Below are positions 1-64,000 of a stretch of 64,000 bases of DNA, piece after piece. The position numbers were made by a program, and so were the translations under genes. Under the pieces are notes generated by a model. That model saw only the letters and a program-made list of their open reading frames with translations, was not told the origin of the DNA and searched no databases. This DNA comes from Spirochaetota bacterium. GTDB lineage: Bacteria; Spirochaetota; UBA4802; UBA5550. The stretch is taken from the NCBI GenBank assembly GCA_963664815.2, contig CAXXHB010000003.1, forward strand, positions 416,001-480,000, in the 5' to 3' direction. Every line of letters begins with the position of its first letter. Position 1 is the stretch's first letter.

Positions 1-119
1 AATGGGTTAAAGCTGTTACATAACCTGTGCTCAGGATAATTTCCGTAACGGTTTTCGGAATTCTTTAATGATCTGAATATTGCGCATAATTCCCCCTCCC
101 TCCGGGTTTAACAGTCCAG

Positions 120-1256
120 TCATTTCAAGCTGATCTCATCAACGAGATCGAGTTTTTTGATGGGAACTGATCCAAGAAGCGCCTGTACCTGTCTGGCATC
201 ACGATAACGTTTTTCCTGCCCGAAGTCTTTCATGTAACCATAACCGCCAAGTATCTGTACGCCATCAGTAACTACCTCGCAAGCCATCTCATGGACAATA
301 AGTGCAGTGGATATGCTGTATATGCCCCAGTCATGGATTTTTGCCTCAATCCCCTGACAGGTTTCTGCCACACACATATCAGCAGCCTTGCTCCGGATTA
401 CCATGTTGCCAAGGATCATCTTTACCTCGCTCCAGTTGATAATCGTCCTGCCCCCCTGTTCCCTTTCCATGGTATAATTGACAGCTTCATTGAGCGAACC
501 CTTCATGATACCGGCCGAGATAGCGGCCGTAGCTACATGCATAGTTCTGGACATCATATCAAAATACTTTTTGCCATCACCTTCATTGCCGATAATTTCA
601 GCCTTTGATTCATCCAGTGTAATATCAATAATGGGACACGCATGGAGTCCGAGACTGACGATGGGGTCACTTTTTATAATGCTGATGTCAGTAAGATCAA
701 CCAGGAAGAAAGAATATCCGGGTTTACCGGCCGATTTCGCAGGAATAATAGCCCATTTGGAGAAATTGCCCAGCACAAGATAATCAAGCTTACCCGTGAT
801 CTTATATTTATTACCTGACAATGTTGCCTGAGGCAGACTGGCTGCCTGGCCGGGATTGAAAAATGAAGGGAAGGCGATGAGATAATCACGTGCAGTATTT
901 GCATTAAGGAATAGCTTTTCGGCTATTTTGTCATCGCCGGCTTCAAGAATGATCTCCTGTGACAGTGAGCTTGTTAAGATAATAAGCGAGTAGGACGCGT
1001 CAACTTCAGCAACGTGTCCGACCATCATACACAGAGCGCTGATTCCCAGTCCAATGCCGCCGTACTTCTCCGGTAACATGATGCCAAGAAATCCAAGGTC
1101 GTATATTTTATGAAAGGCGTTTTCGATAACATCGTCAGTCAGCCTGCCGAAAGGATACCGGTCGTGTTCTCCCACATTCGGTTTAAGTTCTTTTCTGGAA
1201 AACGACGTTATCAGCTCTTCAAATGGCTTCAGGTCTTTATTCAATGCGGTAATCAT
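120..1256 (-). CDS. Acyl-CoA dehydrogenase family protein, probable non-catalytic subunit
   Basis: ACAD motifs (LPEKYGGIGLG, REQGGRTII, GVQILGGYGYMKDF...YRDAR). C-terminal catalytic Glu absent (QALLGS in place of IYEGT). Start moved to ATG 1256, which has an AGGAGG RBS; the ORF-track start at 1412 overlaps the upstream gene. Confidence 0.88.
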   Translation of the reverse strand: MITALNKDLKPFEELITSFSRKELKPNVGEHDRYPFGRLTDDVIENAFHKIYDLGFLGIMLPEKYGGIGLGISALCMMVGHVAEVDASYSLIILTSSLSQEIILEAGDDKIAEKLFLNANTARDYLIAFPSFFNPGQAASLPQATLSGNKYKITGKLDYLVLGNFSKWAIIPAKSAGKPGYSFFLVDLTDISIIKSDPIVSLGLHACPIIDITLDESKAEIIGNEGDGKKYFDMMSRTMHVATAAISAGIMKGSLNEAVNYTMEREQGGRTIINWSEVKMILGNMVIRSKAADMCVAETCQGIEAKIHDWGIYSISTALIVHEMACEVVTDGVQILGGYGYMKDFGQEKRYRDARQVQALLGSVPIKKLDLVDEISLK

Positions 1257-1269
1257 GGTTTTAGCCTCC

Positions 1270-2775
1270 TTATTCTTTAAATAACCCTGCATGCGGACAT
1301 GCAGGAGCGGCAATGAGACTCTTGAATACATTAAGCCGGTTAAGCTGATTGGTGCCTTCATAGATCTGGAGAAGCTTGGCATCGCGCAGAATCTTCTCAA
1401 TGTACCGGTCACTTCTCATTCCCGCTGCGCCCATAAGTTCAATGGCAATCTGACAATTTTTTACACCAATATCCGTTCCTGTAAACTTGGCCATGGATGC
1501 GACTCCAGTACAAAGATGCTGGTCCTCCCGATTTTGCAAATCAAGGTAATATTTGCTCATAAGCCAGATACTGAATGAGGTGGAAAGAAGCGGAGACATA
1601 GCTTTAAAAAAGATCTTCGGAAAATGTTTTAAGAAGTAATAAACAGGTTTCATCTGAAGCAGGTTCAGCATCCCGCGGTGAGAATTTGCTGTAACAGAAT
1701 CGATCCATGCAAGCCTGCCGATCCTGGCGTTCGTGTACATTTCAGCAAGCCTGCACTGAACCCACTCATAGTCAACCATGGGAATGCCGTTCAGTTCAGT
1801 TTCAATGCAGTGCTTAAGAGCAACTTCGTAGGCACCACGGGCGGCACCTGTACCGAATGTGCTGACACCGGGTCGTGACCCGCACCAGAAATAGTCGAGA
1901 TGTCGCATGATTATATCGCGGGCAGGCTGTTTTGTAAATTTGCGCAATTTATCCGGATCAAACACAACCAGTTCATCCGGGACAAAACAATCATCGAATA
2001 TGACCTCACTGGCCGGACAGATGCGCTGGCCCATCTTGTTCTCGTGAGAACCAAACGATAATCCCTTCATCCCATCCCTGACCATCATGACAACCATGGA
2101 ATCACCGGCCCTTTTCAGATCGGAAAAGGAGTAAACGATGGTCCACTTTGAAACGTGTCCGTTAGAGATGAAAACTTTCGTCCCGTTTAGAATATATCCT
2201 CCTTTGACTTTTTTTGCATAACAGGACATTTTTCCTTTATCCATAAGATCGACTTCCTCTATGTCGGTTCCTGCTCCGGGTTCGGTGAGTGATAGAGATA
2301 CGAGGCAGGGATCGCCTGACTTTTCTCCATGCAGCACTTCGTTAATTACCTTTTTTATTACCCTGGTGTTACAGCCCATCAGGAGACATATAAAACCGAG
2401 ATAATGAACGCCGATAACATTTGCTATGCCGACATCGACTGATGCGATCTCCTCCAGGAAATAGTAGATGGATGTAATACTGAAACCTTTGCCTCCGAAG
2501 AGTCTGGGTATCCACATGGTGTAAAGACCCCATTCGTTGGCTTTTTTAACAAGTTCCCACGGAAAATAATCCGGATCTTCAAAGGTTTTGCGGTCGAGTT
2601 CGAGAGACATCGGCCTGACTACCTCTTCATTAAACTTACGGGCAAAGGCAATTACTTTATGAGTCTCCTTAATCATGGCCCTGGGCATGCGCGGGGCATA
2701 GTTAAGAGCAAGAGAAATATCATTGAAGTCCGGAAAACCTGATACGAATGAATTAATCTGTGAATGCTTAATCAT
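1270..2775 (-). CDS. Acyl-CoA dehydrogenase with a long internal insertion
   Basis: LTEPGAGTD, LNGTKVFISNG, KMGQR, LRDAKLLQIYEGTNQ motifs. Confidence 0.92.
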   Translation of the reverse strand: MIKHSQINSFVSGFPDFNDISLALNYAPRMPRAMIKETHKVIAFARKFNEEVVRPMSLELDRKTFEDPDYFPWELVKKANEWGLYTMWIPRLFGGKGFSITSIYYFLEEIASVDVGIANVIGVHYLGFICLLMGCNTRVIKKVINEVLHGEKSGDPCLVSLSLTEPGAGTDIEEVDLMDKGKMSCYAKKVKGGYILNGTKVFISNGHVSKWTIVYSFSDLKRAGDSMVVMMVRDGMKGLSFGSHENKMGQRICPASEVIFDDCFVPDELVVFDPDKLRKFTKQPARDIIMRHLDYFWCGSRPGVSTFGTGAARGAYEVALKHCIETELNGIPMVDYEWVQCRLAEMYTNARIGRLAWIDSVTANSHRGMLNLLQMKPVYYFLKHFPKIFFKAMSPLLSTSFSIWLMSKYYLDLQNREDQHLCTGVASMAKFTGTDIGVKNCQIAIELMGAAGMRSDRYIEKILRDAKLLQIYEGTNQLNRLNVFKSLIAAPACPHAGLFKE

Positions 2776-2860
2776 GGAATACCCCTTTAATTATATAATG
2801 GTATTGATAAAAAATTCCCACCGGCTGTTTTCAATAGCCGTGAAAATTATGCTTAGTTGA

Positions 2861-4204
2861 TCAGCTCTTATTGCTTCTGCGCCATAATTTAAGATTTTCC
2901 GCTTCCCTGAATAACTGCTCCCTGAAGTCCGGATGCGAAATGCTGATGATCCGTTCTGCTCTTTCCCATATTGTTGCACCCTTGAGTGTAACCATGCCAT
3001 ACTCCGTTACTACTTTATGCACACTTGATCTCGGATCAGTTACTCCTGTTCCTGAATTGAGGGCCGATACTATTCTTGAACCGATTGTTCCGTCTTTCTT
3101 TTTGTAAGTTGCCGGACATGCTATTATTGATTGTCCGTTTTTAGACCGGTATGCGCCAAAGACAAAATCAAGCTGGCCTCCTGTACCTGAAATCTGTCTT
3201 GTACCCATTGTTTCCGAGTTTATCTGACCGGTGATATCCATTTCCAGGCAGCCGTTTATGGAAACCACGTTGTCGTTCAGTCCGATAATGTGCGGATCAT
3301 TGGTGTAATCTACCGGACAGGAATGTGCATCGGTACAGGTGTAAATGAAATCTACAAAAGCACGGGTACCGACTCCCAGGCAGTATGTCATTTTACCTTT
3401 ATCGATCTGTTTCTTTTTTCCTGTCACAAGACCTGCCTGGTAGAGTTTCATAATGCTGTCAGTCAGCATTTCGGTGTGGACTCCAAGATCTTTCAAATCA
3501 GACTTTGCAAGGAGGGATGTGACTGCAAATGGTGTATTGCCGTAACCGATCTGCAGACAGGCTCCGTCACCAATAGCGCTGTATATATGACCTGCTATTT
3601 TCTCATCAATTTCTGTAGGTACCGGATCCGGAAGTTCGCCGAAAGCAGGATTTTCTCCCTCTACAATATAATCCACTTCTGAAATATGAATTTTACAGTC
3701 AGGATGAGCACTTGCAACCGGCCTCATGTTTGTATTAATTTCGGCAACAAATACTCTGGAACCATCTACCAGTCCCTTCCCATAGGCCGGGCAGTTTCCG
3801 AAATGAAAGTAACCTTCATTGTCCATCGGAGATACCATCCGTGAGCCCACATCTACCCGCAGATCTCCCTTGCGGTACATCAGCGGGTATTCATAGAACA
3901 GAGCAGGATGCGGGTTCATGTTTTCATGTTTTATCATTATTCTCTCAATCGGTCCTACAAATATAGGGGTGCTTATAAATGAACGGCATTCAGAATCAGC
4001 CTGTACATACTTCCACACTCCGACCCTTTGCATGCACCTGACCTTGACATCGCTCAATTCATTAACACGTCTGGCAAGCTCCCTGTCCATTAACTCTCCG
4101 CAGGCATTGTAACCATAAAGATCTACTGTGTCGCCGGACTTAACCAGATTTCCCGCCTGTTCCGGAGTGATTAGTTTGCTTTGATATTCATGTTGATGCT
4201 GCAT
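2861..4204 (-). CDS. Acetyl-CoA hydrolase / 4-hydroxybutyrate CoA-transferase family protein
   Basis: CLQIGYG, DLGVHTEM (catalytic Glu), QISGTGGQLDF, VVTEYG motifs. Confidence 0.92.
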   Translation of the reverse strand: MQHQHEYQSKLITPEQAGNLVKSGDTVDLYGYNACGELMDRELARRVNELSDVKVRCMQRVGVWKYVQADSECRSFISTPIFVGPIERIMIKHENMNPHPALFYEYPLMYRKGDLRVDVGSRMVSPMDNEGYFHFGNCPAYGKGLVDGSRVFVAEINTNMRPVASAHPDCKIHISEVDYIVEGENPAFGELPDPVPTEIDEKIAGHIYSAIGDGACLQIGYGNTPFAVTSLLAKSDLKDLGVHTEMLTDSIMKLYQAGLVTGKKKQIDKGKMTYCLGVGTRAFVDFIYTCTDAHSCPVDYTNDPHIIGLNDNVVSINGCLEMDITGQINSETMGTRQISGTGGQLDFVFGAYRSKNGQSIIACPATYKKKDGTIGSRIVSALNSGTGVTDPRSSVHKVVTEYGMVTLKGATIWERAERIISISHPDFREQLFREAENLKLWRRSNKS

Positions 4205-4226
4205 TTTCGTTGCTCCTTTTAATTAT

Positions 4227-5015
4227 TTATATTTGTTTTATAATTTGCATTTCAGCCTTTTTACGCATAACATAACTCAAAATAGAAAAAGGAATAATGC
4301 CATATCTCATGTTCATCAGCAGCTTGTTTAACGGACGGTCCATCAGCCAGTGAACACGGGTACTGCATGCAGCTTTTAATACTGTTTTTGCGACATCCTC
4401 CGCGGTTATTGAAACTCTAACATTATCAATAAGTCCATGCGGGTTCTGTTGCACCATTGGTGTACTGACAAAATTCGGCATAATATCACAAACGTGTATG
4501 CCGTATCGCTGCCATTCCATATTTAATGCCTCCGTGAATCCTCTCACCCAGAACTTTGATGCAGAATATGCTGTCAGAGCGGGTGCAGCAATTATAGAAG
4601 AGGCAGATGCCATATTAATCACATGCGATTCTCTGGTATTCTTCAGATAGGGAAATGCATGATACGCACAGTTGAGAACACCCTTATTGTTTATATTGAG
4701 AATTGCATGCTGATCTTTCAGAGAAATATCTTCAAAATTATTAATTCGAAGTACACCCGCGTTATTGAATAATACATCAAATTTGCCGCCGGCTGCGGCG
4801 TTAAAATCAGATAATACGGAGGCAACCATCTTTTCATCTGTAACATCCAGATGTGCAGAAAAACCGGTTTTTCCCTTTAAATGCCTTTTAAGCAGATGCA
4901 GACCCCTTTTATTCACATCGGAGATTCCGACAAACCATCCTTTATCAGCAAACAGGATTGCCACCTCCCTGCCTATTCCGGCTGCGGCCCCGGTAATAAA
5001 TATGCTTTTCTTCAA
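4227..5015 (-). CDS. Short-chain dehydrogenase/reductase
   Basis: TGAAAGIG, NNAG, YSASK; TTG start. Confidence 0.92.
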   Translation of the reverse strand: MKKSIFITGAAAGIGREVAILFADKGWFVGISDVNKRGLHLLKRHLKGKTGFSAHLDVTDEKMVASVLSDFNAAAGGKFDVLFNNAGVLRINNFEDISLKDQHAILNINNKGVLNCAYHAFPYLKNTRESHVINMASASSIIAAPALTAYSASKFWVRGFTEALNMEWQRYGIHVCDIMPNFVSTPMVQQNPHGLIDNVRVSITAEDVAKTVLKAACSTRVHWLMDRPLNKLLMNMRYGIIPFSILSYVMRKKAEMQIIKQI

Positions 5016-5110
5016 ATTTATGCCTCTCTCTTTAATTGTTACCTGCTTCTGTATGCAGGAATAAAAATATCATCTTCAGAAATTCCGCTTAAAGATTTTA
5101 TAACATTTAA

Positions 5111-5190
5111 ATATTATGTAACTCATCTGTGTTAAACAGTCTTCTACTGGGTTAAGATAGATCGAACAATATAAATCTGGTTAATCTTTA
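5111..5190 (-). promoter_or_regulatory. Duplicated ~80-bp upstream element, copy 1 (upstream of SDR 5015)
   Basis: ATATTATGTAACTCATCT...CAGTCTTCTACTGG.TTAAGATA... aligns without gaps to 6320-6399. Confidence 0.7.
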
Positions 5191-5309
5191 TTGAGCAGCA
5201 GCTTCAAATGCAGAAAATATTTATGGAGAGAAGAAGGTAATTGATGGATATCATTCAAAATATTATTTAAGTAAATAATAAACAACGGGGAAGTTAAACA
5301 AAAAATCTG

Positions 5310-6185
5310 TTATTTTTGTAAGTTTAAATGCTGCTTGTTATTCTCAAGTAAGCGGATCATTTTATGGATATATTTATCACTGTCTATGATGCGATCTGTA
5401 GCCATGCTGAAAATTCCCCTGAACATTGATATGGGAGCCCATCGCTTTGGTGAGATGATGCGGGCTCTGCGGGATTCAACGCCGGCCACTACTGCGGCTG
5501 CTATAACATCGGGTTTAACCGGTTTTCTTAAATGGCCGGGAAATCCATGTTTGAGTAGATCTGTTGCTATAATGTTGCCTCCAAAAACAACTTCAGCAAT
5601 CGGAGTATCAACCCATCCCGGGAAAAGCACTCCTGCTGTAGCTCCTGTGCCCGCAAGCTCTGCACGTAACGTTCTGCCAAGCATTTCCACTGCCGCTTTT
5701 GAAGCTGCATAAGGTGCATTTATCATGCCGTTACAGAAAGCATAGATGGACGATGTTATCAATATATGACCTTTGGATTCAATGATGTGAGGGAGGCAAG
5801 CCTTGATGGTGTACCATACACCGAACAGATCAACATTGATAACCTTTTCGAACTCGTCGCAGCTGATTGTCAGAAGCGTCGTGGGATTGTTTGAGGTACT
5901 TGCGGAAATCCCCGCGTTTGCAAATGCCATGTCAAGTTTTCCAAATTTGCTGATAGCTTTATTCACCACTGATTCTGTCTCCGGCATACTGGTGACATCC
6001 ATTACAATTGGTAATACCCGCTCATTTTTCATTGAGAATGATATGCTGTCAAGTGCATCTTGATTCAGGTCAGTCAGAATAAGATTCGCACCATGAGCGT
6101 AAAATGCATCCGCAACTGCTTTACCAATTCCGCCAGATGCGCCGGTAATCAGTACTGTTTTTCCTTTCAGATTGAATGATGTCAT
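5310..6185 (-). CDS. Short-chain dehydrogenase/reductase
   Basis: TGASGGIG, ANAG, YAASK. Confidence 0.92.
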   Translation of the reverse strand: MTSFNLKGKTVLITGASGGIGKAVADAFYAHGANLILTDLNQDALDSISFSMKNERVLPIVMDVTSMPETESVVNKAISKFGKLDMAFANAGISASTSNNPTTLLTISCDEFEKVINVDLFGVWYTIKACLPHIIESKGHILITSSIYAFCNGMINAPYAASKAAVEMLGRTLRAELAGTGATAGVLFPGWVDTPIAEVVFGGNIIATDLLKHGFPGHLRKPVKPDVIAAAVVAGVESRRARIISPKRWAPISMFRGIFSMATDRIIDSDKYIHKMIRLLENNKQHLNLQK

Positions 6186-6319
6186 AATTTTTATTCTCCA
6201 TTGATTCTATAGCTAAAACCGCTTTTTTCAACATACTGCATAAAAATAACACGGCATATATTGTGCCGGTGCTAATATCTGTTTTATTACATTTTCTGGT
6301 TAAAATATTTTACCTGTTT

Positions 6320-6399
6320 ATATTATGTAACTCATCTCTATGATGCAGTCTTCTACTGGATTAAGATAAGCTGAATAATATAAATACGGTTAATTTTTT
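6320..6399 (-). promoter_or_regulatory. Duplicated ~80-bp upstream element, copy 2 (between SDR and the divergent AraC gene)
   Basis: Same sequence as 5111-5190 with scattered substitutions. Confidence 0.7.
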
Positions 6400-6484
6400 A
6401 TCAACTGCTCTGTCAAAACAGGGATATCAATAAATTAAAAATTTAATTGATTTTAATTTTAAATGATGAAAAATTATAAGCATC

Positions 6485-8098
6485 ATGAATACTGTTTTCC
6501 GGAAATTAATGTTCACTGGTATACTGATTTTTTTTGTTTCAGCAGTACCCGGCTGTATAAAGCATCCACCCGAAAAACATGCTGTAAATATTTCCGGCAA
6601 ATGGAAGATAATTAATGAAGATAATTTGAAATTTTCGAAGTCTGAATATGATGATTCTGATGCTGCTGTTATTGATCTCCCCGGAAACTGGATGAATTTA
6701 ATCCAAAAAAGTGAATCAATGACAACCCTGTTATGGTTGAGAAAAGCAGTTTATATTGATGATTCTTTTTCAAATTCAGAGCTTATACTGGAGTTAGGGA
6801 AGATCAGTGTGGCTGAAGAGGTATATTTTAACGGGTGTTTTATAGGGAGTACAGGTGGCATGCCTAAAGGTAATAAAACTATTGATTACCGCTTTGCCTG
6901 GCAAACTCCCAGATATTATCTGATACCAAAATTTCTAATTAAGTTCAATCAAAAAAATATTATATCAATCCGGGTATTTTCTCATGTAATAAATGGTGTA
7001 ACCGGAAATCTGCAAATCAGTGAAATGTGGAACGAATATCCGTACAGGTTAGGGGATTTAATGCCGGTTATGATTAATTATTTTTCTATAATAATTAATA
7101 TGTTTTTTTTATTTTTGTTCTTCATCCAATATTCCTATGACAGATCGAGATTGCTGTTTTTATATCTGGCTTTAACAGCCATGTCAGATGTTGTTTTAAG
7201 CCTCTGTGTTGTAAATTTTCCTTTCTATATAAGCGGTATGATCCGCTATAAAACGTTATTTATTGCGTATTCCTCCATTAATGTTTTGATGGCGCTGTTT
7301 ATGCAGGAGGTCTTTAATAGAAGATATAAGCATTCAACCTTGATTTTATTATTATTTTACTGCTTAAGCATAACCATTATTATTTTACCACAGACAACAA
7401 GAGTATATATAGGATATACCAGAATAGCAGTAACGATCTTTGCATTTGCATGCCAGGTGTATGCAATTACCGGTTTACTTTTATCAATAATAAAAAATCT
7501 TCATAAATACTGGCTTTTTTTATTTGTAGTACCGGTAGTACTGTCGACATTACGCAATGCCTATTATTTATTAATAATGAATTATGATGCAATATATATA
7601 TCTATATTCCTTCATGTCCCTATAATAATAACGATTTTTATTTTATTTTTATTTTATGATTTTGATTCGCAGAAACGAATTAATGAAACGATATTCCAGT
7701 CAATGAGAAAGAAGGCGCAGAGACTTCAGTATAACCTTTCCAGATCAAAGAAAACAAATGCAAAACTTCAGCCTAATGAAATAATATACAACCTGATCGA
7801 TTACATTGATATGAATTTTACCAAAACGTACAACAGAGCCGAACTGTCGAAGCAGTTTGGATTAAATGAAAACTATATGCTGCAGCTTTTTAAAAAAACA
7901 ACAGGTAAAACAATATCAAATTATATTAATACGAAACGCATTGATAAGTCCATTGAAATGATGGGTGAAAAAGATATTAAAATGATAGATATTGCGTATA
8001 ATATCGGCTTTGAAAATTACAATTTCTTTCACCGGCTCTTTAAACAGAAGACAGGTATGAGTCCGGGGCTTTTCCGGAAAAAATTTATAATTAAATAG
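6485..8098 (+). CDS. Membrane-anchored AraC regulator: extracytoplasmic jelly-roll (7TM-DISM-like) domain + ~7 TM + AraC HTH
   Basis: N-terminal signal/possible lipobox (VPGC); ISGKWK...WLRK...VYFNG jelly-roll pattern; hydrophobic helices; C-terminal LFKKTTG...IAYNIGFENYNFFHRLFKQKTGMSP. Confidence 0.88.
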   Translation: MNTVFRKLMFTGILIFFVSAVPGCIKHPPEKHAVNISGKWKIINEDNLKFSKSEYDDSDAAVIDLPGNWMNLIQKSESMTTLLWLRKAVYIDDSFSNSELILELGKISVAEEVYFNGCFIGSTGGMPKGNKTIDYRFAWQTPRYYLIPKFLIKFNQKNIISIRVFSHVINGVTGNLQISEMWNEYPYRLGDLMPVMINYFSIIINMFFLFLFFIQYSYDRSRLLFLYLALTAMSDVVLSLCVVNFPFYISGMIRYKTLFIAYSSINVLMALFMQEVFNRRYKHSTLILLLFYCLSITIIILPQTTRVYIGYTRIAVTIFAFACQVYAITGLLLSIIKNLHKYWLFLFVVPVVLSTLRNAYYLLIMNYDAIYISIFLHVPIIITIFILFLFYDFDSQKRINETIFQSMRKKAQRLQYNLSRSKKTNAKLQPNEIIYNLIDYIDMNFTKTYNRAELSKQFGLNENYMLQLFKKTTGKTISNYINTKRIDKSIEMMGEKDIKMIDIAYNIGFENYNFFHRLFKQKTGMSPGLFRKKFIIK

Positions 8099-8159
8099 AA
8101 TATTATCTTTTTATCTTTCTCCCTGTTCCGGGAATCGGAGCACTCATGCAGGTTTTGTA

Positions 8160-9179
8160 CTAAAAATACTGTAAATCATTCAATCTGAAATACAGCCTGC
8201 CATGTTTAACGCGAGACTTGACAAACCCGTCCCGCTCCAGCACCTGCATGTGGGAATAAACCTCTGATACCAGGAGATACACCTCAAGAGGAAGCCGTTT
8301 TTTATCGATGTTCGGGAAAAGCTCTCTTCCAATACGATAAACAGTATTTTCGCCATTTTTCAGAATATTGATGATATTTTTCAGTCTCATTTTATATTGT
8401 TCTCTGAACATATCAGTTGTTGTATGCAAATCCATTATCAGCTTTCCGTGAGCCGGGCATGTAATAAGCGGAAAAAGCTGTTCAATTTTTGTGATTGAAT
8501 TATAATATTCTATCTGGCTCAGCCGGCCGGGCATAACTTTCCCCGGTTCGAGCATCACAAACGCGTTTGGTGTTATATGCTCAAGGACATGGTCACCTGC
8601 AAAAAGTATTCTTTCGTTTTTCAGAAAAAGACATATCGAGCCCCTCGTGTGTCCCGGGGTTGAGACGACCGTTGCCTCGTAATCGCCGATTGTAATACTC
8701 TCTCCATCGGATAAAAATCTGTCGACGCTGCATTTCTCGGCCAGAGATTTTATGACAGAATTAACAAGCAGAAGAGAAAGCTTAAATATAAATGGTATCC
8801 CCATAATTCTGAAATACTTAAATAGCTGTCCGGCTGGAACCTCAAATCCGTATTTAATGAGATCGAGATCTTCGGAATTTGCTGCGATATCTGTATGCGA
8901 GCCCGATCCGGTCTGTATTTTTTTTGCGGCTCCAAAATGGTCAACATGTCCATGTGTCAGGATTATCTGCCGTATGTCGGAAAAAGCTACTCCGATTTCC
9001 GATAACGCTTTATCAAGGATATCCGCTGTTTTCAGGGTTCCGGTATCGATTAATGTCACGACTTTCCCCTTTACAAGATATACATTTACAGGTCCCGGTT
9101 TATTCCCGGGAAGAGGTAAAATTATCCGGTAAATATTTTTATAAATTTCCTGTACCCTTGATTTAACAGTTATTTCCAT
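8160..9179 (-). CDS. MBL-fold metallo-hydrolase
   Basis: THGHVDH, PGHT, AGDH, PAHG metal-binding motifs; C-terminal winged-helix-like extension. Confidence 0.9.
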   Translation of the reverse strand: MEITVKSRVQEIYKNIYRIILPLPGNKPGPVNVYLVKGKVVTLIDTGTLKTADILDKALSEIGVAFSDIRQIILTHGHVDHFGAAKKIQTGSGSHTDIAANSEDLDLIKYGFEVPAGQLFKYFRIMGIPFIFKLSLLLVNSVIKSLAEKCSVDRFLSDGESITIGDYEATVVSTPGHTRGSICLFLKNERILFAGDHVLEHITPNAFVMLEPGKVMPGRLSQIEYYNSITKIEQLFPLITCPAHGKLIMDLHTTTDMFREQYKMRLKNIINILKNGENTVYRIGRELFPNIDKKRLPLEVYLLVSEVYSHMQVLERDGFVKSRVKHGRLYFRLNDLQYF

Positions 9180-9696
9180 AAAACTATTATATAGATACTG
9201 TCAATGATAGTCAATCCACTCATTTATTCCATCTTCAAATTAATGATTATTTATGATTTCCGGGTATTCAACATTAAGTAAAGCATAACTAAAAAATATA
9301 AGTAATTCCATTTGTACTGAAACATGAATCGACGTAGTCATTTATCATTACAACCGCCTTTAATCATTATTTTATTTACAGGTATTGAACGGATTCAAAT
9401 CTGATTTAAAAAAAGACTTGTCGTTGACTTTTTATCAGGTACTGAAAAATGTGATCTATTGATCGTTGGATTTAAAAAGTTGCTTAACTATATACCTGCA
9501 ATATCAGGGGGAATATTAATATTTTATTACCAATTTAGAGATATTAAATCAGTTATTTAAAAAATAAATTAAATTGAGAATGCTTTGCAATTTAAGTAAT
9601 ATGACGGTTTGAGGGAAAATCTCAAGGACATGAGATATCCGGTTTTGCGGATCGGTGATAGCGGCAAAATTCCAGAGAAAAAACAGGAGTTTTACG

Positions 9697-10797
9697 ATGG
9701 AATTGGATTTAACAAATTTTAATCCGGTAATTTTTGGTATTTTTTTTACCAGCGTATATTGCTTTATAGGCAGCATCTTTGTTTATATATATCCAGGATC
9801 AAAATTTCAGGAAATTTTTGCTGTCTTATTCCTTTTTTTTGAGTCTGTATGGCTTGGACTGGGTGGTGTAGCGGCTTTGGAATTTCAAAGTATTTCACCG
9901 GTTTTTCTCTTTAAGCTGAGCCTTCTGGTCTATTTCTTTACCATCCTCAGCATCAGTTTTTATTTTATAATAATTGTTACCCCTGATTTTACATTGAAAC
10001 CCTATCATTATTTAAATATCATCGGACCAATTTTAGCAGTCCTGCTGTTTTTTATCGAGGATTATTCTTCATATACCGGAGATTTTCTATCACTGTATTA
10101 CTTCGGCAGCGACAAGATGCTTCTTCCTGCGATTACATCCCTGACTCTGTTTTTCTATTTTTTCTATATGTTGTACCGTATCATAAAGCTTTATAGGGGG
10201 CATCGCGGTGAATTTTCATCAGTCTGGAGAGCTTTTGTCGTATTTATACTCCTTAATGTGGTTTTAACTGTTTTGTGGATGATTGATAAGATCTTTTCCA
10301 TGAGATACCTCTGGCATCTCTATTTTATAAGCGGTTGTTTCCCTATTATCGGTTCTTATCTTGCAATTAAATATCCGAAATATGTGCACATGCTGGTTGA
10401 AATGTCCAGCCCCAAAAAATATTTGAAAACAAAAATCAGCAATATTGATCCGGACATCGCAATAGAGGAACTTATTACTTTTATGAGCAATGAAAAGCCC
10501 TTTCTGAACAGCGGGATCACTCTGGCGGGACTTGCATCTGAACTCGATTACACTCCACATCAACTCTCCGAACTGCTGAATGTTCACATGCAGAAAAATT
10601 TTTTTTCCTTTATCAATCATTATCGTATAGAGGAGTCAAAGGCAAGAATTCAGTCAGAGCCGGATTCTTTATTAATTAGAATAGCACATGATGTCGGTTT
10701 TCAGTCTGTCGCTTCATTTAACCGCGCATTCAAAAAAGAGACCGGTGAATCTCCTTCCGGTTATAAAAAACGAATCAGTTATTTTCCTCCCGATTAA
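9697..10797 (+). CDS. Membrane-embedded AraC-family regulator
   Basis: ~7 hydrophobic helices then FINHYRIEE...IAHDVGFQSVASFNRAFKKETGESP; ATG 9697 has an AGGAG RBS. Confidence 0.9.
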   Translation: MELDLTNFNPVIFGIFFTSVYCFIGSIFVYIYPGSKFQEIFAVLFLFFESVWLGLGGVAALEFQSISPVFLFKLSLLVYFFTILSISFYFIIIVTPDFTLKPYHYLNIIGPILAVLLFFIEDYSSYTGDFLSLYYFGSDKMLLPAITSLTLFFYFFYMLYRIIKLYRGHRGEFSSVWRAFVVFILLNVVLTVLWMIDKIFSMRYLWHLYFISGCFPIIGSYLAIKYPKYVHMLVEMSSPKKYLKTKISNIDPDIAIEELITFMSNEKPFLNSGITLAGLASELDYTPHQLSELLNVHMQKNFFSFINHYRIEESKARIQSEPDSLLIRIAHDVGFQSVASFNRAFKKETGESPSGYKKRISYFPPD

Positions 10798-10969
10798 GTC
10801 TTTTCCTTCGAACTTCTGATAAAAAAACTGCTCAGATTATAACCTGAGTAGCGTCTTAAAAAAAAATAGAATAAACTAAATGGATTTGTAAAAAAAGCCC
10901 TGCTTTTTCCCTTAAGACTTTTTTCTTTAAGAGTCTTTAAGACACTGATGGGAATAGCCGGAAACTCCA

Positions 10970-11007
10970 ATTCCTGTTATTACAGTCAGGAGAGTAATAA
11001 CAGGAAT
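10970..11007. repeat. Perfect 14-bp inverted repeat (operator or RNA hairpin)
   Basis: ATTCCTGTTATTAC-N10-GTAATAACAGGAAT upstream of the lipoprotein gene. Confidence 0.7.
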
Positions 11008-11120
11008 AATTTGCGGGTCAATAAAGGACTCTCTGTAGTGAAGTCTCAATGAAACATACAGGGTAAGCGCAATTTTAATATATTATTTCAAAAAATTTTT
11101 TAAAGAGGGTGAGGTAAAAA

Positions 11121-12122
11121 ATGTTTTCAGGCAGGGATGTTTTACCACGGGTAGTTTTATTAAAAAGGAAGGAGTATACAAATAGAAAAGTATTCGTTTC
11201 CGTTCTTCTTACTGTTTTTATGCTTACAGCTTTATTGTCATGTGGCAGCGGATCATCCGGCGACAGCAATAATAACGGCAATAATAAAACAGTTACAATT
11301 TATACTTCGGGGATTGGTGCTGACAATTATGCCTGCTACTGGAAAGGGACAACAAAAACATCTTTGTCTACTTCTTTATCAGGTTCCATAGCCAAGACTA
11401 TCTATGTGGATAGTAGCGGCACGGTCTATACAGGAGGGGCTCCAACTGTGTTTACTGCAGGTTACTGGATAGGAACAACCTTTACTAGTCTGGGGGGAGA
11501 CGGAGGTGGTGTAGGAATATATGTAAGTAGCGACGGTACAGTTTATACAGGGGGACATTATAATTATAAAACCTGCTATTGGACCAATTCAGCAATAACT
11601 TATGTGGCGAATGGGGGGTATACATGTGCAATTTATGTAAGTAACGGTACAGTTTATAATGCAGGGATAAATCCCTCTTCAGTAGCCTGCTACTGGGCAG
11701 GAACAACTGAAACGCTGCTGACCTCATCAGGAGGGTATGCATATACAATCTATGTGAGCGATACAGGGACAGTCTATACTGCAGGCTATGACGGAAGCAG
11801 TATCGCCTGTTACTGGACAGGGACAACTAAAACGCAGCTTACAACCTCGGGCGGATGTGTCTATTCAATTTATGCGGGTGATGACGGAACAGTCTACACA
11901 GCCGGAAAAGACGGAAGCGGTTATGCCTGCTACTGGGTAGGTACAACGAAGACACAACTTGCATCAGGAGGGGAGGCAAGATCAATCTACGTGGACAGTG
12001 ACGGAGTTATCTATACTTCCGGGAAGGACGAAAGTAATTATGCCTGCTACTGGGTAGGTACAACGAAGACACAACTTGCAACAGGTGGAGAGGCTTATTC
12101 TATATATATTGATGAGGAATAA
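11121..12122 (+). CDS. Lipoprotein with seven ~38-aa repeats (probable 7-bladed beta-propeller)
   Basis: Lipobox LLSC; repeat consensus IYV-xxGTVYTxG-xxxxxACYWxGTTKTxL. Confidence 0.85.
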   Translation: MFSGRDVLPRVVLLKRKEYTNRKVFVSVLLTVFMLTALLSCGSGSSGDSNNNGNNKTVTIYTSGIGADNYACYWKGTTKTSLSTSLSGSIAKTIYVDSSGTVYTGGAPTVFTAGYWIGTTFTSLGGDGGGVGIYVSSDGTVYTGGHYNYKTCYWTNSAITYVANGGYTCAIYVSNGTVYNAGINPSSVACYWAGTTETLLTSSGGYAYTIYVSDTGTVYTAGYDGSSIACYWTGTTKTQLTTSGGCVYSIYAGDDGTVYTAGKDGSGYACYWVGTTKTQLASGGEARSIYVDSDGVIYTSGKDESNYACYWVGTTKTQLATGGEAYSIYIDEE

Positions 12123-12278
12123 TTACAGTTTAACCCGACCGTCACCAGGAAAAGATTAAACTTAATTACAATCAAACACTGATTTTATGAAATCACTCAG
12201 GAAAGTCTGTAACATACAGAGTAAGCGCAATTTTAATACATTATTTCAAAGACAGATTTAAAGAGGAGAAGGTAAAAG

Positions 12279-12740
12279 ATGTTATCAAAGATGATTAAAC
12301 TAAATCGGATTTATGTTTTAATGTTCTGTTTTTTATTTGGATTAGCCGGATGTGGAGGGGACAGCAGCAGTAACGATCCAACCAGTACAAGTATCAGCCC
12401 ATGGACAAAGCTCCTTGGCGTCGCAGGTAAAGAAACGTATGGATATGGAATCGCTGCAGATACCAGCGGTAACAGCTATGTCACCGGATATACAATGGGA
12501 GCTCTTGACGGACAGACATTAACAGGGGACTCGGATGTATTTGTGGTCAAGTATGATAGTTCAGGTGTGAAGCAATGGACAGATCTCCTTGGCGTCGCAA
12601 ATCAAACAACAATAGGGAATGGAATCGCTGTAGATACCAGCGGAGTTACCTATGTCACTGGATATACAACTGGAGCACTTGACGGGCAGACATTAACAGG
12701 GGTTACTGATGTATTTGTTACAACGGTTTTGAGCGATTGA
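12279..12740 (+). CDS. Lipoprotein with two SBBP-type beta-propeller repeats
   Basis: Lipobox LAGC; two 58-aa repeats GIAxDTSGxxYVTGYTxGALDGQTLTGxxDVFV. Confidence 0.82.
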   Translation: MLSKMIKLNRIYVLMFCFLFGLAGCGGDSSSNDPTSTSISPWTKLLGVAGKETYGYGIAADTSGNSYVTGYTMGALDGQTLTGDSDVFVVKYDSSGVKQWTDLLGVANQTTIGNGIAVDTSGVTYVTGYTTGALDGQTLTGVTDVFVTTVLSD

Positions 12741-12781
12741 TTTTGTGCTGATTAAATAATATAAATTATGTAATATTCCAG

Positions 12782-12806
12782 GGGGCTGCTTAAAAAGGCA
12801 GCCCCT
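12782..12806. terminator. Probable bidirectional terminator between the lipoprotein gene and the tRNA
   Basis: GGGGCTGC...GCAGCCCC stem. Confidence 0.7.
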
Positions 12807-12858
12807 GATTATTCGGGTTTAATTGCGTGAAAAAACTTGATTAAATAAGGAACTGATT

Positions 12859-12930
12859 AGCGGGCGATGGGGCTCGAACCCACGACGTCCAGCTTGGGAA
12901 GCTGACATTCTACCACTGAATTACACCCGC
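12859..12930 (-). tRNA. tRNA-Gly (CCC)
   Basis: Reverse complement GCGGGTGTAATTCAGTGGTAGAATGTCAGCTTCCCAAGCTGGACGTCGTGGGTTCGAGCCCCATCGCCCGCT folds as a cloverleaf; anticodon CCC; CCA not encoded. Confidence 0.97.
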
Positions 12931-13163
12931 GAATAATTAAAAAATACAGCTTTTTATATATGTATTTTATGGCAGATGATTGTCAATAAAATATTTTTAT
13001 TTGATATAAAATTTAGGGCAGGGCAGTGATAAAAAGTCATGTGAAAACAGATGAAAATTTATGTCGTACTTTTTCTGTTATGCGCAAAATACGATCATCC
13101 GGAATGAAACGGCAGGAAAAGAGAGATGCATCTCAGGTTGTATTTTAAGTTTATATAGATTTT

Positions 13164-13209
13164 ATCTGAAATAAAAAAGAGAGGTAACCCTCTCTTTTTT
13201 ATTTCAGAT
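13164..13209 (-). terminator. Terminator with a perfect 21-bp stem
   Basis: ATCTGAAATAAAAAAGAGAGG-TAAC-CCTCTCTTTTTTATTTCAGAT downstream of the FecR-domain gene. Confidence 0.85.
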
Positions 13210-13243
13210 GTATGCATAATAATAAATATTAAACCGCAACAGA

Positions 13244-13957
13244 TTATTTCTTGCCCTCGATATCTCCCTTCATCGCTTCTGCTCCAAGCATGGCGGGACC
13301 TTTTATATCTTTAGCATTGATTTCTATTTTTTTCTTTTTATTATCATCTTTATCTTCAGTCACATCTTTTATATCTCTGACCTGAACAGCATTATTCTTT
13401 TCAACAACAGCTTCTTTACCTGCTTCAACCAGGACAAAGGCTGAATCATCAGTGGTAGATTCTTTGACAGCAACTTTCCCTTCAGTACAGCTGATAATGC
13501 TTTTATCTTTATCGACAGTTACATTAAATTCAGTTCCTCTTACTCCGGCAACAGCAGTCGGAGTGTTAACCTTGAATTTTTCATCCTGGCTTAATTTCCT
13601 TGTTACTTTAAACAAAACATGTCCATTTTCAACATTAAATTCAGTAAACTCTTTATTTCCATTCAGACTTCTGGAAAGCTCCGTCATTACTACAGAACTC
13701 TTTTCATTTATTCTTATGGTGCTCCCCTGAAAGGTAATTTCAGCAATAGCTTTAGTACCTGTCTTAAGAACCATTCCCTGAGTAACTTTGTCACCCATAT
13801 TTGCCGGGTTCGTTACTCCATTAGAGACTAATTTAACATCCCCCATTATGAAATTTATAGACCCGTCATTTTGAACAACTGATGCTGCCTGTTTACTGCA
13901 GCCTGCAAAAAGTACAGCAACTGACATCGCGATTATTAAAAAAATTTTCTTTTTCAT
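13244..13957 (-). CDS. FecR-domain lipoprotein (LipL45-like)
   Basis: Lipobox FAGC; VNTPTAVAGVRGTEF...CTEGKVAV FecR signature; ATG 13957 with GGAGG RBS. Confidence 0.88.
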   Translation of the reverse strand: MKKKIFLIIAMSVAVLFAGCSKQAASVVQNDGSINFIMGDVKLVSNGVTNPANMGDKVTQGMVLKTGTKAIAEITFQGSTIRINEKSSVVMTELSRSLNGNKEFTEFNVENGHVLFKVTRKLSQDEKFKVNTPTAVAGVRGTEFNVTVDKDKSIISCTEGKVAVKESTTDDSAFVLVEAGKEAVVEKNNAVQVRDIKDVTEDKDDNKKKKIEINAKDIKGPAMLGAEAMKGDIEGKK

Positions 13958-14126
13958 TTTTCCTCCAATGATTGGTTGTGAATTCTGTGTCTGAAACAGC
14001 AAAAAAACTTACGAGTAACATTTAAAATGTATTAAATATTCTGATAACCCGATAATTCTGTCCATTTTCTCAATTAAAGTGTACTTTCAGAATTAAAGAT
14101 ACTATAGATACTGAATAATTCAGTGT

Positions 14127-15977
14127 CTATATTTTTTTTAAATATTTAAGCACCTTTTTTTTATTATTTAATGCCGATTGATCCTGCGGATTAAACTTCA
14201 ATACTGCATCAAAGTCTGAACAGGCGCCTTTATAATCCATGATTTTCATCTTTTCAAGTCCTCTGTTGATATAGGCATCGGAATAGACAGGATTCAATTC
14301 AATGGCTATATTATAATCGGATATAGCCTCTGTAGAATCATTCAGCTTGGATTTAACCAATCCGCGGTTAAAATAGACCTCGGCATTATCCGGTTTCAGT
14401 TTCACTGAGTTGTTATAATCTTTTAACGCCCCCTGGTAGTCCCTGTTTATTAATTTTATACCAGCCCTGTTGTTATATGCCTCAAAAAAATCAGGCTTTA
14501 ACCGGAGGGTAATATCATAATTTTCAATTGCAGCTTTATAATCCCGGAGTATATAAAAGACATTCCCCCTGTTGTTATAGGCCTGATAAAAGGAAGAATT
14601 CAAATCAATTGCTTTGCTGTAGTCATCCAGTGCTCCCCGGAAATCTTTAAATTTTTCTTTTATTATCCCCCTGTTATAAAAACCCTCTGCATAATCCGGT
14701 TTTATCTTTACAGCTTCATTTAAGTCGGATATTGTCCCGTTATAATCGCCAAGTTCAGCCCTTACAATTCCTCTGTTGTTATATATCTGGGCAATATTAG
14801 GGCTAAGCTCAATGGCTTTATTATAATCAGCCAGAGCGCCGACATTATCCTTTATATTCATTTTTGCTGCGCCTCTTCCATGGTAGGCCAGGGCATAGTC
14901 CGGCTTAAGCTTAATAGCTTTATCAAAATTCGTAATAGCATCCGGATAATTCTGTTCCTTTTTATAGATATTCACACCTTTGGTAAAGTAGATATCTGCT
15001 TCATTTATTACAGGTTTTGCTTTCTGCTCAAGGTTGTTTATTTCCATCTGAACTATCTGCCTGTTATAAATCGCAGATAAATAATTCGGATTGAGTTCAA
15101 TAGCGCGGGTAAAATCTTTAACGGCATCAGTATATTTTTTTAATCTGAAATTTGCCAGCCCCCTGTTGTTAAAAGCTATAGCCATTTCGGGATTAATTCC
15201 TATTGCGCTGCTGTAATCGGAAATAGCTCCATCTATATCTCCAAGTTCAATTCTGGCTATTCCGCGGTTGTTAAAAAAATCCTCATTCCCTGAATTGATA
15301 AGGATGGCTTTATTATAATTTGACAATGCTTCATCAAGCTTTTTTAAATAAACTTTGAGATTTCCTATATTATAATAAGCCTCGCTGTATGAAGGATCAA
15401 TCCTGATTGCAGACTGATAATCCATCATGGCGCCGTTAATATCATTAAGTCTGAATTTTGCGATTGCCCTGTTAAGGTAAGATTTCAGATTATTGGGATT
15501 TAATTCGACCGCCGTATTCAGATCCTCAAGAGCGCCTGTATTGTTTCCGACTAATAATTTTGCAGTTCCTCTGCTGTAGTATAGCTGAAATTCTGATTTA
15601 TCTGATGATATTCCTCTGCTGTAATCTTCAATTGCACCGTTTATATCATTAAGCTCAACTTTTATATTTCCTCTTCTGTAAAAAACATGTGATAATTTTG
15701 GGTTCTTTTCTATAGATTTATCGTAGCATTCCAGAGATTTCGTATATTCCTTATTCAATTCGAAAAGATATCCTTTCGAAAACCATCCATATTCAGAATC
15801 GGGGTTGGTCTCCATAATCCTTTTTCTTAAATAAACTCTGTCTTTAATACTATCACTTTTTAATGATTGTTCATAGAGTTTTGAAGCATGTGATGTCTCT
15901 TCATCTTCTGCTGAAAATAAAACTGTAAATGATAATATGTTAATTAATATAATTGCAGATATTACTGTATTTTTCAT
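14127..15977 (-). CDS. Secreted multi-TPR protein
   Basis: Signal peptide; many AYxNRG...AIxDYxxAIELNP repeats. Confidence 0.92.
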   Translation of the reverse strand: MKNTVISAIILINILSFTVLFSAEDEETSHASKLYEQSLKSDSIKDRVYLRKRIMETNPDSEYGWFSKGYLFELNKEYTKSLECYDKSIEKNPKLSHVFYRRGNIKVELNDINGAIEDYSRGISSDKSEFQLYYSRGTAKLLVGNNTGALEDLNTAVELNPNNLKSYLNRAIAKFRLNDINGAMMDYQSAIRIDPSYSEAYYNIGNLKVYLKKLDEALSNYNKAILINSGNEDFFNNRGIARIELGDIDGAISDYSSAIGINPEMAIAFNNRGLANFRLKKYTDAVKDFTRAIELNPNYLSAIYNRQIVQMEINNLEQKAKPVINEADIYFTKGVNIYKKEQNYPDAITNFDKAIKLKPDYALAYHGRGAAKMNIKDNVGALADYNKAIELSPNIAQIYNNRGIVRAELGDYNGTISDLNEAVKIKPDYAEGFYNRGIIKEKFKDFRGALDDYSKAIDLNSSFYQAYNNRGNVFYILRDYKAAIENYDITLRLKPDFFEAYNNRAGIKLINRDYQGALKDYNNSVKLKPDNAEVYFNRGLVKSKLNDSTEAISDYNIAIELNPVYSDAYINRGLEKMKIMDYKGACSDFDAVLKFNPQDQSALNNKKKVLKYLKKI

Positions 15978-16516
15978 AAAAACTTCACCTCCACTGATGA
16001 ATTTGCAATCCGGAAAAACAGTAAAAAATTCATCAGGACATACTGCTTGTTATAAAATATATCGTCTTTTTCTTCTGCCGAGTTAATAGAAATATTGTAT
16101 GCAAAATTTAGTGCCCTGTATGATTATCTGTTTTACTTTCTAGTCAATACTCTTGATTTTACAACTCAACACATCGAATTTTACAACGGTCTGAATCCAG
16201 ACTATTAATATTATTTATAAGAAACAGTAATTCAGATACAGGTATAATTGTAAATCATATTAAAAGATAATTTTACGATTCTTTTTCCATCTTCTTAAAA
16301 TCTGTTTGGCTGTTGGATTATAATTACACTTGCAGAAAAAGTGAAAATATATGTTAATTTCTTAACATATATTTTAGTTTATTAAAGTTTATAAATTGCT
16401 GTTGGAAAGTATTTATTAATTATCGGTTAACAATTGATTGATATTTTTTTCATATCTCATATGAGAGTTATAATTATTACAGTTAATAATGGAATTATTA
16501 CGATAATATATTAAAT

Positions 16517-18493
16517 ATGATGAAATCCGAAATTAACATATATAAAAAGATTACAGTACTGTTGATATTTCTGATGCTTTTTATCCAGCTTCCGATATAC
16601 ACGCAAAGCATAGTTGAAATGGACAGGCAGGCACAGGCTTATTTTGATAATAAAGAGTTTTCAAAAGCGGTAGCTTTATGGCTTAATATTCTCGATGTTG
16701 ATCCGAATAACATGGAAGTGCAGAAGAAAGTTGAGATTCTTTATGAAAGAAAACAGAAGAAGGATCTTGAGCTTGAAAAGTCCAAAATGAACTATAAGCT
16801 GGCGAAAAGGGAGATTGTAAAGAATTTTGTTCAGGGTGTCACATTTGATGCAGCGGAAAAGAATCTTTTTAACTCAAAGGAAAATGCCCGTATTGCTTTT
16901 GAAAGCTTTATCATTGCCTACAGAATTGATCCCAAAGATTCAGATATGCAGCTTATACGGGAGGATATGCAGAAACTCGAAAAGCTGCTGAATTCAGAAG
17001 AGAAGAGGCTCACTGTTTCAAAGGCACAGAGAGAAAGAGCCAGGGCTCTGGCAATACTTGCTGCTGCCGCGATGAATGAAGCCAGATATAAGGATGCCCT
17101 TGGCCATTGGGCCGAAATACTCTCTTTCATGCCTGAAAACCTGGAAGCTGTTGAGGGTAAGAGAATGGCTGAAATGGCCATCGATAATATTATACGATAT
17201 GAAACCATGAAAAAATATATGGCAAGCGGTAAAAATTATTTTGATCTTAATGAATATAAACTTGCCCATCAGGATTTTATGAATGTTCTGCAGCTTGATC
17301 CGGAAAATGGTGCTGCCAGGGATTATATCGAAAAAATTGAAGATGTTCTTAACAGTAAAAAGAAATATGAACAGAGGCTTCGTGAGGCTGAAAACTTTTA
17401 TTCCTCAGGTATAAAAAATATACGCGGAAATAAATTTGATGAAGCGAGAGATGAACTGGAAAATGCCATTTCATTAATCGCAAATTACAAAGATGCAAAG
17501 GAGAGACTGGCCAGTATACCCAGGCTTAAAGAGGAATTTGAAAAAAAAGAGAGAGAGCGCAGGCTCAGGCAGATTAATGAGGAATTTCAGAATGGATTAA
17601 TAGCGCTTGCAGATTCAAGATACCAGGATGCCATATCCGCCTTTGAAAAAACGCTGAAACTTGACCCGGGTAATATACTTGCACCCTCGTATATACAGAG
17701 GGCAAAAGACGCACAGAGACTTGTAGAGGAGGAAACTGTTGATGAGAATTCATCCTATTATGATCTTGTACATTCGCTCTCTGTATCCGGGAAACGCCTT
17801 TTTGAGTCCGGTAAGTTTGAAGAGTCCAGGAAAAGATGGAATCAGATTCTTGAACTTTTTCCTTCAAATAAAGTCGCTAATGAATATATTTTTAAGTGTG
17901 AGCTGAAGCTCAACCCGGCTGAAGGTGATGCTGTTGTAAAAAAAATTGTCGCCGAGGGGGAGGGTTTCCTGAGTAAAAAGGAATACAGGAATGCATATAG
18001 AAAATTTGAGCTTGTTAAATCGTTGTATCCCGATTACCCTGGAATTCAGAACCTGCTGAAAAAGGCCGAAAGGGAGCAGGCATATGTCGGTTCTGTTGCA
18101 TTGACGCAGGAAGATAAAAATGATCTTGATAGAAGATATAATCTTGGAATGGCATATTATCAGAAAGGCGGAGATGATAATATAAAGAAAGCGCTGATTG
18201 AACTCAGATGGGTAGCCGGTAAGGACCCAAATAATATCAAGGCGGTTGTTGCAGTAAATAAAATTGAATCGCAGTTAAGGGCTGGAGCTGCAACTGTAAA
18301 AAATGAAGGCACCAGGTTAACCGCTGATCAGGAAGCCCTTGTGAGAAAATATTATTATAACGGAATAAATTATTATTCAAATAATGACTTCAAAAGGGCG
18401 ATAGCGGAGTGGAGAAAAGTGGTTGCCATCGATCCGGGGCACACCAGAGCAAAAAATAACATCAGAAAGTGTCTGGCACTCATAGGCCAGTAA
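16517..18493 (+). CDS. Secreted/periplasmic TPR protein
   Basis: Signal peptide; TPR units (LDPEN, LDPGN, IDPGH) separated by coiled coils. Confidence 0.88.
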   Translation: MMKSEINIYKKITVLLIFLMLFIQLPIYTQSIVEMDRQAQAYFDNKEFSKAVALWLNILDVDPNNMEVQKKVEILYERKQKKDLELEKSKMNYKLAKREIVKNFVQGVTFDAAEKNLFNSKENARIAFESFIIAYRIDPKDSDMQLIREDMQKLEKLLNSEEKRLTVSKAQRERARALAILAAAAMNEARYKDALGHWAEILSFMPENLEAVEGKRMAEMAIDNIIRYETMKKYMASGKNYFDLNEYKLAHQDFMNVLQLDPENGAARDYIEKIEDVLNSKKKYEQRLREAENFYSSGIKNIRGNKFDEARDELENAISLIANYKDAKERLASIPRLKEEFEKKERERRLRQINEEFQNGLIALADSRYQDAISAFEKTLKLDPGNILAPSYIQRAKDAQRLVEEETVDENSSYYDLVHSLSVSGKRLFESGKFEESRKRWNQILELFPSNKVANEYIFKCELKLNPAEGDAVVKKIVAEGEGFLSKKEYRNAYRKFELVKSLYPDYPGIQNLLKKAEREQAYVGSVALTQEDKNDLDRRYNLGMAYYQKGGDDNIKKALIELRWVAGKDPNNIKAVVAVNKIESQLRAGAATVKNEGTRLTADQEALVRKYYYNGINYYSNNDFKRAIAEWRKVVAIDPGHTRAKNNIRKCLALIGQ

Positions 18494-18516
18494 GCATATG
18501 ACAAGGGAAATATAAA

Positions 18517-20076
18517 ATGAAAAATGATTCCGGGAAGAGTAAGAGTTCACAAAAAAAGATCAGGTTTGGCATAAGCCTTAAATTTTCTCTGGCGGTTATA
18601 ACCCTTGTTTCAGTTATTATTCTGACTATTGCTGTTTTTATTGTTTATCGGGAAAGCGATCTCCTGAAAGAGCAGGTTTTTACCTTTACCAAAAGGGAGA
18701 TCGTGCATCTTTCAAATACTGCCCAGCAGACAATCGGGTATGAGGAGCTTACGCTTTCGGATGCTGTTAATGAATTAAAGCGGATTCCTCACTACAGGTA
18801 TGTTTTTGTCCTGGGAAGCAATAATGAAGTACTTTATTATTTCGACAGAAGATTAACAGAAGGTGAAGTAAAGCATGAGGAGAGAAAACAGCTCAATGAC
18901 TCCATTGAGAGGAATCTTGAAAAAAGAAGTGATCCTGATCTCGTTGATGTTATTGATTACAACGATAAAATTTCAGGGGGGACAATTTATGATTTTACAA
19001 AAATTGTTTACAGCAGAGCTAACAGCAAGGTAAAGGCCGGAGTTGTTATTATCGGGATGTCAGATATTTTAATTCGTACTGAAATCGCGAAAATCAAAAA
19101 ACTTATCATGTTTATTTTCTTTGTTTACCTGGCAATTTCAATAGTCGGGGCAGTGATACTTTCCATGATTATTATCCGCCCTATCAAAAAAATTTCGCAT
19201 GGAGCGTCGGTTATAGGGCAGGGCGATTTTTCCTATAGAATTGAAGTTAACAGTTCGGATGAACTGGGGAGGCTTGCAGCTGAATTCAACCAGATGACCG
19301 AGATGATCCGTACTTCCAAAGAGAAAGAAATTGAAACCAGGATCATGAATGAACAGCTTGAAATAGCGCGTGATATACAGGAGGGTCTGAATCCCATGGG
19401 CTATTATAATAAGAACGGGATACAGATCAAAGGATCAACCAAAGCGGCTAAAGGAGTAGGGGGTGATTATTTCGATTATATTGACATTGATGAAAACAGG
19501 GTCTGCGCATTAATAAGCGATGTTTCCGGAAAGGGAGTCCCCGCATCTCTTGTAATGGTTATGATACGAACTGTATTTACATCCTATGTATCCAGAAAGG
19601 ACATTGATTGTGCCAGTGTAGTTACGGCAATAAATGACTCACTGAGCGCTGATTTTGCTATAGATAAATTTGCCACACTCTTTTTTATGATATACGACAG
19701 GGTTACAGGGGAGCTGTCTTTTTCAAATGCCGGGCATGGACCTCTTCTTTGCTACAGGGCTGCGCAGAATGCCTGTACCAGAACATCACTCGATGGAGTT
19801 CCCATAGGTATTATGGAGGAAGTGGATTATAAACAGGCTAAAGTAAAATTTAATCCTGGAGATATGATAATACTGTATACTGACGGTATTACCGAGATGA
19901 GGAATGCATCAAAAGAGGAGTATGGACTCCATCGGTTACATAAATTGATGCTGGAAAGTGCTCAGTTAAATGCGGCTGAATTTCTGGAACTTCTTATTAA
20001 TGATGTGGAAAATTTCAGAGGTGATACCCCTCCGCATGATGACACAACAGCCATGGTTTTTAAAAGGGAATATTAG
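18517..20076 (+). CDS. Membrane HAMP + SpoIIE/RsbU-type PP2C phosphatase
   Basis: 2 TM, HAMP (DELGRLAAEFNQM), VGGDYFD, SDVSGKG, YTDGITE, DDTT. Confidence 0.93.
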   Translation: MKNDSGKSKSSQKKIRFGISLKFSLAVITLVSVIILTIAVFIVYRESDLLKEQVFTFTKREIVHLSNTAQQTIGYEELTLSDAVNELKRIPHYRYVFVLGSNNEVLYYFDRRLTEGEVKHEERKQLNDSIERNLEKRSDPDLVDVIDYNDKISGGTIYDFTKIVYSRANSKVKAGVVIIGMSDILIRTEIAKIKKLIMFIFFVYLAISIVGAVILSMIIIRPIKKISHGASVIGQGDFSYRIEVNSSDELGRLAAEFNQMTEMIRTSKEKEIETRIMNEQLEIARDIQEGLNPMGYYNKNGIQIKGSTKAAKGVGGDYFDYIDIDENRVCALISDVSGKGVPASLVMVMIRTVFTSYVSRKDIDCASVVTAINDSLSADFAIDKFATLFFMIYDRVTGELSFSNAGHGPLLCYRAAQNACTRTSLDGVPIGIMEEVDYKQAKVKFNPGDMIILYTDGITEMRNASKEEYGLHRLHKLMLESAQLNAAEFLELLINDVENFRGDTPPHDDTTAMVFKREY

Positions 20077-20107
20077 GAGAGATAGTAAAAAAACATAATT
20101 TAAGATA

Positions 20108-20136
20108 AAAAAACCGGTTTTTAAAACCGGTTTTTC
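20108..20136. terminator. Bidirectional terminator between convergent genes
   Basis: AAAAAACCGGTTTTTAAAACCGGTTTTT palindromic stem. Confidence 0.7.
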
Positions 20137-20151
20137 TGTCTTAAATTAATG

Positions 20152-20475
20152 TTATAGAAGTTCATCTTCCGAGTCATAAATAGTAAAAAACTTATCAAGT
20201 GTAGCAAGCTTTAATATGTTCAATACATCATCATGAATATTCATAAGGGCAAATTTCCCGTTATGGGCTTTCATTTTTTTCATACCCGCAACAAGAGCAC
20301 CTATACCGGACGAATCCATATAGTTTACTTTTTTCATATCTACTATAACACTGGCGTGTTGACCATCAGTAATGCTGAAGAGCGCTTTTTTCAATTCGCT
20401 AACGTTATATAAATCGACTTCACCGCTTACATCGATTATCTTGTGTTCACCAATATCTCTAAAATCGATATTCAC
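20152..20475 (-). CDS. STAS anti-sigma-factor antagonist (RsbV/SpoIIAA-like)
   Basis: GEVDLY, YMDSSGIGAL phospho-Ser motif; GTG start with GGAGG RBS. Confidence 0.93.
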   Translation of the reverse strand: MNIDFRDIGEHKIIDVSGEVDLYNVSELKKALFSITDGQHASVIVDMKKVNYMDSSGIGALVAGMKKMKAHNGKFALMNIHDDVLNILKLATLDKFFTIYDSEDELL

Positions 20476-20574
20476 GAATTCCTCCGGATTTAATTATCAC
20501 CTATTTTTGGTATAACTGGGTTTTTTTGTAAAGTAATTATTTCGTTAATGTCTTCTGATTATTAAAATATTTTA

Positions 20575-20700
20575 TCAATAACAACTCCTGAACTTTTTAT
20601 AATAAAATATTCTATTTTCTCCCTCTTCAAAGGAGGCTGTGAGAATTAATCGTTTATTTTGCACTAAAATACAGGTTAAAGAAATAACGTTGATATTTTA
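20575..20700. repeat. Dispersed ~125-bp element, copy A
   Basis: TCAATA...CCTGAAC.TTTTATAAT...[hairpin]GAGA.TTAA..GTTTATTTT.CACTAAAATA shared with 30554-30680 and 43687-43812. Confidence 0.75.
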
Positions 20701-20717
20701 TATCAAATAAAAGTTTT

Positions 20718-22097
20718 TCATTTAGTGTCAATAAATAATTTATCAATAAATCCTGAAAGATCAAGGAAATTATTCACTTCTTTCATTTCTTTGCAGTAAT
20801 ATCCGTAAATTGAGGCTAAACTGTCATTCCAGTCCCATAAATGCTTTTTATCGGGATTGAGCCAGAAGAGATTTTTAGTCTTATCCCGTATTTTTTGAAA
20901 TGATTCTATACCTGCGTCGTTATTGTTATTTCTTGCGTCCCCAAGTATCAGTACAGATGTTTTTCTTGTCAGAGCATCACTATGATTTTCTATAAACTGG
21001 TCAAAGCATCTTCCGTAATTACTGCCCCAGCCATAAGTAAAATTAACGTCAGTGAACATTGAATTGATTGCTCTTTCCGGATCCATTTCTTTGAACAGAT
21101 CTGTTATTTCGACCATATTGCTGATAAAAGCAAAAGTTCTCACCTTGGAGAAAAGGCTCTGGAGACTGTATGTAAGAAGAAGCATAAAGTGTGAATACTG
21201 GTTTACTGATCTTGAAACATCAACCATTACTACAAGCTGCGGACGGTCAATTTTCCTTGTTTTGTAAAATAATTTAAAGGGAACACCCCCATACTGCATA
21301 TTTGTCCTGAAGGTTCTCTTTATATCAATTCCGCCATGTTTTACCCTTTTTTTTCTCAGAGAGATTCTGTTTTTAAGTTTCTGCCCAAACCTGTTGACGA
21401 TCTCTCTCATCTCCTTTATTTCCTGAGGTTTCAGCTGGTATATAAATTTATTCAGAAGGTAATCCTCTCTGTTTTTAAGAATTACTCCGATGTTTCTTTT
21501 TGATATTTTAAGGTTTATCAGGCTTTTAATCAGTGCCAGAAGCTCTTCAATATTTTTCTGATCAGATTCCCAGTTCTCGCTTCGGGAATAAAAAGATCCT
21601 GTGGCGCCTCCCCGTGAACGGAATATACCCATTCCGTCAGCCCCTCCGGAGGCATTCGATTCCGGGAGTTCATCCAGGAACATTTGCATTATCTCTTCAG
21701 ATGATTTTTCTATCAGTATTGCCGGGTCAAGGGTTTCAATAAATTTTTCAAGCTGGTTATTGATTTCATTCATGAAGTTGCCGGACATTTTTTCGGTAAA
21801 ATCCTGCAGGCTGTCACTGTCCATTCCGTCAAAAAACCGTTCGCGGCTGCTGAAGTATTCGTCGAAGCATTTGTCAAATACCGGGATGTCTGTAAATTCC
21901 TTTACAAGTGTTGTCTTGAGAGTCTGTCTGAAAATATCCTTTTCTGCAAGGTCTACCTCTGTAACGGCGTTAAACAGGGATATTACTTCATCAGCAGATA
22001 TTGTAATATTTGCATCGCGCAGAATTTCAATAAAGTCATAGAGCTTTGATGATATATAGCTCTGTTCATATTTCTTGTCTTTATCCATGGGGATCAT
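20718..22097 (-). CDS. VWA domain protein, CoxE-like
   Basis: MIDAS DVSRS, WGSNYG, ILGDARNN, WLNP; start set just after the upstream stop codon. Confidence 0.88.
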   Translation of the reverse strand: MIPMDKDKKYEQSYISSKLYDFIEILRDANITISADEVISLFNAVTEVDLAEKDIFRQTLKTTLVKEFTDIPVFDKCFDEYFSSRERFFDGMDSDSLQDFTEKMSGNFMNEINNQLEKFIETLDPAILIEKSSEEIMQMFLDELPESNASGGADGMGIFRSRGGATGSFYSRSENWESDQKNIEELLALIKSLINLKISKRNIGVILKNREDYLLNKFIYQLKPQEIKEMREIVNRFGQKLKNRISLRKKRVKHGGIDIKRTFRTNMQYGGVPFKLFYKTRKIDRPQLVVMVDVSRSVNQYSHFMLLLTYSLQSLFSKVRTFAFISNMVEITDLFKEMDPERAINSMFTDVNFTYGWGSNYGRCFDQFIENHSDALTRKTSVLILGDARNNNNDAGIESFQKIRDKTKNLFWLNPDKKHLWDWNDSLASIYGYYCKEMKEVNNFLDLSGFIDKLFIDTK

Positions 22098-22098
22098 G

Positions 22099-23007
22099 TC
22101 AGTTAAGAAAAACTTCTCTGGATTGGGATATGGCAAGCTGAATGTCCTTTTCATATTTAAGGATAAAATTCAGTGTTTCCATTGCTATAGCCGGGTCGAG
22201 ATCCTTGTAACCAAGGAGAACAAGCGCTTTGGCCCAGTCGAGGGTTTCGCTTATACTCGGTTCTTTTTTCAGCTGGAGCTTTCTTATTCTCTGGACTGTT
22301 TCGACAACCTGCCTTATCAGTCTGGGTCCGCTTTCCGGCACCTTAAGCGACACAATTTTTTCCTCAAGTTCAAGTGTAGGATAGTCAATATACAGGTGAA
22401 GGCATCTTCTTTTCAGCGCATCGGACATCTCTCTTGCACTGTTTGATGTGAGAAAAACGAAGGGTTTTATATCAGTTTTAAATGTTCCAAGCTCCGGGAT
22501 TGTCACCTGGAAATCGGAGAGTACCTCAAGGAGAAATGCCTCAAACTCGGAATCAGATTTGTCAATTTCATCAATTAGAAGTACCGACCTTCTGTTATTG
22601 GTTATAGATTTTAGTATTGGCCTGGGGATCAGAAAATTCTCGGAAAAAAATACATCTTCTGTTGATGTAAGCTTTGTGATAGCCCCCTGAAGCGTATCCT
22701 CCGACCCCATTATTTCAGAAAGCTTGTCTTTTAATATCTGTGTATAGAGAAGCTGTTTGGCATACTCCCATTCATAGAGGGCTTTCGATTCATCAAGACC
22801 TTCATAGCACTGCATTCTTATAAGATCGATATTCAGCGCGGAGGCAATGCACTTTGCCAGTTCGGTCTTTCCAACTCCGGCTGGACCTTCTACCAGAACC
22901 GGTTTTTCAAGCTTCAGGGCAAGATAAACTGTTGTGGCAATCTCTTTGGAAGCGATGTATTTTGCTTTTTCCAGCTCTATTATTGCCTGTTCCACACTTG
23001 TAAACAT
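22099..23007 (-). CDS. MoxR-family AAA+ ATPase (CoxD-like)
   Basis: Walker A GPAGVGKT, QCYEGLD, Walker B LLIDEIDK, DALKRRC. Confidence 0.93.
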   Translation of the reverse strand: MFTSVEQAIIELEKAKYIASKEIATTVYLALKLEKPVLVEGPAGVGKTELAKCIASALNIDLIRMQCYEGLDESKALYEWEYAKQLLYTQILKDKLSEIMGSEDTLQGAITKLTSTEDVFFSENFLIPRPILKSITNNRRSVLLIDEIDKSDSEFEAFLLEVLSDFQVTIPELGTFKTDIKPFVFLTSNSAREMSDALKRRCLHLYIDYPTLELEEKIVSLKVPESGPRLIRQVVETVQRIRKLQLKKEPSISETLDWAKALVLLGYKDLDPAIAMETLNFILKYEKDIQLAISQSREVFLN

Positions 23008-23130
23008 AACTGCACCATTTTTTTTTTATTTTCCCGGCAGTAATTTCTGAATAAGCTTAAGTCTTTACTACCGGTTTTTCAACAAGATATTCATTATCAT
23101 TTTTTTCAAGAAATAAATAGGTTTTTCGTT

Positions 23131-24081
23131 TTAACCTTTAAGGGAATCAAACAGAAAAAGATCTCTGAGCTTAACTTTTTCTGTTTCAGGGAGAATATGT
23201 TCAGCTTTTATATATGCTTTTTTAAATATGTCTATTAAAGGGAAAAGTTTGTTAAGCCCGATATTTTCAGTCTCTATCCTGTCATTATAGACTGCCTCAT
23301 CGATCTGTTTTGCAACAGATACAGACTGCATTTCAATAAGAGACTGAATATCTCCTGTTGGAGATAGCTCAATTCCCTGCAGGAATAATGATTTTTCGGC
23401 ATATAGCAGGAATGACAGAAAAGACTCAAGAATCAAAGCCCTTTCAAGTATTCCGTATTTCTTGATCATGCGCCGGGTAAATGCAGGATCTATGCGGGGT
23501 ACCTGGAAATTCTGAACCGCAGTATCCTTTAATACAAGTTTCGTATGGCTGACGCTCTTCATAATGGGTAGTTCAAGTTCCGGGAGTGAGTCTGCAGGTA
23601 ATTCTGCAGTATTTATTACAGCCATGCGGCTGATTTTTTCGTCTCCCGGCATACGGCATGTTACAAACATCATGCCTGAGTTTTTACCCGCTGTAATGAA
23701 TTTTTTCTCTCCATTAAGAAGATACCCTCCGGCGGTTTTCGAGAGAACAACCGGTTCTTTTGGACTCTCTGAATGAGCAAGGGCACATAGTGAATTTTGG
23801 TTTATTTTTCCCAGCATTAAAGACAGATCTTCATCATCTTCGGATTTCAGGATTATTTCATTCAGGATGGGCCTTGTCAGTGTAGCCTGTACTATCCATA
23901 AAACTGACAGCCCCAGATCGCCTGTTTCTCCGGCAATTATTACAGATGGCCTGCCGGTTCTGTAGAGTTTTATATCCGGGTTGAACTTTTCTGACAGTCT
24001 GAACCAGACTTTTTTCTGTTCATGTATATCAGATATTCTTTGAAGATGAGTCGATTTGATCAGTTCCAGAAGTTCTGTCAT
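23131..24081 (-). CDS. Degenerate acyl-CoA dehydrogenase-like protein (middle domain recognisable)
   Basis: ALAHSE and YLLNGEKKFIT motifs; other ACAD motifs missing. Confidence 0.6.
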   Translation of the reverse strand: MTELLELIKSTHLQRISDIHEQKKVWFRLSEKFNPDIKLYRTGRPSVIIAGETGDLGLSVLWIVQATLTRPILNEIILKSEDDEDLSLMLGKINQNSLCALAHSESPKEPVVLSKTAGGYLLNGEKKFITAGKNSGMMFVTCRMPGDEKISRMAVINTAELPADSLPELELPIMKSVSHTKLVLKDTAVQNFQVPRIDPAFTRRMIKKYGILERALILESFLSFLLYAEKSLFLQGIELSPTGDIQSLIEMQSVSVAKQIDEAVYNDRIETENIGLNKLFPLIDIFKKAYIKAEHILPETEKVKLRDLFLFDSLKG

Positions 24082-24233
24082 GATGTTCCCTTTATTATCA
24101 GAGAGTATATTTTATGACATAAGTCAAGTGATGTATTTAATCTGTTAAAATAAAAATTATATTGTATTATATTAAGTATCTGCGTCTTTCACTAAATAAA
24201 TGAGGCATTCATATATTCTCACATAATCCGGAT

Positions 24234-25460
24234 TCAGTTCTTTGAAATTTTTCTGCTTTTTCTGTTTCTTAATAAAGATTCCACTTTAAGCGGCAACCCG
24301 TAAATGTTAAGAAAGCCGGTTGCATCCTTCTGATCGTAAAGCGTGCTGGCATCGAATGTTGCAATATCCGGTTCATAAAGGGTATCTTCAGATTTCCTTC
24401 CGACCAGTGTGCAGTTGCCTTTATATAGTTTAAGCCTTACTACTCCATTAACATATTCCTGAGTTTTGTTTATCAGCGCGTCCAGGGCCTCCCGCTTTCT
24501 CGAAAACCACAAACCGTTGTAGATAAGACGTGAGTACTCATTGGCAAGATCATCCTTGAAATGCTGGGTATCCCGGTCAAGTGTAATGGATTCAAGATCG
24601 CGATGCGCAGTCATGAGAACGGTTCCTGCCGGGGTTTCATATACTCCGCGGGATTTTATTCCCACAAGCCTGTTCTCCACTATATCCACCCGGCCGATAC
24701 CGTTTTCTCCGGCGATTTTATTAAGCTTTTTCATCAATTCAACGGGTGAAAGTTTTTTCCCGTCAATTGCAACAGGTTCACCTTTTCTGAATTCAATTTC
24801 TATATAGAGAGGTTTGTCGGGAGCTTTCTCAGGCGATTTTGTAAGGAGGAACATGCTTTCGTCAGGTTCCCTGTAGGGGTTTTCAAGGATACCCCCTTCA
24901 TAAGATATGTGGAGGATGTTCCTGTCCATGCTGTAAGGCTTGTCCTTGGTTACCGGAAGGGGGATGTTGTGTTTTTCAGCATAATCAAAAAGCTTCGATC
25001 TTGAGTCAAGTTCCCATTCCCTCCATGGCGCGATTATTTTAAGGTCCGGAGCAAGGGATTTAAATGCCATTTCGAATCTTACCTGATCATTGCCTTTGCC
25101 GGTTGCGCCATGGCAGACCGCATCAGCTTTCTCTTTTCTTGCGATTTCTATCTGGCGTTTCGCTATTACCGGTCGGGCAAGTGAAGTGCCGAGGAGGTAT
25201 CTGTCCTCGTAAATTGCATTGGCCTTAATTGCCTGGAATATATATTCTGTTACAAATTCTTCTGTAAGGTCTTCGATATAGCATTTACTTGCACCGGTTT
25301 TTTTTGCTTTTTCCTTAAGCCCTGTCAGTTCCTCTTCCTGGCCGATATTGGCAGCATAGGCTATTACCTCGCAGTTATATGTTTCTGTCAGCCATTTGAG
25401 GATAATTGAAGTATCAAGTCCCCCTGAATATGCAAGTACAACTTTTTTTATTTTATTCAT
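24234..25460 (-). CDS. argG: Argininosuccinate synthase
   Basis: [40 protein letters not shown]; ATG 25460 with AGGAG RBS. Confidence 0.98.
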
Positions 25461-25573
25461 TTTTAGTCTTCTCCTGAATTGTATTCCTTTTATGTTTATG
25501 TATTTTTTTCTCACCATCCGCCCGTCGGGCACCTTCCCCCATAAGAGATGGGGGAGGCTTTTAACAAAAGTAA

Positions 25574-26515
25574 TTATTTTCCCATCAACGCACAGAGAAC
25601 CGCTTTCTGGCAGTGTAGTCTGTTCTCAGCCTGGTCAAATACAATAGAGTGCCTTCCGTCCATAACCTCATCTGTTATCTCTTCACCCCGGTGAGCCGGG
25701 AGACAGTGTAAAACTTTTGTGTCTTTGCCGGTTTTCTTTATCAGGTCCATATCAACCCTGAATTTTGAAAAAATCTTTTTCTTCTGGGCGGCCTCTTTTT
25801 CCTGGCCCATACTTACCCATACATCTGTATAAATATAATCGGCTCCTTCAACGGCCTTGGCTATGTCGTTCGTTATTACAATTTTTGAGTATGAGTTGGC
25901 TGCGAGTTTATATGCTTTTTCGATTACCTCCATTTCGGGCTCGAATTTTTTCGGGCACGCCACTGTTATATCTGTGCCGAGTATCGCAGCGCCGATCAGC
26001 AGTGAGTTTGCAACATTATTTCCGTCACCTATGTAGGTTAGTTTAACCTTGGAGATATCCTTCTCCCTCTCAAATATTGTGAAATAGTCCGCAAGGGCCT
26101 GGCATGGATGATAAGAGTCCGTGAGGCCATTAACAACAGGGATATCCGCATATTTAGCCAGTTCTACAACTTTCTGATGTGCAAATGTTCTTATCATAAT
26201 TCCGTCGTTGTATCTTGACAGTACTCTGGCGGTGTCGGCAATGGTTTCTCCGCGGCCCAGCTGAATTTCGCTGCTGCTGAGAAAGAGTGCATGCCCTCCA
26301 AGCTGAAGCATCCCGGTTTCAAAAGAAACTCTTGTCCTTGTCGAGTTTTTTTCAAAAATCATCGCGAGAGTTTTATTCTCCAGCACTCTGGAAAATTTTC
26401 CCTGTTTAACTTCTTTTTTCAGTGTTGCTGAACAAGCGAAGAGTCTGAATATATCATCTCTCGTAAGATCCGCCAGTGTGAGGAAATCTTCAGCGCTGAT
26501 TCGAGGTATTTTCAT
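25574..26515 (-). CDS. argF: Ornithine carbamoyltransferase
   Basis: [29 protein letters not shown]. Confidence 0.97.
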
Positions 26516-27728
26516 ATGATTCACCATTCTTTAATATTAATTTTTCCAGAATATCCATCCCCTCATCAACTGTTTTTATATCAATCGTAAGAGGGGGCAT
26601 TATTCTGATAACGTTACCTGCAGTGCAGTTAATTACAAGCTTTTCATTGAGGGCATCTTTCACAAGCTGTTTTCCCTCTTCGGCAATTTCCACCCCTATA
26701 TGTAAACCCAGGCCTCTCAGGCTCTTGATGTATCCGGTCTTCTGCTTGATCTTTTTAAGTCTTTCAAAGATCTGCATTGATGAAGTGTTGACAGATGACA
26801 GGAATTGCTTCTTTTTCACCTCGTTGAGTACGGCTGATGCAGCGGCACATGCGAGATGATTTCCACCGAAAGTTGTACCGTGGGATCCATAAGGGAAATG
26901 TTCGGCAAGAAAGTTTTTCGCATGAATTGCGCCTACGGGGATTCCCCCCCCCAGGCCTTTCGCAAGCGTAAGAATATCGGGTGTTACATTAAAATGCTGA
27001 TGTACATAGGTTTTTCCTGTTCTCCCGATTCCGGTCTGAACTTCATCTATTATTGTGAGGATCCCTCTCTGGTTGCAGGTCTCAAAAATCTCTTTTACAA
27101 AATCGGCATCGGCTACATTAATACCGCTCTCCCCCTGTATAAGCTCCAGCATTACTGCGGCAATATACCTGTCGTGTTTTAATATTTTCCTTATGGCCTT
27201 TTTATTGTTATACGGAGCGTATATGAAACCGGGTACAATAGGCCCGAAACCCTCATGAATTTTTGTCTGGGCAGTTGCCGACATTGCGCCGAAAGTCCTT
27301 CCGTGGAATGACCCGGAAAAGGTAACTATTTTGAACTTTTTTTTATGTATGCTGAGTCCGTAACGCCTCGCAAGCTTTATCGCCGCCTCGTTTGCCTCTG
27401 CACCGCTGTTTACAAAAAGTGTTTTCCCGGGAAATGACGTTTCCGATACAAGCCGGGCAGCATCAATCTGTTCCTGGTTTAAAAACAGGTTTGAGGAGTG
27501 AATGATTTTATCAACCTGGCTGTGAAGAGCTTTCTGCAGCGGCTGGTTTGAATAACCAAGTGAGGACACGGCAATACCTGATAAAAAGTCGACATATTTT
27601 TTATTGTCCTGGTCGTAGAGGTATGAACCGTCACCCTTGATGAACGATACCGGCAGCCTTTCCCCGTAATTCTGGAAAAGGTATTCCTTGTCATCGGAAA
27701 TGATTTTTGCAAGTTTTGATGAACCCAA
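26490..27728 (-). CDS. argD: Acetylornithine aminotransferase
   Basis: NSGAEANE, SFHGRT, IDEVQTGIGRTG, LAKGLGGG; operon with argF and argG; probable TTG start with GGAG RBS. Confidence 0.93.
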   Translation of the reverse strand: MGSSKLAKIISDDKEYLFQNYGERLPVSFIKGDGSYLYDQDNKKYVDFLSGIAVSSLGYSNQPLQKALHSQVDKIIHSSNLFLNQEQIDAARLVSETSFPGKTLFVNSGAEANEAAIKLARRYGLSIHKKKFKIVTFSGSFHGRTFGAMSATAQTKIHEGFGPIVPGFIYAPYNNKKAIRKILKHDRYIAAVMLELIQGESGINVADADFVKEIFETCNQRGILTIIDEVQTGIGRTGKTYVHQHFNVTPDILTLAKGLGGGIPVGAIHAKNFLAEHFPYGSHGTTFGGNHLACAAASAVLNEVKKKQFLSSVNTSSMQIFERLKKIKQKTGYIKSLRGLGLHIGVEIAEEGKQLVKDALNEKLVINCTAGNVIRIMPPLTIDIKTVDEGMDILEKLILKNGESYENTSNQR

Positions 27729-27968
27729 TGTTTTACTCCATTTTATAAAGTTATCGGGCGGCCGCAACCCGTATTTATGCTGAAAACGGATTTTTGATGC
27801 CGCAGGTTCCGGGATGAAAAAGATGAAACGCCCCTGACTCTGTTAAAGATAATAACCAAATCTATCTCAAGGCAACCCTGAACTGTCTTTTGATGGAAAA
27901 ACTTAAAACTCCTGCTCTCCTCCGGGTGCGGGAGTTTTCTTTATCAACATTATATTTATAAAGTATTG

Positions 27969-27992
27969 GTTAAATCAGGATTTAACTGTCAA
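27969..27992 (-). promoter_or_regulatory. -35 TTGACA with an adjacent palindrome upstream of argDFG
   Basis: GTTAAATC-AG-GATTTAAC (27969-27986) abuts TGTCAA (TTGACA on the - strand). Confidence 0.5.
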
Positions 27993-28080
27993 TTATAAAA
28001 AAACAGTTAATATTTTACACCAGGTTTTTTATCATATTAGAAATAATGGAAGATTGCTTTAATATTGCATGAAAACAGGG

Positions 28081-28797
28081 TTAGTCATCTGCATTATCCT
28101 CAGGGGTGAATTTAAGTTCTTTATTTAATATTCCTATGGCGAATTCACCTTTTTCAGTCAGTTTATCAATAACCAGGTTCATGCTGTCTGAGTTGAAATT
28201 TATGTATTCCTCAAACTTTTTTGTCATCTCTCTTCCTATTACAATTTCCTTCCCGGGGAAAACCTCACCGATATCTTTAAGAGTTTTCTTTATTCTGTGA
28301 GGGGATTCATATATAATAATAATCCCTTCATGAGTCTTAAGTCTGTTGAGTTCATTTACCCTCTTTCCCGGCTTTTTGCTGAGGAATCCTCCGAAGAGAA
28401 CGGTTTTTTCAGGGAATCCGGAAATGGAAACAAGGGTGGTAAGAGCCGATACACCAGGGACAGGAATTACGTTTATACCCTCCTTCCTTGCCATGAATAC
28501 GATTTTACTGCCGGGATCGGATAGTCCCGGGGTCCCCGAATCGGTCATATATCCGGTATTAATACCGCTTTTTACTTCATCAATGAGTGATAATATCTTT
28601 CTGTCGTCCGAGTGCATATGCAGGGATCGGAGGGGTTTGTTTATACCGTGATACGATAGAATACGTGCCGTCTGGCGGGTGTCTTCACAGTATAATATTT
28701 CCACTGTTTCTTTCAGAATCTGCAGCGCCCTGAGAGTTATATCGTCAGGGTTTCCTATAGGCGCTGCAATGATGTATAGAGATGCTGTGACGGACAT
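28081..28797 (-). CDS. rsmI: 16S rRNA (cytidine1402-2'-O)-methyltransferase
   Basis: PIGNPDDITLRA, CEDTR, DSGTPGLSDPG, YESPHR, REMTKKFEE. Confidence 0.95.
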   Translation of the reverse strand: MSVTASLYIIAAPIGNPDDITLRALQILKETVEILYCEDTRQTARILSYHGINKPLRSLHMHSDDRKILSLIDEVKSGINTGYMTDSGTPGLSDPGSKIVFMARKEGINVIPVPGVSALTTLVSISGFPEKTVLFGGFLSKKPGKRVNELNRLKTHEGIIIIYESPHRIKKTLKDIGEVFPGKEIVIGREMTKKFEEYINFNSDSMNLVIDKLTEKGEFAIGILNKELKFTPEDNADD

Positions 28798-28968
28798 ATT
28801 TCTTTCCTGTATAAACCGGGATTTGTCCCTGCCGGAATATTTATTGCGGCGGGACTGTGATGTACTTTTTCAGATTAACTGCCTGCTTATTTCTGGCAAT
28901 GCTTTTTTCATATTTATTTAACCGGAAGATCCTGTAACAGTCAGCCCTTCATTTAATAATTCAATTAA

Positions 28969-30519
28969 TTAATCATTTCTTCTGAGTATGCTGGTAAGTT
29001 TGTCTGCCGAATGGGAGAGATTTCCGGACAGGCTGCTTATCTCTTCAGCGCCCGAGGCAAGATCCTGAGTCGATTCATTTATAACGCTGATCGATTTTGT
29101 TATCTCTTCAAGGGCGAACTTCAGCTCCTGCATCGATGTTTTTATCTCATCTGAACCGGCAAGGACTGCGCCGGCATTCTTTTGCAGCTTTGTATTCATG
29201 GAGAGGTCATCTTCAGAAGTTTTATTTACTTCCACCACAAGCTCTCCGAACTGTGATGCAAGTCTTAAAACCTCCTCCGATGAGGTATTGACATTTTTTA
29301 ACGCCTGACCAGTTATTTTAACCTCTTTATCAGTAATCTGAACAAGGGATGTTATCTCTTTGGCATTAATCTGCGTTTTTTCGGCAAGTTTGCCAACTTC
29401 ATCCGCAACAACTGCGAAACCCTTTCCATGTTCACCTGCGCGTGCCGCTTCAATCGAAGCATTCAGCGAAAGAAGGTTGATCTGATCGGAGACATCATTT
29501 ATCAAAGATGTCGCTTCAGAAACCTTGCCGCTGCTTGAAATCACATTGTCAAGTGCTTTCTGACATTTGATGATCTCTCCGATTGCGTCATTAATTCTTA
29601 TGTCCAGTTTTGTTTTTAAATCGAGAGCAAGGTTCATTCTCGATCTGCCGGAGGATACAAGATCAAACATTTTTTTCAGATCATCCAGAAGAAGGGTTAT
29701 CTTCTGGTTCTGTGTAACTGCCATATTTGCGGAAGATTCTGAAGAAGCGGATATCTCTTCCAGAGTTGATGTGATCTCTTCAATGCTTGCAGCCTGTGTC
29801 TGCGCATTGTTTGAAAATGATGAGGAGTTCGACGAAAGAGAGCCTGCTGTTTCGGCCAGGGTATCCGCAACTGTTGTACATGTATGAACCATATTGTTAT
29901 TTTCATCGAGAGACTTCTCAATCTGCCTGTTTTTTTCATCGGTTTCGTCAAGGGTTGATCTGACTATTTTAATAATTAGAATGCAGAGCGCGGATATAAA
30001 AAGCGTCACAGTACCTACCTGTGTGATTGTAACACCTATATATCGCCCCTCTATTATTCCGGATGATGTCAATGTTATAACGACGGTGATTACAAGAACA
30101 GCCCCTGTCGTTGTAATCACCGTCGTCCTGTTGCCGTAAAGAGCGGACATTACAATAAAGATCATGAAATACAGAAAGTATATATATTTGCCGACCATGG
30201 TGCCTACAAGGTGCGCCTGAATGGCTACAAGAAACAGCGGTGTCAGAACCCCGAAATAAACAGCAATGTTGTAGGCGCCGGATCGGAGGATGAAAAGACA
30301 TGTAATAAATCCAAGGACAATAACTGAAATAGTTATATTATAAGTGGATGTTGCTGTATCGGGGGCGAAAATATGAGTAGTTACAGCAGCCAGTGTTATA
30401 AGCAGAAGAAATACAATCTGCATCCACATGAATACAAAGGTCCTCTGCTGTTTCATGAATGGATCGTTTTCATATTTTTTCAGGAAAAATGATTTCAATG
30501 ATGCATTTATTTTATTCAT
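28969..30519 (-). CDS. Methyl-accepting chemotaxis protein with a multi-TM N-terminus
   Basis: [34 protein letters not shown] signalling tip; ~6 TM helices, no large periplasmic domain. Confidence 0.95.
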
Positions 30520-30553
30520 AATTTCACCCGTAACAGAATTTTTATTTTTTTAA

Positions 30554-30680
30554 TCAATAGTAATGCCTGAACCTTTTATAATATAAAATTCTCTGTACTC
30601 CCGGCCGCCTGAAGCGTCCGGGAGATATAATTGTTTATTTTACACTAAAATATATGCTGAAGAATTAACATCGTTTTTTA
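30554..30680. repeat. Dispersed ~125-bp element, copy B
   Basis: Matches copies A and C; hairpin CTCCCGG...CCGGGAG. Confidence 0.75.
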
Positions 30681-30717
30681 ATGATTAATACAGGTTTATA
30701 TTAATCAACAGTTTTTT

Positions 30718-31557
30718 CTATTTAAAAACAATACCTGAATCTATGCAGATTGACTGGCCGGTTATCTCTTTTGCTGCATCCGAAGCCAGGAATAAAGCGG
30801 CATTTGCCATATCACCGGCTGTCTGGGCCCTTCTTAATGAAGACATTGAACGGGCCAGCCTGTTCATAACATCTTCACTTGTCTTACAGTCCCCGAATGC
30901 TTTGGGATTCAGATTCTTAATCTGCTGGCCCCCCTCTTCGTAGATCGGCGTATAAACAAACCCGGGGCAGATAACATTTACATTTACATTAAAATAACCC
31001 ATCTCTTTGGACAGGGATTGGGCGAAGCTGACAATAGCGGCCTTGGATGCGTTATAATGCGGCTGTAACGGACCTGGTGTAAATGCGGCTATGGATGCAT
31101 TGAATATTATTTTACCCTCTTTTTTTGCGGCAAAGATATTGTAGAATTCGGTTGTAACTTTTACTGATCCGAATACGTTTATGTCAAACACCCTCTGCCA
31201 GTCTTCACAGGCAATATTGGTTAAAGGGGGTCCCACAAAGTCTTTGCCGTCTTTGCTCTTACCCGGTCCCACGCCGGCATTGTTTATCAGAATATCAACT
31301 GTCCCGAAATCTTCCATAACCTTTGTCTTCATGGATTTAATCTCGTCGATATTTCTTACATCAACTTTGCAGAATATTGCCTTAAAACCTGCTTTTTTTA
31401 TATCATTGACCGTTTCCATCCCTTTTACTTCATTGTAATCGCAGACAGCTACGGATGCTCCTGCCCTGGCAAACTGAATTGCCGTTTCGCGCCCGATGCC
31501 TGTAGCGGCCCCGGTGATTACTGCAGCCTTATTACTGAAATCATAAGTTACATTCAT
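30718..31557 (-). CDS. Short-chain dehydrogenase/reductase (FabG-like)
   Basis: TGAATGIG, NNAG, YNASK, ITGQSICIDSG. Confidence 0.92.
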   Translation of the reverse strand: MNVTYDFSNKAAVITGAATGIGRETAIQFARAGASVAVCDYNEVKGMETVNDIKKAGFKAIFCKVDVRNIDEIKSMKTKVMEDFGTVDILINNAGVGPGKSKDGKDFVGPPLTNIACEDWQRVFDINVFGSVKVTTEFYNIFAAKKEGKIIFNASIAAFTPGPLQPHYNASKAAIVSFAQSLSKEMGYFNVNVNVICPGFVYTPIYEEGGQQIKNLNPKAFGDCKTSEDVMNRLARSMSSLRRAQTAGDMANAALFLASDAAKEITGQSICIDSGIVFK

Positions 31558-31596
31558 ATATACAGCCTCCTGATAAATTTGGGATTGATTACAGCA

Positions 31597-32607
31597 TTAG
31601 GGGATGATCATAACCTTTATGGCGCCCGGGTCATTAATCTGTGCTTTGAATGCATCATTTGCCTGATCCAGTGAAAACCTGTGAGAGATCAACGGCCTGG
31701 CATTGACTTTACCGCTTTTAAGAAGTTCAATGGACGCCGGAAAATTTCCTCCTAGGCATCCGATCAGGGATATATTTTTTGATATCATATTCAGAGGATC
31801 CCATGTAAGCGGTTCTTCATATATACCCACCATAAGTATTTTACCCCCCCCGCTGGTTATTTCTATGGACTGCTCGAATGTTGTCCGGGTGCCGGCGCAT
31901 TCAACGACAGCGTTTACACCCATTCTGCCTGTGGCTTCCATAACACCCTTTACAGTATCCTCTTCAGCCGCATCGATTATGATATCAGCTCCGCAGATTT
32001 TCGCAGCTTCAAGGCGGGAGGGCCTCCTTCCGCTGGCAATAACCTTTGAGACACCCATGGCCTTGAGAACCTGAATGGCGTTGAGCCCGATAACTCCAAG
32101 TCCGATTACAGCAAAGGTTTCATTCTCTTTCGGCAGAGCCCTGGCGATTGAAAAATATGATATTGAAAGGGGTTCCACGGAAGCGGCATCTTCGTAAGTC
32201 AGTTCACCGGGAAGCTGAAAAACATTTCGCCCCATGGCGGCGAATGGTATGTGAACATATTCAGCCATGGCTCCCGGAAACTGGAATCCAAGAAGAGCCA
32301 TATCTGAACACCTGTGGGGCTTCCCCTGGCTGCACCAGAAGCATCTACCGCAGGGTTTATATCCTGCAGCGGTTACCCTCATTCCGGCAGTAATACCTTT
32401 TACCTGTGATCCGACATCAACCACGTCCCCGCTGAATTCATGTCCGAAGATTGTACCCTCCTGCCCGTCACGCTTATAGACATGCAGGTCAGAGCCGCAT
32501 ACCCCGCATGCCTTCACCCTGACAATTATTCCATGTGATTCAAGTTTAGGATCCGGTACATTTTCAGTTCTGATATCCATTGCGCCGTGCATAACTGCCG
32601 CTTTCAT
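31597..32607 (-). CDS. Zn-dependent alcohol/polyol dehydrogenase (MDR)
   Basis: CGSDLH, GHE, CxxCxxC-x7-C, GLGVIG. Confidence 0.93.
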   Translation of the reverse strand: MKAAVMHGAMDIRTENVPDPKLESHGIIVRVKACGVCGSDLHVYKRDGQEGTIFGHEFSGDVVDVGSQVKGITAGMRVTAAGYKPCGRCFWCSQGKPHRCSDMALLGFQFPGAMAEYVHIPFAAMGRNVFQLPGELTYEDAASVEPLSISYFSIARALPKENETFAVIGLGVIGLNAIQVLKAMGVSKVIASGRRPSRLEAAKICGADIIIDAAEEDTVKGVMEATGRMGVNAVVECAGTRTTFEQSIEITSGGGKILMVGIYEEPLTWDPLNMISKNISLIGCLGGNFPASIELLKSGKVNARPLISHRFSLDQANDAFKAQINDPGAIKVMIIP

Positions 32608-32681
32608 CTGACCACCTCCTGAATTAAATTCTGTTTTTGTAAAAATATATTAAGATACCTATGACGGTTTATTTGAAAAAA

Positions 32682-32714
32682 AACTATCCCCCGTGTTTTG
32701 CACAGAGGATAGTT
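32682..32714 (-). terminator. Probable terminator
   Basis: AACTATCC...GGATAGTT stem with a U-tract on the - strand. Confidence 0.6.
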
Positions 32715-32744
32715 AAAATAAAAATATTTTTACGGGTGCAATAT

Positions 32745-34550
32745 TTAATCAATAAATATGCCTGTGTCTGCTCCCGCTGTGAGTATTTCATCGCTGATCA
32801 GTATTCCTGACAGAGTTTCAGCTTTCGGGAGCTCATATTTAAAGAAGTATTTCATTGTATGAATTTTTGAGTTGTAGAAGATCCTGAGATTCTCATCATT
32901 GCAGCTTTTACTCTTTTTCGCGGCACAGGAGGCCTGCATGATCCACTGCCATGCTATGGTAAGAATCCCCGCCATCTCCAGATATATGGTCGCATCAGCA
33001 AGAAAAATCTCGATGTTTCCCTTTGAAGCAATCTGAAGAAGATGCATTGTTGTTTTCTGGAATGAAGAAAGGGCATCATTCAGTTTTAAAGAATAAGTCC
33101 TGAGTTCATCATATTTACCGGCTTCATTTATTGCGGATTTGATTTCATTGACATAATATTCAAAAGCCTTCCCTTTTTTCATTGTGGTCTTTCTGCCGAG
33201 GAGATCCTGCCCCTGGATACCGGTTGTACCTTCATGTATCGGGTGTATTCTTGAATCCCGGAAGAAAAGTTCAAGGTTGAAGTCCTGACAATAACCGTAA
33301 CCTCCGAGTATCTGGATGCCGGTACTGGTGGATTGTATACCCATTTCTGAAGGATAGCTCTTTGCAATAGGGGTCAGAAACTCCAGAAGAAGATCATACT
33401 TCTCTTTCTCTTCAGGTGAACAGACATTCATCATATCGACATATTTCCCAAGCTGAAGAACAAGCGAGAGAGAACCTTCTGATATGGCTTTCTGGAATAA
33501 AAGCATTCTTTTAACATCGGGGTGCTCTACAATCATGCATTGCGGCTCTGTCGGATTTTTGCTGTTAAGGGGTCTTCCCTGCGGCCTCTCCTGCGCATAT
33601 TTAAGCGAGTCATAGTATGCTGCGGAAGCAATTCCTGTCGCTCCGATACCCACATAGATACGCGCTTCATTCATCATCTGGAACATATAACCGAGTCCCC
33701 TGTTCTCTTCACCCACAAGCCATCCCCGGCAGTCATTATTTTCTCCAAGTGAAAGCTGTGCAATGGGTGAACCTTTGTAGCCGAGTTTATGCTCAATGCC
33801 CGCACATGTAACGTCGTTCGATGCCAGACCACCTTTGCCGTCATCCCTCAGTTTCGGGACAATGAAAAGTGAAATTCCCTTTACTCCCGCAGGTGCGCCT
33901 TCAATGCGGGCAAGCATAAGATGTACAACATTATCAACAGCGTTATGTGACCCGGCTGAAATAAATATCTTCTGCCCTTTTATTAAATAATAGCCCTTAT
34001 CTGTGGGTACTGCTTTTGTCTTTACATCGGATAATGAACTTCCCGCTTCAGGTTCGGTGAGAGCCATTGTACCCTGCCATTCGCCGGTGAACATTTTCGG
34101 CGTGTAGTATTTTTTCTGTTCAGGAGATCCGAAAGTAACAATAAGGTTTGATGCGCCGAATGTGAGGCCGGGATATACTCCCATTGAATAATTTGCGGCG
34201 GCAAACATATAATTGCATGCAGATATCACAGAGTAGGGGAGCTGCTGCCCTCCCTCTTCAAAAGTAAAATAGGCTGAAATAAATCCTATCTCCCCGCACT
34301 GTTTCAGGAAGGTTCTCACCATGGGGTGAACATGAACCTCTCCGTCTTTGTGAACCGGGGGATTCTTGTCCATCTCCCTGAGATATGGGCGCATGAGGTT
34401 GGCAGCCATTTTATTGACCGTTTCGAGCACCATTTCCATCGCTTCTTTGTTGTATTCGCTGAAATATTCATGTTTTGATAAATTCTGGACTTCAAGCATA
34501 TCAAAAAGCAGAAAATTCATGGTTTGTCTGCTTACAAATTTTTCTTCCAT
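32745..34550 (-). CDS. Large (~600 aa) acyl-CoA dehydrogenase (DmdC/FadE5-like)
   Basis: GTMALTEPEAGS, GQKIFISAG, EHKLG, MFQMMNEAR, IHEGTTGIQ. Confidence 0.94.
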   Translation of the reverse strand: MEEKFVSRQTMNFLLFDMLEVQNLSKHEYFSEYNKEAMEMVLETVNKMAANLMRPYLREMDKNPPVHKDGEVHVHPMVRTFLKQCGEIGFISAYFTFEEGGQQLPYSVISACNYMFAAANYSMGVYPGLTFGASNLIVTFGSPEQKKYYTPKMFTGEWQGTMALTEPEAGSSLSDVKTKAVPTDKGYYLIKGQKIFISAGSHNAVDNVVHLMLARIEGAPAGVKGISLFIVPKLRDDGKGGLASNDVTCAGIEHKLGYKGSPIAQLSLGENNDCRGWLVGEENRGLGYMFQMMNEARIYVGIGATGIASAAYYDSLKYAQERPQGRPLNSKNPTEPQCMIVEHPDVKRMLLFQKAISEGSLSLVLQLGKYVDMMNVCSPEEKEKYDLLLEFLTPIAKSYPSEMGIQSTSTGIQILGGYGYCQDFNLELFFRDSRIHPIHEGTTGIQGQDLLGRKTTMKKGKAFEYYVNEIKSAINEAGKYDELRTYSLKLNDALSSFQKTTMHLLQIASKGNIEIFLADATIYLEMAGILTIAWQWIMQASCAAKKSKSCNDENLRIFYNSKIHTMKYFFKYELPKAETLSGILISDEILTAGADTGIFID

Positions 34551-34582
34551 ACATTCCTCGCTTATTTATTAAATTCTTCATA

Positions 34583-34685
34583 TTAGTGTTATGTCTTAGT
34601 GTTATGTCAAAACTGACGTTTGTTAAACTCAAGAAGCCCTGATGGGGCTTTTTTAAGGGGCATCGCCCCTTATGCCCCTTAAAAA
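34583..34685. repeat. 13-bp tandem duplication plus nested palindromes (REP-like or terminator)
   Basis: TTAGTGTTATGTC x2 (34583-34608); TTTTTAAGGGGCAT-N8-ATGCCCCTTAAAAA (34650-34685). Confidence 0.7.
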
Positions 34686-34742
34686 TTGAGAAAATGAAAC
34701 AAGTCTGTTGTAAAACAGGATTCTTCTCAATGTACCGCTTAA

Positions 34743-36614
34743 TTACTCAGCGGGCATTCCTGTAAATATTGCGTCACTTGCTTTAATAGTGGCACTTTCA
34801 TCAAACTTGATGGCCTGTGAACATCCGAAAAATTTCGGAAGTTCATTCCCGAGGTAAAACTGTGATGCAAGCACTTTTCCCGAGTAAAAGGCTGCATCGG
34901 CATTATCTTCAAAAAGTTTCTCTCTGTCAGCTCCCTTGATATCGCCGACTAGTGACTGCATTTTTGGAAGGGTTACAGTGAGACTCCAGACATGGCACCA
35001 TGCAATAATTACCATATACAATGCATCATGAAGCGGCTTTGCCTGTGCGAAGATATTGAGAATCTTTCCACCCGAGAGATGCTGCTTCATAAGTTCAACA
35101 AGTGAATCCATCTCTTTTACGGCAGCAGAAAAGAGTCCCAGGTATTTTTCATTCACAATACCTTTAGCCTTTGCTATGGTTTCATCCATTCTCTTTCGGA
35201 GGATACTGTAGTTATATTGTCCCTTGTTCATTACAATCTTTCTCATGACAAGATCAATAGCCTGTATACCGTTTGTTCCCTCAAATATGGCGAGGATCTT
35301 GGAGTCGCTCAGATATCTTGCAGCGGGGTAATCCCTGCAGTATCCGTATCCTCCGTATGTCTGCATGGCTGTTGAACAGATCTCCACACCCTTGTCGGTG
35401 CAACCTGCTTTGCATATCGGGACAAGAATTTCCATCAGTGCAAGGGCCTCTTTTTTTGCAGTTTCATCGCTGTCACCATTAAGGCAGTCCTCCTGCATAA
35501 ATAAATAATAAATAAAAATTCTTTGTCCCTCAAGATGGGATTTCATCCAGAGAAGCATCCTTTTTACATCAGGATGATGGCTTATTGTTACAGGGAGGGC
35601 ATCAGGATTCATAATCTGTGTTACATCCGCACCCTGAACCCTGTTTTTTGCATATGTGGCGGCATGCATATATGCCGCTGATGAATGAGCATGCCCCTCA
35701 AAACCTGTATGGATACGGGCGATGTTCATCAGGTCAAACATGATCTTCATACCCTGGCGTTCCTGTCCAAGAAGATATCCCGTACAGCTGCCGTTGTCGC
35801 CAAATGCAAGCTGGGATGTGGACTGGCCATGAATACCCATTTTATGTTCGATGCCTGTACATATTACATCGTTGAATTCACCCCTGGTTCCGTCACTGTT
35901 AACCCTGTACTTGGGAACAATAAATATTGAGATACCCTTTGTTCCTTTCGGGTCACCCTCTATTCTTGCCAGAACAGCGTGAACCATGTTGTCGTAGTAA
36001 TCATTTTCACCTGAAGATATGAATATTTTCTGGCCTGTAATTTTATATGTACCGTCAGGCTGTTTTACAGCTTTGGTTTTAAGGTTACCGACATCAGAGC
36101 CGGCATCAGCTTCAGTGAGCGCCATAGTCCCCCCCCATTCGCCGCTCATGACCCTGTCGGCAAACAGTTTTTGCTGTTCAGGAGTGCCGTACTTATAGAT
36201 GAGGTCCATGCTGCCGTGTGAAAGGGCCGGGTACATCAACAACGGAAAGTTTGCCGAACTCATGAACTCATGTCCTGCGAAACCTACAGTAACCGGGAGC
36301 CCCATCCCTCCGTGCTCCTGTTTGTCATAAAGGCCCATAAACCCGGCTCCATAAAAAGCATCGAGGGCCGGATGATAACATGAGGGTATTGTGACTTTTT
36401 TTGTGACCGGATCCCATTTCGCACCTATTTTATCACCTTCATCTGCTGTCGGATAGATAACTTCAACAGATATCTTTTCCGCGAGGTCAATTATGGCCTC
36501 GAAAGTATCATGATCGAAATCTGCATATATCGGATATTTTGTCAGTTTATCTACATCCAGAAGTTCGAATAATACAAATTTAAGATCCCTTGTGTCGACT
36601 AAATAATTAAGCAT
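34743..36614 (-). CDS. Large acyl-CoA dehydrogenase, close paralog of 40460-42328
   Basis: GTMALTEADAGSD, GQKIFISSG, EHKMG, IFEGTNGIQ. Confidence 0.94.
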   Translation of the reverse strand: MLNYLVDTRDLKFVLFELLDVDKLTKYPIYADFDHDTFEAIIDLAEKISVEVIYPTADEGDKIGAKWDPVTKKVTIPSCYHPALDAFYGAGFMGLYDKQEHGGMGLPVTVGFAGHEFMSSANFPLLMYPALSHGSMDLIYKYGTPEQQKLFADRVMSGEWGGTMALTEADAGSDVGNLKTKAVKQPDGTYKITGQKIFISSGENDYYDNMVHAVLARIEGDPKGTKGISIFIVPKYRVNSDGTRGEFNDVICTGIEHKMGIHGQSTSQLAFGDNGSCTGYLLGQERQGMKIMFDLMNIARIHTGFEGHAHSSAAYMHAATYAKNRVQGADVTQIMNPDALPVTISHHPDVKRMLLWMKSHLEGQRIFIYYLFMQEDCLNGDSDETAKKEALALMEILVPICKAGCTDKGVEICSTAMQTYGGYGYCRDYPAARYLSDSKILAIFEGTNGIQAIDLVMRKIVMNKGQYNYSILRKRMDETIAKAKGIVNEKYLGLFSAAVKEMDSLVELMKQHLSGGKILNIFAQAKPLHDALYMVIIAWCHVWSLTVTLPKMQSLVGDIKGADREKLFEDNADAAFYSGKVLASQFYLGNELPKFFGCSQAIKFDESATIKASDAIFTGMPAE

Positions 36615-36652
36615 ATTTACTACCTCATTTTCTATTGATGATATTATATGTT

Positions 36653-36820
36653 ACCCTTCGGCTTTGCCCGGGGTAATGTACTTAAACTCTGCGCAACGGC
36701 ATTTACAAACAGGTTATCGGCATAACACATTGGCTGAGCGGAGCCGAAGCCCCGACTAAACGGCATCAACCTCCGGCTGAGAGGACTTGTGATGAACGAA
36801 GCCGAATCAGCCGAAGCCGG
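36653..36820. repeat. REP-like elements (GGCTGAG...GCCGAAGCC family)
   Basis: GGCTGAGCGGAGCCGAAGCC (36732-36751), an expanded copy at 36775-36818, and a degenerate inverted copy CCCTTCGGCTTTGCCCGGGG at ~36654. Confidence 0.6.
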
Positions 36821-36823
36821 ATT

Positions 36824-37555
36824 TTATTTGCCGAATAATCCCATGCTGATTGCTTTTTTCACAAATGCAAGGAAGCCCTCTCTTTCATGTTTACATGCTT
36901 CTTCAAGGGTTGCATTGTTCCGGTATTCTATAAGCTCTTTCATTGTCATGAGCATATCAAACTTGCCGTCACATATAAACTGTGCAATTTCCTTAACCCG
37001 TGGTATAAGATTATCGGGTGAGACAACCTCGTTTACAAGCCCTGCGCGGAGAGCGGTCTGGGCATCGATAAACTGGCAAGTCATGGACATCTGCATAGCC
37101 ATTCTGCGTCCAACGGCTTCCTGAAGAAGCTGTGTCATCCCCCATCCGGGATGAATTCCCACTCTTGAGTGGGTATCTGCAAACATTGCAAGTTCTGATG
37201 CGATCAGAAAGTCGCAGTTAAGTGCAATTTCAAATCCCCCTGTGATTGCGTGACCGTTAACAGCCCCTATTACAGGTTTTTTGCATAACCTGAAGGCATC
37301 TGTAAGATCCATGCCGTTACCTTTCGGGTCGAATAAATTCTCTTTCCCGGCGGCAGCAAGGTCAACACCGGAGCAGAAAGACTTGCCGTTGCCGGTAATT
37401 ACAGCAACCTTGATATCTTTATTGTTCTGTACTTCTTCAAGAGCATCAAAAAGCCCTATGAGAAGATTCTGGTTTATTGAGTTTCTTCTTTCCGGGCGGT
37501 TTAATGTTATGAGTGCGACATTATTTTCCACATTAAACAGGACTTCATCTACCAT
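36824..37555 (-). CDS. Enoyl-CoA hydratase/isomerase
   Basis: LNRPERRN, FCSGVDL, KPVIGAVNGHAITGGFE; probable start MVDEV. Confidence 0.93.
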   Translation of the reverse strand: MVDEVLFNVENNVALITLNRPERRNSINQNLLIGLFDALEEVQNNKDIKVAVITGNGKSFCSGVDLAAAGKENLFDPKGNGMDLTDAFRLCKKPVIGAVNGHAITGGFEIALNCDFLIASELAMFADTHSRVGIHPGWGMTQLLQEAVGRRMAMQMSMTCQFIDAQTALRAGLVNEVVSPDNLIPRVKEIAQFICDGKFDMLMTMKELIEYRNNATLEEACKHEREGFLAFVKKAISMGLFGK

Positions 37556-37821
37556 ATTATTCACCTTCATTTATTAAGTTTACAATTTATAAAATCTGAA
37601 AATAAAACAGAATGCAATTGATATTTTCTGAATATCACAATAGTTTCTGTTATATAACTCCAGAAAACTGATACATTATGATACTTATTGCATATAACTC
37701 GAAATCTGTCATTAACCTGAGTTAATTAAATATTTATTTGTAAAGAAGTCTTTAAGGCACCTTTCGGGACTGATAACTGCCCATATCTTTATGAGAAACA
37801 AATATCATCCGGAGAGAGCCG

Positions 37822-37936
37822 GCCCCCTGAATCACCGGAGGATCTATAAACTTCCGGCAACAGCCTCATGAATCCCCGGCGGATCCATAATCTTCCGGCA
37901 ACAGCCCCCTAAATCCCCCGGCGGGGGACTTGAAGA
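37822..37936. repeat. 41-bp tandem repeat array ending in a GC hairpin (left of DUF559)
   Basis: Units 37822-37862 and 37863-37903 (GCCCCCTGAATCACCGGAGGATCTATAAACTTCCGGCAACA-like), then CCCCTAAATCCCCCGGCGGGGGACTT. Confidence 0.88.
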
Positions 37937-37944
37937 TACTGTTA

Positions 37945-38307
37945 TTAAACAATTTGTGTTAAATATTTTCTTATTTCAGACAGAACATAATCTATATTGT
38001 TAATCACATCTTCATTTTTAAATCGTAAAGTGGTTATCCCGGCACTCTTAAGATATTCATCCCTGTAATCGTCATAATCCTTTCTGTGTTTATGAACATC
38101 CCCATCGATCTCTACTGCAAACTTTTTCTCATGACAGTAAAAATCAAGTATGTATCTGTGTATTGGATGCTGAATTCTGAATCTAAAACCTTCCATTTTT
38201 TTAGTTTTTAATTCATTCCACAATATTTCTTCCGGAATTGTTAAATTCATCCGCATTTTTCTGGCAAGCTCGATAATATATTTTGGAGATCTTATCTTTG
38301 AACTCAT
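37945..38307 (-). CDS. DUF559 / Vsr-like PD-(D/E)xK endonuclease
   Basis: ARKMRMNLTIPEEILW...FRIQHPI..YILDFYC...AVEIDGDVH...DYRDEYL...LRFKNEDV. Confidence 0.9.
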   Translation of the reverse strand: MSSKIRSPKYIIELARKMRMNLTIPEEILWNELKTKKMEGFRFRIQHPIHRYILDFYCHEKKFAVEIDGDVHKHRKDYDDYRDEYLKSAGITTLRFKNEDVINNIDYVLSEIRKYLTQIV

Positions 38308-38346
38308 AAATGTATTATTTCAGATAAATATTTATTTGTAAAGCAG

Positions 38347-38441
38347 TCTTTAAGTCCCCCCGGAGGATCCATATACCCACGGCAACAGCCCCCTGAATCA
38401 CCAGTGGATCTATAATCTTCCGGCAAGAGCCCCCGCACCCC
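38347..38441. repeat. 41-bp repeat array right of DUF559, cut by the IS
   Basis: Partial unit 38352-38387, full unit 38388-38428, then the half-hairpin GCCCCCGCACCCC. Confidence 0.85.
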
Positions 38442-40149
38442 TTGCCTGTTGATTAATCAAAGTATTAATTGACAGGCAGGAAATTATAAACCATGATGAA
38501 AATATCAAAGGTATGGAGATTATACATGGCAAAGTATAAACCTATAGAGAGGGGGCAAGGATATTTTTTAACAATATATCCGGAAGAAATATTTGATGAT
38601 AATTCAATAGAGAAGGTAATTGATAGATTCATAGATGAATATGTTGATACAAAACCATTTGATAAAAAATATAAGAATGATACGGTAGGGCAAAAGGCGA
38701 TAGAGCCCTCGGCAAAATTGAAAGTAATTTTATATGGATTAAGCCAGGGGATAGAGTCGATGAGAAAGATCGAGAGAATGCTTAATCGCAATCATCCCGG
38801 ATTTTTATTTTTAAGCGGCGGCAGATCAATAGATTATTCGACACTTTGCCGTTTTCTTAACGATTTTCCAGATCAGATTCCAGTTATCTTTGCCCGTTTA
38901 TTATATATACTTGAAGAATTAAATCTGATAGACTGGCGCAGAATAATGATAGACGGTACAAAGATAAGCAGTAATGCCAGTAAAGAATTTACACGAGACA
39001 AGGAAGGTTTCGATAAGAAGCTAAAACATTATGAGAACCTATCCGCGAAACTTTTAGCGAGAGCAAAATACATATCAGAGTTAAAAGATAAGGACGAAAT
39101 AAGCGAAGAAGAATTAAATAAAGAGAAAGATCTGATAGAAAAGCAGAAAAATAAATATGACCAGATCATGATGAAAATAAAGTCATATGAGGATGAGGTC
39201 AAAGAGGAAAGAATCACACCTGAAACAAAAGTGAACTTAACCGATAGTGAGAGTAAGCTTCTTAAAAAGGATGAAAGCTATATTCAGGGATATAACGTGC
39301 AGGCGGCATTTTGCAGCAACGACATACTTCTTTCAATAGAGGCCACATCTAAAGAAAGCGATATAAGCCTGCTTTCAGATATGGTAGAAAAAGTAGAAGT
39401 TGCTAAAGAAAGCAATGCAGTTAAATGTGAAAGTGAGTATTTATTAGACAAAGGTTATTTCAACATTACACAGATGAGTGAATTAATTCAGGAAGGTAAA
39501 GATTTATATATAGCACCCCCATTACATTTTACAGAGAGCTGGTTTATAAAGGGAGAACATCATGTACAACAAGAAGAAGATGGAGTATATTTTTTCTGCA
39601 AAGGTAAACGTAAGAAAAAGGGGAGATTAGAAAAATCTGACAATAAGTACAAATTCACATTGAGCCGTAATTTTTGTGTAGGATGTGAGCATTATTCATC
39701 ATGCTGGAAAGATAAGGATAGAAATAAGAGCAGAGTCTTTACGGTATCAAAAACCTATGTTGATAACAAAGAACTCTGGTTCAAATATAGAGATCGAATG
39801 CAAAGCGAAGAATGGAAGTATAAATATAACAGGCGTATTGGAAAAGAACACAATTTCTTTGACTTGAAATTCAACAATGGTCTGAGCCGTTTGAATTGGC
39901 GGGGACGAAAGAAATGTAATACTATATCGATTCTGGCCGGCATTACATATAACCTGAAAAAACTTCAGAAGGCAGTAGCGGATATAGGATGGGATGGAAT
40001 TCAATCTGCAGTAGCGTGAGAAGTTGTCGTGGATGGTTTATGCGATGTATATGAAGTCGAAGTAAAATATTTGAATAATTAGAAAGTATAATAAAAATTT
40101 ATAGAAAATTCATACTTCCTGTTTTGAATTTTTATTATTCAACATGCTA
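38442..40149 (+). mobile_element. IS1182-family insertion sequence (1708 bp)
   Basis: Imperfect terminal IRs TTGCCTGTTGATTAATCAAA / rc TAGCATGTTGAATAATAAAA (16/20); inferred 4-bp CCCC target duplication; single transposase; purine-rich, low-GC composition unlike the flanks. Confidence 0.88.
38526..40019 (+). CDS. IS1182-family DDE transposase
   Basis: DUF772-like N-terminus (LKVILYG...SMRKIE...DYSTLCRF), IDGTKISSNAS, NLTDSES, GYNVQ, LDKGY, C-terminal EHNF...YNLKK; ATG 38526 with GGAG RBS. Confidence 0.92.
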   Translation: MAKYKPIERGQGYFLTIYPEEIFDDNSIEKVIDRFIDEYVDTKPFDKKYKNDTVGQKAIEPSAKLKVILYGLSQGIESMRKIERMLNRNHPGFLFLSGGRSIDYSTLCRFLNDFPDQIPVIFARLLYILEELNLIDWRRIMIDGTKISSNASKEFTRDKEGFDKKLKHYENLSAKLLARAKYISELKDKDEISEEELNKEKDLIEKQKNKYDQIMMKIKSYEDEVKEERITPETKVNLTDSESKLLKKDESYIQGYNVQAAFCSNDILLSIEATSKESDISLLSDMVEKVEVAKESNAVKCESEYLLDKGYFNITQMSELIQEGKDLYIAPPLHFTESWFIKGEHHVQQEEDGVYFFCKGKRKKKGRLEKSDNKYKFTLSRNFCVGCEHYSSCWKDKDRNKSRVFTVSKTYVDNKELWFKYRDRMQSEEWKYKYNRRIGKEHNFFDLKFNNGLSRLNWRGRKKCNTISILAGITYNLKKLQKAVADIGWDGIQSAVA

Positions 40150-40264
40150 CCCCCGGAGGGGGCAAAGATAGTCTTGCCCCCTCCGGGGGTGCGGGGGCTG
40201 TTAAGTACCGGTAGCTGAGAGTGTATCTAATTGCCAGAGTGCAATGGCGGGGGCTGTTAAGTAC
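40150..40264. repeat. Remainder of the REP hairpin and two inverted GCGGGGGCTGTTAAGTAC units
   Basis: CCCCCGGAGGGGGCAA-N8-TTGCCCCCTCCGGGGGTGCGGGGGCT; 18-mer present twice (~40191 and ~40247). Confidence 0.82.
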
Positions 40265-40400
40265 AGGTTAATTTCCCGGATACTGTATCATCCAGACCGG
40301 GAGAGCGAGAGCAGGGGCTTATATTAAAGGTAGATTTAACAGATTATGTCCCCGGCAGACCATGGTCAGAGCGAAATTCTGGCAAAAGTCAGTTAAAAGA

Positions 40401-40426
40401 AACAGGATGCCTTGCGGCATCCTGTT
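40401..40426 (-). terminator. Intrinsic terminator of ACAD 40460-42328
   Basis: AACAGGATGCC-TTGC-GGCATCCTGTT followed by U-rich sequence on the - strand. Confidence 0.8.
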
Positions 40427-40459
40427 CCATGTTCCAGGGTTTTTTGGGAGACTATAAAT

Positions 40460-42328
40460 TTATTCAGCAAGAGCACCGGTAAATAAATGATCAGATGCTT
40501 TCACTGTTGCGCCCTCGTTAAATTTGAGAGACTCGATTCTTCCGAGAATTTTCGGAAATTCGGTTCCAAGATAGAATTGTGATGAAAGAACTCTTCCTGC
40601 ATAGTATGCGGCTTCAGAATTGTCAGCAAAAAGTTTTTCTCTTTCCGCGCCCTTAAGATCCCCTACAAGCGCCTTCATTTTCGGAACTGTTTTCAGCATG
40701 CTCCATATATGACACCATGCAATTGTAGCCATATACATGGTTTCCTGGAAAGGAGTGGCATGCATAAAGATATTGAGGAACTGACCCTTTGCCATCTGCC
40801 CTTTAAGCATTTCGACTATTCCATCAAGCTCGATTATTGCCTTTGTGAAAAGATCAAGATACTTGTCTTCAACAATACCTTTAGCACTGGCAACCACTTC
40901 ATCCATTCTTTTCCTGAGGGCTTTGTAGTTATACTGGTCTTTGTTCATGAGAGTTTTTCTCATCATAAGGTCCATAGACTGGATACCATTGGTTCCTTCA
41001 TATATGGCAAGGATTTTTGAATCACACATGTATCTTGCTATAGGATAGTCTTTACAGAATCCGTATCCGCCGTATGCCTGCATTGCGGTTGAAGTAATCT
41101 CAACACCTTTATCTGTACATCCCGCTTTGCAGATAGGGACAAGGATTTCAAGCAGCGCAGTGGCTTCTTTTCTGACTGCTTCGTCGGGATCTTTTTCAAG
41201 ATCCTGCTGCATATAGAGGAAATAAAGGAGTATTCTCTGACCCTCAAGGTGAGATTTCATCCAGAGAAGCATTCTTTTAATGTCCGGGTGTTTGCTTATT
41301 GATACAAGAGGAGCATCGGGATTAAGCATCTGGGTTACGTCAACACCCTGCAGCCTGTTTTTTGTATATGTTACAGCGTGCATATATGCTGCGGAGGCGT
41401 TTCCCTGCCCCTGCATTGAAACGCCTATACGGGCTTCGTTCATCATCTGGAACATGATCTTCATTCCCTGACGCTCCTGTCCAAGGAGATAACCGATACA
41501 GTTCCCGCTATCTCCGAAAGCAAGCTGGGATGTTGACTGTCCGTGCAGACCCATCTTATGTTCAATTCCGGTGCATACCACGTCATTAAATTCACCCTTT
41601 GTGCCGTCAGGTTTGAGGCGGTATTTGGGTACTATAAAAATAGATACTCCCTTGGTGCCTTTAGGGTCCCCTTCGATTCTTGCAAGAACCGGGTGTACCA
41701 TGTTGTCATAATAATCGTTTTCACCGGAAGAGATGAATATTTTCTGGCCGGTAATTTTGTACGTGCCGTCAGGCTGTTTTACAGCTTTGGTTTTAAGGTT
41801 ACCAACGTCAGAACCTGCATCAGGTTCTGTAAGGCACATCGTTCCGCCCCATTCCCCCGTCATAATCTTGTCGGCAAAGAGCTTTATCTGCTCTTCAGTC
41901 CCGTAGTTGAAATAAAGTTCCATCGCTCCATGAGAAAGCCCCGGATACATTCCAAGGCAGTAGTTTGCCGCACAGAGATATTCAGCTGTACCTGCTGCTA
42001 CGCCGTAAGGCATCCCCATTCCGCCATGTTCTACCTTGTCGCTGATTCCCATGAATCCAGCCTCATAAAAAGCATCAAGCGCCGGGTGGTAGCATTCAGG
42101 AATTTTAACAGCTTTTGTTACCGGATCCCATTTCGCTCCGTTTTTGTCCCCCTCGTCAGCTGTCGGATAAAGAACATCAACTGAAAGCTGCTCAGCCAGA
42201 TCGATTGTAGCTTCAAAGGTATCTTTGTCAAAATCAGCATATTCAGGATACTTTGTGAGCTTATCGACTTCTAGCAGTTCAAATAAGACAAATTTTACGT
42301 CCCTGGTGTCAATCAATGGATTAAGCAT
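40460..42328 (-). CDS. Large acyl-CoA dehydrogenase, close paralog of 34743-36614
   Basis: GTMCLTEPDAGSD, GQKIFISSG, MFQMMNEAR, IYEGTNGIQ. Confidence 0.94.
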   Translation of the reverse strand: MLNPLIDTRDVKFVLFELLEVDKLTKYPEYADFDKDTFEATIDLAEQLSVDVLYPTADEGDKNGAKWDPVTKAVKIPECYHPALDAFYEAGFMGISDKVEHGGMGMPYGVAAGTAEYLCAANYCLGMYPGLSHGAMELYFNYGTEEQIKLFADKIMTGEWGGTMCLTEPDAGSDVGNLKTKAVKQPDGTYKITGQKIFISSGENDYYDNMVHPVLARIEGDPKGTKGVSIFIVPKYRLKPDGTKGEFNDVVCTGIEHKMGLHGQSTSQLAFGDSGNCIGYLLGQERQGMKIMFQMMNEARIGVSMQGQGNASAAYMHAVTYTKNRLQGVDVTQMLNPDAPLVSISKHPDIKRMLLWMKSHLEGQRILLYFLYMQQDLEKDPDEAVRKEATALLEILVPICKAGCTDKGVEITSTAMQAYGGYGFCKDYPIARYMCDSKILAIYEGTNGIQSMDLMMRKTLMNKDQYNYKALRKRMDEVVASAKGIVEDKYLDLFTKAIIELDGIVEMLKGQMAKGQFLNIFMHATPFQETMYMATIAWCHIWSMLKTVPKMKALVGDLKGAEREKLFADNSEAAYYAGRVLSSQFYLGTEFPKILGRIESLKFNEGATVKASDHLFTGALAE

Positions 42329-42868
42329 GTGAGCCTCCCTATTTATTATATATATATTTGCGTGCGGCAGGGATTCCCATTTAAAGAGATGCAGTTACAT
42401 ATATTTGAGTAAGAGCATTCATAATCCCCCCGCCGTAAAAATAAATCCTGATAGAGGTTTTGTTAAATCAGCTGTTGTTTTGCCGATAATCCGGATGAAA
42501 AAGGCATAATTCAGCAGTGAATATCCCCTGGAATACTCCCCTGACTTAAAAAAAGACAAAACAATACCCGCCGCCGTTTTTGACGGTATTTTTTATAAAC
42601 TACCTATAAAAATTTTAATTAACGAAGACTAAGCTATTTTATCATGAAACTGTAATTACTATAACAGGGGCTAAATTAATTGCAACAATTTTTTAGTTAA
42701 ACTTTGAATATAATTAATTATTTTAACATTATGTAAAAAGAATGTCATTAAAACCGGGTTTTATTAATCGCCTACCGGAATTAATGACATATTGCCAGAT
42801 TTACATCGTGGATATACTATAGGTAATATTATTAACGAAAAACACTTTATTATTCACATCTAACATTA

Positions 42869-43639
42869 TTACTTGCCCCGGAACGAAGGTTTTCTTTTTT
42901 CAATAAAAGCTGTAACACCCTCTTTCATATCTTCCGTTCCAAACAGCTCCGCCAGTTCCTCCCGTTCCATTTTCAGATGACGTTCCGGTGATAATCCGTG
43001 ACCTGCCGATACAATTTTAAGCAATGCCCTGACTGCCAGAGGTGGGCGCGTAATAAGTTCATTTGCAAAAGCAAGAGCATCCTCAATGAGTTTTTCATCT
43101 TCACAGAGACGATCCGCAATTCCGAGTGACAGCGCCTGCTCTGCATCGAACTGTTTCCCGAGAATCATATATTCCAGCGCTTTTGACCTTCCGATAAGAC
43201 GCGGCAGCCTGAGTGTGCCTCCGTATCCGGGAATGATCCCGAGGTTGGTCTCGGTAAGACCTATCCTTGCGCCTTTTTTGATGAACCTGAAGTGGCAGGC
43301 AAGGGCAAGTTCGCATCCGCCGCCGAGAGCCGGGCCGTTTATCGCTGCTATGACCGGTTTGGGAAAATCTTCAATCTTGTTCCACAGATCCTGTCCACGT
43401 TTCAGGAAGTCAACAGGGCTGAAATCTCCATACCCCCCTGCGAGATCCGCTCCTGCGCAGAAAGCCGTATTGCCGGTGCCTGTTATAATTAAAGCGCGGA
43501 CATCATAGCCCTGTTCGTTGGCATCGAGAATCTTTCTCATCTCCTGGAAAACAGGCTCGCTGAGCTGGTTTGCCTTCGGCCTGTTTATGGATATTATTCC
43601 AACCTCACCTCTCTTTTCAAATAAAACCGATTCGGACAT
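42869..43639 (-). CDS. Enoyl-CoA hydratase (crotonase)
   Basis: FCAGADL, KPVIAAINGPALGGGCE, LTETNLGIIPGYGG (both catalytic Glu present). Confidence 0.94.
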   Translation of the reverse strand: MSESVLFEKRGEVGIISINRPKANQLSEPVFQEMRKILDANEQGYDVRALIITGTGNTAFCAGADLAGGYGDFSPVDFLKRGQDLWNKIEDFPKPVIAAINGPALGGGCELALACHFRFIKKGARIGLTETNLGIIPGYGGTLRLPRLIGRSKALEYMILGKQFDAEQALSLGIADRLCEDEKLIEDALAFANELITRPPLAVRALLKIVSAGHGLSPERHLKMEREELAELFGTEDMKEGVTAFIEKRKPSFRGK

Positions 43640-43686
43640 ACTTACCCCTCCTTTTTTAAATTAACATGATTTATCTATGTCTAAAC

Positions 43687-43812
43687 TCAATAATAATTCC
43701 GGAAATTGTTTATAATATAAAATGCTCCAGTCTAATCGCCGCCAAAAGCGGCGGCGAGATTTAAACGTTTATTTTATACTGAAATAAATGTTAAGGAATT
43801 AATGTTGGTTTA
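43687..43812. repeat. Dispersed ~125-bp element, copy C
   Basis: Matches copies A and B; hairpin TCGCCGCC...GGCGGCGA. Confidence 0.72.
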
Positions 43813-44029
43813 ATAATATCATTGTGTACATCACCAGGATGAAGTCATTAACCTGAGTTAATATTTTTATCCCCGCAATATTGGATTTTATAAAACATGC
43901 CGGATATCCCGGATCAATCCGGGCTGAGGGTTTCATGGGAAAGCTGGATTTTATTGAAAAACTGATAAAGATGATACTTTAATTTATTTAAATTCAGATT
44001 ATATTCAATGAAGAATATAAAATCATAAC

Positions 44030-46198
44030 CTACTTCAGCACCTTATATTGTCCGGAAATCCAGTTTTTCAGATCCGATGCATACCATCGTGAAAATCTTC
44101 TGTCGGATGCGCCACCAGGCAGGTTGGTATGGATTTCGTGGCTGGCCATGTCGGTGATCATACGGTATGCCGGGCTGTCTGTGCTGGTACGGCCTCCATT
44201 CTTGAATATCTGGCCCTGAAGAACTGTAGATCTTGATCCCGGAAGGGAGAACGGCCCGCGGTCGAACCCCAGGAATGCCGGAAGTTTACCGTCAAAGAAG
44301 ATCTGGTTGAATTTCAGCCGCCTGGTTTCTCCGTATGGCCTTGCTGCTGCGGAGAGGCCCAGCTCAATCGCCTCTTTGAATACTTCATCTCTCTCCTTCC
44401 CTGAAAGCCATGAGGAGTTTTTCTTCATAAGAATAGAATCGAAATTTCCGTAATAATCCGAAAATACCGGGGTTTCATCCAGAATGTAACCGAGCACTTC
44501 CATGCCGATACCATTGCGGCCGAATACCGACTCAAGGAGCTGCCGGTAGACAGATTCGAAGAGTGTCGCTCCGTGCGAATCATCGGTATAAATACAGTCC
44601 CATTCCCGCAGTATATTTCCGTTCGGGGTGTCGGGTAACAGAGGGCGTATCACCTTCATAAGCAGTTCGGCCTGTATTGAATAGAGATCATACTGAATTT
44701 TTTTCATGGAGGAGACGCTCTGTTTTCTGTTTTTTTCAAGCAATTGTCTTATTCTTTCAGCCCTGTATGAGGCCATAGAGAGGTTGATAACCTTGGCTTT
44801 TCCTAAATGGTTCAGGTCGTTATTGGCAGTCACTATAATCCCTTCACGGGGGTTGTACAGCGAAGGGAGATCCATGCTTTTAATGAATCCGTTTCCATCA
44901 TGCCGGCTTTCCCATGCCGGCAGAGGGATAAGTCCGCTCACATGGGGGGGGCGTTTAAATGCCCGTCCGCACATCTGGTATCCTGTATTACCATCGATAT
45001 CTGCAAATACGAAATTCCAGGATCCTGCAGTCATATCCCTGCAAAGAGCCATTGCCTCACGGACCGTTCCGGCTTCCAGTAATCCCCGGTAGCCGTTAAA
45101 ATCATCCCATCCGCAATCCCTGGCAGCGCTCCATTTCATAACGAGATAAAAACCGTCCTGGCCGGGATCCCCCTCAAGAACTCCATGTTCATTTTCGTAA
45201 TAAGTATCGGTTATTGTATCTTTCCCTTTTATTTTTATCTTCTCTTCCCTTATATTGAAGCTTTGCCAGCCGTCCCGCCTTCTGAACTTGCCGGCTTTGC
45301 ACTCCTCGATACGGTAATCAACCATATCCATATAGGCATAGGTAATCCCCCATGCGATTTTTGAGGTTCGCCCTATAACAATATTCGGCGAACCTGGAAG
45401 TCCCGAACCGAGTATTGTGTTTCCCGGAAGGTGCAGAACCGTCTCATACCAGAGTGGTGGAACCCTGTTTACCTCAACATGCGGGTCGCTGCAGAGTATC
45501 GGTTTTCCCGATTCAGTATGCTTCCCGGACACAACCCAGTTGTTGCTACCTTTAAACCGGGGAAGCTTCCATAGCCATTTAAGGACGGAGGGGATGACAG
45601 GCGCCTGGAGAGTCACTTTGCCTATCATTTTGTAATCTATTTTTTCACTGATATAGGGGAATAATTCCTTCAGTTTTTTTTCATCAGCACCATTCTGAAT
45701 CATCTGAATTATCAGTTTTTCAGCATTAAGCTGTGCATCGGACAGTCCCAGAAAGCCCAATACCTTGGACGAAAGAAGTATATCCTTCAGAGTAAGAGGT
45801 TCCGGTTTATAACTGAGGAGTCTGAATTCAAAAACAGTTCCTTTGCGCGTAAGGCGCATGTTGAAACCGGCAATGTAGGAGTCAAGCCATTCCCTCGTTT
45901 CAGGGAGGAGACCTGCTATCACAGTCTCAGGATCCGGGAGGAAGTTGATTCTTCTGATGAAACGGTCGTAATCAATCAGCTCCTGGTCTCCCATAAGCAT
46001 TTCCGACATACGACCCTGGACAAGAAGCCGCGTCAGCAGCACCTGAAGCTGGCGGTCTGTGGCGTGCATGTATCCCTGCCCGAATGCGGCCTCTGCCGGA
46101 GTATTGGCGGTAATTTCCGGAATGCCATGCTCATTGCGTTTAATTCTGACTTTTCCATGCGGACCTTCGAGGATGATTTCCCTGTTTTTCAATCCCAT
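44030..46198 (-). CDS. Penicillin acylase family Ntn-hydrolase
   Basis: GSNNWVVSG (N-terminal nucleophile Ser), SDPH, TANN; no signal peptide. Confidence 0.92.
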   Translation of the reverse strand: MGLKNREIILEGPHGKVRIKRNEHGIPEITANTPAEAAFGQGYMHATDRQLQVLLTRLLVQGRMSEMLMGDQELIDYDRFIRRINFLPDPETVIAGLLPETREWLDSYIAGFNMRLTRKGTVFEFRLLSYKPEPLTLKDILLSSKVLGFLGLSDAQLNAEKLIIQMIQNGADEKKLKELFPYISEKIDYKMIGKVTLQAPVIPSVLKWLWKLPRFKGSNNWVVSGKHTESGKPILCSDPHVEVNRVPPLWYETVLHLPGNTILGSGLPGSPNIVIGRTSKIAWGITYAYMDMVDYRIEECKAGKFRRRDGWQSFNIREEKIKIKGKDTITDTYYENEHGVLEGDPGQDGFYLVMKWSAARDCGWDDFNGYRGLLEAGTVREAMALCRDMTAGSWNFVFADIDGNTGYQMCGRAFKRPPHVSGLIPLPAWESRHDGNGFIKSMDLPSLYNPREGIIVTANNDLNHLGKAKVINLSMASYRAERIRQLLEKNRKQSVSSMKKIQYDLYSIQAELLMKVIRPLLPDTPNGNILREWDCIYTDDSHGATLFESVYRQLLESVFGRNGIGMEVLGYILDETPVFSDYYGNFDSILMKKNSSWLSGKERDEVFKEAIELGLSAAARPYGETRRLKFNQIFFDGKLPAFLGFDRGPFSLPGSRSTVLQGQIFKNGGRTSTDSPAYRMITDMASHEIHTNLPGGASDRRFSRWYASDLKNWISGQYKVLK

Positions 46199-46262
46199 AT
46201 AGATATCTCCATATATATACAGACAGATAGTTATAAAAAAAATTCAAGACCTTTTTTCACGT

Positions 46263-47273
46263 TTATAATCTTATCTCCAGAATCCGGGCCATGGCTGCAA
46301 CAGCAGCTTTAATTGTGTCGCGGGCAAAGTCTGTATCGAGTCTGGAAATATCATCAACTTTGCCGTTGTTGCAGTGATAGCTGGTATTGCGGTAATTTAT
46401 AGTATCCCCGATCATCATGGCAGAATATCCCTGCTCCCAGAAGGCAGCGTGATCTGACCTCCTGAATTCATGATTATTAATGATATTTCTGCTGATTTTA
46501 AGTGTTACAACGGGAAGGCCTGTGATATCTGCGAAACCTGTATAGATGTCAGCGTATCTCTTTGCATCTTCATTTACAGTCAGGCAGATAAAATCACCGC
46601 GGTTTCGGTTTTCTGCAATTTTTTTCATTTCAAGGGGAAATATCGCTTTCATACCGGCAGGGAATCTTTGTGATCCCGGTTCTGACGAGCGGTAACCTAT
46701 CATCTCAAAAACCATTGACAGAACAATATTGCTCCCTTCACGCCTTGACCTGGCAGCAAATGCCCTCGATCCATGCAATCCTCTGGGGCTCTTCAATCCC
46801 TTCTCCTCTTCATCCCAGAGCGCAATTATCAATGTTCTGTTGTATCTGGCTTTGACAAGCACCCGTGCGGCCTCAAGAGCCCCTGCAACTCCGCTTGCGT
46901 TGTCGTCTGCACCGGGGCAGCCGGCATTTCTGCTGTCATAATGGGCCGAGAGAATTACAGATTCCCCGGAATTGCCGGCGCCGTCAATCCGGCCTATTAC
47001 GTTTATGCCGGTTCCATATGAATCAAGTTCCACTTTGAAACCAAGTTCAGCAAGACGCCGGGCGCATAATTCCTGTACCATCTTATGTCCGGGAGACTTG
47101 AGGGTTCTGTCTGTTGCTATAACGGAGAGATCTTCGGAATAACGCGGGCCGTCCACGTAAGCCATAAGAGTCTCCGGTGTTTCGGTTTTCGCCTTAGATG
47201 AACTTTTGTCTGCCGGGCATTTCAGGGAAGGAATTAAAAACAGCATTATCATTACATAAAATATTTTATTCAA
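46263..47273 (-). CDS. Secreted M28-family peptidase
   Basis: SAHYDS, GADDNASG, DEEE, EMIG, RSDH, YH. Confidence 0.92.
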   Translation of the reverse strand: MNKIFYVMIMLFLIPSLKCPADKSSSKAKTETPETLMAYVDGPRYSEDLSVIATDRTLKSPGHKMVQELCARRLAELGFKVELDSYGTGINVIGRIDGAGNSGESVILSAHYDSRNAGCPGADDNASGVAGALEAARVLVKARYNRTLIIALWDEEEKGLKSPRGLHGSRAFAARSRREGSNIVLSMVFEMIGYRSSEPGSQRFPAGMKAIFPLEMKKIAENRNRGDFICLTVNEDAKRYADIYTGFADITGLPVVTLKISRNIINNHEFRRSDHAAFWEQGYSAMMIGDTINYRNTSYHCNNGKVDDISRLDTDFARDTIKAAVAAMARILEIRL

Positions 47274-47570
47274 AGTGACCTCAATATATAAAAACCTGTG
47301 CGTGTTATTTTTAGTTTCAATATTATTCAGATATGATTTATATATTTAAAATATGCAGGCAACAGAGTGTCAACCATATTGCTGGTACGGAAATACACTT
47401 TAAAACAGTGTAATAAAAATTTATTAATTGATTCTCACAAGTAACAGGTTTTCAGATTCACAATATTTTTTAATCTTCCGGATGACATCTGTATGTACCG
47501 GAGAAAGGTTTAATCCCGGTAAGTACCAGCTTTCTTCTGCCATTCATTATTTTTTTCTCCGGCCGGTTTA

Positions 47571-47610
47571 AATGATAAAAAGAATCCCGGGCGGGATCCT
47601 TTTTATCATT
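47571..47610. terminator. Terminator
   Basis: AATGATAAAAAGAATCCC-GGGC-GGGATCCTTTTTATCATT. Confidence 0.8.
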
Positions 47611-47615
47611 AAATT

Positions 47616-47855
47616 TTACTTCAGGTGCTTTTTGGCTGCTTTCGGGCAGTTGTTCATCAGGGCGCCTTTTGCGCTCAAATCGTTGACTTTCTTATACCCT
47701 TCATATAACATACTGATCTGGTTCATCGGGAGCGCTTTATTTTCAGCATAACAGTCATCTACAAAGCTTTCCAGTTTTTCCTGTGAAGATGAACATCCGG
47801 CCAGCAGGGTGAATACCAGGCATATAAGGCCAATAAACAAAGATATCTGTTTCAT
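47616..47855 (-). CDS. Small hypothetical lipoprotein
   Basis: Lipobox LAGC, two further Cys, GGAG RBS, own terminator. Confidence 0.75.
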   Translation of the reverse strand: MKQISLFIGLICLVFTLLAGCSSSQEKLESFVDDCYAENKALPMNQISMLYEGYKKVNDLSAKGALMNNCPKAAKKHLK

Positions 47856-48173
47856 ATAAAACTCCATTTTGTTATTTATTCAGACTGTAAGTGCTGAAAT
47901 ATCCCCTGTCAAGATTAAATTTATAAAAGCAATTGTTAAAAAATTTAACCCGCACAGGCTATCCTGAATAATCAGGGATTCGGATTTCATATCGGCTACT
48001 GGTGTCTATCAAAGTCACTTTCCTGAATCTACAGCAGCAATTAACCTTCTCATCAATTTGTGAGTCAGTGTAAATAAACATAGTAAACACATATATAATT
48101 TTTTAATTTACAGATAATGCTTCAGCTGAGTAAAGATAGCTTATTGTTAATAATATATCTGATGGTGTAAATT

Positions 48174-49073
48174 ATGTTACTTAAAGCTGTCAAACCGTGG
48201 ATCGTATCATTCAGGCTCAGAACTCTTCCTCTGTCGGCATCCTGTATTATAATGGGAAGCTTCCTTGCAGCCCATTATGGAAAATTTAATATTGTTGTTT
48301 TGATTCTCGCTCTGATCACTACTCTTCTCCTGCAGATACTTTCAAATATTTCCAATGAATATGGTGATATGCTCAAAGGAACGGATACGGATGAAAGAGT
48401 CGGTCCTGAGAGATCAATTCAGCGGGGAGATATTACCCTTGCGCAGATGAAAATAATGATGATTGCGATTGTGATTATTACGGCAGTAACGGGGCTGTCG
48501 CTTGTTGTTTATGCGGCACACTCATATTTTACAATACTTTTCATCTTCGCAGGGGGGGCAGCCATCACTGCAGCGATAAAATATACGGTTGGTAAAAAAC
48601 CTTATGGTTACAGGGCGCTCGGTGACCTTTTCGTATTTATCTTTTTCGGACCTGTCGGAGTTATGGGGACATTTTTTCTGCATTCTGGTATATTCAGAGC
48701 GGATATTCTGCTTCCGTCAATTACTGCCGGGCTGCTCAGTGTTGCTGTACTTAACCTTAACAACATGAGGGATATTGATAATGACCTGAAACATGGAAAA
48801 ATTACACTGGCTTCGATTCTTGGTAAAAAATATAGTAGAATTTATCATCTTCTGATCCTTCTTGTTTCAGTTACGGCAAGCCTTATTTTCGCATATATGA
48901 ATTTCATTTTGTCAGTACGATTCTGTTACATAATAGTCTTTATACCCCTTGTTTCTGATCTGTTTGTGGTCTTTACTTTCAAAAATCCCGCAGAACTTGA
49001 TCCAGAACTGAAGAAAGTCGCTGTTTCAAATTTTCTCCATGCGGTATTGCTTGGAATTGCTCTTATAAGCTGA
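48174..49073 (+). CDS. menA: 1,4-dihydroxy-2-naphthoate polyprenyltransferase
   Basis: RLRTLPLS, NISNEYGD..KGTD, YGYRALGD, NNMRDIDND...KITLA. Confidence 0.93.
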   Translation: MLLKAVKPWIVSFRLRTLPLSASCIIMGSFLAAHYGKFNIVVLILALITTLLLQILSNISNEYGDMLKGTDTDERVGPERSIQRGDITLAQMKIMMIAIVIITAVTGLSLVVYAAHSYFTILFIFAGGAAITAAIKYTVGKKPYGYRALGDLFVFIFFGPVGVMGTFFLHSGIFRADILLPSITAGLLSVAVLNLNNMRDIDNDLKHGKITLASILGKKYSRIYHLLILLVSVTASLIFAYMNFILSVRFCYIIVFIPLVSDLFVVFTFKNPAELDPELKKVAVSNFLHAVLLGIALIS

Positions 49074-49141
49074 TTAATATGACATATATTTTGTTTTGCT
49101 CATAATTGTAACTGGATAGTTGGAGTCTTTAGAGAGTTTAC

Positions 49142-49240
49142 TGACCCTTTACTGACAGTATATCGACAGTAGTTTACTTATGTCTGAAAGGGTGAGCATA
49201 CTGTTTGAATACTGTCAATAGACTGTCAGCAAAAAGCGTC
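49142..49240. repeat. Long imperfect inverted repeat (MITE-like or structured RNA)
   Basis: CTGACAGTATATCGACAGTA ... TACTGTCAATAGACTGTCAG. Confidence 0.6.
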
Positions 49241-49442
49241 AAAACAGCTTCAATTTTTTAATAAATATGGTTATGTCATTTCAAATTATCTGACATTTAC
49301 GTTGTCCGGATTCATTTGAAAATTAAGAAACATAGCGGTATTTACCTCAGGATAATATCAGCTTTGTTTATAACCGGATGATAATTACCGGCTGCCGGTT
49401 TTAAAGTTAATCTGCAGCCGGTTCATTACCTGTTTCAGATGG

Positions 49443-50363
49443 CTAGAAAATCTTTGTTAAAACCAGACTCGTGGTATTTCCCTCTGTGCGGTCGCGGGCG
49501 CCAAACTCCCATTCTGTTCTTACAGTTACTGCAAGCATTGCAGGGGGGATGAAAACTCCAATTTCGGGACCAGCCGCAAATACCCTGTCGTGAACACCGG
49601 TATCGTATGATGCAGTTCCGGCTCCATTATCATCAGTAATCTGCCATTGACAATAACCTGCAACTCCTGCGTCGATTATTTTCATGAATGTTTTACCAAA
49701 TCCCCATTCAAAATGGAAATCATCCCCCGGACGGATTTTTACCTCGCTCTTTTCAGTATGTTTCTCATATCTTGCAAGCAATGACGCACTCCATGTCTTA
49801 TCACTGTCAAAGTAGATGGTACTACCGGCGGTAAGCATCAGGGTCCACATATCCTTGCCTGCTGAAGCCGACTTGTCTTTATCATATCTGCCTGTCGGTG
49901 CATAAACGGCAATCCCTGCTGCCAGGTCATATCTTTCTCCGTGCCATGAAAGCGCAGCCGGTTCAAAGCATATATCACCAGGGGCAAACTGATCATCTTC
50001 AACAACAAGAGATGCAGGTACAATTTCCATTCTGAAATCTGTATATACAAGCGGAACAGTAATGTCTGCAAGTAGATCCGCGTCGAATATTTTTAAACCG
50101 GTTCCGAATATAAACCTGTGAACATTGGCTATAACCGTAATATCAGGATTAAGCTTTTCTGATTTTTTACCATCGCTGTCTTTCATGCTGTCAGTTTTGT
50201 ACATGACATTATACATTTTATAATAAAAACCGGGACCTGGGAGAGTTGCCCCTTTTATCCCTTCCACTCCATTTGTGTAGTGTCCTGTCTCCCCGGCAAA
50301 TGCGGGGAAACCGGCTGCCGCTATCAGCAGTACCGCTGCAGCTCTGTATATAAATATCTTCAT
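49443..50363 (-). CDS. SphA / phenol MetA-pathway type outer-membrane channel
   Basis: Signal peptide, GHYTNGVEG...PGPGFY, APTGRYD, GYCQWQITDD, terminal Phe. Confidence 0.82.
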   Translation of the reverse strand: MKIFIYRAAAVLLIAAAGFPAFAGETGHYTNGVEGIKGATLPGPGFYYKMYNVMYKTDSMKDSDGKKSEKLNPDITVIANVHRFIFGTGLKIFDADLLADITVPLVYTDFRMEIVPASLVVEDDQFAPGDICFEPAALSWHGERYDLAAGIAVYAPTGRYDKDKSASAGKDMWTLMLTAGSTIYFDSDKTWSASLLARYEKHTEKSEVKIRPGDDFHFEWGFGKTFMKIIDAGVAGYCQWQITDDNGAGTASYDTGVHDRVFAAGPEIGVFIPPAMLAVTVRTEWEFGARDRTEGNTTSLVLTKIF

Positions 50364-50432
50364 CGATTACCTCTTTTTTCAGTTTAATTAATCCAAAATC
50401 CGGCGGGGCGGTACGCCGGAAACGTACCACCC

Positions 50433-50687
50433 TCATCTTCCAGCCTGTTTTTTCCCCCCCTTAAGCTTTTCTGAAAGCAGGTAGTATGGGTATAAAATAA
50501 CGTAAAGAAGAACCCCGGGACTGAATGCAGCCCTTAAAAAGCCCCCGAATTCTCCCGGTGTTATGTACATCTTTGCTGGCCATGCCCCCATGAGAGATCC
50601 TGTAATCTCAATTGAGTTTCCCTTTTTTCTGATTCCTGAAACAATCATCATCGGGGAGCCTTTATCTGAAATAATTGTTAACTTCAT
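50433..50687 (-). CDS. Small hypothetical protein (84 aa) with a C-terminal hydrophobic helix
   Basis: GAGGA RBS; start 11 nt after the oxidoreductase stop codon. Confidence 0.75.
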   Translation of the reverse strand: MKLTIISDKGSPMMIVSGIRKKGNSIEITGSLMGAWPAKMYITPGEFGGFLRAAFSPGVLLYVILYPYYLLSEKLKGGKKQAGR

Positions 50688-50698
50688 TGATTCCTCTT

Positions 50699-52285
50699 TT
50701 ACCTGTCCCACCATTTTTTCTTCATCTTCATGTCTTCAGCTATAACCTGAACCGCATTATAGCCGCAGGCGCCGCCTATGCTTCCGCTGGGATGTGTCGA
50801 TGCTCCGCACATGTAAAGATTCTTATAGGGTGTTCTGTATGGAGCATATTCCACAAAGGGTCTGAACACGGTCATCTGATCCTGTGTCATCTGTCCGTGA
50901 TTAAAGCCGCCGTGAATCATGGAAGTCCACTTCCGCTCTGTATCGCGCGGTGACATGATATATGTTTTAAGAAGTGCCTTATCCATGTTAGTGACATACT
51001 GTCCCCACACCCTGATGCATCTTTCTGCGAATTCAGCCTTAACTTCGTCCCATTCGTCCGGACCTTTATCCTTCAGTTTATAAGGGACATACTGCCATCC
51101 TATAGCTGTGGCCTTCCCGGCCGGGGCCTGTGACGGGTCAACTGCTGCGGGGTAAGCGGTGAACATGCGCGGGTATGAAGGGAGCTGCTGCATATTGATC
51201 TCTGCAAAATCATTATAAAGCTCCTGCGGATTATCAACAAGTAAAACTCCAAGGCACCTGTTGATATCCGGATTAAAATCAGCACATTTCCATTTCAGCG
51301 GTTCATCAAGGGCCAGATGTGTAGTAAAAAGAACAGTGTCTTCGGCTCTCCAGCGCTCTACAGATCTTTTGAAATCGTGGGGGAGAGTGCTTTCACCAAT
51401 AAGATCTATGAAAGTGGTGTGAGGTTCAAGGTTGGTAATAACAAGTTTATCAGCTTTAATAACAGTACCATCCGCAAGCTCAACACCAGTTGCAATGTCT
51501 TTCTCGACCAGTATCCTTTTTACATGGGCATTGGTCATGACCTTTCCGCCATTATCCTCGAGGCATCTTACAAAAGCCTCTCCGAGATTTCCGGATCCAC
51601 CCCTGCAAATTGTCCAGCCGTGGGGATCATGTGTTTCGCCAAGCATCATCGGCACAAACACTCCAAACCCGAGAGTATCCGGCGCTCCGCCAAACTCCTT
51701 GATAAATGCGAGGAGAAGTGATTTCAGTTCGTTTGATTCGAAGAGTTCCTCAATGACATTTTTCGGGCTTGAAAGCTGCATCCTGAGCATATTAAGCCCC
51801 TCGACACTCCCCTCCATGGCCGTTGCAGCAAGTGAATTCGGCTGGGGAGGATTGAAGAACCATGGGCCTATCATGTTGTCAACAAGCACCCGGAAGTTCA
51901 TTGCAAGCTCTCTGTAAGTCACCGCATCCTTCGCAGAAAAACGTGCAATCTCCGCGCAGGTTTTGTCAATATCCCTGTACAGTACCAGGCATTTCCCGTT
52001 GGTAAATACCGCTCCGACCTGCGCATCAGGCCAGATATACTCTGCCCCGTACTTCTCAAGCTGAAGATCCCTGTATACAGGACCCATGTGAAGTATTCCG
52101 TGGAAGAGTGAAGCAAGATTGTGTTTAAAGCCCGGGAGTGTTGCTTCTTCTGTCCATGCTCCGCCCCCCGCTTTGGGGAGACGTTCAACAACAAGAACCC
52201 TGTAGCCCGCCTTTTGAAGATAGCATGCAGCCGTTAACCCGTTATGACCTCCGCCGACTACTATTACATCATAATTTTCAGACAT
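50699..52285 (-). CDS. FAD-dependent oxidoreductase, phytoene-dehydrogenase superfamily (COG1233-like)
   Basis: VVGGGHNGL, GGSGNL, YRTPYKNLYMCGASTHPSG...GACGYNA. Confidence 0.9.
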   Translation of the reverse strand: MSENYDVIVVGGGHNGLTAACYLQKAGYRVLVVERLPKAGGGAWTEEATLPGFKHNLASLFHGILHMGPVYRDLQLEKYGAEYIWPDAQVGAVFTNGKCLVLYRDIDKTCAEIARFSAKDAVTYRELAMNFRVLVDNMIGPWFFNPPQPNSLAATAMEGSVEGLNMLRMQLSSPKNVIEELFESNELKSLLLAFIKEFGGAPDTLGFGVFVPMMLGETHDPHGWTICRGGSGNLGEAFVRCLEDNGGKVMTNAHVKRILVEKDIATGVELADGTVIKADKLVITNLEPHTTFIDLIGESTLPHDFKRSVERWRAEDTVLFTTHLALDEPLKWKCADFNPDINRCLGVLLVDNPQELYNDFAEINMQQLPSYPRMFTAYPAAVDPSQAPAGKATAIGWQYVPYKLKDKGPDEWDEVKAEFAERCIRVWGQYVTNMDKALLKTYIMSPRDTERKWTSMIHGGFNHGQMTQDQMTVFRPFVEYAPYRTPYKNLYMCGASTHPSGSIGGACGYNAVQVIAEDMKMKKKWWDR

Positions 52286-52365
52286 AGATTTACTCCTTAT
52301 TTTATCTGATGATTTTTTATGAGTCTGACTATGGCTTATTATATATCTGAAGAATTAATATGACT

Positions 52366-52381
52366 TCACCCGGACGGGTGA
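52366..52381. promoter_or_regulatory. Palindromic operator TCACCC-N4-GGGTGA
   Basis: Upstream of the oxidoreductase; second copy inside 53682-53713. Confidence 0.7.
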
Positions 52382-52450
52382 CATGAAGAATTTATTGTAT
52401 TTTTTTACAGGGGTGTTTGCCCTTATTTTATAAATGCTGCGGCAGTTTAC

Positions 52451-53524
52451 TTACAGTTTGTTTTTATTTCTCTGCGCCTCCTCAATGAGTCTGTATACCT
52501 TTGAAACAAGCTGAGTCCTTGAATTCACATTCATTTTAAGGAAAAGGTTGTCAAGATGCCTCTTCACTGTGTTGACAGAAATACCCAATTCTGATGCGAT
52601 CTCCTTATTCTGCATACCTCTTTCAACGAACTGCAGAACTTCAACCTCCCTGTTTGAAAGAACTCCCCTGAACCTGGAAAACCCTGCAGGCTGCTGCATC
52701 TCCTCAAGAATAACGAGAGACTGCCCCACTTTAGAGCCAGGGATGGGGCAATATCCTGCGCTTAAATTATCAGCGTATGTTCTGCCTGATTCCCCCTGTT
52801 CTTTATGCCCTTTACTGAGTAAAAGTTTCAGATTCCCTGACGGATCATCTCTGCCAAGCGTACGCTCCGCAATAATCCTTGCGGCACTGTTTGCATACTG
52901 AGGGGAGTAGTCTGAATCAGTAATTATTATCCCCTGCCGCACCTGATCCATTTCATTACAAAACCGCTTTCTGAAATCTGATTTTTTACTATATGTGAGA
53001 GAATCTGAAACAGAGAGGCTCATAAACCGGCTGATTATTGAAACCGCCTTAAGATCGGTTTCGTTAAAAGCCCCTTCACCGACCTCTCTGCCGAAATTGA
53101 GAGTGCCTATAATATCCTGTCCGAAAATGAGAGGAGACTGCATTGCAAAATCGATAGACGCTGTTTTTACTATATTGTATACCGGATGATGCCGCCACCC
53201 CTCAAGCCCCAGAAGCGTCTGAGACTGGTATGGAGCTCTTATTTTTGTTATCCAGCCTCTCAGGGGGTCTACATCCCTTCCTTCGGCTTCATAATATTTT
53301 ATAAAATCCACATCAACGCCGCTTGCTGTAATACGGACCGGTTTTTTCTTTTCCGGTTTAAAAAAATAGAGCGCTGTTGCATGTGCCGGTATAAGGCGTG
53401 ATATTGAATTAAGATATTTACCCTCAAGCTCCTCAAGGGTTAAAGGAGAAAGTAAAGATGATATTATTTCTTCCAGAGAAGCCAGTACATCAAACTGATT
53501 TGAACTGTTAACTTTAAAATCCAT
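52451..53524 (-). CDS. GAF(+PAS-like) LuxR-family transcriptional regulator
   Basis: GAF (SPLIFGQDIIGTLNFGR...F); LSNREVEVL...GMQNKEIASELGISVNTVKRHL HTH. Confidence 0.92.
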   Translation of the reverse strand: MDFKVNSSNQFDVLASLEEIISSLLSPLTLEELEGKYLNSISRLIPAHATALYFFKPEKKKPVRITASGVDVDFIKYYEAEGRDVDPLRGWITKIRAPYQSQTLLGLEGWRHHPVYNIVKTASIDFAMQSPLIFGQDIIGTLNFGREVGEGAFNETDLKAVSIISRFMSLSVSDSLTYSKKSDFRKRFCNEMDQVRQGIIITDSDYSPQYANSAARIIAERTLGRDDPSGNLKLLLSKGHKEQGESGRTYADNLSAGYCPIPGSKVGQSLVILEEMQQPAGFSRFRGVLSNREVEVLQFVERGMQNKEIASELGISVNTVKRHLDNLFLKMNVNSRTQLVSKVYRLIEEAQRNKNKL

Positions 53525-53681
53525 CCATCCCTCCCTGAAGCATTTGATGAATGCTTATAGATTCTTATTTAATTGTGTAAAATACTACTGTTTTTTTAAG
53601 TAAAATAATAAAATTTAATATGATAATGGTGTCTGTATTTTCAGAGATCACCTCCTGATCATAATAACACACGGGCACCGG

Positions 53682-53713
53682 TTTTAACATCACCCATCCG
53701 GGTGATGTTAAAA
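53682..53713. promoter_or_regulatory. Palindrome with perfect 14-bp arms containing TCACCC-N4-GGGTGA
   Basis: TTTTAACATCACCC-ATCC-GGGTGATGTTAAAA between the divergent luxR and kinase genes. Confidence 0.72.
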
Positions 53714-53783
53714 TTTATTTAACAAGCTCACTTAAGCTTAAAAATTATTGACATTTCGGTTAAAAAAGTTTTTAACAGGCGAC

Positions 53784-56639
53784 ATGCGGTTATTTCATCC
53801 CATAAAACAGCCTGAACATGTTTTCATGGCCATCTGCTGCCTGGCGCTGCTCATGTTTACGGCATGCGGAGATAACAGCGGGAAAAAGAGGCTTCCCCCT
53901 GCAGAGAGGGGGGTAATTGACCTGAGAAACCTGGATTTTCAGAGGGATGGTCCGGTAAACCTTGACGGGGAGTGGGAGTTTTACCCCGGCTGTCTCTATA
54001 CCCCCGGTGATTTTGCAGGAAATAAAACAGAAAATGCGGTTTTTATAAAAGTACCGGGGATATGGAAAGATATTGCCCCCGGAGGGAATGCTCTTCCGTC
54101 AAAGGGGGAGGGAACGTACCGCCTGAAGATAATCTGCAGCCCGGATGAACAAAAGAAAGTCCTCTCCCTTTACCGTATATACTCGGCTTACAGTGTCTGG
54201 ATAAACGGGGTACATCTCTGTGAAAAGGGGATGGCCGATTCCACATCAAAGAGTGAAAAGAATTATGTATATATCCACAGCAAAACTACAGTGCCCTTCG
54301 TACCGGAAAACGGAATAAATGAAATAGTGCTTCAGGTTGTCAATTACGATCATGAGTCGGGGGGTATAGGGAGACCCCTTGAGCTGCAGAATGAAGAGAC
54401 CATGCTGCATGACAGGTTTGCAAGGCATACGGTGGAGATGATTATAGTGGGGCTGGTGCTCTTTTTTGCGATATCAAACCTGCTGCTCTACTTTTTCCGC
54501 AGCGATGATAAGGCAGCGCTCTATTCTGGTCTATTCTGTCTCTTCACAGCAGTAAACGTCTTTAACCTGAATATACCGATTCTTTCAGGACCGCTATACT
54601 GGCCGCGGAATCCATATCTTTCAAACTTCCTCACCGCTGTCCTTGTGGAACTTTTCAGCATGATATCGATCAGGTCAATTTTTCCTGAGGAGTTTTCAAC
54701 GTATGTCATGCGCTTAATCCAGGTGATCCTCATCCCGTTTTTTATTGTTCTTCCCTTCGTCGATTTCAGAATATCGGAAAAGATGATGCTGGTATTTTTC
54801 ATATTAACTATTTTGTTTCTTACTTACGGAATGTATGTTCTTGTGAAAGCAATAATTAACCGCAGGGATGATGCCATTCTCTTTTTTATCGGTTTTGCAC
54901 CGGCCTATGCAGGGGGTATCAATGATGCCTTTTACGCCTTGTGGATTCTCAAAACCTCAAATGTTTTCCATTACGGAGCAACTATATTATGTATTACTAT
55001 AACTTTTATAATTGCACGCCGTTTTTCCAGAACCATGCAGAGGCTTTCAGACGATCTTATTGAAAAGAACATCTCCCTTGAGAAGCTTGACAGAATCAAG
55101 GATCAGCTCCTGGCCAATACCTCACATGAGCTGCGCACCCCCCTTCACGGTATTATAGGTCTTTCCGAAACAATGCTTGACGGCACGGCGGGCAGCCTGT
55201 CACCCGGGGCGCGTGAGAACCTCTCCCTTATAGCATCCAGCGGGCACAGGCTTGCAAACATGGTTAACGACCTGCTGGACATGGCAATGATTCAGGATAA
55301 GGGGATTAACCTGAATCTTCGCGCCCTTAACATCTGTGCCTTAAGCGATATGGTGGTGAAGCTTTCACTCCCCCTGGTCGGCGGCAAGCCGGTTGAAATT
55401 ATAAACAGCATATCTGCCGGTATACCTCCTGTACTTGCCGATGAAGACCGGATACGGCAGGTGCTGCACAACCTTGTGGGTAATGCAATCAAGTTTACGG
55501 CCAGCGGAGTAATTGAATTGTCCTCCAGGGTAATTCCCCCTGACGATGAAACTGGCGAAAGCGGTATTGTTGAGATCAGCGTATCCGATACCGGGATAGG
55601 TGTTCCGGCTGAGTACAGGGAGAGTATATTCGAGGTGTACAGCCAGGTTGATACGGGTGATACACGGTCATACTCCGGTACTGGGCTGGGGCTTGCAATT
55701 GCGAAGCAGATAATTGAACTGCACGGCGGAACCATAAGGGTTGCGCCCGGGATGGAATGCGGCTCGGTATTTACATTTTCTCTTCCGGTATCGGAGACCC
55801 TCACTGCGGAGGATGCAGGCGAGGTTATAATTGAGAGTATGAATGACATGTCTGCAGGGGTCGGCATGGTGAATAACCATGCCTCTGCAGCGGGGCCGGG
55901 AGATGATGCTTTCGCCGGGAACCCTGTGCTGCTGGTTGTGGATGATGACCCTGTTAATATACGGCTTCTTCAGAACTGCCTGGAGCCAAGGAATTGCGTG
56001 GTCAAAACGGCAACTGACGGGGCCGGCGCTCTCGAGATACTGGAGAGGGACGGCACCATAGACCTTGTGCTCCTTGATATCATGATGCCGGTGATGTCAG
56101 GTTACGAGGTGTGCCGGAGGATACGCATGAGACGGTCGCCGGAGGAGCTGCCGGTTATTATGCTGACCGCGAAAAACATGATGTCGGATATAGATGCAGC
56201 CTTCGATGCAGGTGCAAATGACTACATAGTAAAACCATTTCATCTGAGTGAACTCCTTGTCCGGTCAGCCTCAATGTTAAAACTCAGAAGAGTCAAAAAG
56301 TCAGCTGCAAGCGGTATATCCATACACAGCAGGGGAACTGTGCATTCATTCACATTCAGCGAGATAATATATGTTACCTCCAGTGCAAAGAACATAATAA
56401 TCCATGCAGTTGACGCCGATACAGAACTCCCGGTGATGATGAAGGATATAGCTGACCGCCTCCCCCCTGACATGTTTGTCAGGATCCATAAATGTCACAT
56501 TATCAACATAAGGTTTATCCGCTCATTGAACCATGTAATATCAGGACGTTACCGGGTATTGCTTCGCGACGAGGATGACACATATTTACCCGTCGGGCCG
56601 GCATTTCTTGAGTCACTCAGAAAAAAAATTCAGATATGA
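53784..56639 (+). CDS. Hybrid sensor kinase 1: jelly-roll sensor-7TM-HisKA-HATPase-REC-LytTR
   Basis: Lipobox-like FTAC; NLDGEWEFY; SHELRTP; NLVGNAIKF; DTGIG; GTGLGL; VVDDD/LLDIMMP/DYIVKP; FVRIHKCHIIN (LytTR). Start placed where homology with the paralog begins; exact start uncertain. Confidence 0.92.
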   Translation: MRLFHPIKQPEHVFMAICCLALLMFTACGDNSGKKRLPPAERGVIDLRNLDFQRDGPVNLDGEWEFYPGCLYTPGDFAGNKTENAVFIKVPGIWKDIAPGGNALPSKGEGTYRLKIICSPDEQKKVLSLYRIYSAYSVWINGVHLCEKGMADSTSKSEKNYVYIHSKTTVPFVPENGINEIVLQVVNYDHESGGIGRPLELQNEETMLHDRFARHTVEMIIVGLVLFFAISNLLLYFFRSDDKAALYSGLFCLFTAVNVFNLNIPILSGPLYWPRNPYLSNFLTAVLVELFSMISIRSIFPEEFSTYVMRLIQVILIPFFIVLPFVDFRISEKMMLVFFILTILFLTYGMYVLVKAIINRRDDAILFFIGFAPAYAGGINDAFYALWILKTSNVFHYGATILCITITFIIARRFSRTMQRLSDDLIEKNISLEKLDRIKDQLLANTSHELRTPLHGIIGLSETMLDGTAGSLSPGARENLSLIASSGHRLANMVNDLLDMAMIQDKGINLNLRALNICALSDMVVKLSLPLVGGKPVEIINSISAGIPPVLADEDRIRQVLHNLVGNAIKFTASGVIELSSRVIPPDDETGESGIVEISVSDTGIGVPAEYRESIFEVYSQVDTGDTRSYSGTGLGLAIAKQIIELHGGTIRVAPGMECGSVFTFSLPVSETLTAEDAGEVIIESMNDMSAGVGMVNNHASAAGPGDDAFAGNPVLLVVDDDPVNIRLLQNCLEPRNCVVKTATDGAGALEILERDGTIDLVLLDIMMPVMSGYEVCRRIRMRRSPEELPVIMLTAKNMMSDIDAAFDAGANDYIVKPFHLSELLVRSASMLKLRRVKKSAASGISIHSRGTVHSFTFSEIIYVTSSAKNIIIHAVDADTELPVMMKDIADRLPPDMFVRIHKCHIINIRFIRSLNHVISGRYRVLLRDEDDTYLPVGPAFLESLRKKIQI

Positions 56640-56642
56640 CGC

Positions 56643-56688
56643 ACAGTTCATTCCCCCGGAAGAACAGTTTATTCCGGCGCCATTGACA
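56643..56688 (+). promoter_or_regulatory. LytTR-type direct-repeat box + -35
   Basis: ACAGTTCAT-N12-ACAGTTTAT-N10-TTGACA. Confidence 0.8.
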
Positions 56689-56749
56689 GAACAGCCTGCA
56701 GGATGGTAAGTAGTTACTGTTAGAAAAAGCGTAGTAACTGGCAGGGTGT

Positions 56750-59671
56750 ATGTATAACCTCGGTATTAGGAAACTCTTTCCCGGCTTCATCTGCCCCTCT
56801 GTTATAAAAACCGGAGTGCGGTTATTTCATTCCATAAAACAGCCTGAACATGTTTTCATGGCCATCTGCTGCCTGGCGCTGCTCCTGTTTACGGCATGCG
56901 GAGATAAAAGCGGGAAAAAGAGGCTCCCCTGTGCAGAGAGGGGGGTAATTGACCTGAGAAACCTGGATTTTCAGAGGAATGGTTCGGTAAACCTTGACGG
57001 GGAGTGGGAGTTCTGCCCCGGCCGTCTCTATACCCCCGGTGATTTTGCGGGAAATAAAACAGAAAATTCGGTTTTTATAAAAGTACCGGGGATGTGGAAA
57101 GATATTACCCCCGGAGGGAATGCTCTTCCGTCAAAGGGGGAGGGAACATACCGCCTGAAGATAATCTGCAGCCCGGATGAACAAAAGAAAGTCATCTCCC
57201 TCTACCGCATCTACTCGGCTTACAGTGTCTGGATAAACGGGGTACATCTCTGTGAAAAGGGGATGGCCGATTCCACCTCAAAGAGTGAAAAGAATTATGT
57301 ATATATCCACAGCAAAACTACAGTGCCCTTCGTACCGGAAAACGGAATAAATGAAATAGTGCTTCAGGTTGTCAATTACGATCATGAGTCGGGGGGTATA
57401 GGGAGACCCCTTGAGCTGCAGAATGAAGAGACCATGCTGCATGACAGGTTTGTAAGGCATACGGTGGAGATGATCATAGTGGGGCTGGTGCTCTTTTTTG
57501 CGATATCAAACCTGCTGCTCTACTTTTTCCGCAGTGATGATAAGGCAGCGCTCTATTCCGGTCTATTCTGTCTCTTCACGGCAGTAAACGTCTTTAACCT
57601 GAATATACCGATACTTTCAGGACCGCTATACTGGACGCGGAATCCCTATATTATTAATTTTGAATCTGTTATCCTTATAGTATTTTTCAACCTTATGTCA
57701 CTCAGAACTATTTTCCCTGATGAATTCTCAACATATATCCTGTACTTCCTTCAGGCAATGCTGCTCCTTTTTTTTGCCGTTCTTCCATTTATCGATTTCG
57801 GAACATCGGAAAAAGTGATGCCGGTCTTTTTCATATTATCACTCTTCTCTCTTACTTACGGACTGTATATTCTTGTGAAAGCAATAATTAACCGCAGGGA
57901 TGACGCCATTCTCTTTTTAACCGGTTTTGCACCGGCATATGCAGGTGGCATAAACGATGCACTGTATGCTCTGTGGATTTTCAAAACCACAAACCTCTAT
58001 CATTACGGGGGGACTGTATTATGTATTATTGTGACCTTTATAGTCGCACGCCGCTTTTCCAGAACCATGCAGAGGCTTTCAGACGATCTTATTGTAAAAA
58101 ATATCTCCCTTGAGAAACTTGACAGGATCAAGGATCAGCTTCTGGCCAATACCTCGCACGAGCTGCGCACCCCGCTTCACGGGATTATAGGCCTTTCCGA
58201 AACAATGCTTGACGGCACGGCTGGCAGCCTGTCACCCGTGGCGCGTGAGAACCTCTCCCTTATAGCATCCAGCGGGCACAGGCTTGCGAATATGGTTAAC
58301 GATCTGCTTGATATGGCCAGAATACAGAGCAGGGGATTTGACCTGAATATCCGCAGTGTTGATCTTTTTACTCTCAGTGAAACCATAGTAAAGCTTTCAC
58401 TCCCGCTGACAGGGGATAGGCCGGTTGAAATCATAAACAGCATCAGTCCCGAAACGCCGCCGGTACATGCCGATGAAAACCGTATAAAACAGGTGCTGCA
58501 TAACCTTGTGGGCAATGCAGTGAAGTTCACGCTGAAAGGGAAGATTGAGCTCTCGGCGGCGGTTATCTCTCCTGATGAATGTGTGGATGGAAGAGGTTTT
58601 GTTGAAGTCAGTATATCCGATACCGGGATCGGGGTTCCGGCAGAGCACCGGGAGAGTATATTCGAGGCATACAGCCAGGTTGATACAGGTGATACGCGTT
58701 CATACTCCGGTACGGGACTTGGGCTTTCAATTGCGAAGCAGATAGTTGAACTGCATGGCGGAACAATAAAAGTTATTCCGGGGATTGGATGCGGTTCGGT
58801 ATTTATATTCTCTCTCCCCCTTGCTGTGAATATTTCCGGGAAGAAAGATGCGGCGGCAGCAGCTGAAGGCATAAATGATCTGCCGCCGGAAAGTGATCCC
58901 GTGTATATAAACAGCCGGACTGACGGGTCAATTAATGGCTTCAGCGGTCTGAACTCTGTGATACTTATCGTGGATGATGATCCGGTGAATGTAAGGATGC
59001 TGAAAAAGCTGTTTGAATCAAAAAACTGCATGGTAAAGAGCGCCTTTGACGGAATAAACGCGCTTGAAATTCTGGAGAGAGACGATACCATAGATCTTGT
59101 ACTGCTTGATATAATGATACCGGTAATATCGGGTTACGAGGTGTGCAGGAGGATACGCATAAGACGGTCGCCGGAAGAACTTCCGGTTATTATGCTGACC
59201 GCAAAAAATATGATGTCTGACATAGATGCAGCCTTCAATGCCGGAGCAAATGACTACATAGTGAAGCCGTTTCGTTTAAGTGAACTGCTGGCCCGCTCTG
59301 CCTCAATGATAAAACTCAGGAAGGTCAGAAAGACCGCTGCAGCCAGTATATCCATACAGAGCAGGGGTACTGTATATACATTCACATTTGACGAGATAGT
59401 CTATATTACCTCATCTGCAAAGAATATCATAGTTCATACAGTTGACGCTGATACCGTCCTCAACGTTATGATGAAAGATATGGCTGACCGGCTTCCATCC
59501 GACATGTTTTTCAGGATTCATAAAAGCCATATTGTCAACATAAGATATATAAGCAGATTAAAACATGTTATATCCGGGCGTTACCGGGTATATCTTTGCG
59601 ATGTGGATAACACGGAATTGCCGGTCGGCCCGGCATTTCTTGAATCCCTCAGAAAAAAAATTCAGAAATGA
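56750..59671 (+). CDS. Hybrid sensor kinase 2, tandem paralog with the same architecture ending in LytTR
   Basis: Same motifs; FFRIHKSHIVN; homology to paralog begins at GTG 56816. Confidence 0.92.
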   Translation: MYNLGIRKLFPGFICPSVIKTGVRLFHSIKQPEHVFMAICCLALLLFTACGDKSGKKRLPCAERGVIDLRNLDFQRNGSVNLDGEWEFCPGRLYTPGDFAGNKTENSVFIKVPGMWKDITPGGNALPSKGEGTYRLKIICSPDEQKKVISLYRIYSAYSVWINGVHLCEKGMADSTSKSEKNYVYIHSKTTVPFVPENGINEIVLQVVNYDHESGGIGRPLELQNEETMLHDRFVRHTVEMIIVGLVLFFAISNLLLYFFRSDDKAALYSGLFCLFTAVNVFNLNIPILSGPLYWTRNPYIINFESVILIVFFNLMSLRTIFPDEFSTYILYFLQAMLLLFFAVLPFIDFGTSEKVMPVFFILSLFSLTYGLYILVKAIINRRDDAILFLTGFAPAYAGGINDALYALWIFKTTNLYHYGGTVLCIIVTFIVARRFSRTMQRLSDDLIVKNISLEKLDRIKDQLLANTSHELRTPLHGIIGLSETMLDGTAGSLSPVARENLSLIASSGHRLANMVNDLLDMARIQSRGFDLNIRSVDLFTLSETIVKLSLPLTGDRPVEIINSISPETPPVHADENRIKQVLHNLVGNAVKFTLKGKIELSAAVISPDECVDGRGFVEVSISDTGIGVPAEHRESIFEAYSQVDTGDTRSYSGTGLGLSIAKQIVELHGGTIKVIPGIGCGSVFIFSLPLAVNISGKKDAAAAAEGINDLPPESDPVYINSRTDGSINGFSGLNSVILIVDDDPVNVRMLKKLFESKNCMVKSAFDGINALEILERDDTIDLVLLDIMIPVISGYEVCRRIRIRRSPEELPVIMLTAKNMMSDIDAAFNAGANDYIVKPFRLSELLARSASMIKLRKVRKTAAASISIQSRGTVYTFTFDEIVYITSSAKNIIVHTVDADTVLNVMMKDMADRLPSDMFFRIHKSHIVNIRYISRLKHVISGRYRVYLCDVDNTELPVGPAFLESLRKKIQK

Positions 59672-59674
59672 CGC

Positions 59675-59745
59675 ACAGTTCATTCCTCAGGAAGAACAGT
59701 TCATTCCGGCGCCATTGACAAGCGGAGTTTTATAATATTTATACT
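59675..59745 (+). promoter_or_regulatory. LytTR-type direct-repeat box + promoter
   Basis: ACAGTTCAT-N12-ACAGTTCAT-N10-TTGACA-N19-TATACT. Confidence 0.82.
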
Positions 59746-59858
59746 ATATATGGCTGATGATCATTTTTTAAGAAGCAGTATAACATGGGAAGAGAATCAT
59801 AATAATAAAATGGAAATAATTTGGAAAGAGATGTTGAAAGAGAAGTGTGGAAAGAGAA

Positions 59859-60863
59859 ATGAAGATAAAAACCGGTCAGGGGATTATTAAAATAAATATT
59901 AAATTTCTGATAATTATGCTTTCAGGGCTGCTGCTGCTGATTTCATGCTCAGAGCAGAAGGCCTATATCGCATTTTATACCGGCAGTGTGACTATCCGGA
60001 AACCGGGAGGAACGACGGCCGGTGTCCGGGTTAAAGATCGGGTAAATGACGGCGACATATTAAAAACAGGTAAAAAATCGTGCATCATAATACAAAATAC
60101 GGAAGGTCTTATTATAAGGTTTGAGCAGAATACCGAGGCACAGATTATATCATTCAATAATCCAGCTAAAAAGGGGGTTAGCCTTAACAGGGGGAAAGTT
60201 CTCTCAAATGTTTCAAAGCTGAAGAAGGGGGGGGAATATTATGTAAAAACCCCTACAACCGTGGCTTCGGTAAGAGGTACCGAGTTCCTTACAACATTCA
60301 ATGGCAAATATTCAACTGTCGCTGTCGGCGACGGTAAGGTGAGTGTCAAGAAAATAGATGTGAGCGGGAATGAGAATATCGGAAAAAATGAAAAAAATTA
60401 TAGGATCGGGAATATTGATAAGATTGATAAGATTGATAAGATTAAAAAAAACAAAGATAATGAAGAGAAGATTGTAGAGAAGGGATTTACTGCAGTGATC
60501 GGGAAAAAATCCATTGTGAGGTTTAGGAAAACAAACAGGATTGAAAAACTTGAACTTTCGAAGATAAAAAAAACCCCCGGTGTTGAAACAATAGAGAAGA
60601 AAACCACTGAAGAGATGAATGAGATATTTAAGGAAACTGAAAAAAAAGATAAAAAGATAAATGATCAAATAAAAGAGATTACAGGGCTTACCCCCGGCGA
60701 AATGAGGGCCATGTACGGGAGGATAGATACACTCTCGCTGTATGATGGAAGGGTGCTGCAGGGTGTAATAGCCTCCCGGGGGAGTGTATATAAGATATTA
60801 ACACAGTCCGGAATAATGATGGTGGATTCAAAGGATATAAAAGGGACGGAAACGAGGAGATAG
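59859..60863 (+). CDS. FecR-domain lipoprotein
   Basis: Lipobox LISC; VKTPTTVASVRGTEF...VGDGKVSV; Lys-rich linker with (ATTGATAAG)x3. Confidence 0.87.
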   Translation: MKIKTGQGIIKINIKFLIIMLSGLLLLISCSEQKAYIAFYTGSVTIRKPGGTTAGVRVKDRVNDGDILKTGKKSCIIIQNTEGLIIRFEQNTEAQIISFNNPAKKGVSLNRGKVLSNVSKLKKGGEYYVKTPTTVASVRGTEFLTTFNGKYSTVAVGDGKVSVKKIDVSGNENIGKNEKNYRIGNIDKIDKIDKIKKNKDNEEKIVEKGFTAVIGKKSIVRFRKTNRIEKLELSKIKKTPGVETIEKKTTEEMNEIFKETEKKDKKINDQIKEITGLTPGEMRAMYGRIDTLSLYDGRVLQGVIASRGSVYKILTQSGIMMVDSKDIKGTETRR

Positions 60864-60941
60864 ACATGTTTACGCCGCTTTTATATACATTTCCGGAAGA
60901 TTATAACCAGGCATGTTGAAGTGAAATAAATTGTCAGGAAA

Positions 60942-62372
60942 ATGAGATTGAAAAGAGGAAAATTGCTGAAGCTGTCAATGGCAGCGGCTTTAATTTTCAC
61001 CATCATCAGTGAAAAGCCGCTCCACGCAGAATACGTGTTTAAAAACGACGGGTCGATAATCCAGGGTACTATTGTGAATGATTTTCCGACAAGCATCTCG
61101 GTGAAAAAGATGGATGATGCCGTTGAACAGGTGAACCGCAAAGACATAATCAGAATAATCTATACCGAGCTTTACCTCGGAAAGGTATACGCAAGGCTGA
61201 CAACGGGTGAAATCGTTGAAGGGTTCATGGTGTACGAAGACAGGGACAACTACTTTTTCCGCAAAGATCTTGCAAAACCGGAGGAGTTTACAATACCCCG
61301 CATAAAGGTCATGTTTATATCTCATACAAACCCCACAGATGTAAGGGGTAAACCCTCTACCGATTTCATAACAGTGACATGGAGCCCGCCGTTCAAGCCG
61401 GCAAAGTTTTTCAGGTTATATATCCGTGACGTGTTAAACAAAGAGGAGAACTTCAGGGTTGCGGGTGAAACAAATGAAACAGCCTTTATTGTTAAAAACC
61501 TGCGTAAAAGCTGGACTTATGAATTCTACGCCACGGCAATCTCCGATTCGGGGGAGGAATCTCTCCCCAGCGAAAAAGTCACGGTTAGCACGCTCCCTGA
61601 ACAGGTGAAAAACCTTCTCCTCAGCGAGGAGCTGTCGCCGGACGGGAAGAAGGTTACTTTAACATTCAGATGGGAAAACGTGGCAGATCCGGAGAGCAGG
61701 GTAAAATTGTACGCAGTCTATGAAATCGAAAATGGGGAGAGGAAGAAGAGAGGGACATCAGAAGGTAAAGAGTTTGTGATAAAGGATTATCCCGCGGAGG
61801 GGAGGCACTGGTTTTCAGTAGTGGCTGTAAATGATGTATTCACTGAATCGGATGAGGTAAAAGCCGTGTATGATGCCGGTTATAAAATATATACAAGGGG
61901 CTTTATGACATATCTTTACCCCATGGGAGCTATGAAGGACCTGGCTACTTCCGGGTACGGAATTCTAATGGAACCGGGGATTTCATGGAAAAGATACAAT
62001 TTCGGTTTTGAGACCGGGTTATTGACCTTCAGAGGGACTGATTGCATAAAAAGCATGAAGATGATTCCTTTCCTTTTTACGGCGGATTACAACAAGACCC
62101 TTCCGGGTTCCTTTACGTTAAAACCGGTGGTCAAGGCCGGATGGAGCCTGGATATGGTGGAATATGTTTTTTTAGACCCTGCAAATCCGCTGATAGAGGG
62201 TACAGGTGAAAAAAGCAGTTTTGATCCTGTGATTTCATTAGGTGTAAACATTAAGTACAGGTTTAAGGATAATATCGATTTTTCAGGTGGATTTGAGTAT
62301 GCCTCGATATTTCAGGACGGCGGGAGGCTCTCATTTGCCGGCATCTCTCTGGGGGTGTGTTATACTTTCTAA
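60942..62372 (+). CDS. Secreted protein with two fibronectin-III domains and a C-terminal outer-membrane beta-barrel
   Basis: Signal peptide; VTWSPP...YEFYATAI..SGEES; FRW...FSVVAVN; alternating beta-strands ending LGVCYTF. Confidence 0.75.
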   Translation: MRLKRGKLLKLSMAAALIFTIISEKPLHAEYVFKNDGSIIQGTIVNDFPTSISVKKMDDAVEQVNRKDIIRIIYTELYLGKVYARLTTGEIVEGFMVYEDRDNYFFRKDLAKPEEFTIPRIKVMFISHTNPTDVRGKPSTDFITVTWSPPFKPAKFFRLYIRDVLNKEENFRVAGETNETAFIVKNLRKSWTYEFYATAISDSGEESLPSEKVTVSTLPEQVKNLLLSEELSPDGKKVTLTFRWENVADPESRVKLYAVYEIENGERKKRGTSEGKEFVIKDYPAEGRHWFSVVAVNDVFTESDEVKAVYDAGYKIYTRGFMTYLYPMGAMKDLATSGYGILMEPGISWKRYNFGFETGLLTFRGTDCIKSMKMIPFLFTADYNKTLPGSFTLKPVVKAGWSLDMVEYVFLDPANPLIEGTGEKSSFDPVISLGVNIKYRFKDNIDFSGGFEYASIFQDGGRLSFAGISLGVCYTF

Positions 62373-62464
62373 AATTAACAGGTGTCACCTGGCCGGATAT
62401 TCTTCGGCCATTAAGGTGACTGTGGAGAGGATGAATGCTCTTTTTTATTATACGGTGGAATACT

Positions 62465-64000
62465 ATGAAGAAAACAGAATTCCTGCATAATGCTGAAAGG
62501 ATATTTCTGATATGTATAGTTCTGATGCTTTCCCTGTGCGGCTGCGGCAACTCCTTTTTTTCTGCAGAGGACTATCTGACCGGCCCGGTTAACGGTATAG
62601 GTCTTAAATCCTCCACATCCCTTGTAAGCGGGGGTACCGAACAGCTCTATCCGGTTGTCTCCCCCCCTAAGACTTCAAACAAAAGCGTTACATGGACAAG
62701 CAGCGGCAGCTCTGTTGTGGCGGTGGACAGCAGCGGGCTTATTACAGCCGTTGCGGCGGTGGCTCATGGTGAGACAAAGAGCGCGGTAATTACGGCGACA
62801 ACGGCTGAAGGGGGTTACAGTACACAGTGTGCGGTTACGGTTGTGGAAAAACCTGTGCCGGTAACGGGGGTAACGCTGAATAAAAACGTTTCATATCTTC
62901 TGACAGGAAATTCAGAGACCCTGCGTTCAGCAATTTCCCCCTCTGCAGCCACAAACCAGAAAGTCACATGGTCAAGCAGCAACAGCCTTGTTGCCTCGGT
63001 TAATCAGGAGGGCACGGTTACAACGGGAACAAATACGGGTCAGACGACAATTACAGTTACTACAGAGGATGGAAGCCTGACGGCATCATGCCTGTTTTAC
63101 GTGTCATTGACCCCTGTACAGGTAACGGGGGTTTCGCTTAACAAATCGGCGACGATAGTTGCTGCCGGGAAGACTGAAACGCTCTTTGCAACCATATCGC
63201 CGTACAACTCAACAAACCAGAACATCACGTGGTCAAGTGACAATCCAGCTGCAGCCTCTGTAAATGCATTCGGCATTGTGACCGGAATTTCAGATGGTAC
63301 AGCCAATATTACCGTAACAACAGCTGACGGGAACTACACCGGTACCTGCGCGGTATCCGTAGTGACATCGCCGGTGGCGGTGACAGGGGTAAGCCTTACC
63401 CCGTCATCAAGTACTATACAGGTCGGGAAACAGGCAACTCTTACGGCGGCAGTAACACCGGCCAATGCAACAAACCAGAACCTTTCATGGCAGAGCAGCA
63501 ACAGCCTTATAGCTACGGTGGACAGCAGCGGTCTTGTTACAGGGTTGTCAGCCGGGGGAGCGACAATAACCGTGACAACACTGGACGGAGGGTATTCAAA
63601 GAGCTGTTCTGTAACAGTGACAAATGCAGTAACCTATTCCGTTATATATAATGCCAACAATGCATCGGGGACTGTGCCCGCTTCACAGTCATATTTACCC
63701 GGGGCGACAGTGGTTGTGAGAAACAGCAGTTACCTGACTAAGACCAATTACAGCTTTGCCGGCTGGAGTACTACATCTACGGGGAGTGTGGCCTATACTG
63801 CCGGATCGGAATTCACCATGGGGTCATCGGATATTACACTCTATGCGGTGTGGAGTGCTGATCCCACATATACAGTGACCTATGACGGCAGTTTCCAGGA
63901 TGGCGGAACAGTGCCTGCTGATCCGAAACATTACCTGTCCGGCTCAACTGTGACTGTACTGGGTAACACGGAAGGTCTTTACCGGAATGCTCTTGTTTTT
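62465..64000 (+). CDS. Surface lipoprotein with four Big_2 Ig-like domains followed by Listeria-Bacteroides (InlB B-type) repeats; runs off the window
   Basis: Absent from the ORF track because there is no stop in the window. Manual translation: MKKTEF...LSLCGCGN; repeats VTGVxL...ATNQxVTWSSSN..VAxV...ITVTTxDG; then YSVIYNAN...YSFAGWST. Confidence 0.9.
   Translation, partial: MKKTEFLHNAERIFLICIVLMLSLCGCGNSFFSAEDYLTGPVNGIGLKSSTSLVSGGTEQLYPVVSPPKTSNKSVTWTSSGSSVVAVDSSGLITAVAAVAHGETKSAVITATTAEGGYSTQCAVTVVEKPVPVTGVTLNKNVSYLLTGNSETLRSAISPSAATNQKVTWSSSNSLVASVNQEGTVTTGTNTGQTTITVTTEDGSLTASCLFYVSLTPVQVTGVSLNKSATIVAAGKTETLFATISPYNSTNQNITWSSDNPAAASVNAFGIVTGISDGTANITVTTADGNYTGTCAVSVVTSPVAVTGVSLTPSSSTIQVGKQATLTAAVTPANATNQNLSWQSSNSLIATVDSSGLVTGLSAGGATITVTTLDGGYSKSCSVTVTNAVTYSVIYNANNASGTVPASQSYLPGATVVVRNSSYLTKTNYSFAGWSTTSTGSVAYTAGSEFTMGSSDITLYAVWSADPTYTVTYDGSFQDGGTVPADPKHYLSGSTVTVLGNTEGLYRNALVF

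Follow-up and report, generated by a model that had tools for sequence, protein, structure and literature searches.

Hybrid kinases with a LytTR output domain in a Spirochaetota bacterium and the predicted operators that adjoin their genes

Introduction

In the hybrid two-component systems (HTCS) of Bacteroides, as in hybrid transmembrane transcription regulators (hybrid TTRs) in general, a sensor, a membrane anchor, HisKA and HATPase domains, a receiver and a DNA-binding domain are joined in one chain, which is encoded beside the genes that it is thought to control; HTCS have an AraC-type output domain and a periplasmic beta-propeller/Y_Y_Y sensor. To our knowledge, detailed work on such hybrid kinase-regulators is limited to those with AraC-type outputs in Bacteroides and to the single case of ChiS, while LytTR regulators have been studied as free proteins in quorum and nutrient sensing. 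ChiS of Vibrio cholerae is a membrane hybrid sensor kinase that itself binds DNA as a transcription regulator, through a cryptic helix-turn-helix (bioRxiv 10.1101/2020.11.18.389122). In a survey of 50,302 TTRs, 8.2% of which are hybrid, Spirochaetota are among the TTR-rich phyla (PMC10269533). A preliminary description of the locus reported here stated that the output domain of characterised hybrid regulators is AraC and not LytTR, which fits this survey: five of the 23 LytTR rows in its hybrid-TTR table are kinase-REC-LytTR fusions, one of them with the domain order found here, and the main-text passages that we searched do not discuss such fusions (PMC10269533).

Two groups of LytTR systems invite comparison. 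AgrA, ComE and PlnC are free cytoplasmic regulators that share with the proteins described here a LytTR output and, as predicted for the latter, operators of two direct half-sites, with a 21-bp period, directly upstream of a sigma-70 -35 element. In BtsS/BtsR and PyrS/PyrR of E. coli, which each consist of two separate proteins and have a 5TMR-LYT sensor, the LytTR regulator activates a pyruvate transporter gene (PMC10653868).

Here we describe two fused kinases, HK1 and HK2, encoded in a 64,000-nucleotide stretch of DNA (the window) from a Spirochaetota bacterium, and a third, HK3, encoded nearby. In contrast to the systems above, their output is a LytTR domain rather than AraC or the helix-turn-helix of ChiS; this domain is the C-terminus of a membrane kinase rather than part of a free protein; and the sensor is a predicted jelly roll on a 7TMR-DISM module rather than 5TMR-LYT or beta-propeller/Y_Y_Y. 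The family unites hybrid kinase-regulators and LytTR regulators.

Results

HK1 (53784..56639; 951 aa from the ATG at 53784, in a frame open from 53748) and HK2 (56750..59671, delimited by open reading frame, Pfam matches and alignment), both on the forward strand like all window features given below, are paralogues of the same architecture, 78% identical overall (746/951) and 94% identical in the sensor domain. Five Pfam domains (7TMR-DISM, HisKA, HATPase, REC and LytTR) score above the cut-off in both and in HK3, which lies 6.7 kb beyond the window end; the matches to the 7TM module (7TMR-DISM_7TM, PF07695) have E values of 1e-17 to 1e-14. Like other hybrid two-component systems, the three proteins carry a membrane anchor, HisKA, HATPase_c, a receiver and a DNA-binding domain in one polypeptide, but a Pfam search of HK1-HK3 found LytTR in place of an AraC/HTH_18 output domain, which sets them apart from the Bacteroides HTCS in the narrow sense. 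Pfam thus bears out the architecture first proposed for the two window proteins, of about 950 aa with sensor, 7TM, HisKA, HATPase, REC and LytTR parts, except for the sensor. The extracytoplasmic sensor has no Pfam match even at E 10, including to 7TMR-DISMED2 (PF07696), which a distant relative (P0082) carries. An AF2 model of it (pLDDT 83.4) matches glycoside hydrolase family 2 enzymes (E 5.5e-7, TM 0.5-0.62), in which the matching region is, we infer, the sugar-binding jelly roll at the N-terminus; the proposed sensor is identified by predicted fold only.

Judged by alignment, the catalytic residues of these kinases are intact: an alignment of 39 family members shows no variation at the two phospho-acceptors, His470 and D787, at N589, D624/G626/G628 and G654/G656/G658 of the ATP-binding boxes, which include the G1/G2 glycines, or at D742/D743, T817 and K839. 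Among the 120 database relatives listed, 82 have HisKA, HATPase_c, REC and LytTR domains, and 79 of these 82 also have 7TMR-DISM_7TM. The family was found in one order of Spirochaetota only. JGI automatic annotation calls several members 'ChiS', a name that seems to be owed solely to the shared kinase-receiver core.

The preliminary description had placed a pair of 9-nt boxes 3 nt past the stop codon of each window kinase, with a -35 element 10 nt further on. This pattern matches exactly at 56643-56672 and 59675-59704 (0.01 matches are expected from shuffles), in each case beginning 3 nt past the stop codon, and at both sites a -35-like hexamer lies 10 nt beyond the second 9-mer. The conserved half-site is not 9 but about 15 nt long, which also distinguishes it from the sites of AgrA, ComE and PlnC, although its core resembles the AgrA box, as had been noted. 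We accordingly delimit operator 1 at 56640..56675 (dimer score 42.3) and operator 2 at 59672..59707 (dimer score 43.7), each consisting of two 15-nt half-sites with a 21-bp period and starting at the first base past the stop of HK1 and HK2, respectively. As in the known LytTR operator-promoter class, direct repeats of about 9 bp, about 12 bp apart, lie directly upstream of a predicted -35. The putative HK2 promoter (56683..56712) has a consensus -35 (56683-56688), an 18-nt spacer and a weak -10-like hexamer (56707-56712); the putative promoter of the following surface operon (59715..59745) has a consensus -35 (59715-59720) and a -10-like hexamer (59740-59745) at the long 19-nt spacing originally reported. 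A generic sigma-70 scan allowing spacers of 16-18 nt lists neither of them. No terminator-like sites were seen between either kinase stop and the next gene.

Within the 51 nt past the stop codons the two window copies differ at three positions, against an identity of about 80% over the final 240 bases of the coding sequence, and similarity ends exactly at the -35 hexamer. The post-stop block has thus diverged less than the 3' end of the gene, which points to selection on it. When the 5.2-Mb genome was scanned with a weight matrix, using the reversed genome as a control, the best dimer scores were 43.7, 42.3 and 40.9, followed by 21.0; no site in the reversed genome reached 16. The genome has only these three strong sites, one adjoining each of the three fused kinases. 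The third lies in HK3's intergenic region, on the opposite strand, and is aimed at a divergent gene encoding a CstA-Cache-HAMP-cyclase-HATPase fusion, the first 574 residues of which are a CstA-family transporter. Its spacer sequence differs from that of the window sites, while the 21-bp period and the distance to the -35 are unchanged, and a good -10 follows at 17 nt.

An operator-type site also adjoins 25 of 32 homologues from 21 related genomes: 16 sites lie past the kinase's own stop (13 of these start 0-6 nt after it), seven are divergent and upstream, and two head an operon that ends in the kinase, so that nine of the sites do not follow a kinase gene; the remaining seven homologues have no clear site, or a weak one, within about 4 kb. 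Such sites are also present next to homologues from other families of the order, which are 46-59% identical, and one genome (G039) has four kinase-operator cassettes on a single contig. A de novo scan of the 321 kb of homologue loci, which presupposed only a 9-mer repeated at an offset of 21 and a -35 core, returned nine clusters, compared with two when the sequence was reversed and an average of 0.25 over 20 block shuffles. The matrix scan of the same loci gave 26 sites scoring at least 18, and none scoring at least 12 in the reversed sequence. The matrix had been trained on 15 of the sites later scored with it; outside this training set nine sites score at least 25, among them those of all four held-out close orthologues, each 3-6 nt past the stop.

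The 21-bp period is identical in all 24 strong sites, and by eye a -35-like hexamer is found 7 (±1) nt past the proximal 15-mer in about 20 of the 25 sites. Most orthologous sites, also by eye, combine a near-consensus -35 with a TAnnnT-type -10 at 16-18 nt, many with a good -10 at 17 nt, so that the long spacer noted earlier is not a general feature. The notion of a portable unit of regulator and downstream promoter fared better: it is supported by the 25 adjoining repeats, 16 of them directly past the regulator's own stop, and within this genome by the pairing of three sites and three kinases and by the end of window-copy similarity at the -35. As far as sequence comparison can tell, the conserved unit is kinase, operator and -35, and the genes behind it vary.

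At the sixth position of the half-site, both half-sites have A, or both have C, in most sites; the two half-sites change concertedly between genomes. The base in the distal half-site follows the residue after the invariant Gly960 of the adjacent LytTR domain, which is Pro with A and Ala, Ser or Arg with C, in 20 of 23 kinases; a metagenome contig (L156) is discordant. Once relatedness is allowed for, the co-variation is not significant: four independent pairs remain (median p 0.25), two or three of which point in the same direction, with none opposite in most of 200 random pairings and one opposite in a few. The co-variation is suggestive of binding by a LytTR regulator, and the residue is a candidate DNA contact.

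The genes behind operator 2 are as first described. Pfam identifies a FecR-domain protein (59847..60863), a secreted fn3 protein with a C-terminal OMP-type beta-barrel (60942..62372) and a Big_2/Flg_new repeat surface protein (62435..64000), which continues beyond the window and has 884 aa in the genome. When homologues were checked for FecR/fn3/Big_2 genes, as had been proposed, this operon was found past the site in only one other of the genomes examined, of the same genus; elsewhere the cargo consists of cyclases, InlB-type repeat proteins, FG-GAP, NHL, Lcl_C or DUF5018 proteins, or another kinase. The FecR protein starts with a lipoprotein-type signal sequence, followed by the FecR domain from residue 72, and it lacks the cytoplasmic anti-sigma N-terminal domain that precedes a membrane span in FecR-type anti-sigma factors. 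Among seven proteins scanned around the locus there was no ECF sigma factor or TonB-dependent transducer, and the sole sigma-like matches were weak helix-turn-helix overlaps in a LuxR/GerE protein. With the operon recurring only within the genus, and with FecR missing its cytoplasmic part, the suggestion that FecR and the fn3-barrel protein form a trans-envelope feedback loop finds no support.

Discussion

We consider it likely that HK1, HK2 and HK3 are one-polypeptide two-component systems, and as such hybrid TTRs, in which a pair of LytTR domains, positioned on an operator beside the -35, activates the adjacent sigma-70 promoter. By analogy with the respective domain families, the jelly roll on its 7TMR-DISM module would sense an extracytoplasmic signal, probably a carbohydrate, the HisKA/HATPase core would autophosphorylate, and the fused receiver would take over the phosphoryl group, either inside one chain or inside the dimer. 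The pair of LytTR domains at the C-termini of the dimeric kinase may then occupy the two 15-nt direct half-sites at their 21-bp spacing. As a near-consensus -35 lies 7 (±1) nt past the proximal half-site, such binding is expected to activate rather than repress a sigma-70-type promoter. The target would adjoin the kinase's own gene, mostly starting 0-6 nt past its stop: HK1 would drive HK2, HK2 probably drives itself, HK1 or HK2 would drive the FecR/fn3-barrel/Big_2 operon, and HK3 would drive the CstA-cyclase fusion gene. Since no terminator-like site separates kinase and cargo, read-through should provide a basal level of the latter. Site 1 precedes HK2, and sites 1 and 2 are near-identical; a cascade from HK1 to HK2 is plausible, and cross-activation and autoregulation of HK2 are equally possible. 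Promoters with a near-consensus -35 and, 17 nt on, a good -10 might be active on their own, in which case the regulator could modulate rather than switch them, or even repress them.

That last thought leads to an unlikely alternative, in which the repeats are true LytTR operators but the kinase acts negatively, as a repressor or roadblock at the end of its own gene; this would insulate the cargo, shielding it from read-through or restraining an otherwise constitutive near-consensus promoter. The promoter elements at most orthologous sites are indeed not obviously activator-dependent, and a site that abuts the stop is where a roadblock would meet the read-through that the lack of terminators permits. 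However, the whole operator is upstream of the -35, at a constant distance from it, which is the position of AgrA-type activators (PMC4227749), while repressors would be expected to occlude the -35 or -10; at the nine divergent and operon-head sites there is no kinase transcript coming from upstream that could be blocked; and both window promoters have a poor or mis-spaced -10. It is quite improbable that a separate soluble LytTR response regulator binds the operators and the fused kinases are mere neighbours. The genome does encode three further LytTR proteins (open frames of 278, 378 and 1311 aa), but all three strong sites lie beside the fused kinases and none elsewhere, the linkage is kept in 25 of 32 homologues of other genomes, and in 20 of 23 kinases the form of the box goes with the identity of one residue in the fused domain next to it. 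That the repeats are a functionless by-product of the HK1/HK2 tandem duplication, the duplicated block of which includes the gene 3' end and both window sites, is contradicted by the better conservation past the stop, by the independent third site with its different spacer, by the genome scan, and by the sites beside distant homologues with controls near zero, and we regard it as highly improbable. We give no more credence to a role as RNA, in which the element would form a hairpin at the 3' end of the kinase transcript or act as its terminator or attenuator: in the window copies the end of the first half-site and the start of the second can form, by eye, an 8-bp imperfect stem with a 3-nt loop, but RNAalifold finds no conserved pairs in 24 aligned sites, the third site and many orthologues lack the pairing, no T-run follows the element, and nine sites are not downstream of a kinase gene.

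Returning to activation by the fused LytTR domains, we tentatively propose, as a possibility on the doubtful side, that the regulator is strictly cis-local, with the operator at its own stop as a consequence of membrane tethering, and that kinase, operator and -35 form a movable cassette. Insertion of the 7TM module would take place co-translationally, during transcription of the gene, with the LytTR domain emerging from the ribosome last, so that the DNA nearest to a new molecule would be the stretch past its own stop. Each kinase would serve one adjacent promoter, the 5.2-Mb genome having three kinases and three sites; new cargo would be captured by recombination between -35 and -10, and arrays such as HK1-HK2 or the four cassettes of G039 would form daisy chains.

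Why and how the response is brought to the membrane is a question raised in the Discussion of the TTR survey (PMC10269533). As each kinase seems to control a single adjacent promoter, and the operator abuts the stop in 13 of 16 post-stop cases, the family should be a clean test case for it, and were the cis-local reading true it would open a direct genetic route to the way in which membrane-bound transcription factors locate their targets. The family also offers a ready-made test of LytTR specificity, with a predicted operator, fixed promoter geometry and many natural variants, among which bases of the operator vary together with the candidate contact residue, and it predicts control of large surface repeat proteins and cyclase genes in uncultured Spirochaetota.

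Unlike those of AgrA, ComE and PlnC, the operators here mostly lie past the regulator's stop and not before an autoinduced operon, and the open reading frame lists of the locus show no genes for peptide pheromones. A likeness to BtsS/BtsR and PyrS/PyrR is found at HK3, the operator of which faces a gene with a CstA-family N-terminal part; BtsT belongs to the same family. CstA itself is a pyruvate transporter in E. coli (PMC10653868). The predicted HK3 target differs from those of BtsS and PyrS in that the transporter part is fused to Cache, HAMP, cyclase and HATPase domains.

Two tandem fused kinases and a third paralogue

Two tandem open reading frames on the forward strand of the window, HK1 (53748/53784..56639) and HK2 (56750..59671), encode proteins that fuse a sensor, a 7TMR-DISM module, HisKA, HATPase, REC and a LytTR domain. 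A third paralogue, HK3 (G000:C3:486668-489547, G000 being the genome studied here and C3 the contig that carries the window), begins 6.7 kb beyond the end of the window; its product has the same five domains in a Pfam search. The HK1 and HK2 proteins are 78% identical overall (746/951), as against 94% in the sensor domain; given this near-identity of the sensors, both probably sense the same signal. In an alignment of 39 family members, the catalytic and phospho-acceptor residues show no variation.

The kinase N-terminus consists of a lipoprotein-like signal sequence followed by a 187-residue extracytoplasmic domain, for which Pfam returned no match even at an E-value of 10. An AlphaFold2 model of this sensor domain (21 homologues) reached a pLDDT of 83.4 and a pTM of 0.83, and its best structural matches were glycoside hydrolase family 2 enzymes (E 5.5e-7, TM 0.5-0.62); what these enzymes have in common with the model is presumably their N-terminal sugar-binding jelly roll. 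The fold of the 7TMR-DISMED2 domain is likewise described as a jelly roll. Because the modelled sensor fold is likened to a sugar-binding jelly roll, our best guess is that the ligand would be a carbohydrate.

Identity between HK1 and HK2 is distributed as a mosaic (window 53784-59671): the sensor domain and the surroundings of the H-box reach about 94%, the later transmembrane helices and the linker between kinase and receiver far less, a pattern suggestive of gene conversion between the two genes. Divergently oriented upstream of HK1 lies a gene for a 357-aa LuxR/GerE-type regulator (window 52451-53524, reverse strand), and a genome-wide weight-matrix scan located no operator of the type studied here in front of HK1.

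Repeats downstream of HK1 and HK2

The preliminary description had placed a repeat of the form 9-mer-N12-9-mer at both kinase genes, and exact matches to this pattern indeed stand at 56643-56672 (site 1) and 59675-59704 (site 2), directly after the respective stop codons, compared with 0.01 matches on average in shuffled sequence. At both sites, a consensus -35 hexamer follows 10 nt past the second 9-mer, with a -10-like hexamer 18 nt (site 1, weak) or 19 nt (site 2) beyond it. A generic promoter scan listed neither of these promoters because their -10 elements are weak or 19-nt-spaced, and for the stretch from each kinase stop codon to the next gene the same scan recorded no terminator-like site. 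In an alignment of both copies that spans the 3' end of the gene and the 51 nt following the stop codon, the post-stop block contains three differences, the coding DNA before it is about 80% identical, and similarity breaks off entirely with the final base of the -35 hexamer.

The other match to the dimer pattern in the window, with two mismatches, is at 11628, within an apparently repetitive coding stretch (11538-11780) that also contains single copies of the 9-mer; these matches seem unrelated to the operators.

A third site and the whole-genome scan

A third site was found in the intergenic region upstream of HK3, on the opposite strand. Its spacer sequence differs from those of the window sites, whereas the 21-bp period and the distance to a consensus -35 are alike, and a good -10 lies 17 nt beyond that -35. 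Site 3 faces a divergent gene outside the window (G000:C3:482228-486328, equivalent to L231:2228-6328 in the fetched locus), the 1366-aa product of which is, according to Pfam, a fusion of a complete CstA transporter, Cache, HAMP, adenylate/guanylate cyclase and a C-terminal HATPase_c domain.

When the 15-nt half-site was turned into a weight matrix and run as a dimer over the whole 5.2-Mb genome, the three sites scored 43.7, 42.3 and 40.9, the next best place scored 21.0, and the reversed genome gave no score of 16 or more. Since all three sites belonged to the matrix training set, the informative part of this result is the absence of further sites in the genome.

Another unusual LytTR architecture encoded in this genome is a 1308-aa protein (L232:618-4544; G000:C3:2206117-2210043) in which an AAA_16 (STAND-like) ATPase at the N-terminus is joined to a LytTR domain at the C-terminus; the genome-wide matrix scan detected no operator of the type studied here near its gene.

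Distribution of the fused kinases

The fused kinase-LytTR family is order-restricted. A match reaching the LytTR end was present in at least 17 of 61 genomes (the genome studied here and 60 relatives of its order), and among 301 evenly sampled genomes from the phylum, long fused frames of at least 900 aa occurred in 12 genomes, all from the same order; family f15, with 35 matching genomes, had only frames of about 250 aa, which is the length of a stand-alone regulator. When the REC-LytTR part was used as the query against 5.8 billion proteins, HisKA, HATPase_c, REC and LytTR were combined in 82 of the 120 matches listed, 79 of these 82 relatives also having the 7TM module, and all 12 rows with an organism name among the matches listed were Spirochaetota MAGs.

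A profile search of genome contigs with the full-length alignment picked up 79 loci through generic kinase motifs, none of them aligned through to the query end (residue 973). These loci represent unrelated hybrid kinases from many phyla and were rejected for inferences about both taxonomy and sites.

Sites beside homologous kinases

For the comparison of sites, 27 loci holding 29 homologous kinases were fetched. A de novo rule (any 9-mer recurring at an offset of 21 with at most one mismatch, then a -35 core) gave nine clusters in 321 kb, the HK region included, compared with two in reversed sequence; 20 block shuffles averaged 0.25 clusters, with a maximum of 2. A loose core expression gave 13 matches versus two in reversed sequence. 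With a weight matrix, 26 sites in these loci scored at least 18, while reversed sequence had none scoring at least 12, and nine sites with scores of at least 25 came from outside the matrix training set. In the held-out close orthologues (L144-L147), a site lies 3-6 nt past the stop codon in four of four cases.

The preliminary description had asked whether homologues carry the box downstream, and for half of the 32 kinases tallied, our three included, this is the case: 16 have a site after the gene's own stop codon in the same direction. Seven have a divergent site upstream (one of them weak), two are the last gene of an operon headed by a site, and seven lack a clear site within about 4 kb, one of these having a weak variant. 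The post-stop sites start 0-6 nt past the stop codon in 13 of 16 cases; two others start 41 and 73 nt past it, and one overlaps the last codons. A metagenome scan returned 80 loci, of which 21 are family members, most of them duplicating genome loci already counted; of six new contigs, four have a post-stop site and two have none within the 1.5 kb flank.

Alignment of the sites defines a half-site of about 15 nt, comprising the 9-mer and conserved flanks, with the distal half-site (farther from the -35) more conserved than the proximal one and a variable spacer. In about 20 of 25 sites, a -35-like hexamer stands at a fixed 7 (+-1) nt past the proximal half-site, and most orthologues, read by eye, have a TAnnnT hexamer 16-18 nt further on. 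On the strength of these sequence comparisons, we regard it as a genuine and conserved cis-regulatory element that is linked to a family of kinase-LytTR fusion regulators not characterised so far.

At L147:4058-7026 (G255:C44), the gene for the orthologous kinase is broken up into two open reading frames (4058-5362 and 5380-7026), whether by frameshift, stop or assembly error, and still has a high-scoring operator 3 nt past the stop codon. In G006 (L046:6815-6868) and a metagenome contig (L166), the reading frame continues through the operator, so that the last codons of the kinase overlap the presumed binding site.

Co-variation of half-site and LytTR residue

Between genomes, the sixth position of the half-sites is A or C, usually the same base in both halves. 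Where the distal base is A, the residue after the invariant Gly960 (HK2 numbering) is proline in 10 of 12 kinases; where it is C, that residue is alanine, serine or arginine in 10 of 11, giving concordance in 20 of 23. Four sister contrasts on the tree all point in the same direction, an independent-pairs sign test (four pairs, on supported branches only) gives a median p of 0.25, and the new metagenome contig L156 is discordant. We take the residue after Gly960 (Pro961) to be the position of the arginine in the C-terminal motif of the LytTR family, and AgrA R233 to be that arginine; the equivalence of Pro961 and Arg233 is putative, because in a PDB sequence search with the LytTR part the AgrA alignment ends short of the C-terminal DNA-contact region. 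The R233A mutation of AgrA abolishes binding (PMC4227749). As a link between the site and the adjacent LytTR domain, the co-variation is suggestive only.

Proposed mechanism and rival explanations

We think it quite likely that the kinase dimer, once activated by its signal, phosphorylates the receivers it carries, and that its pair of LytTR domains then occupies both half-sites, which lie two helical turns apart, and recruits RNA polymerase to the adjoining -35. HK1 would thus act at site 1 on HK2, with HK2 probably also acting at site 1 as positive feedback; HK1 and HK2 would act at site 2 on the surface operon; and HK3 would act at site 3 on the CstA-cyclase gene. The cascade from HK1 to HK2 predicted by this arrangement is plausible. 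On a more novel but less likely reading, the location of the operator next to the stop codon would reflect an obligatory cis-local action of a membrane-tethered regulator.

Two rivals, both considered unlikely, compete with activation by the adjacent kinase: (i) the kinase may act negatively at the predicted operator, as a roadblock or repressor; or (ii) a separate soluble regulator may bind the sites. That the repeats are a neutral relic of duplication is contradicted by the different spacer of the third site, the limitation of strong sites in this genome to three, the sites at held-out orthologues and the near-zero controls. An RNA element is contradicted by RNAalifold, which predicts no conserved pair in the aligned sites, and the element is accordingly read as DNA.

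In its geometry, the operator matches those of AgrA-class LytTR regulators (PMC4227749), and the all-in-one architecture is shared with hybrid transmembrane regulators and Bacteroides HTCS (PMC10269533) and with ChiS. In the supplementary table of hybrid regulators accompanying PMC10269533, 23 rows have LytTR, five are kinase-REC-LytTR fusions and one has the exact domain order. A full-text search, with subscription journals outside its coverage, found no paper treating a kinase-REC-LytTR fusion protein. The combination of AgrA-class operator geometry with an all-in-one kinase-LytTR protein is essentially undescribed, and the novelty lies in this combination, both parent kinds being already known.

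Genes behind the sites

Pfam was run on 34 open reading frames downstream of sites in 14 loci and on our own genes, leaving out those of L144-L150. Cyclase-domain proteins stand behind the sites in G006, G053 and G037, as behind site 3; an FG-GAP protein in G031; an NHL protein in G036; a DUF5018 protein in G022; Lcl_C proteins, then the kinase itself, in G014 and G012, with an MCP as the second gene in G014; and proteins with no Pfam match above the cut-off in G049 and G046. Large Flg_new/Flg_new_2 repeat proteins are encoded in G039. Because the cargo differs among loci, the conserved unit consists of kinase, operator and -35, with exchangeable cargo, in agreement with the portable regulator-promoter unit proposed earlier.

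The preliminary description had also asked whether homologues are followed by FecR/Fn3/Big_2 genes, and this FecR / fn3 / Big_2-Flg_new operon was seen, besides our genome, only in G004, from the same genus. The FecR-domain protein has a lipoprotein-type signal and is without an anti-sigma N-terminus, and among seven proteins scanned around the locus there was no ECF sigma factor or TonB-dependent transducer. Given the missing anti-sigma N-terminus and the recurrence of the operon in G004 only, a trans-envelope feedback loop through FecR has no support and is to be dropped; an effect of the cargo proteins on the signal would be compatible with all of these data.

In G039, four tandem cassettes lie on one strand of a single contig (L051, L052; G039:C17:1-32000), each composed of a fused kinase, an operator and a repeat protein, and the repeat proteins of three of the four have DUF5122, PD40 or DUF285 domains. 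The Big_2/Flg_new protein of our own operon (G000:C3:478435-481089; window 62435 onward) has a long, glycine-rich, low-complexity C-terminus past the window end.
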